NCBI GenBank assembly: GCA_938017985.1
Contig: CALIKS010000007.1
Coordinates: 28,694-52,693, forward strand
Reading direction: 5' to 3'
Length of the DNA: 24,000 nucleotides
DNA from: an uncultured archaeon
GTDB taxonomy: Archaea; Thermoproteota; Nitrososphaeria_A; Caldarchaeales; Calditenuaceae
The notes beneath the pieces were generated by a model. It was not told where the DNA came from. It saw only the letters and a program-made list of their open reading frames with translations, and did no database searches. Shown here piece by piece: positions 1 to 24,000 of this stretch. Made by a program: the position numbers and the translations under genes. Within the stretch, counting starts at the first letter, position 1. The number at the start of each line of letters is the position of its first letter.

Positions 1-191
1 ATCTTAAGCCTGAATTGATTTACGCTGAGTTGGGTGAAATTATTGCTGGTAAGAAAGTTGGTAGAACATCGATGGATGAAATAACGATTATGGATTCGTC
101 AGGGCTAGGTATTCAGGATGTGGCCGCCGCACTTGTAGCATACAGGCTTGCCAGAGAAAAAAATTTAGGTACTTATATCGAATTCGCATAA
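1..191 (+). CDS. C-terminal fragment of an ornithine cyclodeaminase / mu-crystallin family protein (archaeal alanine dehydrogenase-like). The 5' end lies outside the window.
   Basis: I translated this by hand in the frame starting at nt 3: LKPELIYAELGEIIAGKKVGRTSMDEITIMDSSGLGIQDVAAALVAYRLAREKNLGTYIEFA*, with TAA at 189-191. The ...GR.S..EIT.F.S.G.G.QD.A.A..Y pattern is typical of the OCD/mu-crystallin C-terminus. The ORF is open to the window edge. Confidence 0.6.
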   Translation, partial: LKPELIYAELGEIIAGKKVGRTSMDEITIMDSSGLGIQDVAAALVAYRLAREKNLGTYIEFA

Positions 192-244
192 AATTCCCAA
201 ATGGCAGGATTTTTATTTTATATATTTCATCAACATTAGAATAT

Positions 245-1012
245 TCAATGAATAATGTTTGCTTTTTTTAATGCATTTTGTAAGGCCTCTGCAAAAGTTG
301 TTTTAGTCAGTTCTTTTGGATTTATTTCTGATATGTATGCAACTCGCTTATCATAAGGTATGTAGCCTAAAAATGGAACGTTTAATTCTCTTGCCAAATT
401 ATAAGTACCTCCAAAATCATTATCCAATACCATATTCTCAATCAATCCTATTATTTTGACGTTCATGTCAATGAAGAAGATTGCTGCTCGTTTCACAACC
501 TGTTGGGCTAATCTTGATGGTGTAGAAACCAGTATTACTCCTCTATTATTCTTGATATAATTTATTGCCGCCAATGACTCATCCCCAGTACCTGGCGGAA
601 GGTCAATTATTAGATAATCAAGAGTCCCAAAGTCTGTAATTGCTAATAATTCTTTAATGATCTCTCTTTTTGCCATCCCACTGAGTGGTAATGGTGAGTC
701 CTTCGCAAAAAACCCTATAGACATTACTTTTAAATTATTTATGGACGGTGGTACCAGTCCGTTTTTCTCTTCTTTCGGCAATTGTTTGATATCTAAAATC
801 ATTAAAGATGAAGGACCATGCATATCAAGATCCAAAAGCCCGACTCTAAATGAGTTGCCGGTAAGTATCAGTCCCATTGTAGTAGCTATCAGGCTTTTAC
901 CTACACCTCCTTTCCCACTACCCACGAAGATTGTAAATGAAATATTTCTTAGTCTTTTCCAAATAAGGAACTCTCTATAATCAATTTTATCTTGGTTGTA
1001 ACTCAATATCAA
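245..1012 (-). CDS. Mrp/MinD-family P-loop ATPase, a candidate ATPase-type HypB (nickel-insertion partner of HypA)
   Basis: It has the deviant Walker A GSGKGGVGKS and the DLPPGTGD Walker B region. The protein contains no cysteine, so it lacks the CxxC of ApbC/Nbp35 Fe-S carriers. It lies immediately downstream of hypA and overlaps it. The first codon at 1012 is TTG. A GGTGA Shine-Dalgarno (1013-1017) fits better with the in-frame TTG at 1006. Confidence 0.75.
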   Translation of the reverse strand: MILSYNQDKIDYREFLIWKRLRNISFTIFVGSGKGGVGKSLIATTMGLILTGNSFRVGLLDLDMHGPSSLMILDIKQLPKEEKNGLVPPSINNLKVMSIGFFAKDSPLPLSGMAKREIIKELLAITDFGTLDYLIIDLPPGTGDESLAAINYIKNNRGVILVSTPSRLAQQVVKRAAIFFIDMNVKIIGLIENMVLDNDFGGTYNLARELNVPFLGYIPYDKRVAYISEINPKELTKTTFAEALQNALKKANIIH

Positions 1013-1394
1013 TCACCTTTACTCCTCTACCACATAATATCTTAAGGTCTCTACTTCCACAAGAAAAGCACTTTACGTAAGATGAGAGCAGTTCAGGAAT
1101 AAAGTGAATCATTTCCCTCTCCTCATCATTTAGTGTTTTTACTAATTCCTTGAATGTATATGACTTTCCGCATGATTCACATTTTACTAATGCTTCTTCA
1201 ATTATCGTTGAGAATTTAGCATTTCTAAGTTCAGTGCCGGACAATAGTTCTTTAACAAGCTCGGCTAAGATATTTTTATCAAACATCGATAATTCACCGA
1301 TAGCTATTTTGAAACTAGTTATCTTGAATCCCTTGACTAAATATACCTCCCTCAATGAATCAACTATTCCTGATGCTACTGTAAACTCATGCAA
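987..1394 (-). CDS. hypA: [NiFe]-hydrogenase nickel-insertion metallochaperone HypA
   Basis: The N-terminal MHEF is the Met-His-Glu Ni site, and the zinc motif is CESCG...x...CFSCG. Length is 135 aa. The start codon is TTG (reverse complement of caa at 1392-1394). Confidence 0.9.
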   Translation of the reverse strand: MHEFTVASGIVDSLREVYLVKGFKITSFKIAIGELSMFDKNILAELVKELLSGTELRNAKFSTIIEEALVKCESCGKSYTFKELVKTLNDEEREMIHFIPELLSSYVKCFSCGSRDLKILCGRGVKVIDIELQPR

Positions 1395-1422
1395 TTTTAT
1401 CTATTATATTCACTTTCTTACT

Positions 1423-1432
1423 AAAATATATT
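1423..1432 (-). promoter_or_regulatory. Candidate TATA box for the hypA / Mrp-ATPase transcript
   Basis: The minus strand reads AATATATTTT about 30 nt upstream of the TTG start at 1394. The whole spacer is AT-rich, so placement is uncertain. Confidence 0.3.
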
Positions 1433-1483
1433 ATCTTATATACAATTATATTCAATTCTATACCGCATGAAAGATGCGTTAAT

Positions 1484-1491
1484 CTATAAAT
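1484..1491 (+). promoter_or_regulatory. Candidate TATA box for the hydrogenase/Qmo-like operon (leaderless first gene)
   Basis: CTATAAAT is centred about 25 nt upstream of the ATG at 1513. No Shine-Dalgarno lies between them, which matches archaeal leaderless geometry. Confidence 0.45.
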
Positions 1492-1512
1492 TGAAGCTAA
1501 TATATTTTTTAA

Positions 1513-2676
1513 ATGATACTTAAATTGAGGACGACACAAATCGCGTTAACATCGTTATTACAAAAAGAAAAAGAAGCAGAGACTGCGGATTTAATTATTA
1601 AGCTTGGAGGAGAAGGAATAAGAAAATGCTATCAATGCGGCTCCTGCACAGCCATATGTCCAATATCAGAACATTACATGATAAGTTTCAGAAAATCAAT
1701 TAAATATGCACAGCTTGGATTAAAAGAAAAATTATCAAGCGACCTTACACCGTGGCTATGTTATGCATGCGGAGAGTGTAGCAATTCTTGTCCAAGAGAC
1801 GCGAACCCAAGCGAACTAATGATGACTCTAAGGAGATACTTGACGATGATTTATGACTGGACTGGAATATCCCGTTTACTATATCTAAACAGTAAGATAT
1901 TATTGTCCGCGATTATATCATTGTCAGTTTTGACCGGTATTATTATTTATTTTTTGCATGGACCCATAATTACTGACCGAGTGGCCTTAGCCACTTTTGC
2001 ACCCGTCGAGTTGGTCGAAGCTACTGGCCGGTTAATTTTTGTCAGTTTAGCATCCATACTTTTACTAAATACATTCAGAATGTACCGTTTATCATCGAGT
2101 AGAATAAAGCTTTCATTAGGCATTTATATTAAAGAATTTTTCAAAACGTTCCTGCCTAATTTCTTAACCCAAAGATTTTTCAAATATTGTAGTGAAAAGA
2201 GGTATTGGGTAGTTCACTTATTAATATTTTATGGATATGTAGCTTCATTAATATTATTCGAAGTGTTGCTCTTCATAACACATTCAAATGACCCATTCTT
2301 ATTTATTTCGCCCCTCAGCATAATTGGATTATTCTCTGCATTTTCAATAACCTATGGAGGATTTGTTGTAATTCACGGACGTGTTAAGAAAACCAAACCA
2401 CTATGGAAATATTCGCATCCTACTGACTGGATGTTCATTATTTTATTAATCTTAATCTGCCTGACTGGACTCCTGACTGGAATATTTAGAAGCATCGGCT
2501 GGTCTATAGCTACATATATGGTTTTTTCCATCCACCTAATGATAGTTGTACCCTTCCTCATACTAGGCGTCCCATTTACAAAATGGTCTCATATTGTTTA
2601 TCGCCCCTTTGCTCTGTATTTTGGAAGGCTTAATGAAATTCGTCAATCGAAAATCCAGGAGGTAGTGAGGTTGTGA
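1513..2676 (+). CDS. QmoC-like membrane protein 1: an HdrC-like 2x[4Fe-4S] module fused to an HdrE/NarI-like cytochrome-b membrane domain
   Basis: The N-terminus carries CYQCGSCTAICP and CYACGECSNSCP. About 6 hydrophobic helices follow, with conserved His (WVVHLL, FSIHLMIVVPFLILGVPFTKWSH) and the HPTDW...GLTGLL motif. Confidence 0.75.
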   Translation: MILKLRTTQIALTSLLQKEKEAETADLIIKLGGEGIRKCYQCGSCTAICPISEHYMISFRKSIKYAQLGLKEKLSSDLTPWLCYACGECSNSCPRDANPSELMMTLRRYLTMIYDWTGISRLLYLNSKILLSAIISLSVLTGIIIYFLHGPIITDRVALATFAPVELVEATGRLIFVSLASILLLNTFRMYRLSSSRIKLSLGIYIKEFFKTFLPNFLTQRFFKYCSEKRYWVVHLLIFYGYVASLILFEVLLFITHSNDPFLFISPLSIIGLFSAFSITYGGFVVIHGRVKKTKPLWKYSHPTDWMFIILLILICLTGLLTGIFRSIGWSIATYMVFSIHLMIVVPFLILGVPFTKWSHIVYRPFALYFGRLNEIRQSKIQEVVRL

Positions 2677-3803
2677 AGGCAACACCGTACATATCGTTTA
2701 AAGATATTAACAGAGAAATAATAGAGCTGGGCGGAAAAGGTATTTTCAAATGCTATCAATGCGGAGCGTGTACTGCAACCTGTGCAATAGCCGAGGGCAT
2801 GTTCATAAGTTTTAGACGAGTTATCAAATATTCCCAGCTGGGTTTAGTTGATAAACTGCGGAGAGACCTTGTGCCTTGGTTATGCAATGTACATGGAGAT
2901 TGCATCGAGGCGTGTCCAAGAAATGCGAATCCATGCGAAATATTAGCATCTCTCAGGAGGTACCAAAGTGTACTTTACGACTGGACTGGTATATCAAGAT
3001 GGTGGTACTTTTCAACACTAAAGAAAAAACTTTTAGCAATAATTATCCTATCAGGAATATCCATTCTCGGATTGTTATCACTATTCTCAACATCAATAAT
3101 GAATTACTTATCAATGAATATTTTTGTAAATTTGCCTAACTTGTTGCCAATTGGACTATTAATTGTCTTACTTTCAATCAGTCTTTTAGTAAGTAATGGC
3201 TATAGAATGTATAAATTTGTCGGTGGTGGTAAGGAATATACCGTTAGATTCTTCGATGCGTTAAAAAGAGTATTGAGTTTCTGGATAAAAAGCGAGAATG
3301 AAGCCATGAAAATTCCTGACAAGAGAATTAGAATTCTAGAACATATGTTCATTCTTGCAGGCATTATAATGTACATATTTTTAGTCTTGTTATATTTAAT
3401 TTATCCAATAATATACTCATTGAATCCCTATAATTACGTATTGATGATTGGGAGATACATTGCCGCAATCATGCTAGTGGTTGGTGCTGGTCTTCCTTTC
3501 GTGAAACGAGTCAGCAAATCTCAGAAGATTCATTGGTATTATAAGTTATTTAGACACTCGACTGACTGGGTAGGACTTGGATTCGTCTTTGCAATTGGCT
3601 TAACGGGCTTATTAATGAATATCTTTAATGATCTGCATATATATTCCCTAACTTACGTAGTTTATGTTATACATATAGGAATCGTCTTCCCATTCCTTAT
3701 TCTTGAAGTACCTTTTGGTAAACATAATCATTGGTTGTATAAGACAATTGCTAATTATGTGAGCGCAAGAAGAGGATTGATTAGGGGTGAAATACTTGAG
3801 TAA
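2673..3803 (+). CDS. QmoC-like membrane protein 2, a paralog of the upstream gene with an altered second cluster motif
   Basis: It carries CYQCGACTATCA and CNVHGDCIEACP (His replaces the second Cys). The membrane domain has LEHMF, HSTDW...GLTGLL and YVIHIGIVFPFLILEVPFGKHNH. The GTG start overlaps the upstream TGA (GTGA), and GGAGGT lies 9 nt upstream. Confidence 0.75.
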   Translation: MKATPYISFKDINREIIELGGKGIFKCYQCGACTATCAIAEGMFISFRRVIKYSQLGLVDKLRRDLVPWLCNVHGDCIEACPRNANPCEILASLRRYQSVLYDWTGISRWWYFSTLKKKLLAIIILSGISILGLLSLFSTSIMNYLSMNIFVNLPNLLPIGLLIVLLSISLLVSNGYRMYKFVGGGKEYTVRFFDALKRVLSFWIKSENEAMKIPDKRIRILEHMFILAGIIMYIFLVLLYLIYPIIYSLNPYNYVLMIGRYIAAIMLVVGAGLPFVKRVSKSQKIHWYYKLFRHSTDWVGLGFVFAIGLTGLLMNIFNDLHIYSLTYVVYVIHIGIVFPFLILEVPFGKHNHWLYKTIANYVSARRGLIRGEILE

Positions 3804-5148
3804 ACCCGTATTAGTAATCGGTGGCGGAATCAGCGGAATTCAAGCCACAATAGACCTCGCCAAGCATGGAGTTGAGGTGTATTTAGTCGAAAGAAATCCA
3901 AGCATTGGTGGAAAGATGGCACAGCTCGATAAAACGTTTCCCACGCTTGATTGTGCGTCATGCATCTTAACACCCAAGATGGCGGAAGTTCTGAGATATA
4001 ATAACATTAAGTTATTGACCTATTCAGAAGTGCAAGAAGTAAAAGGAAATGTAGGAGACTTTACTGTAAAGATTTTGAGGAAACCACGTTATGTTGATTG
4101 GGACAAATGCACTGGATGTGGAACCTGCACGGAGAGATGTCCAGTTAAGGTTCCGGACGAGTATAATGTAAAACTTGGACAAAGAAAAGCTATTTACATC
4201 GAGTATCCGCAAGCCGTGCCGCGTAAAGCCCTAATTGACTATTCGCATTGTCTAAGGCTTAATCCGCCGCCAGATTTAAAAGAAAAAGCAAAAGGAAAGC
4301 CGCTTTGCGGAGCTTGTGAAAAAGTCTGTCCAACTAAAGCAATTGATTATAATCAACAACCAGAAATCATTGAACTCAACGTAGCTGCTATAATATTGGC
4401 TACTGGATTAGAACTTTATGACGCTAGCAATATACCTGAATACGGATATGGAAAATATCAAAACGTCTATACCAATCTAGAATTTGAGAGAATAGTGTCA
4501 TCAACAGGGCCCACCAATGGAAATATAATTAGGAGGTCTGATGGAAAACCACCAAAGAGGATAGCTTGGATACAATGCGTAGGTTCAAGAGACGTCAGAT
4601 TTAATCATTATTGCTCCGCATTTTGTTGCATGGCGGCGACTAAACAAGCGATCCTAGCAAAGGAACTCTTGCCCGAAGTGGATACAACCATTTATTATAT
4701 GGATATGAGGGCATTCGGAAAGGGATTTTATGAATTTTATAAAAGAGCTATGACAGAGTTTGGTGTAAAATATGTTAGAGGAAAAGTAGTAAAAATAACT
4801 GAAAGACAAGACAATAAAAATCTATTACTATTTTATGAAGACACAATTCACAGCTATATGAAAAAAGATGAATTTGACATGGTGGTCTTATCCGTAGCGG
4901 TTAGACCAAATAGAATTACTGCGGCTCCCGTAAAGACGGATAAGGGGGGCTTTATTCAAATTATGGATCCTTACATGGATACCGTTACATCTACTACTGA
5001 GGGAATATTCGTAATTGGTGGTGCTGCAGAGGCTAGGGATATTCCCGACTCTGTGACTATGGCTAGCTCGGCGGCAATAAAAGCATCTACAATTGCTAAA
5101 AAATGTGTAGTAGAGCAAACCATCATCACTTCTGGTGAACGAGCATGA
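3787..5148 (+). CDS. HdrA-family flavoprotein, short form (QmoA-like): FAD domain plus inserted ferredoxin domain
   Basis: Motifs present are VIGGGISGIQATIDLA, PSIGGKMAQLDKTFPTLDCASC, CTGCGTCTERCP, CGACEKVCP and CVGSRD...YCSAFCC. It lacks both the HdrA N-terminal domain and the C-terminal ferredoxin domain. The start may instead be TTG at 3796, which has GGGGTGA 5 nt upstream. Confidence 0.8.
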   Translation: MKYLSKPVLVIGGGISGIQATIDLAKHGVEVYLVERNPSIGGKMAQLDKTFPTLDCASCILTPKMAEVLRYNNIKLLTYSEVQEVKGNVGDFTVKILRKPRYVDWDKCTGCGTCTERCPVKVPDEYNVKLGQRKAIYIEYPQAVPRKALIDYSHCLRLNPPPDLKEKAKGKPLCGACEKVCPTKAIDYNQQPEIIELNVAAIILATGLELYDASNIPEYGYGKYQNVYTNLEFERIVSSTGPTNGNIIRRSDGKPPKRIAWIQCVGSRDVRFNHYCSAFCCMAATKQAILAKELLPEVDTTIYYMDMRAFGKGFYEFYKRAMTEFGVKYVRGKVVKITERQDNKNLLLFYEDTIHSYMKKDEFDMVVLSVAVRPNRITAAPVKTDKGGFIQIMDPYMDTVTSTTEGIFVIGGAAEARDIPDSVTMASSAAIKASTIAKKCVVEQTIITSGERA

Positions 5149-7091
5149 TTCAAGAACCTAGAGTGGGAGTGTTTATCTGTCACTGCGGCCATAACATCGC
5201 TGCTAAAGTGGATGTAAAACAAGTTGCTGACTATGCAAAAACTCTCCCAAACGTGATTGTAAGCCACCACTATGTATTCATGTGCTCAACGGTTGGTCAA
5301 GAATTGATAAGAGAAGAAATAAAAAAACATAATTTAAATAGAGTTGTCGTTGCTGCCTGTTCGCCATCGATGCATGAGCCTACATTTAGAACCGCAATAG
5401 AAAGTGCCGGACTAAATAAGTACCTACTTGAAATGGCAAATATTAGGGAGCATTGTTCGTGGGCTCATTCAGACAAAGAGGCAGCCACTGAGAAGGCCAA
5501 GGATTTGGTCAGGATGGCTGTTGCAAAGGCTAGTCTCCTAGAACCACTAGAGGAAGAAGAATTTCCGGTAAGTCCGACTGTCTTGGTTTTAGGCGGAGGA
5601 GTGGCAGGGATGAGGGCCGCGATCGACTTGGCGGAGTGGGGATTCAACGTATACTTAGTCGAGAAAAACCCTACTCTGGGTGGTAGGGCAGCACTAACTG
5701 GTTGGCTGACTAATAATAGGAGAGGCGCCGATGTCGTAAATAATTTAATCAATAAAATTGTAGATAATAAGAATATTCATGTATTTACGAACGCTGAGCT
5801 GGTAGAGTTTAGTGGTTTTCCAGGCAATTTTAAGGCAAAGATAAAAGTAAATCCTAGATTTGTAAACGAAAAGTGTATTTTATGTGGTGAATGTGAGATC
5901 GAATGCCCGATTGAAGTGTCAAACGAGTATCAATATGGATTGTCGAGAAGGAAGGCAATCTTTTTCCCCTTCAAGGCAGCTTATCCACCGATATATGTCA
6001 TAGATCAACGAGTATGCATTAAATGCGGAGAATGCGTTAAAGCTTGCCAGTATGGGGCCATTAATTTGGCTGAGCAGTCTTTAACGCTGGATTTAAATGT
6101 AGGGGCGATAGTTATTGCCACCGGTTATGATCCATACCATCCGCCAAAGGGAGAGTATGCGTATGGTCTGCACAATAACATAATAACTTTATTCCAGCTG
6201 GAAAGACTCTTAGACGAGGATGGACCAACTCAAGGTAAATTAATTATAGGGGGAGCAGTACCTAAAAGAATTGCCTTTATTCTCTGTGTAGGGTCAAGAA
6301 ATACTACTCCAAGTTCTAAAAATTACTGTTCAAGAATGTGCTGTACTTCTACTTTGATAAATGCAATTAAAATAAAAGAAAAATACCCCGATATAGACGT
6401 TTATGTTCTTTATCAGGATATTAATACTTATGGAAACGATGAAACCCTTTATGAACAGGCAGGCGAAAAACTGGTTAAGTTTATTAAGTTTGAGAAGCCT
6501 CCAACTGTGGACATCAGCCCTGAAGGCATAGTCATAGATGTCTATGAAACCACTATACAAGAGGAGATTAGCATTCCAGTTGACGCCCTTGTTTTATCCG
6601 TAGGTATGGTACCTAGACGAGACCAAAACGAACTAATCGCTACTACGAGGGCTAGTTGCGGAGAAGACGGGTTTATTAGAGAAGTACATCTAAAACTGAA
6701 TCCTGTAGAGGCACCAACTCACGGCATATTTCTCGCAGGAGCCGTGACTGGCCCTAAAAATATAATAGAGAGCATCAGGGCCGGAAGCGCGGCCGCCTCT
6801 AAAGTTGCGACTTTACTATCAGAAGGGAAGGTTAGAACTGAGCCCTTTACCGCAAATGTTAATGAAGAGAGATGCAGTGGCTGCAGAATCTGTGTTGGAC
6901 TATGTCCATATAAAGCCATCTCTCTTCGAGAAATTAATGACAGAATGGTGGCTTACGTTGAGAGGGCATTATGCATGGGTTGTGGTACTTGTTCAGCTGC
7001 TTGTCCATCAGGTGCTATGCAGCAGTATGGCTTTAAAGATATTCAGATCATGGCTCAGGTAGTAGCAGCAACTGGAGGTGGAATTAAGTGA
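5145..7091 (+). CDS. hdrA: HdrA-family flavoprotein, full-length form (HdrA/QmoB-like without a fused MvhD domain)
   Basis: The N-terminal HdrA domain is VGVFICHCGHNIA...VVVAACSPSMHEPTFR, followed by GGGVAGMRAAIDLA. The inserted ferredoxin carries CILCGECEIECP / CIKCGECVKACQ, and CVGSRN...YCSRMCC is present. The C-terminal ferredoxin carries CSGCRICVGLCP / CMGCGTCSAACP. There is an ATGA overlap with the upstream gene. Confidence 0.85.
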   Translation: MIQEPRVGVFICHCGHNIAAKVDVKQVADYAKTLPNVIVSHHYVFMCSTVGQELIREEIKKHNLNRVVVAACSPSMHEPTFRTAIESAGLNKYLLEMANIREHCSWAHSDKEAATEKAKDLVRMAVAKASLLEPLEEEEFPVSPTVLVLGGGVAGMRAAIDLAEWGFNVYLVEKNPTLGGRAALTGWLTNNRRGADVVNNLINKIVDNKNIHVFTNAELVEFSGFPGNFKAKIKVNPRFVNEKCILCGECEIECPIEVSNEYQYGLSRRKAIFFPFKAAYPPIYVIDQRVCIKCGECVKACQYGAINLAEQSLTLDLNVGAIVIATGYDPYHPPKGEYAYGLHNNIITLFQLERLLDEDGPTQGKLIIGGAVPKRIAFILCVGSRNTTPSSKNYCSRMCCTSTLINAIKIKEKYPDIDVYVLYQDINTYGNDETLYEQAGEKLVKFIKFEKPPTVDISPEGIVIDVYETTIQEEISIPVDALVLSVGMVPRRDQNELIATTRASCGEDGFIREVHLKLNPVEAPTHGIFLAGAVTGPKNIIESIRAGSAAASKVATLLSEGKVRTEPFTANVNEERCSGCRICVGLCPYKAISLREINDRMVAYVERALCMGCGTCSAACPSGAMQQYGFKDIQIMAQVVAATGGGIK

Positions 7092-7516
7092 GTACAAATA
7101 ATTACGAGCCTAGAATTGTCGTGTTTGCTTGTAATTGGTGTTCATATGCCGCCATAGACTTGGCTGGAACAAGTAGAAAACTGTATCCCCCTAACGTTAG
7201 GGTCATTAGAGTTATGTGTTCTGGACGTGTAGATCCACAGTTTGTTTTAGAAGCATTTAAGAATGGGGCTGACGGCGTAATTGTTGCAGGATGTCGCCCC
7301 CCATCAGACTGTCACTACATTAATGGAAACATAAAGGCACTCCGAAGATTTACTCTCTTCAAGAGGCTTTTAGAAGAGTTAGGAATAGAAAAAGAAAGAT
7401 TTAGACTTGAGTGGATCTCGGCTGCTGAGGCTGATAAATGGGTCAGAGTAGTTAATGAAATGCTTGAAGAATTAAGAAGGTTAGGCCCATTGAAGGCGGA
7501 GGCAGTTAGTGTATGA
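7088..7516 (+). CDS. mvhD: MvhD, the methyl-viologen-reducing hydrogenase delta subunit ([2Fe-2S] adaptor to HdrA)
   Basis: Motifs IVVFACNWCSYAAIDLAG, VMCSGRVDP and GADGVIVAGCRPPSDCHY are present in a 142-aa protein. The start is a GTGA overlap, with GGAGGTG 7 nt upstream. Confidence 0.9.
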   Translation: MSTNNYEPRIVVFACNWCSYAAIDLAGTSRKLYPPNVRVIRVMCSGRVDPQFVLEAFKNGADGVIVAGCRPPSDCHYINGNIKALRRFTLFKRLLEELGIEKERFRLEWISAAEADKWVRVVNEMLEELRRLGPLKAEAVSV

Positions 7517-8499
7517 ATAATCGCCCTAAAGTTGCATTTTATTGGTGTGCAAGCTGTGGTGGATGTGAAGAAGCAGTGGTAGATTTAGCCGAAAAAATAA
7601 TTGATGTAGTAAGCCTAGTCGATATTGTATTCTGGCCAGTCGCAATGGACTATAAACTAAGCGATGTGGAGGCTCTGCCTGACAATTCAATAACAGTGAG
7701 CTTCATTAACGGAGGAATTAGATTGTCCGAGCATGAAAAAGTTGTAAGACTCCTCAGACAGAAATCAAAGCTAGTAGTAGCATATGGAGCATGTGCATGC
7801 TGGGGCGGCATCCCGGGACTAGCTAATCAATATTCGCGTGAAGAGATACTAGAAAGAGTCTATCTTACTACTCCAACTACTGCAAATCCCGAGAAAATCA
7901 TGCCTCCGCAAGATGGCTACGCTAAATTAGGTGACGTTAAGATTGAGGTGCCGACATTTCTGCCTGAGCTTAAGCCACTCGATGAAGTAATCGATGTGGA
8001 TTACTATATTCCTGGATGCCCGCCTACCCCAGAAGTGACTTGGAACGCAATAAATGTATTACTATCAGGAAAGCTACCAGATAAAGGCACAGTAATAGGG
8101 GCAAGCAACCGATCCCTATGCGATGAGTGTCCTCTAAATAAAACGAAACCCGAAAATGTACTTATAAAAGAATTCAAAAGAGTTGTTAACTATTCTCCAA
8201 GGGCAGATACTTGTCTTCTAGCCCAAGGATTACCGTGTTTAGGACCGGTTACTCGTGGAGGCTGCGGAGCCTTATGCGTAAAGGCGAATATGCCTTGCAC
8301 TGGATGTTTCGGGCCTCTTGAAAATATTCACGACTATGGAGGAAAAGCGTTATCATTTCTAGCAAGCATACTTGATTATGAAAACGAAGAAGAAATAAAG
8401 AGGGAAATCTCAAAGCTTCCAGATGTTTCTGGATTAATTTATAAATACACACTTCCAAAATCTTTATTAAAAAATCTTCTACGGAGTGTTAGAAAATGA
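7513..8499 (+). CDS. mvhG: [NiFe] hydrogenase small subunit, MvhG-type (group 3)
   Basis: The N-terminus is FYWCASCGGCEEAVVDL. Further Cys clusters are ACACWGG, GCPP, LCDECP and CLGPVTRGGCGALCVKANMPCTGCFGP. There is an ATGA overlap with mvhD. Confidence 0.9.
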   Translation: MNNRPKVAFYWCASCGGCEEAVVDLAEKIIDVVSLVDIVFWPVAMDYKLSDVEALPDNSITVSFINGGIRLSEHEKVVRLLRQKSKLVVAYGACACWGGIPGLANQYSREEILERVYLTTPTTANPEKIMPPQDGYAKLGDVKIEVPTFLPELKPLDEVIDVDYYIPGCPPTPEVTWNAINVLLSGKLPDKGTVIGASNRSLCDECPLNKTKPENVLIKEFKRVVNYSPRADTCLLAQGLPCLGPVTRGGCGALCVKANMPCTGCFGPLENIHDYGGKALSFLASILDYENEEEIKREISKLPDVSGLIYKYTLPKSLLKNLLRSVRK

Positions 8500-9956
8500 A
8501 GGAAATAATAATCGATCCTATAACTAGACTTGAGGGACATGGCAAAATAATCATAGTCATGAATGATGAGGGGAACGTGGAACGCGCATATCTTCACATT
8601 CCAGAGCTCAGAGGATTTGAAAAGTTTGCTGAGGGAAGAGCTGTCGAGGATATGCCTCAAATAACCTCGAGAATCTGCGGTGTATGTCCAATGGCACACC
8701 ATATGGCCTCGACAAAAACCCTTGACGACCTTTACAAATGTAAGCCCACAATAACAGCGAGAAAGATCAGGGAATTAATGTATAACATATTCATGCTCGA
8801 AGATCATGCATTACATGTATATTTACTCGGCGGACCTGACTTCATAGTAGGGCCAACATCCTCAAAAGAAGAAAGAAACATAATTGGAATAATCAATAAA
8901 GTAGGCAAAGAGAATGTCTTGAAAGTAATTTCAATGCGTAAAAAGCTACGTGAAATAAATTTGATGCTTGGTGGAAAAACTATACATCCGGTTTCAGGCG
9001 TACCAGGGGGCGTATCCAGGCCAATTAATTCTGATGAGCTGGAAAAAATTAAGCAAGTTGCAAATGAGTCTATCGAGTTCGCTAGATTTACCCTAAAGCT
9101 ATTTAAAGACATAGTACTAAGTAACGACCAGTACCTAAATCTAATTACAAGTGAAGCATACACTCATCGAACATATTACATGGGACTCGTAGACGAAAAG
9201 AACCGTCTCAACTTCTATGATGGAAAAATCCGAGTAGTGGATCCGAGAGGTAATGAATATGCTAAATTCGATGTACATCAATACGCTGAATACATTGCTG
9301 AGCATGTCGAGCCATGGACTTATATTAAGTTTCCATTCCTAAAAAATTTTGGATGGAAAGGATTCGTTGACGGTGAGGATAGTGGAATTTATAGCGTAGC
9401 ACCACTAGCAAGACTTAACGTCTCCGATTCTTTACCAACACATGAGGCACAAACAGCGTTTGAAGAAATGATATCGATGCTAGGAAAACCCATTCATCAC
9501 ACGTTAGCAAATCATTGGGCCAGAGTCGTCGAGATGATTTATTCAGCTGAAAGAATTCAAGAATTAGTAAACGATCCAGACATACTTGACTCGAATATTA
9601 GAAATATTCCAACCAGTGTTCCAAGCGAAGGTATGGGGGTAGTTGAGGCACCGAGAGGCACGCTCATCCACCACTATATAACAGATGAGAGGGGAGTGGT
9701 AAAACAAGCAAATCTAATAGTAGCTACACAGAATAACGCTGCTAGAATCGCGTTATCAATAGATAAAGCAGCTAAGCACTTGATTCGTCAAGGCCAAGTA
9801 AATGAAGGCTTACTAAATATGGTCGAAATGGCGTTCAGAGCATACGACCCATGCCATGCATGCGGCACACATACACTGCCAGGTAATATGCCATTCGCAA
9901 TGTACATTTATGACACGAATGGAAAACTACTTAACATAGTCAAGCATAATTTATAA
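8496..9956 (+). CDS. mvhA: [NiFe] hydrogenase large subunit, MvhA-type (group 3c-like)
   Basis: RLEGHGKI is present. The L1 motif is RICGVCPMAHH and the L2 motif is DPCHACGTH. L2 is followed by a 27-aa C-terminal extension, the expected protease substrate. Confidence 0.92.
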   Translation: MKEIIIDPITRLEGHGKIIIVMNDEGNVERAYLHIPELRGFEKFAEGRAVEDMPQITSRICGVCPMAHHMASTKTLDDLYKCKPTITARKIRELMYNIFMLEDHALHVYLLGGPDFIVGPTSSKEERNIIGIINKVGKENVLKVISMRKKLREINLMLGGKTIHPVSGVPGGVSRPINSDELEKIKQVANESIEFARFTLKLFKDIVLSNDQYLNLITSEAYTHRTYYMGLVDEKNRLNFYDGKIRVVDPRGNEYAKFDVHQYAEYIAEHVEPWTYIKFPFLKNFGWKGFVDGEDSGIYSVAPLARLNVSDSLPTHEAQTAFEEMISMLGKPIHHTLANHWARVVEMIYSAERIQELVNDPDILDSNIRNIPTSVPSEGMGVVEAPRGTLIHHYITDERGVVKQANLIVATQNNAARIALSIDKAAKHLIRQGQVNEGLLNMVEMAFRAYDPCHACGTHTLPGNMPFAMYIYDTNGKLLNIVKHNL

Positions 9957-9962
9957 TCAGCC

Positions 9963-10448
9963 GTGAAAATTACTGTTCTTTTCCTAGGTAATCCGATTTT
10001 TAGCGATGACGCAATAGGCATAGAGGTTGGGAGGCGACTAATCAATGATTTAAAAAAAATAGGAATTGACGTGTATATTTTGGAAAGAACAGGACTCTCG
10101 TTAATAGATTACATAGTGGGATATGATTTAGTCATTATTGTCGATAGTTTTAAAATCAATCAACGACCTCCAGGAGAAGTAACTTTAAGTAACTTTTTAC
10201 ATTTTTCACTGCCTATTTTTTCTCCCCACTACGCCGGAGTATCAGAAGCATTAATGGTTAGTCAAGCATTAGGCATTAGGAATAATTCAATCTACGTAAT
10301 TGCTATAGAGGTTTACGATCCATATACATTAGGCGAGGGGCTTTCAAGAGAAATTGCTGACAAAATCGAAAAAATCACGAGCGATGTCTACGGTCTGATA
10401 ATGAATATAATTAATAGAGTTGTTGATAAGAAATGCAATCAAGAATAA
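9963..10448 (+). CDS. Hydrogenase maturation endopeptidase (HycI/HybD/FrhD family)
   Basis: The sequence begins VLFLGNPIFSDDAIGIEVG, matching the GNxxxxDDxxG motif. IIVDS and SPHYAG supply the Asp/His metal ligands. It is 161 aa, has a GTG start, and lies immediately after the large subunit. Confidence 0.8.
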   Translation: MKITVLFLGNPIFSDDAIGIEVGRRLINDLKKIGIDVYILERTGLSLIDYIVGYDLVIIVDSFKINQRPPGEVTLSNFLHFSLPIFSPHYAGVSEALMVSQALGIRNNSIYVIAIEVYDPYTLGEGLSREIADKIEKITSDVYGLIMNIINRVVDKKCNQE

Positions 10449-11656
10449 ATAATATCCATAATGTGTTTAGAGATAACCGAGAGATTGTTTCTCCACTAAT
10501 TAGTTTAATAAAAAAATACGCTGAAAAGATCATGAGTGAACAGTTGGGTAGTAGGACAGTTATTAAGATAATGCATTTCTGCGGTACACATGAATGGACA
10601 ATAACTCATTATGGTTTAAGGAGCATATTGCCATCAAACATTGAACTTGTAGCCGGTCCAGGCTGCCCAATATGTGTCGTCCCTTCCTACTACATTGATC
10701 TTTCAATCAGACTTTCATTGGAAGGATATACAATTTATACGTATGGTGATGCGCTTCGACTTCCATCTACAAGACTAAAAACATCTGCAAGATCACTACT
10801 CGAGGCGAAAGCAATGGGAGCAGACGTTAGGGTCGTATATTCTTTCTTGGATGCTGTAAAAGAAGCAGGAACGTCAGGGAAGGACAGCATCTTTCTTGGA
10901 ATTGGCTTCGAGACGATACTACCAGTATATGGTTCTCTTTTTCAGAGAAGAGTGGTGCCGGAAAACCTTAAGTTTCTGAGTCTTGTTCGGCTCACTCCTC
11001 CTGCAATGAAGTTCACCATAAAGCTGTATAGAGAAAGAGGTTTATTACCACTAATGGGAATCATAGCGCCTGGACATGTATCAGCAATTATAGGCGGAGA
11101 AGAGTGGCGATTTTTACCTGAGGTATTTGGACTACCAGTGGTAGTTGCTGGATTTGAACCTGTTGATGTCTTGCTATCTATTGCATTGCTCTTAAAAATG
11201 ATTTATAATAATAAGCCTAGGCTTGAAATCGAGTATAAAAGATTGGTCAAACCGAGTGGGGATGTGCATGTCAAGAATATGATTAGGGAAGTTTTCCAGC
11301 CAGTATATGCTGCGTGGAGAGGAATTGGAATGATACCTAGAAGTGGGATGAGGCTACGGCCAGAGTTTAGAAAGCTTTACGATGCCCTTGAATATTTCGG
11401 CATTCCAGACATCTCTCCGACCGAGTATGTCTTGACACATGCTCATTACGGAGAGCCGGGAAAATATGACATACCTCCCAACTGCAGGTGTGGTGAAGTA
11501 GTACTCGGTATTTCTAAGCCTACTGATTGTCCGTTATTTATGAAATCATGTACACCAGAATCTCCTTGGGGGCCATGCATGGTCTCGACGGAAGGGCCTT
11601 GTAACATATGGGCAAAGTATGGCGGATATAGAGAATACCTAATCAATGAGAGGTGA
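10433..11656 (+). CDS. hypD: Hydrogenase maturation protein HypD
   Basis: Motifs FCGTHEW, GPGCPICV, GFETI, APGHVSAIIG and C-terminal Cys motifs (CRCG, CPLF...C...C...C) are present. Confidence 0.92.
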   Translation: MQSRINNIHNVFRDNREIVSPLISLIKKYAEKIMSEQLGSRTVIKIMHFCGTHEWTITHYGLRSILPSNIELVAGPGCPICVVPSYYIDLSIRLSLEGYTIYTYGDALRLPSTRLKTSARSLLEAKAMGADVRVVYSFLDAVKEAGTSGKDSIFLGIGFETILPVYGSLFQRRVVPENLKFLSLVRLTPPAMKFTIKLYRERGLLPLMGIIAPGHVSAIIGGEEWRFLPEVFGLPVVVAGFEPVDVLLSIALLLKMIYNNKPRLEIEYKRLVKPSGDVHVKNMIREVFQPVYAAWRGIGMIPRSGMRLRPEFRKLYDALEYFGIPDISPTEYVLTHAHYGEPGKYDIPPNCRCGEVVLGISKPTDCPLFMKSCTPESPWGPCMVSTEGPCNIWAKYGGYREYLINER

Positions 11657-11661
11657 TGAGA

Positions 11662-12486
11662 ATGTGTTGGGGCACGCCTGGAAAAATATTAGAAATAAAC
11701 GATAGTGATAAAATAGCGAAGGTTGATTTTGGTGGCATTATTAGGGAAGCAATCATTGGAATAGAGGATGTGAACGTAGGGGATTACGTCATGGTTCACG
11801 CTGGCGTAGTTATTGGCAAAATGAATCCAGTAGATGTTGCGTTAAACCTGATGATATATACAGAGCTGGCTGAGACTAATTATACAGAAATGGGACTTAG
11901 CAGTGAAGAAGCAAAGACAAGGGCGAGAAAAGATCTGGAAAATATGTTAGCAAAACTAGGGATTGATCCAGTCATTATCGATAATTTGAATAATAATGAA
12001 GAAAAAGATGATGAGGAAATTCAAGTTGAACAGAAAAACCAATTAGAAATTCCTGAGACTGCATTTAGAAAAACTTACAAGATATCTCTATCAGATACTG
12101 ATTACTTACAAGTTATGCACTATACAAATTACTTTAAGTTTTGTGAAAGATGTCAACAAGAATTATTATCTAGTGTGGGTTTTGGATACTCAGTACTTAT
12201 CCACAAGTATGGATGCTTCATTCCCACAGTTGAGACCGGTGGAAAGATACTTGCACCAGTAAGGCTAGACAATGAAATTGAAGTAATTGTATGGGTTGAA
12301 GATATAGGGAAAAAACACGTAAGGTTCCGAAACTTGATCTTGAATAAGACAACTGGAAAACTGGCCGCAGACATATACACAATAGGCGTATGTACTGATA
12401 CCTCCATAACAGAGTCAACCGAGCTCCCTGAAGAATTCGCCAAAGCTCTTGAGCCATTTATCTTCAAGAATGAAAGAGGTGATTGA
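11662..12486 (+). CDS. hypC: HypC hydrogenase chaperone fused to a C-terminal 4HBT/YbgC-type hotdog acyl-CoA thioesterase domain
   Basis: The HypC part is MCWGTPGKILEI...VDFGG...VGDYVMVHAGVVI. An acidic low-complexity linker follows (NNLNNNEEKDDEEIQVEQKNQ). The hotdog domain from about 12061 reads SLSDTDYLQVMHYTNYFKF...APVRLDNEIEVIVWVEDIGKKHVRFRN, collinear with E. coli YbgC. I place the start at ATG 11662 so that Cys is residue 2. GAGGTGA lies at 11649-11655. Confidence 0.85.
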   Translation: MCWGTPGKILEINDSDKIAKVDFGGIIREAIIGIEDVNVGDYVMVHAGVVIGKMNPVDVALNLMIYTELAETNYTEMGLSSEEAKTRARKDLENMLAKLGIDPVIIDNLNNNEEKDDEEIQVEQKNQLEIPETAFRKTYKISLSDTDYLQVMHYTNYFKFCERCQQELLSSVGFGYSVLIHKYGCFIPTVETGGKILAPVRLDNEIEVIVWVEDIGKKHVRFRNLILNKTTGKLAADIYTIGVCTDTSITESTELPEEFAKALEPFIFKNERGD

Positions 12487-12488
12487 TA

Positions 12489-13544
12489 ATGAATAACGTC
12501 ACAATGCTTCACGGCGCGGGCGGAAAATACATGTTACAATTCATTCGCCAGTATGTTTTAAAGTATTTTGGCGATTTAGGCAGAAATATAGATGTCCCAC
12601 TATATCTTTTAGAAGATTCAGCGATTATTAACGGCATAGCTTTTACTACAGACTCGTACACTGTATACCCATTATTCTTTCCCGGAGGGGATATCGGTAG
12701 AATGGCAGTTTGTGGCACTGTTAATGACCTTGCCGTTAAAGGAGCGACAAAGATACTAGGGATCTCATGCGGCCTTATAATAGAGGAAGGAGTTGAACTT
12801 GCTATGATTGAACAAATATTGAACAGTATGAGAACTGCTTCAATTGAAGCTGAAACATCAATAATCACAGGAGATACGAAGGTAGTGGAAAGAGGACGCG
12901 TCGACAAATTATTAATAAACTGCTCAGGAATAGGAGCCCCCGAAAAAGAGCTGTTTCATAATTATGAAGTAATTAGAAGGAGTCGTGGAGATTCCTCATC
13001 TATGTGGCTGATTAATAAGAATATTCGTCCAGGTGACAGATTGATTCTGAATGGGCCAATCGGCGACCATGCAGTAGCTATCTTATCTGCTAGAGGAGAA
13101 CTTGGCATTAAATCAGAAGTAAAATCAGACGTTGCCCCACTGAACAAACTAATGCGAGAAGCATTAAAGACCGGTGGCATCACTTGTGCCAAAGATCCTA
13201 CAAGGGGAGGCATGGCTGGCCTTCTAAATGAGTGGGCGGAGAGCACAGGACTTGGATTTATTCTTCATGAGGAGGCAATACCTATAAGTCCCGCGGCAAA
13301 AGCGGCCTCTGAATTATTAGGAATTGATATGCTAGAGGTTGGGAATGAGGGGAAAGTCGTCATGTGTGTAGTTAATGAAAAGGCAGAAGAGGTACTGGCT
13401 TCGATTAAAAAAAATGGGTGGAGACATGCAAGTCTAATTGGGTATGTCACTGATTCCTTTAAAGGCGTAGTCTTAGAAACATCGATAGGTGGTAAAAGAA
13501 TAATTCCACCACCAGTTGGAGACCCAGTACCTAGGATATGTTAG
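12489..13544 (+). CDS. hypE: Hydrogenase maturation protein HypE (carbamoyl dehydratase)
   Basis: The N-terminus is MLHGAGGKYM, with an AIR-synthase-like body and the canonical C-terminal PRIC. I prefer ATG at 12489 (GAGGTGA at 12475-12481) over the ORF-track TTG at 12483. Confidence 0.92.
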   Translation: MNNVTMLHGAGGKYMLQFIRQYVLKYFGDLGRNIDVPLYLLEDSAIINGIAFTTDSYTVYPLFFPGGDIGRMAVCGTVNDLAVKGATKILGISCGLIIEEGVELAMIEQILNSMRTASIEAETSIITGDTKVVERGRVDKLLINCSGIGAPEKELFHNYEVIRRSRGDSSSMWLINKNIRPGDRLILNGPIGDHAVAILSARGELGIKSEVKSDVAPLNKLMREALKTGGITCAKDPTRGGMAGLLNEWAESTGLGFILHEEAIPISPAAKAASELLGIDMLEVGNEGKVVMCVVNEKAEEVLASIKKNGWRHASLIGYVTDSFKGVVLETSIGGKRIIPPPVGDPVPRIC

Positions 13545-15841
13545 GAGCCGTCAAGTTAATAATTTCAGGAATCGTTCAAGGTGTAGGTTTCAGACCAGCT
13601 ATTGCCAGAATATGCCATAAAATGGGTATCAATGGATACGTAAAAAATCTTGGTGGAGGAGAAGTCGAAATATGGATTGAGGGAGAGCCAGAAAAAGTCC
13701 AGTATTTTCTAAAAACTTTGAAGGAAAATGTTCCGCCCACGTCTAAGATTGAAAAAATCATAGTTGAGGAGAAAAAACCACTTAATATTAAAGGCTTTAC
13801 AATACTTAGAAGTGCCCATGAGTCATTTTTGATATCAGAGATTCCACCGGACATAGCGATTTGTAATTGGTGCCTAAATGAAATTAATAGTAAAGAATCT
13901 CGAAGATACAACTATGCTTTTAATGCATGTGCTTGGTGTGGTCCAAGATACTCAATCATTGAGCGATTACCATATGATAGAGAAAACACGAGTTGGATAG
14001 ACTTCCCATTATGTCACTCTTGCATAGAAGAATACAATGATCCGGAAAACATTAGGCGATTTCACGCCGAGGGGAATAGTTGCCCGATTTGCGGTCCGAA
14101 ACTAAGTTTACTAAATAACAATTTAGAAGTTTTAGATGTCGCTGACCCACTACTTGAAGCGTCGAAGCTAATCGATGAGGGGTATATCGTCGCTATTAAA
14201 GGAATTGGTGGCTATCATTTAGCCGCCCTTGCAACTAATGATGATGTAGTGTCGAAACTCCGGTTAAGAAAACAACGTCTAAGGCAACCATTTGCTATAA
14301 TGGCATTAGATATTGAGATTGCGAGAGGCCTCGTAGTCATAGACAATAAAGCTGAAAAGCTTTTGACAAGCTATGAGAGACCAATCGTCATTTTGCAGAA
14401 GACTGAAAACTCAAACGTCTCCTCACTAGTAGCCCCTGGACTAAACACCATAGGGATATACTTGCCATATACAGGTATCCACTATATTCTATTAAAGAAT
14501 ACTAAAGATAAATTTGCAATAATGACTAGTGGCAATCCTACTGGTCAACCAATGATTACCAGTGAAGAGCAGCTAAAAAGACTAAATAAAATCGCTGATT
14601 TCTTTCTTATTCATAACAGACGAATCATTAATAGGATAGATGATTCTGTTGTTAGATTTACTAACGGAGAGGTACAATTATTAAGGAGAGCGAGGGGATA
14701 TGCTCCCACATGGATTGAGACCTCTGTTAGGTTCAATAGACCAGTCATTGCGTTTGGCTCTGACTTACATAACGTTGGAGCAATAGGTGTAGAAAACAAA
14801 ATAATACCTACTCAGTACATAGGCGACGTTGACGAGTATGAAAGTTTCAAAGACCTTGAAACGTATTTATACAGATTATGCCAATATTACAAGATTAATC
14901 CAAGAGAAGCAATATTAGTAGCAGATCTACATCCTCTATATAGGTCATTACTTCTTGCTGAAAAATGGTGCAATGCTTATGATGCAGAATTGATCAGAGT
15001 TCAACATCATAAAGCACACATGGCCTCAGTCATGCTTGACAATAGTCACACTATTGATGAGCCTGCTGTAGCAATAACTGTTGATGGTGCGGGATACGGC
15101 GAAGATAATGCGATTTGGGGAGGAGAAATACTCAGTTGGGATGGAAATAAAATTCATCGTTGTGCACATCTGGAATATCACGTCATGCCGGGAGGAGATC
15201 TAGCAACAAAGTATCCTGCAAGAATGCTTGCATCAATTCTAGGAAAAATACTTAGTGAAGAGGAAGTTTTTAGCATTTTCGAAAAGAGAAGACTACTTGA
15301 ATACTTGCCAATAGGCATAGAAGAACTTCATTACTGCGTAATGTCCGCAAAAAATGGTAGGGGACAATTAACCTCCAGTACTGGCCGGGTTTTAGATAGC
15401 ATATCAGTACTCCTGAGGCTATGCAAAGAACGCAGTTATGAGGGAGAGCCGGCAATTTTGCTTGAAGACTACGCGGCTCACGGAAAAGAAGTCGAAGTAG
15501 CAATCCCAGACATAAAAGATAAAATTATACCAACCTCAGACATAATTTTACAAATAGTCAACCTAGCAGATACCTTAAATGGTCACGACATCGCCTATAC
15601 AGCATTACTAACAATAGGCAAACTTTTAGGAGAAGTCGCAAAGGAAGAAGCACTCAAATATGATTTAGACAAGATCTACATTAGCGGCGGAGCCGCAGTA
15701 AATGAGTATATTATTCGAGGTATCGAGTCTGCAATCAAAAATAGTGGAGTAATGCTTAAGATGCATAAAAAGTTGCCTCCAAATGATGGTTGTATTTCTG
15801 CGGGCCAAGTCTTCATAACTAAAATGTTAGGATTACTTTAG
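13538..15841 (+). CDS. hypF: Hydrogenase maturation carbamoyltransferase HypF
   Basis: The acylphosphatase domain is GIVQGVGFRP...GYVKN. Two zinc-finger pairs are present (CNWC...CAWCGPRYSI; CHSC...CPICGPKL). The YrdC motif is IKGIGGYHLA, followed by a Kae1-like C-terminus. Length is 767 aa. Confidence 0.92.
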   Translation: MLGAVKLIISGIVQGVGFRPAIARICHKMGINGYVKNLGGGEVEIWIEGEPEKVQYFLKTLKENVPPTSKIEKIIVEEKKPLNIKGFTILRSAHESFLISEIPPDIAICNWCLNEINSKESRRYNYAFNACAWCGPRYSIIERLPYDRENTSWIDFPLCHSCIEEYNDPENIRRFHAEGNSCPICGPKLSLLNNNLEVLDVADPLLEASKLIDEGYIVAIKGIGGYHLAALATNDDVVSKLRLRKQRLRQPFAIMALDIEIARGLVVIDNKAEKLLTSYERPIVILQKTENSNVSSLVAPGLNTIGIYLPYTGIHYILLKNTKDKFAIMTSGNPTGQPMITSEEQLKRLNKIADFFLIHNRRIINRIDDSVVRFTNGEVQLLRRARGYAPTWIETSVRFNRPVIAFGSDLHNVGAIGVENKIIPTQYIGDVDEYESFKDLETYLYRLCQYYKINPREAILVADLHPLYRSLLLAEKWCNAYDAELIRVQHHKAHMASVMLDNSHTIDEPAVAITVDGAGYGEDNAIWGGEILSWDGNKIHRCAHLEYHVMPGGDLATKYPARMLASILGKILSEEEVFSIFEKRRLLEYLPIGIEELHYCVMSAKNGRGQLTSSTGRVLDSISVLLRLCKERSYEGEPAILLEDYAAHGKEVEVAIPDIKDKIIPTSDIILQIVNLADTLNGHDIAYTALLTIGKLLGEVAKEEALKYDLDKIYISGGAAVNEYIIRGIESAIKNSGVMLKMHKKLPPNDGCISAGQVFITKMLGLL

Positions 15842-15939
15842 TAAAGGATGGCTACAATAAGGTAAACCTACTTTCGGTCTGAGTACATTATTCGAAATTT
15901 TGTCTATTCCAGTGAAAATTTACATGAGTCTGCAATAAT

Positions 15940-15949
15940 AAATTTTATA
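15940..15949 (+). promoter_or_regulatory. Candidate TATA box for the BMP/amidohydrolase pair
   Basis: AAATTTTATA is centred about 27 nt upstream of the ATG at 15972, with no Shine-Dalgarno between them. Confidence 0.4.
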
Positions 15950-15971
15950 CGAGGCCATTAGATTTAATGAT

Positions 15972-17255
15972 ATGGTTGCAAGTAGACATACTAGGCGAAA
16001 TTTTCTTGCATCTATAAGAAGCGCAGCAATTGGAGGCGTACTTGCCGGTACATTAATCGGCGCTGCAGGGACATACCTAGCCACTGGAGGTGCTAAAACC
16101 GTTACTGTTGAGAAAACAATGACTGTCGAGAAACAGAAGTCTATTAAGGTAGGATATGTCTACGTTGGTCCCGCCAAGGATTATGGATGGTCATATTCTC
16201 ATGATCAGGGCAGGCAATGGGCAGACGGAAGAATGCCGTTAGTAAGGAGCACCTATATCGAAGGGGTCAGCGATGCAGAGGTTAAAAGTGCAATGAGAGG
16301 ACTTATCGAGGGTGAAGGAGTAGACTTAGTTGTTGGGACGAGTTTCGGCTACATGGACCCCATGGCCGAGCTTGCATCTCAATATCCCGATAAGTACTTC
16401 CTCCACATTAATGGTTTCAGGGCCGGAATACTTGGTAATGCTCCCAATAACATGTCAGTCGCAGACATCAATACATATCAAATATATTATCTTGAGGGAT
16501 TGGCTGCGGGTAGTATAACTAAGACGGGAGCAGTAGGTATAGTTGCTACGTTCCCGGTTCCAGTCATAACTAGACTTGTTAATGCATTCACTCTTGGCGC
16601 GCACTATGCATATAAGAAGAGGACTGGTAAAGACATCAAAATTCAGGTTGTCTGGCTACTTACTTGGTTTGACCCCACGAAGGCTAGAGATGCCGCGATA
16701 TCTCTTATTGATATGATAAATGCTGATGTGCTCAGTTCTACGGAGGATTCACCGACTGTACTTCAGGTCGCGGAAGAATATACAACTAAGAAGGGAAGAA
16801 GAACATGGGGATTTAGCCATTACACAAATATGCATGAATATGGACCCAACTCACATCTGTCAGGACATATAGTAAACTGGGGAGTAATCTACCTAGAATT
16901 TTACAAAATGATAGCGACTAATACTTGGGAGTCTGTCGATATTTGGGCTCGACTCGGTGATTATTTACCCTCGAAATGGGCTAAGACGCCAGAGCAGAGC
17001 ACGCTCGGCAAACCCGAAGGACCTGTTTATATGGCACAGCTTAATCCAGCTATACCAGAGGAGTGGCAACTTGAAATCAAGAAGAGGTATGAAGAGATGA
17101 AGGAAGGAATTTTTGAGCCCTTCAGTAGTGAAGGAAACTTAGACGAGCCGATTAGGGACCAAGACGGTGAAGTGAGGATTCCAAAAGGTGGAAGAGCTAA
17201 CAGGAACATGCTCATGAATATGGATTGGATATCTGAATACATCGGACAAATATGA
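15972..17255 (+). CDS. BMP-family (PnrA/TmpC-like) ABC-type substrate-binding protein with a twin-arginine signal
   Basis: The N-terminus HTRRNFLASIRSAAIGGVLAGTLIGAAG is a Tat motif plus h-region. The BMP-like core is KVGYVYVGPAKDYGWSYSHDQG, and the C-terminus carries NMDWISEYIG. Confidence 0.75.
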   Translation: MVASRHTRRNFLASIRSAAIGGVLAGTLIGAAGTYLATGGAKTVTVEKTMTVEKQKSIKVGYVYVGPAKDYGWSYSHDQGRQWADGRMPLVRSTYIEGVSDAEVKSAMRGLIEGEGVDLVVGTSFGYMDPMAELASQYPDKYFLHINGFRAGILGNAPNNMSVADINTYQIYYLEGLAAGSITKTGAVGIVATFPVPVITRLVNAFTLGAHYAYKKRTGKDIKIQVVWLLTWFDPTKARDAAISLIDMINADVLSSTEDSPTVLQVAEEYTTKKGRRTWGFSHYTNMHEYGPNSHLSGHIVNWGVIYLEFYKMIATNTWESVDIWARLGDYLPSKWAKTPEQSTLGKPEGPVYMAQLNPAIPEEWQLEIKKRYEEMKEGIFEPFSSEGNLDEPIRDQDGEVRIPKGGRANRNMLMNMDWISEYIGQI

Positions 17256-18580
17256 GTAGAGAAGCAGATATATTGATTAAAAATATTACGATACTTAGAC
17301 CCGACCAAGCCTCAGAAATACTAAGAGACACGGATATTGTTATTGCAGACGGGAAAATAGTCAAGATTAGGACCAACATTAACATTGATGCTAAGCAAGA
17401 GCTAAATGGCCGCGGAAAAATCGCGTTGCCAGGACTCATAGACGCTCATACACATGTGTTTCAAATATTCCTAAGAGGAGCACTCACAATGCATGAGCTG
17501 CAACGTCATCCGATATGGCTTAACGTGCTAATTCCTTTTGAGGCTGAAATGGGGAAAGAAGAAGCGGAAATAAGTGCAAAACTGGCATGCCTTAACATGA
17601 TAAAAAAAGGGATTACTGCATTTTCTGACGCTGGTGGACCTTACCCTGAAATCTTAGCGGAGATAGTTTCCAAATCGGGTCTCAAAGCAACAGTTACCCA
17701 CTCCACGATTGATACTGGCATATCGTCTTATTTGAGATCTGCTGAGCTAAATAGAGAACTGGTCCATAAGTATAGGGCTGGAAGAGTTAGAGGCTGGTAC
17801 TCGCTCCGCCAGATAATGACCTCGACGGATGAACTGATCGAGAAAACTTTCAAATATGCTGAAGAAGATTCAGTTGGAATTCACATGCACCTCTCCGAAG
17901 AGCCAATTGAGATTCAGCATTCGCTATCTAGGTGGGGTAAAAGACCGGTAGAATTTCTGTACAATAAGGGATATTTAAATCATCACGTCGTTGCCGCCCA
18001 TTGTGCATTCTTAAGTAAGGAAGAAGTGAAAATGTTGTCTAAGAGTAATGTAAAAGTTGTCCACTGCCCGACTATTAACATGATGTATATGAATTTTCCT
18101 AGAGTCCCTGAACTGCTGGCTGAAGGAGTTAAGGTTGCTCTTGGAAGTGATGGAGGGAGCTATAGAAGCCTTGACTTATTTACCGAAATGAATATAATGA
18201 TTACTGGAATGACTGGTTATTATGGCTCACCATTTTTAGACTTTAATGTTATAACTCCAAAGGACGCATTGCTTATGGCCACTCGAAATGGAGCAGAAGC
18301 CCTGATGCTCGAAAAATCAGGCACAATAAAGGAAGGATACTCAGCGGACATAACTATAATTAATACTCATAAATCACATTTAATACCACTTCACGACCCG
18401 TTTACTCTTCCATTCTTCGCCTCTGGAGATGACGTCTCTGAAGTAATTGTTGATGGAAAATTAATAATGAAAAATGGAGCAGTACTGACGCTTGATGAGG
18501 AAAAAATCCTTACTGAAGCCCTAGAAATTACACCAATTGTTCAGGGAAGGATAAAAAGAATACTAAGCAAAGCAAAGTAA
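17252..18580 (+). CDS. Amidohydrolase-superfamily deaminase (MtaD/DadD/SsnA/guanine-deaminase-like)
   Basis: Motifs LPGLIDAHTHVFQ (HxH), HMHLSEE, AAHC and LGSDG are present. There is an ATGA overlap with the BMP gene. Confidence 0.75.
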   Translation: MSREADILIKNITILRPDQASEILRDTDIVIADGKIVKIRTNINIDAKQELNGRGKIALPGLIDAHTHVFQIFLRGALTMHELQRHPIWLNVLIPFEAEMGKEEAEISAKLACLNMIKKGITAFSDAGGPYPEILAEIVSKSGLKATVTHSTIDTGISSYLRSAELNRELVHKYRAGRVRGWYSLRQIMTSTDELIEKTFKYAEEDSVGIHMHLSEEPIEIQHSLSRWGKRPVEFLYNKGYLNHHVVAAHCAFLSKEEVKMLSKSNVKVVHCPTINMMYMNFPRVPELLAEGVKVALGSDGGSYRSLDLFTEMNIMITGMTGYYGSPFLDFNVITPKDALLMATRNGAEALMLEKSGTIKEGYSADITIINTHKSHLIPLHDPFTLPFFASGDDVSEVIVDGKLIMKNGAVLTLDEEKILTEALEITPIVQGRIKRILSKAK

Positions 18581-18622
18581 ATAATAATAGATATTAAAGT
18601 TTGCTCGGTTCAAAAATAATTT

Positions 18623-20194
18623 TTAGCCGATGGGCAATTTTCTCCGGTAAAAATCGTCTGATAATTTTCTTCCAGTTTTCTTCTCCCATTCTTCTATGGG
18701 TATTCCAAATTGTGCTTGAAGTCTATCTCTATACCATTCCGGTAGGACGTTAAAGGCACAGAACGGAATAATTCTCATATCTGGAGTTAAGTAATGTATC
18801 TCGCATCTCCACACTCTCTCTACATCATAGTTATACTTGTCTTGAAAGTGCATCATTCCTAGGAAGAGACTTCGTCTATGCCAATCTCCCACACTTCTAT
18901 AATCATGCTTAACGATTATGTTAAAGATCATTTGTTTAAGATTAAGTCCTTGAGGCTCCTTCTTTCTATTAATGAACTTGTCGAGGTTTGCAAGAACTTT
19001 CATTGCAACCCAATACTTATTTCTTCCCCTATGTATCTCCTCTGTCTTATCTTGGAGATAGTTTATTAACCCTTCAACATCGACAAATTCTGTAATCGGC
19101 TTAATCCTATCTCCGTCCTTAAAAACGTATGTTCCAGCACCACATGCAAAATGTGTGCTAAGCATATACTTGGGCTTACCTGTCAATGCTTCAATGAAAT
19201 CTGTTAGTGGTACACAAGAGGGCACTGGGAACCAAGCATCTCTAGAAATCATTCCATCAGTCTGTTCCTCAATCTTAATGATACAGTCCGGAATCGTGAT
19301 TCTATACTTTTCTCGCTCTTTCTTAGGCATCCTACCAGTAAGAGACACGGGCTGAAAGTTAACTGCACGTATAATATCAATATTTGCAAATCCAAATCTA
19401 ATTATCTCGCCTAATTCATGGTCATTAATGCCTCTTATTATGGTTGGAACAAGTACGACCCCTACCCCTAGCTTACGAGCATTATCAAGAATTGCCGGGA
19501 CCTCCCAGTGATTCTTTGGGTTAGTTCTAGGCGTGACCCCGTCAAAACTCATGTAAAGATTACTAATACCTGCTTCTTTCAGTTTCTTGAAATAATCAAA
19601 GTCTCTAGCAAGACGTATTCCATTAGTATTCAGCTGAATGTGATCAATTCCAACGTCCTTAATAGTTCTGACAATTTCTGGAAGATCATCCCTAAGCGTG
19701 GGTTCGCCTCCAGTTATCTGTACTGAATTTCCAGGGATTGGTCTCTCCGCCCTGAGGTTTAGAACCATATCCTTGATCTGCTCAAGCGTAGGCTCATAGA
19801 CGTATCCAGCCTTTTCAGCATAAAAGAAGCAATACCAACAATGCAAGTCACAGCGATTGGTAACAACGATGTTAGCGAGTGCTGTATGACTGAGATGTTC
19901 ACTACAAAGGCCACAGTTTGCTGGACAAACAACTTTAGGTACCAGGACGTTCGGATTTCCTGTTCCTTTCCCGTCTCTTTGCCACTTGGCAAACTTATAG
20001 TACAAAGAAGCATCGCCGAAGTATAGCTCCTCTACTTCGCCGTGCTTAGGACAAGTCTTTTTAATGTATATTTTATTATTCATTTCAAATATTTCGGCTG
20101 GTAAAATGGCATTACATTCTGGACAAATACTCATAGTTTTACTTATTAACTTCTTGACACGTTTTTCTTCTAATATTTCTGCTGTAGTTGTCAT
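18623..20194 (-). CDS. Radical SAM enzyme of the COG1964 type, a probable tetraether lipid synthase (Tes / GDGT-MAS family)
   Basis: The N-terminal CPEC...CPKHG is a rubredoxin/zinc-ribbon-like element. A CPANCGLC motif is followed by the radical SAM CDLHCWYC and GGEPTL. The C-terminus carries MHFQDKYNYDVERVWRCEIHY...IPFCAFN. The family assignment is from memory of the family pattern, not from an alignment. Confidence 0.55.
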   Translation of the reverse strand: MTTTAEILEEKRVKKLISKTMSICPECNAILPAEIFEMNNKIYIKKTCPKHGEVEELYFGDASLYYKFAKWQRDGKGTGNPNVLVPKVVCPANCGLCSEHLSHTALANIVVTNRCDLHCWYCFFYAEKAGYVYEPTLEQIKDMVLNLRAERPIPGNSVQITGGEPTLRDDLPEIVRTIKDVGIDHIQLNTNGIRLARDFDYFKKLKEAGISNLYMSFDGVTPRTNPKNHWEVPAILDNARKLGVGVVLVPTIIRGINDHELGEIIRFGFANIDIIRAVNFQPVSLTGRMPKKEREKYRITIPDCIIKIEEQTDGMISRDAWFPVPSCVPLTDFIEALTGKPKYMLSTHFACGAGTYVFKDGDRIKPITEFVDVEGLINYLQDKTEEIHRGRNKYWVAMKVLANLDKFINRKKEPQGLNLKQMIFNIIVKHDYRSVGDWHRRSLFLGMMHFQDKYNYDVERVWRCEIHYLTPDMRIIPFCAFNVLPEWYRDRLQAQFGIPIEEWEKKTGRKLSDDFYRRKLPIG

Positions 20195-20219
20195 TCTTCT
20201 GCAAATTTGTAAAATCGCT

Positions 20220-20229
20220 TACTATTTAT
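20220..20229 (-). promoter_or_regulatory. Candidate TATA box for the radical SAM gene
   Basis: The minus strand reads AATAAATAGT about 26-35 nt upstream of the ATG at 20194. Confidence 0.35.
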
Positions 20230-20273
20230 TGTTTTTCATACTATTTACATGGTAATAGAATGGTGAAGGATAC

Positions 20274-20285
20274 TTATTATAAAAA
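20274..20285 (+). promoter_or_regulatory. Candidate TATA box for dtdA
   Basis: TTATTATAAAAA lies about 30-35 nt upstream of the TTG start at 20314. Confidence 0.35.
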
Positions 20286-20313
20286 GTAGCTAATTCGGTG
20301 GGATAATCCCGGG

Positions 20314-21129
20314 TTGAGACCAATAATACTATTCTCCAAAGCAGACGTAGCCTCGATGTTGACTAGGCAGGTATTGCTTGAGAGCTTCAATTGGCGTGAA
20401 TTATACATCGAAAAGAATGGTGAGGCAGTAATAAGTGACGGAACTATAATCGGCTTGACAACGAGAAAACACCACATTTACTTGAAAGATGAGGAAATAA
20501 AAGGTCTCGGTGGCGATTTAATAATCGTAGCTTCCAGTCATAGGTCTGAAAAGGGCATAAAGAGCCTTCACGCTCATTCTACTGGCAACTGGGGTGCAGA
20601 GGTAAAGCTCGGTGGAGAGCCAAATAAACTTTCGTATACAATGGCTGGCGCATTAAGCGTAGGTTTTAGAAAACTCTCAGAAGCAGCTTCTGAAGAAGAC
20701 AGACTAAAAGACTGGCTAGTCAGCCTAGAAGTTACGCATCATGGGCCTTACTCATCAGTTCCCTTAATATTTATTGAGTTCGGAGGACCTCAATCGGCAC
20801 TTCTTATTCGTGAAGCAGCAATAGTTGTAGCAGAAGCTTGCATCGCTGCCGCCAATGCCCATCTTTCCAATAAACCCGCGGTAGGTATAGGTGGAGGACA
20901 TTATGCACCACTATTCACAACGCTTACACTTCAAGGAGAATATGATTTTGGACATATAGTGCCAAAATATGCATTTCCAATATCTGATGAATTATTACTT
21001 GAGGCATTCGATAAGACTGTTGAGAAGACCAAATTAGCAATAATTGATTGGAAAGGAACACCGGGCACTTATAGACAACTCATAATTAATGTTCTAAAAA
21101 ATCAAGGAATAGAAGTAGTAAAAAAGTAG
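20314..21129 (+). CDS. dtdA: D-aminoacyl-tRNA deacylase, archaeal DTD2 type
   Basis: Motifs SHRSEKG...HSTGNWG, EVTHHGP, GIGGGHYAP, FGHIVPKYA and IDWKG are collinear with Pyrococcus DtdA as I recall it. The start codon is TTG. Confidence 0.85.
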   Translation: MRPIILFSKADVASMLTRQVLLESFNWRELYIEKNGEAVISDGTIIGLTTRKHHIYLKDEEIKGLGGDLIIVASSHRSEKGIKSLHAHSTGNWGAEVKLGGEPNKLSYTMAGALSVGFRKLSEAASEEDRLKDWLVSLEVTHHGPYSSVPLIFIEFGGPQSALLIREAAIVVAEACIAAANAHLSNKPAVGIGGGHYAPLFTTLTLQGEYDFGHIVPKYAFPISDELLLEAFDKTVEKTKLAIIDWKGTPGTYRQLIINVLKNQGIEVVKK

Positions 21130-21139
21130 AAGTATTTGT

Positions 21140-21153
21140 AGCTGTAGACAGCT
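21140..21153. promoter_or_regulatory. Perfect 6-bp inverted repeat, a candidate operator upstream of the HTH regulator gene
   Basis: The repeat AGCTGT-AG-ACAGCT abuts the AT-rich candidate TATA elements (CTTAAATATT at 21152-21161; TTAATTTTATA at 21166-21176) before the ATG at 21189. Confidence 0.3.
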
Positions 21154-21188
21154 TAAATATTCCTTTAATTTTATACCATATAGGATAC

Positions 21189-21560
21189 ATGCTGCTTCCA
21201 TCGGAGATTGAGGCAAGACTGATACTACCATTACTAAGAGCACTGATCGTGAAAAAATTAGTAAGTAAATACGGCTATACACAAGAAAAAATTGCCAATG
21301 TTCTAGGTATAACACAAGCTTCAGTAAGCAACTACTTAAGACAGACAAGAGCAAAGACAAGACTATGGGAGAATAACGAGTTTCTCAACCATGCTGCCGA
21401 CGAGATAGTAAAATTAATCATAGATAATGAGGACTCAAAAGTTATTAGAAAAAAGATGTATAAAACATTACTAAAAATGAGAAGGGAAGGAATGCTGTGC
21501 TATGCACATAAATATCTTGAACCCGACATAGATAAGGAATGCGATGTATGTAAAGAATAA
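21189..21560 (+). CDS. Small helix-turn-helix transcriptional regulator (COG2522-like) with a C-terminal Cys/His cluster
   Basis: YTQEKIANVLGITQASVSNYLRQ is a typical HTH. The C-terminus CYAHKYLEPDIDKECDVCKE has the pattern C-x2-H-x13-C-x2-C. Confidence 0.65.
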   Translation: MLLPSEIEARLILPLLRALIVKKLVSKYGYTQEKIANVLGITQASVSNYLRQTRAKTRLWENNEFLNHAADEIVKLIIDNEDSKVIRKKMYKTLLKMRREGMLCYAHKYLEPDIDKECDVCKE

Positions 21561-21563
21561 AGA

Positions 21564-21573
21564 GTTTTATAAT
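21564..21573 (+). promoter_or_regulatory. Candidate TATA box for the tandem-RAM gene (leaderless)
   Basis: GTTTTATAAT is centred about 26 nt upstream of the GTG start at 21595. Confidence 0.4.
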
Positions 21574-21594
21574 GGAATTTGAATATTCATAGTC

Positions 21595-22101
21595 GTGATT
21601 AAAGCATATATTTTAGGTATTGTTGGTAGTAGAAGCGAACTCATCAGTTGTCTAGAAGCTAGTAGGAAGATTCAATTTGTTAAAGAAGCTTATTTAATAT
21701 ATGGTGCATATGACTTAATATGTAAAGTAGAAGTAGACAAGCTTGAACAAATTAACGTAGTTTTGGACAACTTATTTCAAAATGGAATTATTGACTCTAA
21801 TACTCTCATAGTCAATAGCGCAGGACTAAATCTTGAGAAACCTGAATCATCTAAAAAAAAGAAATGTGCATATACATTCATTAAGATTAGGAGACCAGCC
21901 GCTCCGAAGCTTTGGGACAAGTTCTTAAACAGTATTGAGACTGTAATGGAGGCGCATGAAGTATACGGGTTCTACGATGTAGTTGTGAGCGTAAGTGAAG
22001 AAGCAAAGTCAGACTTCTTCAATAACTACTTCAGGAAGCTTTGGCTACTTACAGATATAAATCTAAACTCTACGACTACTACATTTACGGTAGATATCTA
22101 A
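21595..22101 (+). CDS. Stand-alone tandem Lrp/AsnC ligand-binding (RAM) domain protein with no DNA-binding domain
   Basis: There are two RAM-like halves (IKAYILG...EAYLIYGAYDLICKVEV and CAYTFIKI...EAHEVYGFYDVVVSVS) joined by a KKKK linker. The start codon is GTG. Confidence 0.65.
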   Translation: MIKAYILGIVGSRSELISCLEASRKIQFVKEAYLIYGAYDLICKVEVDKLEQINVVLDNLFQNGIIDSNTLIVNSAGLNLEKPESSKKKKCAYTFIKIRRPAAPKLWDKFLNSIETVMEAHEVYGFYDVVVSVSEEAKSDFFNNYFRKLWLLTDINLNSTTTTFTVDI

Positions 22102-22913
22102 ATCCGCAGCCCAGTCTTACCAATAATCATTAGAGAGGAAAATATTATTAATAATATTATGACGATCAGGCCGCCTGGTGCTAATCCAGAATAATATGAA
22201 CCGAATATACCTACAACTACTGCAAGCTCTGCTATGACTATTGAAATTGCGAGCGTTTTGCCAAAGCTTCTCGCTATCTGCATAGATGAAAGTACTGGAA
22301 TAGTTAAAATAGCGGATACCAGCAGCACTCCCATCAAACTAACTGATGCGACAACTACTAGTGAGACCGAAATTCCTAAAAGTAATTCATAGAGCTCTCC
22401 TTTCTTACCCGTAAGATAAAAAGCGTCTTCGTCAAATACGTAAAGAAGAAAACTCCTTAGCCTTAACAGTAGCATGAATGTAATGCATATTGTGATGGTG
22501 AATATTAAATAAATGTCTCTCCAGCTGAGAAAAAGAATACTTCCGAAAAGAACAGCTTCAAAATTTAATCTTCCTCCGAGTGATATAAAAATTGATGTCA
22601 ATGCAGCGAAAAATGATAAAACTATTACGAGTGCTTGTTCGCCACTAAACCTACTCTCCTTTGTAAGCTTAAAAATGATGATTGTAGCCAACAACGGTAT
22701 TATATATGTCAGATAAATATTATTTATTATTTTTAGCAAAGATGATAAGGCAAAAGCAGCTAGGACAATGTGGGCTACTGTATCACCAATCATTGTTAGA
22801 CGCTTAATTATAATAAATGCACCGATAATTGGACAAATAATGGCGATTAAAATACCAGCAATCACCGCCTTCTGCATAAATGATTGGAATAATGGCTCAA
22901 TCATAGGCATCAA
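22098..22913 (-). CDS. Metal ABC transporter permease (ABC-3 family, ZnuB/TroCD-like)
   Basis: It is 271 aa and very hydrophobic, with about 8 helices. It begins FMQKAVIAGILIAI and has a conserved GDTVAH-type segment. It overlaps the ATPase gene by 4 nt. Confidence 0.8.
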   Translation of the reverse strand: MMPMIEPLFQSFMQKAVIAGILIAIICPIIGAFIIIKRLTMIGDTVAHIVLAAFALSSLLKIINNIYLTYIIPLLATIIIFKLTKESRFSGEQALVIVLSFFAALTSIFISLGGRLNFEAVLFGSILFLSWRDIYLIFTITICITFMLLLRLRSFLLYVFDEDAFYLTGKKGELYELLLGISVSLVVVASVSLMGVLLVSAILTIPVLSSMQIARSFGKTLAISIVIAELAVVVGIFGSYYSGLAPGGLIVIILLIIFSSLMIIGKTGLRI

Positions 22914-23638
22914 TGGTTATGATTAAGTCCATATACGTGATATCCATAAAGTTTACACAACGCCTTACCATATAGTAATTCTTCAATATTATCGGCATGA
23001 AAGACTTTTTTGTTAACGCAAACAACCTTTTTGACATATGTACTAATAGCTGTAACATCATGAGTACTCATAATTATTGTTGTACCAAAGTTTTCGTTAA
23101 TATCTTTAAGAACATCATAAAGATTTTTCTTAAATGAAATGTCAATTGAACTCATAGGCTCGTCTAGCAATAATAATTTCGGGAAAGATATAATCTCTCT
23201 AGCTATGTAAAGCCTCTGGAATTGTCCAACTGAGAGTTCCGATATTCTCTTATTCTTAATATTCCATAATCCTACAAACTCTAACATTCTATACAACTCA
23301 TCAATAGATACACTCATGCTATGTGACTTCAATTTCATAAATTCTTCTACGCTTAGTGGAAACCATGCATATCTCCTCTCAATGCTTTGAGGTACATAAC
23401 CAATCCATGACCATTCATTAAAGCTCTTAATGTCTTTACCAAATAATCTGACAGTGCCCTTAGCTGGTTTTATTAATCCAATTATCGTTCTTAATATTGT
23501 CGTTTTACCTCCTCCATTAGGTCCAATTAAAGCCATAAAATCTCCCTCAGTTACGTTAAAGGATGCATCCTCAACTACGTAAACATTAGGTTCATAGCTT
23601 ATCCAAACACGGACTAGCTCAACAATATTATTATTCAA
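22910..23638 (-). CDS. Metal ABC transporter ATP-binding protein (ZnuC/TroB-like)
   Basis: Walker A is GPNGGGKTT, the signature motif is LSVGQFQRL, Walker B is LLLLDEP, and the H-loop is STHD. Confidence 0.88.
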   Translation of the reverse strand: MNNNIVELVRVWISYEPNVYVVEDASFNVTEGDFMALIGPNGGGKTTILRTIIGLIKPAKGTVRLFGKDIKSFNEWSWIGYVPQSIERRYAWFPLSVEEFMKLKSHSMSVSIDELYRMLEFVGLWNIKNKRISELSVGQFQRLYIAREIISFPKLLLLDEPMSSIDISFKKNLYDVLKDINENFGTTIIMSTHDVTAISTYVKKVVCVNKKVFHADNIEELLYGKALCKLYGYHVYGLNHNH

Positions 23639-24000
23639 GGCTTAGCCCCTCTACTAATGCTTCAAGGTTTTTCTTCATCATAAAAATATATCCCTCGCCT
23701 CTCTTTACATCATCAAGTTGAATATTCTCCATCGAATATAGTTTGAGTACCTTGAGACCATACTCAGCAGCAAAATTAGTAATAAACAAGTCATTTTCTC
23801 CGTATTCACTGTAAATAACTTTTATATTTTCATTATTAATCAATTCGATTAGTCGTTGTATTCTAGCAGAGGGTATTTCCTCCTCATGTATTCCAAATAG
23901 TGAAAAGGTCATTATTCCATATGTTTCTCCAAGATATCGGTATGCATCATGACGCGTAACTATTATTCGACCCCTGAATTTTTCAAGTTTATTTATATAC
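23631..24000 (-). CDS. Metal ABC transporter substrate-binding protein (TroA/ZnuA family). This is the C-terminal part; the 5' end lies outside the window.
   Basis: The ORF track starts at Met 23912, but I found the same frame open to nt 24000. The upstream translation is YINKLEKFRGRIIVTRHDAYRYLGETYGI, and the HDA(F/Y)xYL motif is typical of TroA/ZnuA. It overlaps the ATPase gene by 8 nt. Confidence 0.75.
   Translation of the reverse strand, partial: YINKLEKFRGRIIVTRHDAYRYLGETYGIMTFSLFGIHEEEIPSARIQRLIELINNENIKVIYSEYGENDLFITNFAAEYGLKVLKLYSMENIQLDDVKRGEGYIFMMKKNLEALVEGLSLE

What the first reader, a model, noticed from the sequence alone, without database searches (positions are those of the whole stretch)
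1513..9956. Mvh-type [NiFe] hydrogenase encoded with a Qmo-like membrane module (2x QmoC, QmoA-like, HdrA/QmoB-like) and no HdrB: a candidate quinone-linked, flavin-bifurcating hydrogenase
Seen in the sequence: seven consecutive + strand genes are joined by start/stop overlaps (GTGA at 2673, ATGA at 5145, GTGA at 7088, ATGA at 7513, ATGA at 8496). Genes 1 and 2 each have an HdrC-like two-cluster ferredoxin head fused to about 6 TM helices with conserved His, which is the QmoC (HdrC + HdrE/NarI) architecture. Genes 3 and 4 are HdrA-family flavoproteins. Genes 5-7 are MvhD, MvhG and MvhA (RICGVCPMAHH / DPCHACGTH). No translated ORF in the window contains an HdrB-type CCG motif, so the usual heterodisulfide-reducing catalytic subunit is absent here.

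Established knowledge: MvhADG normally docks through MvhD onto HdrA of the soluble HdrABC complex for flavin-based electron bifurcation. QmoABC is a membrane, quinone-interacting HdrA/HdrC/HdrE-related complex that is normally linked to AprAB in sulfate reducers.

Inference: this operon could link H2 oxidation to the membrane quinone pool through an HdrA-type bifurcating or confurcating FAD, for example 2 H2 + quinone + oxidised ferredoxin giving quinol + reduced ferredoxin, or the reverse. I cannot establish from the sequence alone whether this architecture has already been characterised.
Basis: partly seen in the sequence, partly recalled or inferred. Interest (0 to 1): 0.8.

Follow-up and report, generated by a model that had tools for sequence, protein, structure and literature searches.

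The report
Membrane-anchored Mvh hydrogenase with HdrA/QmoC module
An uncultured hot-spring archaeon encodes, in one tightly packed operon, a cytoplasmic hydrogen-splitting enzyme joined to two flavoproteins and two membrane cytochromes, which probably passes electrons from hydrogen to membrane quinone and to ferredoxin. The same design and idea were already published for Archaeoglobus-related methanogens, but nobody has tested it biochemically.

Summary
Seven translationally coupled + strand genes (1513-9956) encode two QmoC-like proteins (HdrC-type di-cluster head plus six TM helices), a truncated HdrA (QmoA-like), a full-length HdrA, then MvhD, MvhG and MvhA. HycI and HypD, C, E and F follow. 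No CCG/HdrB motif occurs in any frame of the window.

The architecture is not new. The cluster "MvhAGD + two HdrA + HdrC-QmoC cytochrome b, no HdrB" was described in Ca. Methanoglobus nevadensis and Ca. M. hypatiae. There it is highly transcribed, and the same hypothesis (H2 to menaquinone plus ferredoxin) was proposed. An Archaeoglobaceae MAG carries the orthologous cluster in the same order (53-72% identity). A rearranged version is common in Bacteroidota MAGs. I found no biochemical characterisation.

What this analysis adds:
- The two HdrA paralogs show the N-terminal-domain/Cys197 complementarity taken to indicate an HdrA heterodimer.
- The second QmoC is a rare paralog (about 10 orthologs). 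In the five to eight orthologs aligned, its second cluster motif has a conserved Cys-to-His change.

Verdict: real, and a seven-subunit variant of a predicted but uncharacterised complex. The mechanism is inferred, not shown.

The parts
1395..1512 (+). AT-rich divergent intergenic region between hypA (- strand) and gene 1; probable promoter. A TATA-like 'ctataaatt' lies about 25 nt before the ATG, which suggests a leaderless transcript.
   Evidence: Sequence read. Promoter assignment is inference only.
1513..2676 (+). QmoC1: N-terminal HdrC-like head with two CxxCxxCxxxCP motifs, fused to a six-helix NarI-type cytochrome b domain.
   Evidence: HdrC 8rvu_c, E 3e-14. (AF2 pLDDT 92.5). (Foldseek: HdrC prob 1.0, EtfD 9ojn 0.98, NarI 1y5l_C 0.90)..
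2673..3803 (+). QmoC2: divergent paralog of QmoC1 (about 35% identity). Its second cluster motif is CNVHGDCxxxCP (Cys to His). It has six TM segments and keeps the His aligned with H235, H302, H341 and H360.
3787..5148 (+). Short HdrA paralog (QmoA-like): thioredoxin-reductase-like FAD domain plus inserted ferredoxin domain. It aligns to HdrA 5odc_A residues 144-577. It keeps the DCxxC motif (C59 = Cys197) and the CSxxCC motif. [quoted passage not shown]
5145..7091 (+). Long HdrA paralog: all four HdrA domains (5odc_A residues 2-646, E 1.5e-185), but the DCxxC/Cys197 motif is lost. MvhD is not fused to it.
7088..7516 (+). MvhD ([2Fe-2S] adaptor subunit). The five Cys are conserved with 8rvu_F.
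7513..8499 (+). MvhG small subunit, full-length match to the MvhG small subunit of 5odc. The N-terminus begins MNNRPKVAFYW; no signal-peptide or Tat-motif prediction was run, so a cytoplasmic location is assumed rather than tested.
   Evidence: 5odc_E residues 3-294, E 8e-67.
8496..9956 (+). MvhA [NiFe] large subunit, with RICGVCPMAHH and DPCHACGTH motifs and a 27-aa C-terminal extension after the final His, the expected site of endopeptidase cleavage.
   Evidence: 5odc_F, E 3e-110.
9963..10448 (+). HycI-type hydrogenase maturation endopeptidase.
10433..15841 (+). hypD, hypC (fused to a 4HBT thioesterase domain), hypE and hypF. They are contiguous or overlapping with the structural genes, so the unit is probably one transcription unit of 12 genes and 14.3 kb.
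245..1394 (-). Divergent hypA (987-1394) plus an Mrp/ParA-type P-loop NTPase (245-1012). The NTPase probably stands in for HypB, and no canonical HypB is present.
   Evidence: The same pair is conserved upstream of the operon in L002-L004. The HypB-substitute role is inferred from memory of Thermococcus HypA/Mrp-type HypB work.

Best explanation
The operon encodes a membrane-bound, cytoplasm-facing complex.

Proposed electron path:
- MvhA oxidises H2.
- Electrons pass through the MvhG clusters and the MvhD [2Fe-2S] cluster into the C-terminal ferredoxin domain of the long HdrA (gene 4).
- Gene 4 pairs with the short HdrA (gene 3) as a heterodimer. The Fe-S cluster of gene 4's N-terminal domain is completed by Cys59 (= Cys197) of gene 3.
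- At the HdrA FAD the electron pair is split. The high-potential electron leaves through the thioredoxin-reductase-domain cluster into the HdrC-like head of QmoC, then through b-type haems to a membrane quinone. This path replaces HdrC to HdrB to heterodisulfide.
- The low-potential electron leaves through the N-terminal cluster and the inserted ferredoxin domain to ferredoxin.

Net reaction: 2 H2 + quinone + 2 Fd(ox) gives quinol + 2 Fd(red) + 2 H+.

The two different QmoC proteins may each dock on one of the two non-equivalent HdrA protomers.

Shown here: subunit composition, domain content, motif presence or absence, and conservation of the cluster. Inferred: assembly, haem and quinone binding, direction of electron flow, and bifurcation.
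For: - Tight translational coupling of all seven genes, with the maturation genes following directly.
- Full-length matches of genes 4-7 to HdrA, MvhD, MvhG and MvhA of the solved Mvh-Hdr complex 5odc.
- The QmoC heads match HdrC, which is the HdrA-contacting subunit.
- The TM domains match qmoC NF038018 over its full length. They are NarI/EtfD-like by fold, and 18 of 47 family members hit Pfam Nitrate_red_gam.
- Three His are universally or near-universally conserved, and a fourth is conserved within this subfamily.
- N-terminal-domain/Cys197 complementarity between genes 4 and 3 is conserved in every orthologous cluster examined. Chadwick et al. 2022 interpret this pattern as an HdrA heterodimer (PMC9012536).
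- No HdrB/CCG in the window.
- The same cluster is conserved across Thermoproteota-type MAGs, an Archaeoglobaceae MAG and Bacteroidota.
- The published cluster is highly transcribed in Ca. Methanoglobus hypatiae, at 995-2,431 RPKM.
- Thermodynamics, from established values: menaquinone (about -75 mV) is close to CoM-S-S-CoB (about -140 mV). Swapping the high-potential acceptor therefore keeps the energetics of Mvh-HdrABC bifurcation.
Against: - No biochemical data exist for this or any orthologous cluster (literature searches).
- The window proteins fall below the NCBIfam equivalog cut-offs for QmoC, HdrA and VhuA.
- Pfam NarI does not hit the window proteins directly.
- Only three His are universally conserved, whereas two bis-His haems need four ligands. 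The ligand assignment is therefore unresolved.
- The role of the short HdrA is unclear. In QmoABC, QmoA is the subunit that contacts a third partner, AprAB.
- The organism's quinone type, and whether it makes quinones at all, are unknown.
- An HdrB or HdrD partner elsewhere in the genome cannot be excluded.
Confidence: 0.5

Rival explanations
1. Confurcating or third-partner complex, as proposed for Qmo. H2 acts as the low-potential donor through Mvh and the long HdrA, and quinol acts through QmoC. Together they reduce an unidentified cytoplasmic acceptor that docks on the QmoA-like short HdrA. Candidates are APS reductase, DsrC, or an HdrD/HdrB-type protein encoded elsewhere.
For: Ramos et al. 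2012 proposed exactly this scheme for QmoABC. They listed a hydrogenase as a candidate co-donor and found QmoA to be the partner-binding subunit. Gene 3 has the QmoA architecture. Another QmoC subfamily sits next to the sulfur-carrier genes DsrE and TusA.
Against: No apr, dsr, sat, hdrB/D or sulfur-carrier gene lies in the 24-kb window or next to the orthologous clusters examined. The Ca. Methanoglobus genomes that carry the cluster lack sat, aprAB and dsrAB. Gene 3 is closer to methanogen HdrA (E 4e-127 to 5odc_A) than to canonical QmoA (42% identity).
Confidence: 0.2
2. Plain, non-bifurcating cytoplasmic H2:quinone oxidoreductase. The HdrA flavins only convert one-electron to two-electron transfer, and ferredoxin is not involved.
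For: H2 to menaquinone is strongly exergonic on its own, so no coupling is needed (established potentials). The loss of Cys197 in gene 4 and of two domains in gene 3 shows that the HdrA machinery is degenerate relative to the homodimer.
Against: The inserted ferredoxin domain is kept in both paralogs. The N-terminal cluster ligands are complemented rather than lost, and this pattern is conserved across phyla. That argues the ferredoxin branch is under selection. The complex would be costly if used only for H2:quinone transfer.
Confidence: 0.15
3. The same complex runs physiologically in reverse. Reduced ferredoxin and quinol are confurcated to produce H2 at low H2 partial pressure, for example during fermentative or syntrophic growth.
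For: Mvh-type enzymes and HdrA modules are reversible in principle. Chadwick et al. discuss reversal for ANME.
Against: The mean donor potential (about -260 mV) lies far above H+/H2 at standard conditions, so the reaction is feasible only near 1 Pa H2 (established thermodynamics). There is no supporting context in the window.
Confidence: 0.1
4. An ordinary soluble MvhADG-HdrABC heterodisulfide or DsrC reductase, with HdrBC encoded elsewhere. The QmoC genes would be functionally unrelated neighbours.
For: Only that the rest of the genome could not be inspected.
Against: The QmoC genes are translationally coupled to the hdrA genes. Their co-occurrence with hdrA-mvhDGA is conserved in three distant lineages, despite gene-order changes. 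QmoC supplies the HdrC-like head itself.
Confidence: 0.03

Closest known systems
'Mvh-Qmo-Hdr' gene cluster of Ca. Methanoglobus nevadensis and Ca. M. hypatiae (Archaeoglobaceae methanogens). Described from genomes and transcriptomes only.
   Same: Same subunit set: MvhA/G/D, two HdrA homologs, an HdrC-QmoC cytochrome b fusion, no HdrB. The same functional hypothesis (H2 to menaquinone plus ferredoxin) was proposed. An Archaeoglobaceae MAG cluster (L085) has the same gene order and 53-72% identity for all six shared subunits.
   Different: The window has a second, divergent QmoC (gene 2) with a Cys-to-His cluster motif. The host is a different archaeal lineage: the nearest relatives are labelled Nitrososphaerota or Thermoprotei archaeon MAGs. 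The hyp genes are arranged differently, and hypC carries a thioesterase fusion here. I did not verify that L085 belongs to Ca. Methanoglobus.
MvhADG-HdrABC, the H2:heterodisulfide/ferredoxin electron-bifurcating complex of methanogens (PDB 5odc).
   Same: MvhA, MvhG, MvhD and HdrA all match over their full length (E 3e-110, 8e-67, 3.5e-46 and 1.5e-185). An HdrC-type di-cluster module is present.
   Different: There is no HdrB in the window. HdrC is fused to a six-TM cytochrome b. In place of an HdrA homodimer there are two complementary paralogs, one lacking Cys197 and the other lacking the N-terminal and C-terminal ferredoxin domains.
[quoted passage not shown]
   Same: The QmoC architecture and a full-length profile match. 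There is a QmoA-like truncated HdrA. The long paralog lacks the Cys197 motif, as canonical QmoB does. The Qmo literature also proposes quinone-linked bifurcation or confurcation.
   Different: Scores fall below the qmoC equivalog cut-off (193 and 143 bits against 300). MvhD is a separate subunit rather than fused to QmoB. Identity to canonical QmoA/B/C is only 29-42%. There is no aprBA linkage. A complete [NiFe] hydrogenase is attached.
Tandem or fused heterodimeric HdrA paralogs of ANME archaea and Moorella MetFV-HdrABC-MvhD (Chadwick et al. 2022).
   Same: The same N-terminal-domain/Cys197 complementarity between adjacent HdrA genes.
   Different: Those are linked to HdrBC, FrhB, MetFV or other modules, not to MvhAG plus QmoC.
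Bacteroidota/Ignavibacteriota clusters with the order hdrA'-qmoC-hdrA''-mvhDGA-hycI (MAGs only).
   Same: The same six protein families, and the same Cys197 complementarity between the two HdrA paralogs.
   Different: Different gene order, with QmoC between the two HdrA genes. The HdrA paralogs have different lengths (about 600 and 570 aa). Identity to the window is 31-57%. In L088 the cluster sits next to Na+-NQR. The searched literature held no description under these names.

Membership tests
Mvh-type (group 3c) [NiFe] hydrogenase | Large subunit with N-terminal RxCGxCxxxH and C-terminal DPCxxCxxH Ni-binding motifs, closest to MvhA/VhuA. | tested here: met
   The motifs are read. The best NCBIfam hit is VhuA (381 bits; the next family scores 180), although it is below the 800-bit equivalog cut-off. 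The best PDB hit is MvhA 5odc_F at E 3e-110, essentially tied with 7t2r_D at 7e-110.
Mvh-type (group 3c) [NiFe] hydrogenase | MvhG-type small subunit of about 300 aa, plus a separate MvhD [2Fe-2S] subunit, encoded with HdrA. | tested here: met
   MvhG aligns to 5odc_E residues 3-294. The 7t2r_E small subunit covers only the N-terminal 190 residues, which breaks the large-subunit tie in favour of Mvh. MvhD matches FlpD at E 2e-54 and 5odc_D at 3.5e-46. The hdrA gene is adjacent.
Mvh-type (group 3c) [NiFe] hydrogenase | Formal HydDB or phylogenetic placement in group 3c. | not testable with these tools
   No HydDB classifier or reference tree was available.
QmoABC complex | QmoC: HdrC-like two-cluster domain fused to a haem b membrane domain. 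| tested here: inconclusive
   The architecture and a full-length alignment to NF038018 are met (model positions 9-360 and 6-357 of 360). Scores of 193 and 143 bits are below the 300-bit cut-off. The fold is NarI/EtfD-like. Haem binding was not tested.
QmoABC complex | QmoB: HdrA-like protein with a C-terminally fused MvhD-like domain. | tested here: not met
   Gene 4 ends after the C-terminal ferredoxin domain, and MvhD is the separate gene 5.
QmoABC complex | Genetic linkage to aprBA (sat-aprBA-qmoABC) in a sulfate-reducing or sulfur-oxidising organism. | tested here: not met
   No Apr, Sat or Dsr domain was found in any annotated ORF of the window or beside the orthologous clusters. The rest of the genome was not searchable.
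HdrABC heterodisulfide reductase | HdrB with two CCG domains, the catalytic subunit with non-cubane clusters. | tested here: not met
   A six-frame regex found no CCG-type motif and no CCG tripeptide in an ORF of 60 aa or more. This applies to the window only.
HdrABC heterodisulfide reductase | HdrA with four domains and a complete set of cluster ligands, including Cys197. | tested here: not met
   Gene 4 has all four domains but lacks the DCxxC/Cys197 motif. Gene 3 has Cys197 but lacks two domains.
Heterodimeric HdrA (tandem paralogs, sensu Chadwick et al. 2022) | [quoted passage not shown] The adjacent paralog has Cys197 but no N-terminal domain. | tested here: met
   Shown. The criterion is quoted from PMC9012536. 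Physical dimerisation was not tested.
Published Mvh-Qmo-Hdr cluster (Ca. Methanoglobus) | MvhAGD, two HdrA homologs and an HdrC-QmoC cytochrome b in one cluster, with HdrB absent. | tested here: met
   The composition of the window is shown. The orthologous Archaeoglobaceae locus L085 is shown. The window differs by an extra QmoC paralog.

The most novel reading that the evidence does not exclude
The complex is an asymmetric, two-anchor, flavin-based bifurcating H2:quinone/ferredoxin oxidoreductase. In this reading the HdrA heterodimer docks two non-equivalent cytochrome b subunits, QmoC1 and QmoC2. QmoC2 would carry a His-ligated cluster with a shifted potential. The two anchors would then serve different quinone sites or different quinones. 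That could make H2 oxidation directly electrogenic or allow regulated electron partitioning. It would be the first H2-driven flavin bifurcase with a quinone as its high-potential acceptor, and a variant not described in Ca. Methanoglobus.
Probability: 0.12. Interest if true: 0.8.

Novelty: new variant of a known kind. Interest (0 to 1): 0.55.

Why it matters
If the inferred reaction is real, it would be an H2-driven flavin-based bifurcation with a membrane quinone as the high-potential acceptor. A single enzyme would then link cytoplasmic H2 oxidation both to respiration and to production of low-potential ferredoxin. No such enzyme has been characterised.

The module is not a curiosity of one methanogen genus. 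It occurs in hot-spring Thermoproteota-type archaea, in Archaeoglobaceae, and abundantly in Bacteroidota and Ignavibacteriota MAGs. It may therefore be a widespread but overlooked route of H2 use in anoxic sediments and springs.

It also bears on the unresolved question of how QmoABC works, because it supplies a natural Qmo-like complex with the co-donor physically attached.

The Cys197 complementarity and the paired QmoC subunits give concrete predictions that structural work can test.

Tried and rejected
- Direct Pfam NarI (PF02665) match for the window QmoCs: none, even at E up to 1. It was found only in 18 of 47 relatives. NarI-likeness therefore rests on the qmoC profile, the relatives and the fold.
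- Retrieving the full 94.8-kb source contig to look for hdrB/D, apr, dsr, mcr or quinone-biosynthesis genes: the look-up of encoding contigs returned only 13.5-kb and 4.6-kb Logan contigs. The cluster look-up gave no names or accessions.
- Looking for a cultured host of the Bacteroidota version: among the 120 best homologs, every hit that carried a source name was a MAG, and most carried no name.
- Literature searches for a biochemical characterisation or another name for the cluster: only the two Methanoglobus papers and the Qmo hypothesis paper were relevant.
- tRNA and Rfam scans of the window: nothing found.
- Assigning all four haem ligands from the alignment: abandoned. Only H235, H341 and H360 are universal.
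- Considered and rejected: that gene 2 is a decaying duplicate. Its orthologs keep the cluster Cys/His pattern, the TM His residues and the full length down to 56% identity.

Full report
**1. Observation**

The window contains seven consecutive + strand ORFs at exactly the stated coordinates.
- The claimed 4-nt start/stop overlaps are all present: GTGA at 2673, ATGA at 5145, GTGA at 7088, ATGA at 7513 and ATGA at 8496.
- Genes 2 and 3 also overlap by 17 nt.
- The unit does not stop at 9956. A HycI-type endopeptidase gene starts 6 nt later. It is followed by overlapping hypD, hypC, hypE and hypF, ending at 15841.
- hypA and an Mrp/ParA-type NTPase lie divergently upstream.
- The full unit is therefore about 14.3 kb and 12 genes. 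It sits behind a 118-bp AT-rich intergenic region.

**2. Identity of the parts**

*Genes 1 and 2 (QmoC-like)*
- Each has an N-terminal di-cluster ferredoxin domain (Fer4_8/Fer4_17).
- That domain matches HdrC of solved Hdr complexes: for gene 1, E 3e-14 by sequence, with Foldseek probability 1.0 for the gene-1 model. For gene 2 the HdrC relationship rests on the NCBIfam HdrC profiles.
- Both proteins align over the whole NCBIfam qmoC model NF038018 (193 and 143 bits). These scores are below the 300-bit equivalog cut-off.
- Each has six hydrophobic segments. The other five proteins have none that is convincing.
- An AlphaFold2 model of gene 1 is confident (pLDDT 92.5). Beyond HdrC, its best solved-structure matches are the membrane ETF:quinone oxidoreductase EtfD (9ojn, probability 0.98) and NarI (1y5l_C, probability 0.90).
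- Pfam Nitrate_red_gam does not hit the window proteins directly. It does hit 18 of 47 aligned family members.
- In that 47-sequence alignment, H235 and H341 are invariant, H360 is present in 46/47 and H302 in 40/47.
- This fits a dihaem cytochrome b, but I could not assign the fourth ligand with confidence.

*Genes 3 and 4 (HdrA family)*
- Gene 4 aligns end to end with HdrA of the solved Mvh-Hdr complex (5odc_A residues 2-646, E 1.5e-185).
- Gene 3 aligns only to residues 144-577 (E 4e-127). That covers the FAD/thioredoxin-reductase-like domain and the inserted ferredoxin domain. [quoted passage not shown]

*Genes 5-7 (hydrogenase)*
- They match MvhD, MvhG and MvhA over their full length.
- The large subunit alone ties between MvhA (5odc_F) and the bifurcating HydABCSL large subunit (7t2r_D).
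- The full-length MvhG-type small subunit and the separate MvhD settle the assignment as Mvh type.

*HdrB and other partners*
- No CCG motif occurs in any reading frame.
- No apr, dsr or sat domain occurs in any other ORF of the window.

**3.

*(a) Complementary HdrA paralogs*
- In HdrA, the motif DKTFPTxDCxxC contains Cys197.
- Gene 4 has lost both cysteines of this motif. Gene 3 keeps them (C56 and C59).
- According to Chadwick et al. 2022 (PMC9012536), Cys197 of one HdrA protomer ligates the N-terminal-domain cluster of the other protomer, and that cluster lies on the branch leading to ferredoxin.
- They read the pattern [quoted passage not shown] as the signature of an obligate HdrA heterodimer.
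- Genes 4 and 3 fit this exactly.
- The same split is conserved in every orthologous cluster I aligned, including Bacteroidota and, in a modified form, canonical QmoA/QmoB.

*(b) A specialised second QmoC*
- Gene 2 is not a simple duplicate. It is about 35% identical to gene 1.
- It has only about ten orthologs at 55% identity or more among 5.8 billion clustered proteins.
- All the orthologs aligned (seven, four of them again) carry CxxHxxCxxxCP in place of CxxCxxCxxxCP in the second cluster motif, and lack the Cys226 that is otherwise conserved.
- They keep the TM histidines and their full length, so this is a maintained, specialised paralog.

**4. Distribution**

The same seven-gene order, including both QmoCs, occurs in:
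- "Nitrososphaerota archaeon" MAGs, at 75-87% identity for the seven structural subunits (L002-L004);
- "Thermoprotei archaeon" MAGs, at 54-83% identity (L013, L087).

A one-QmoC version occurs in another Thermoprotei MAG (L005). It also occurs in an Archaeoglobaceae MAG (L085), in the same order and with 53-72% identity for all six shared subunits.

Among the 80 best species-level relatives of QmoC in the GTDB genome collection:
- 11 carry mvhG and mvhA next to qmoC. Nine of these are Bacteroidota with the order hdrA'-qmoC-hdrA''-mvhDGA-hycI.
- Others carry canonical QmoABC.
- Others carry a widespread mvhD-qmoA-hdrA-qmoC type, which sits next to dsrE and tusA in the one such locus I inspected (an Aminicenantes contig, L089).
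- Others carry giant fused forms in Desulfobacterales and Methanoperedens.

HdrA-QmoC therefore looks like a modular membrane anchor with exchangeable donor or partner modules.

**5. Prior description**
- Buessecker et al. (bioRxiv 10.1101/2022.12.01.518715) described in Ca. [quoted passage not shown] They speculated on "electron flow between H2, ferredoxin and menaquinone".
- Lynes et al. (10.1101/2023.09.08.556235) found the cluster in cultivated Ca. M. hypatiae and named it Mvh-Qmo-Hdr. They measured 995-2,431 RPKM and hypothesised bifurcation of H2 electrons to menaquinone and ferredoxin.
- Ramos et al. 2012 (PMC3333476) had earlier suggested a hydrogenase as the missing co-substrate partner of Qmo.
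- Six literature searches found no biochemical characterisation and no description of the Thermoproteota-type or Bacteroidota versions.
- The library covers open-access papers and bioRxiv only. The Appel et al. 2021 HdrA review, which Buessecker et al. cite, did not turn up in my searches and I did not read it.

**6. Mechanism (inference)**

By analogy with the 5odc electron path, as summarised:
- H2 is oxidised at MvhA.
- Electrons run through MvhG and MvhD into the C-terminal ferredoxin domain. Only gene 4 has that domain, so I expect one Mvh module per heterodimer.
- They then reach the FAD.
- The high-potential branch leaves through the CSxxCC cluster of the thioredoxin-reductase domain, which both paralogs retain. 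It enters the HdrC-like head of QmoC and passes through haem b to quinone.
- The low-potential branch runs through the N-terminal cluster (gene 4 plus Cys59 of gene 3) and an inserted ferredoxin domain to ferredoxin.

From established potentials, menaquinone (about -75 mV) is a conservative replacement for heterodisulfide (about -140 mV). The overall reaction 2 H2 + MQ + 2 Fd(ox) is exergonic by roughly 50 kJ.

The two QmoCs may each occupy the HdrC site of one protomer of the asymmetric dimer. This is speculation that only a structure can test.

**7. Rivals**
- A Qmo-style confurcation onto an unknown third partner docking on the QmoA-like subunit.
- A non-bifurcating H2:quinone reductase.
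- Physiological reversal towards H2 production.
- A soluble Mvh-HdrABC with HdrBC encoded elsewhere.

The last is very unlikely, given the translational coupling and the cross-phylum conservation of the qmoC linkage. The others cannot be excluded without biochemistry or the full genome.

**8. Verdict**
- The finding is real and correctly read at the level of anatomy.
- Its central idea was already published for Archaeoglobaceae, so it is not categorically new.
- It is a variant (seven subunits, two distinct QmoCs, a different archaeal lineage) of a predicted and still uncharacterised complex.
- It stays moderately interesting for three reasons. The reaction class is untested. The module is widespread. 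And the sequence features found here (the heterodimer signature and the His-substituted QmoC2) give sharp structural predictions.

Noticed in passing
window 11653-12486 (+); also L002 20147-20959: HypC is fused to a C-terminal 4HBT/YbgC-type thioesterase domain (277 aa, against 80-94 aa for HypC in L085 and L088). The fusion is conserved in the related Nitrososphaerota-labelled MAG. I know of no role for a thioesterase in [NiFe] maturation.
   Followed up: partly
window 18623-20194 (-): This radical SAM protein scores 733 bits against NCBIfam tetraether lipid synthase Tes (cut-off 450). The host is therefore an archaeon that makes GDGT membrane-spanning lipids.
   Followed up: yes
window 245-1394 (-): hypA is paired with an Mrp/ParA (NUBPL-type) P-loop NTPase instead of a canonical HypB. 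The pair is conserved upstream of the operon in L002-L004, and a similar ParA/CbiA gene lies near the Archaeoglobaceae cluster (L085 20100-20843).
   Followed up: partly
L089 5585-11161, and roughly 35 of the loci L006-L084: A different and very widespread QmoC context has the order mvhD-like, qmoA-like, hdrA-like, (small ORF), qmoC. It occurs in Anaerolineae, Acidobacteriota, Gemmatimonadales, Desulfobacterales and Aminicenantes. In L089 it is immediately preceded by dsrE and tusA sulfur-carrier genes, which suggests a sulfur-linked Qmo-like complex without AprAB.
   Followed up: partly
L088 2249-7990: In a Bacteroidales MAG, the hdrA'-qmoC-hdrA''-mvhDGA-hycI-hypFCDE cluster lies directly downstream of a complete Na+-NQR operon, another quinone-reducing complex.
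   Followed up: no
L020, L037, L049, L059 (Desulfobacterales); L079 (Ca. Methanoperedens): Giant forms occur. One ORF with a QmoC match runs about 760-790 aa, followed by an HdrA ORF of about 1,130 aa and then MvhD. Methanoperedens has two QmoC-like genes followed by a 1,090-aa HdrA, MvhD, a second HdrA and a second MvhD. None has hydrogenase subunits.
   Followed up: no
L087 1-1739 and 8463-8654: In the Thermoprotei MAG with the two-QmoC operon, a TnpB/Cas12f1-like fragment sits immediately upstream of qmoC1. A TnpB plus resolvase pair lies 7 kb further upstream. This fits horizontal movement of the module among hot-spring archaea.
   Followed up: no
window 3787-5148, residues about 156-171 of gene 3: Relative to HdrA 5odc_A, the inserted ferredoxin domain of the short HdrA carries a 16-residue insertion (RLNPPPDLKEKAKGKP) between its two cluster motifs.
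   Followed up: no
window 2673-3803 (gene 2) against 1513-2676 (gene 1): Besides the Cys-to-His change, the QmoC2 orthologs lack Cys226, which is conserved in 42/47 family members. They also lack His149 at the outer end of TM1, and most replace the terminal CP of the first cluster motif with CA.
   Followed up: partly
window 20314-23912: Ordinary housekeeping genes follow the operon region: a D-aminoacyl-tRNA deacylase, two small HTH/AsnC-type regulators, and a ZnuABC-type metal ABC transporter on the - strand. No tRNA or Rfam RNA was found anywhere in the window.
   Followed up: yes

Follow-up and report, generated by a model that had tools for sequence, protein, structure and literature searches.

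A HypC hydrogenase-maturation chaperone fused to a predicted YbgC/4HBT-class thioesterase in archaeal metagenome-assembled genomes

During maturation of [NiFe]-hydrogenases, iron is bound by HypC, through its essential N-terminal Cys, together with HypD, and there receives one CO and two CN ligands; HypC then delivers the resulting Fe(CN)2CO unit to the large subunit of the hydrogenase. A 2025 review places the oxygen-independent synthesis of the CO ligand among three key unanswered questions and states that no CO-specific mutant is known; among the sources of CO currently proposed are formyl-CoA and acyl adducts at the N-terminal Cys of HypC. The locus described here raises the question of why, in an uncultured archaeon, the sole HypC of a hydrogenase-assembly operon and a thioesterase are one protein. 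All positions refer to the window, which is the whole 24,000-nucleotide stretch of DNA that was analysed.

The fusion gene runs from ATG 11662 to TGA 12484–12486 without interruption and comprises 274 codons. The earlier note had described an uninterrupted ORF of 275 aa; its continuity was borne out, whereas the length is 274 aa, the stop codon having been included in the count. An in-frame GTG lies upstream at 11653. The ATG is considered the correct start because it yields a Met-Cys N terminus, the ATG-TGT at 11662–11667 placing Cys directly after the initiator Met, and because a start codon followed by Cys was found in 23 of 24 species representatives; in the single exception, L017, the Cys codon is preceded by ACG. 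Given that all fusion sequences were obtained from metagenome assemblies and no isolate genome with the fusion was found, it could be envisaged that two separate genes were joined by a frameshift, an overlooked stop, or chimeric assembly. A 100% identical fusion protein is, however, present in public assemblies, and the same intact ORF of 260–276 aa was observed at 41–100% identity in independent NCBI, ENA, JGI, and Logan assemblies, with a linker that is in frame and conserved in length. This recurrence and the conserved in-frame linker effectively refute an artefact, the probability of which is negligible. Thus, the reading frame given in the earlier note is upheld and the fusion is a confirmed observation.

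The gene order in the window is hypD, fusion, hypE, and hypF, accompanied by hypA, a HypB-type ATPase, and a protease (Table 1). As the earlier note had stated, the fusion gene lies between hypD and hypE: the hypD stop is 5 nt ahead of its ATG, and the annotated hypE start overlaps its stop, although the true start of hypE is likely to be ATG 12489, which is preceded by GAGGTGA. No second HypC was found in the complete hyp cluster of the window, nor within 10 kb in any fusion locus, and the best explanation of the sequence data is that the gene encodes the working HypC of the operon. The hydrogenase large subunit bears the RICGVC...H and DPCHACGTH motifs and is the predicted client of the fusion. 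HypD from the window matched Thermococcus kodakarensis HypD (2Z1D) with an E value of 6e-78 and contains the CGTHE, GPGCP, GFET, and PGHVS motifs; comparison of these two proteins revealed small insertions only and no obvious docking element.

Table 1. Positions in the window of the fusion gene, its parts, and neighbouring hydrogenase genes
Feature	Position	Strand	Evidence
hypA and ParA/Mrp-type ATPase (archaeal ATP-type HypB substitute), completing the hyp set	245–1394	-	HypA E 8e-18; ParA/NUBPL E 5e-55
mvhD, mvhG, mvhA ([NiFe] small and large subunits) and maturation protease	7088–10448	+	FlpD, Oxidored_q6, NiFeSe_Hases, HycI matches
hypD, scaffold partner	10433–11656	+	Pfam HypD, E 7e-116
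hypC-thioesterase fusion gene, 274 aa plus stop	11662–12486	+	ORF and sequence; both Pfam domains in one frame
HypC β-barrel, residues 1–55, with Cys2 (11665–11667) and invariant His46	11662–11826	+	Pfam PF01455, structure alignment, AF2
Helix 1, residues 56–77, usual HypC C-terminal helix	11827–11892	+	AF2 helix 56–76; aligns to 3D3R HypC/HupF helix
Helix 2, residues 78–102, additional conserved helix	11893–11967	+	AF2 helix 81–98, pLDDT above 90
Flexible acidic tether, residues 103–130	11968–12051	+	AF2 low confidence, low identity, acidic composition
YbgC/4HBT-class hotdog thioesterase domain (predicted), residues 131–274	12052–12483	+	Pfam, Foldseek, phmmer
D145-T146-D147 motif; Asp147 at 12100–12102	12094–12102	+	Alignment with EDTD in 5V10 and YbgC of E. 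coli
Family-specific Y148-L149-Q150 following the catalytic Asp, where x-x-Gly is usual	12103–12111	+	Column counts
Cys161, invariant in fusions, usually Phe elsewhere	12142–12144	+	Column counts
Ile180-His181, invariant family-specific segment	12199–12204	+	Column counts, fusion alignment
hypE, PRIC motif at end	12483–13544	+	Pfam AIRS and AIRS_C
hypF	13538–15841	+	Acylphosphatase, zf-HYPF, Sua5/YrdC, HypF_C domains

The N-terminal part of the protein had been recognized as HypC in the earlier note, and Pfam HupF_HypC (PF01455) matched residues 1–60 with an E value of 1.3e-17 and a score of 64.1 bits, above the gathering cutoff of 28.5. With NCBIfam TIGR00074 (hypC_hupF), the fusion scored 45.6 bits against a curated cutoff of 48, a narrow shortfall for a whole-protein score applied to a fusion. 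The barrel aligned to residues 1–57 of T. kodakarensis HypC (2Z1C; E 2e-8) and also to 3VYR, and strands were modelled by AF2 in residues 5–54 with a pLDDT of about 90. G24, G25, and H46 are invariant in the fusion alignment. Met-Cys, an OB-type β-barrel with a conserved His, and a C-terminal helix are all shared with HypC, HybG, and HupF (T. kodakarensis 2Z1C and 3VYR; E. coli), as is a gene position beside hypD and hypE. By contrast, known members of this family are stand-alone, with solved HypC chains of 74–103 aa in agreement with the earlier background, and the fusion has in addition an enzyme domain of 140 aa, attached through an extra conserved helix and a tether.

A 60-aa acidic linker had previously been proposed to follow HypC. 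Of this segment, residues ∼103–130 do constitute a variable acidic tether, but residues 56–76 form the normal HypC helix, in which N62 is invariant and Y66 near-invariant, and residues 81–98 form a second helix that is itself conserved. Helix 2 retains G78, A84, A88, L99, and G100, with a mean pairwise identity of 46%, and is absent from structures of stand-alone HypC, given that the HypC chains in the PDB stop before it. The tether displayed a sequence identity of 15%, a dN/dS of 0.1–1.2, and a pLDDT below 50 at residues 113–126 of the AF2 model. Its length stays within 19–28 aa, and in 24 of 25 sequences it contains more D/E than K/R, the values for the window protein being 9 and 2, respectively. 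The inter-domain geometry of the AF2 model is unreliable (pTM 0.53).

For the C-terminal part, the assignment to a YbgC-type thioesterase made in the earlier note was corroborated by Pfam 4HBT_2 (residues 143–263, E 1.9e-10, 41.7 bits, gathering cutoff 25.5) and Pfam 4HBT (E 8e-6, 26.5 bits, gathering cutoff 20.6). A Foldseek comparison of the AF2 model with the PDB gave YbgC-type thioesterases as best matches (3CK1, 5V10, 1S5U, 4K00, and 1Z54), with target-normalized TM-scores of 0.84–0.90 and an rmsd of about 2.1–2.7 Å for 3CK1, 5V10, 1S5U, and 1Z54; phmmer matched the domain to 5V10 with an E value of 1.5e-11. The DTD motif, correctly located at the outset, contains Asp147, which aligns with the catalytic Asp of this family (Asp17 of the Pseudomonas 4HBT enzyme and Asp18 of E. 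coli YbgC) and corresponds to the active-site position in PROSITE PS01328. All 25 fusions retain it, as do 127 of the 131 stand-alone relatives. The domain resembles YbgC and the Pseudomonas-type 4HBT class I enzymes (1S5U and 5T06 from E. coli; 5V10 from P. aeruginosa) in its predicted hotdog fold, in the catalytic Asp of D-T-D before the central helix, and in a VCxD motif near the C terminus; it differs from them in sequence (about 22–25% identity), in being fused to HypC, and in lacking a tol-pal context. The thioesterase half is apparently catalytically active.

Comparison with stand-alone relatives also indicates that the predicted pocket beside Asp147 is remodelled. Y148-L149-Q150 is present in all 25 fusions, where the stand-alone relatives mostly have A/Q, M/A/G, and G (Gly in 96 of 131). 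Cys161 is likewise found in 25 of 25, the 131 relatives having 65 Phe and 14 Cys at this position, and the column of the invariant His181 is a gap in 57 of these 131. Thr189 and Asn204 are similarly family-specific. The PS01328 pattern, [QR]-[IV]-x(4)-[TC]-D-x(2)-G-[IV]-V-x-[HF]-x(2)-[FY], is not matched in full by the corresponding K-I-SLSD-T-D-YL-Q-V-M-H-Y-TN-Y of the fusion: agreement is seen at the active-site Asp and at T, V, and Y around it, whereas Gln (invariant) stands in place of Gly, Met in place of Val, Tyr in place of [HF], and Lys in place of [QR]. Scores also lay below the NCBIfam cutoffs for YbgC/FadM (TIGR00051; 51.5 versus 68.7 bits) and for tol-pal YbgC (TIGR02799; 44.6 versus 141.35 bits). 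By these profiles, the domain is classed as a member of the superfamily and not as a YbgC equivalog.

Searches for the same architecture yielded some 60 protein clusters; among GTDB species representatives it was present in 24, and JGI metagenomes contributed 23 loci, with carriers in Nitrososphaerota, Geoarchaeota, Sulfolobales/Desulfurococcales, Hadarchaeota, and Hodarchaeaceae. Given about 60 homologous full-length fusions at 41–70% identity, the fusion is far beyond chance, and the domain-architecture comparison called for in the earlier note thus reveals conservation across several archaeal lineages. The note had also raised the possibility of a separate thioesterase beside hypC in relatives; none was found in 47 loci (24 genome and 23 metagenome), nor was any split pair of hypC and thioesterase genes, all partial matches being situated at contig ends. 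The thioesterase is the most conserved region (mean identity 61%, versus 52% for HypC) and has a dN/dS of 0.02–0.12; both halves are under purifying selection. In an exhaustive search, fusion thioesterases scored 168–181 bits, one stand-alone protein scored 117, and generic thioesterases scored below 85. The fusion thioesterases can therefore be regarded as a dedicated subfamily, which by sequence occurs almost only within the HypC fusion. The one distant stand-alone relative among 1.8 billion cluster-representative proteins, P0062, is a true sister: it comprises 153 aa, is 39% identical, is preceded by stops upstream, and is without His153 and Cys161, on contigs of at most 1.2 kb. A second candidate, P0061, was rejected as a stand-alone thioesterase, being a fusion cut by a contig end and followed by hypE and hypF. 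A word-index search with the thioesterase alone returned four matches, all known fusions.

These distributions bear on the view that a generic metabolic acyl-CoA thioesterase, mechanistically unconnected with maturation, was fused to hypC through gene adjacency and has been retained solely for its co-expression or for regulation, perhaps as a means of monitoring or tuning acyl-CoA pools. YbgC-like domains are indeed fused elsewhere to unrelated partners (response-regulator receiver domains and cytidylate kinase). The fusion lies directly downstream of hypD in 15 of 24 species, and in about 10 Sulfolobales-clade genomes it adjoins no hyp gene; in that clade, and again in favour of this view, a Kor-like 2-oxoacid:ferredoxin oxidoreductase, a producer of acyl-CoA, is a conserved neighbour. 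The genes between the two appear from their sequences to encode thioredoxin-like and DsbD-like membrane proteins, without family matches. The Kor-like neighbour was rejected as evidence for acyl-CoA supply because local inversions in the syntenic block of related genomes explain the three arrangements observed. Against a metabolic origin, the subfamily is almost exclusive to the fusion, with the split form in 0 of 47 loci, and the fusion persists over the archaeal groupings listed above with tether length held and both domains under strong purifying selection. Such an origin is accordingly deemed distinctly unlikely.

A further alternative is that the hotdog domain serves only to oligomerize HypC or to dock it to HypD, HypE, or a particular large subunit, with catalysis irrelevant. 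Thioesterases of this hotdog class are obligately dimeric or tetrameric, and HupF of Rhizobium leguminosarum provides a precedent for a non-catalytic C-terminal extension of a HypC-family protein. The fusion resembles HupF in being a HypC-family protein with such an extension, which in HupF confers a condition-specific maturation function. The extension of HupF, however, is short, non-enzymatic, and linked to oxygen protection, whereas that of the fusion is a full predicted catalytic domain and its carriers are archaeal metagenome-assembled genomes. A pure scaffold is weakened by the invariance of the catalytic Asp and its surrounding motif in all fusions, since there would be no need to keep a catalytic motif over such divergence; this explanation is thus highly improbable.

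We infer the catalytic activity, oligomerization, substrate, and CO link of the fusion from its architecture. The explanation favoured, tentatively and as a possibility to be taken seriously, is that on the HypC-HypD scaffold the thioesterase processes a thioester of acyl or formyl type and is linked to the anaerobic source of the CO ligand. Here, the chaperone would be joined to a predicted active YbgC-type thioesterase by the additional helix and an acidic tether of ∼25 residues, so confining thioester cleavage to the scaffold, with Asp147 as nucleophile or base. By analogy with related enzymes, thioesterase dimers or tetramers might gather two to four HypC-HypD units. The substrate may be a small acyl or formyl thioester, either an acyl-CoA or an S-acyl adduct on Cys1 of HypC or on a HypD cysteine, and the processed thioester would be a precursor or intermediate of the oxygen-independent CO ligand. 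Consistent with this role are the architecture and its conservation, the retained Cys1 and Asp147, purifying selection, operon position, subfamily exclusivity, and the remodelled pocket beside Asp147. In addition, formyl-CoA has been proposed in the literature as an anoxic precursor of the CO ligand, E. coli HypC bears Cys1-dependent adducts, one of +28 Da (formyl) and one of +26 Da (perhaps derived from acetyl), and HypC tolerates C-terminal tags. A selected, natural chaperone-thioesterase fusion constitutes independent evidence of the Rosetta-stone type for thioester chemistry at the scaffold. It also provides a single small protein for testing the thioester idea and a lead on the anaerobic source of CO.

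Other considerations weigh against a link to the CO ligand. Hotdog thioesterases hydrolyse, and hydrolysis of formyl-CoA gives formate, not CO; the decarbonylase of HypX has a different, crotonase-like fold. No such domain is needed by most anaerobes, T. kodakarensis (HypC of 75 aa) among them, and it can therefore be accessory at best. The ∼10 Sulfolobales-clade loci away from hyp genes and the unreliable inter-domain geometry are further points on this side. The earlier background, that the anoxic source of CO is unresolved and that HypX acts through formyl-CoA, agrees with the literature. The fusion is like HypX in concept only, the shared idea being that of an auxiliary enzyme that uses a CoA thioester to serve the HypC-HypD scaffold in maturation; HypX itself is a separate protein with formyl-tetrahydrofolate transferase and crotonase-like decarbonylase domains. 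Neither the N10-formyl-tetrahydrofolate transferase nor the crotonase-like decarbonylase domain was detected in the fusion by Pfam or among the genes of the window, which places the fusion, as judged from its domains, outside the HypX family.

A close rival of the role in CO-ligand supply, and one that accommodates the data about equally well, is that the tethered thioesterase proofreads. It would strip stray acyl groups from the highly reactive N-terminal Cys of HypC or from HypD and HypE cysteines, or destroy nearby acyl-CoA, such that the thiol stays free for iron binding, as in editing by EntH/YbdB. The latter is a hotdog thioesterase that edits wrongly acylated thiols on a partner protein; EntH belongs to a PaaI/4HBT class II-like subfamily, is a separate protein, and acts on carrier proteins, at their phosphopantetheine thiols. 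The YbgC/4HBT family is natively hydrolytic, and the tether suits a protein-bound substrate. The +26 Da adduct of E. coli HypC is abundant, independent of HypD, dependent on Cys1, and possibly derived from acetyl or acetaldehyde, implying that the HypC N-terminal Cys collects metabolite adducts. Restriction of the fusion to some lineages is as expected for an optional quality-control add-on, and isolate names suggest hot-spring or subsurface sources, where non-enzymatic acylation is faster. Set against this, an N-terminal Cys undergoes a fast S-to-N acyl shift, the amide product of which is beyond repair by a thioesterase; well-studied hyperthermophiles do without the domain; and a domain more conserved than HypC, with a remodelled and invariant pocket, would be unexpected for a broad-specificity cleaner. 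Taken on its own, proofreading is judged somewhat unlikely. Were it correct, it would represent a new quality-control step in metallocofactor assembly, and the adducts of E. coli HypC would be reinterpreted as damage.

Returning to the proposed link with the CO ligand, it is also conceivable, though unlikely, that anaerobic CO-ligand synthesis in these archaea has its missing enzyme in the thioesterase half. A formyl or other small acyl group would be taken from CoA and passed, via an acyl-anhydride at Asp147, to the N-terminal Cys of its own HypC on the HypD scaffold, where iron would convert it to Fe-CO. The anaerobic route would then run through a thioester, as does the aerobic HypX route, with the formyl and acetyl-like adducts observed on HypC of E. 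coli as genuine intermediates.

Full-text literature searches found no published description of a HypC-thioesterase fusion, in line with the earlier note, which knew of none; the fusion thus appears to be undescribed so far. In public annotation, one half of the protein is named at a time: it is listed as a HypC chaperone by NCBI and as an acyl-CoA thioester hydrolase by JGI.

The hypC-thioesterase gene (here, the fusion) comprised 274 uninterrupted codons followed by TGA, and both Pfam domains were matched, which upholds the earlier note's claim of a single reading frame. Pfam HupF_HypC was assigned to residues 1-60 (E 1.3e-17; 64 bits against a cutoff of 28.5) and 4HBT_2 to residues 143-263 (E 1.9e-10); 4HBT was also matched, and all three matches exceeded their gathering scores. 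The NCBIfam scores for hypC_hupF (45.6) and YbgC/FadM (51.5) fell below the curated cutoffs of 48 and 68.7, respectively. An alternative in-frame start, GTG 11653, lies upstream of ATG 11662. Given that the latter yields Met-Cys, it is preferred and, judged from the sequence, is the biologically sensible start; Cys directly followed the start codon (ATG or GTG) in 23 of 24 species-level relatives. At locus L017, in a Desulfurococcales assembly, the conserved Cys codon is preceded by ACG, not ATG, GTG or TTG, which could reflect a non-canonical start, an upstream start burying the cysteine, or a sequencing error.

The search for HypC-4HBT architectures and their taxonomic spread proposed in the earlier note was performed. 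A word-index search of NCBI, ENA, JGI and Logan assemblies yielded 60 clusters (at 90% identity) of full-length homologues that were 41-70% identical, all 60 with both Pfam domains. Scanning one genome per GTDB species revealed 24 carriers, all archaeal metagenome-assembled genomes, assigned by record title to Sulfolobales/Desulfurococcales/Thermoproteota (12), Hadarchaeota/Hadesarchaea (8), Nitrososphaerota/Nitrososphaeria (2, the closest relatives, at ∼70% identity), Geoarchaeota (1) and Hodarchaeaceae (1). A scan of JGI metagenomes added 23 loci. Across the 24 species loci and 23 JGI loci, every match uncut by a contig end spanned the whole protein and no split hypC and thioesterase pair was observed; the separate thioesterase beside hypC that had been asked about was thus not found among carrier loci. 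One candidate stand-alone thioesterase, P0061, was rejected as a contig-end fragment of a fusion, followed by hypE and hypF. The species-level ORFs were intact in 24/24 cases (260-276 aa). Among close pairs, Nei-Gojobori dN/dS ranged over 0.02-0.12 in the thioesterase, 0.02-0.47 in the HypC barrel and 0.1-1.2 in the tether, and the thioesterase was the most conserved region (mean pairwise identity of 61% versus 52% for the barrel). By these comparisons the fusion is real and under selection, and an artefact can to all practical intents be dismissed.

An AlphaFold2 model built from a 35-sequence alignment (mean pLDDT 84.7) predicted the elements listed in the table. Solved HypC structures (2Z1C, E 2e-8; 3VYR; 3D3R) matched the barrel and first helix and ended there. 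Of the 60-residue acidic linker described previously, a true tether stands at residues 103-130, and the rest is the normal HypC helix plus an extra conserved helix (mean identity 46%; G78, A84, A88, L99 and G100 conserved). The tether showed 15% identity, a length kept at 19-28 residues, and an excess of D/E over K/R in 24/25 sequences. The closest structural matches of the hotdog domain were the YbgC-type acyl-CoA thioesterases 3CK1, 5V10, 1S5U/5T06, 4K00 and 1Z54 (target-normalised TM-scores of 0.84-0.90); 5V10, from P. aeruginosa, also matched by sequence (E 1.5e-11), with DTD aligned to EDTD.

The DTD codons do lie at 12094-12102, as previously placed. The second Asp, Asp147, aligned to the active-site Asp of PROSITE PS01328, Pseudomonas 4HBT and YbgC, the proposed nucleophile of that family, and was present in 25/25 fusions and 127/131 stand-alone relatives. 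The surrounding pocket departs from the family norm, invariantly across fusions. Given that invariant Tyr148-Leu149-Gln150 replace the usual x-x-Gly, the PROSITE pattern is incompletely matched; Cys161 occupies a position where Phe is usual, Ile180-His181 fall in a segment gapped in many relatives, and Thr189, Asn204 and Thr245 are also family-specific. Fold and catalytic Asp place the domain in the YbgC/4HBT class I superfamily; falling below the curated cutoffs and without the PROSITE Gly, it is not a YbgC equivalog.

Searched exhaustively with HMMER against 1.84 billion cluster-representative proteins, the thioesterase half matched four fusion clusters at 168-181 bits and one stand-alone protein, P0062, at 117 bits, with generic thioesterases below 85 bits; by its sequence, the domain is a dedicated subfamily. 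In-frame stops upstream show that P0062 (153 aa, 39% identity, a DTDYL motif, no His153 or Cys161), the sole stand-alone relative of the subfamily found in this search, is truly stand-alone; it shares a 1.2-kb contig with a TENA/THI-4 gene in convergent orientation. Fusions among the weaker matches involved response-regulator receiver or cytidylate-kinase domains rather than HypC (P0072, P0081, P0118, P0165), and so the YbgC-like domain appears prone to join unrelated partners. A mechanistically unrelated fusion with HypC is nevertheless improbable, and a purely structural module very unlikely, both being disfavored by the exclusive subfamily and invariant active site. Catalysis by the thioesterase half is very probable, its active-site Asp being invariant and the domain under strong purifying selection.

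Full-text searches yielded no description of a HypC-thioesterase fusion, in agreement with the earlier remark, although subscription papers were thinly covered and an earlier mention is possible. A 2025 survey of [NiFe]-hydrogenase gene neighbourhoods lists HypC solely as HupF_HypC, and database names of fusion proteins describe one half only. The fusion is not HypX. The C-terminal extension of HupF shows in the literature that such additions to HypC homologues can matter, but is short and non-enzymatic, unlike the thioesterase domain. The fusion would surprise a specialist and opens a long-standing question to direct testing.

The sequence data support a putative bifunctional maturation factor. 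The HypC half, with its N-terminal Cys, G24-G25 and His46 conserved, would perform the ordinary HypC role; E. coli HypC tolerates a C-terminal tag. Dimers of the hotdog thioesterase family assemble into tetramers, and by analogy the thioesterase half may oligomerise, gathering several HypC-HypD units. In general terms, a role for the thioesterase in maturation at the scaffold is probable. An enzyme gains from being tethered to a chaperone mainly if substrate or product is protein-bound or needs channelling, which argues for a thioester at, or close to, HypC-HypD.

Where the CO ligand comes from under anoxia is an open question in the literature. The HypX route proceeds through enzyme-bound formyl-CoA, which has also been floated as an anoxic CO precursor, and on E. 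coli HypC adducts that depend on Cys1 have been seen at +28 Da (formyl) and +26 Da, the latter of possible S- or N-acetyl origin en route to CO, as the authors suggest. Given this literature and the thioester implied by tethering, we tentatively infer that the domain may handle a thioester, acyl or formyl, that serves as precursor or intermediate in making the CO ligand. Against this, hydrolysis of formyl-CoA gives formate, not CO, and no thioesterase domain is needed by most anaerobes, among them T. kodakarensis, whose HypC has 75 aa. Proofreading by the thioesterase is a close rival, almost as likely: hydrolysis is the native chemistry of the family, the HypC cysteine demonstrably gathers adducts, and the domain, an accessory, is optional.

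Genes of the window and of related loci, and predicted elements of the fusion
Feature	Position	Strand or basis
hypA and ParA/Mrp-type (ParA/NUBPL, Mrp/MinD-type) ATPase	window 245-1394	-, divergent from hydrogenase operon
Two HdrB/C-like and two HdrA-like genes	window 1513-7091	+
mvhD, mvhG, mvhA	window 7088-9956	+
Maturation protease	window 9963-10448	+
hypD	window 10433-11656	+
Fusion	window 11662-12486	+
hypE, ends in PRIC	window, to 13544	+
hypF	window 13538-15841	+
Radical SAM protein	window 18623-20194	-
D-aminoacyl-tRNA deacylase, archaeal-type	window 20314-21129	
HypC beta-barrel	strands at residues 5-54	AlphaFold2
First helix	residues 56-76	AlphaFold2
Second helix	residues 81-98	AlphaFold2
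Low-confidence stretch (pLDDT below 50)	residues 113-126	AlphaFold2
Hotdog domain	residues 135-266	AlphaFold2
Sulfolobales-clade loci with oxidoreductase block	L002 2085-9872; L015-L019, L021, L022, L025, L028, L038, L039, L041-L044, L047, L048	
ACG before conserved Cys codon	L017 ∼9998-10003	
hypA and ParA/NUBPL ATPase, Hadarchaeota	L004 17073-18210	
P0062	L030 75-536	

In ∼10 Sulfolobales-clade species, the fusion lies away from hyp genes, between an H+-pyrophosphatase and a block encoding ferredoxin, a Kor-like 2-oxoacid:ferredoxin oxidoreductase (alpha, beta, gamma), IscS, IscU and three proteins without family match (thioredoxin-like with WCPHC, DsbD/CcdA-like, and a small membrane protein). 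A small protein of this block, also without family match, was read as TusA-like. The fusion always adjoins the block, in three orientations, two of them co-directional. Kor-like oxidoreductases produce acyl-CoA; adjacency as a sign of acyl-CoA supply was discounted, given that these arrangements are what related genomes sharing a syntenic block would show after local inversions.

The fusion immediately follows hypD in 15/24 species overall, including loci of Hadarchaeota, Hodarchaeaceae, Geoarchaeota and some Desulfurococcaceae, and the mvh-protease-hypD-fusion-hypE-hypF order is wholly conserved in the clade of the window. No second HypC was detected in the window, where the HypC half was searched against every ORF of 45 aa or more, or within 10 kb of the fusion at any locus. 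A self-contained hydrogenase unit lies on the plus strand of the window. Given the 5-nt gap between the hypD stop and the fusion ATG, and a fusion stop that overlaps or abuts the hypE start, the sequence suggests translational coupling. The listed hypE start is TTG 12483; ATG 12489, preceded by GAGGTGA at suitable spacing, is more likely. The ParA/Mrp-type ATPase presumably replaces GTPase-type HypB, as in some archaea; ATP is used by some archaeal HypB homologues. Its pairing with hypA recurs at a Hadarchaeota locus.

Upstream of mvhDGA, canonical hdrABC is absent; the HdrB/C-like pair, of 387 and 376 aa, are paralogous proteins with ferredoxin domains, and the HdrA-like flavoproteins have 453 and 648 aa, a gene order kept in the two nearest relatives (L005 and L006). 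Downstream of the hyp cluster, the radical SAM protein (523 aa, zinc ribbon of HMPTM type at the N-terminus) and the D-aminoacyl-tRNA deacylase have no obvious connection with the fusion.
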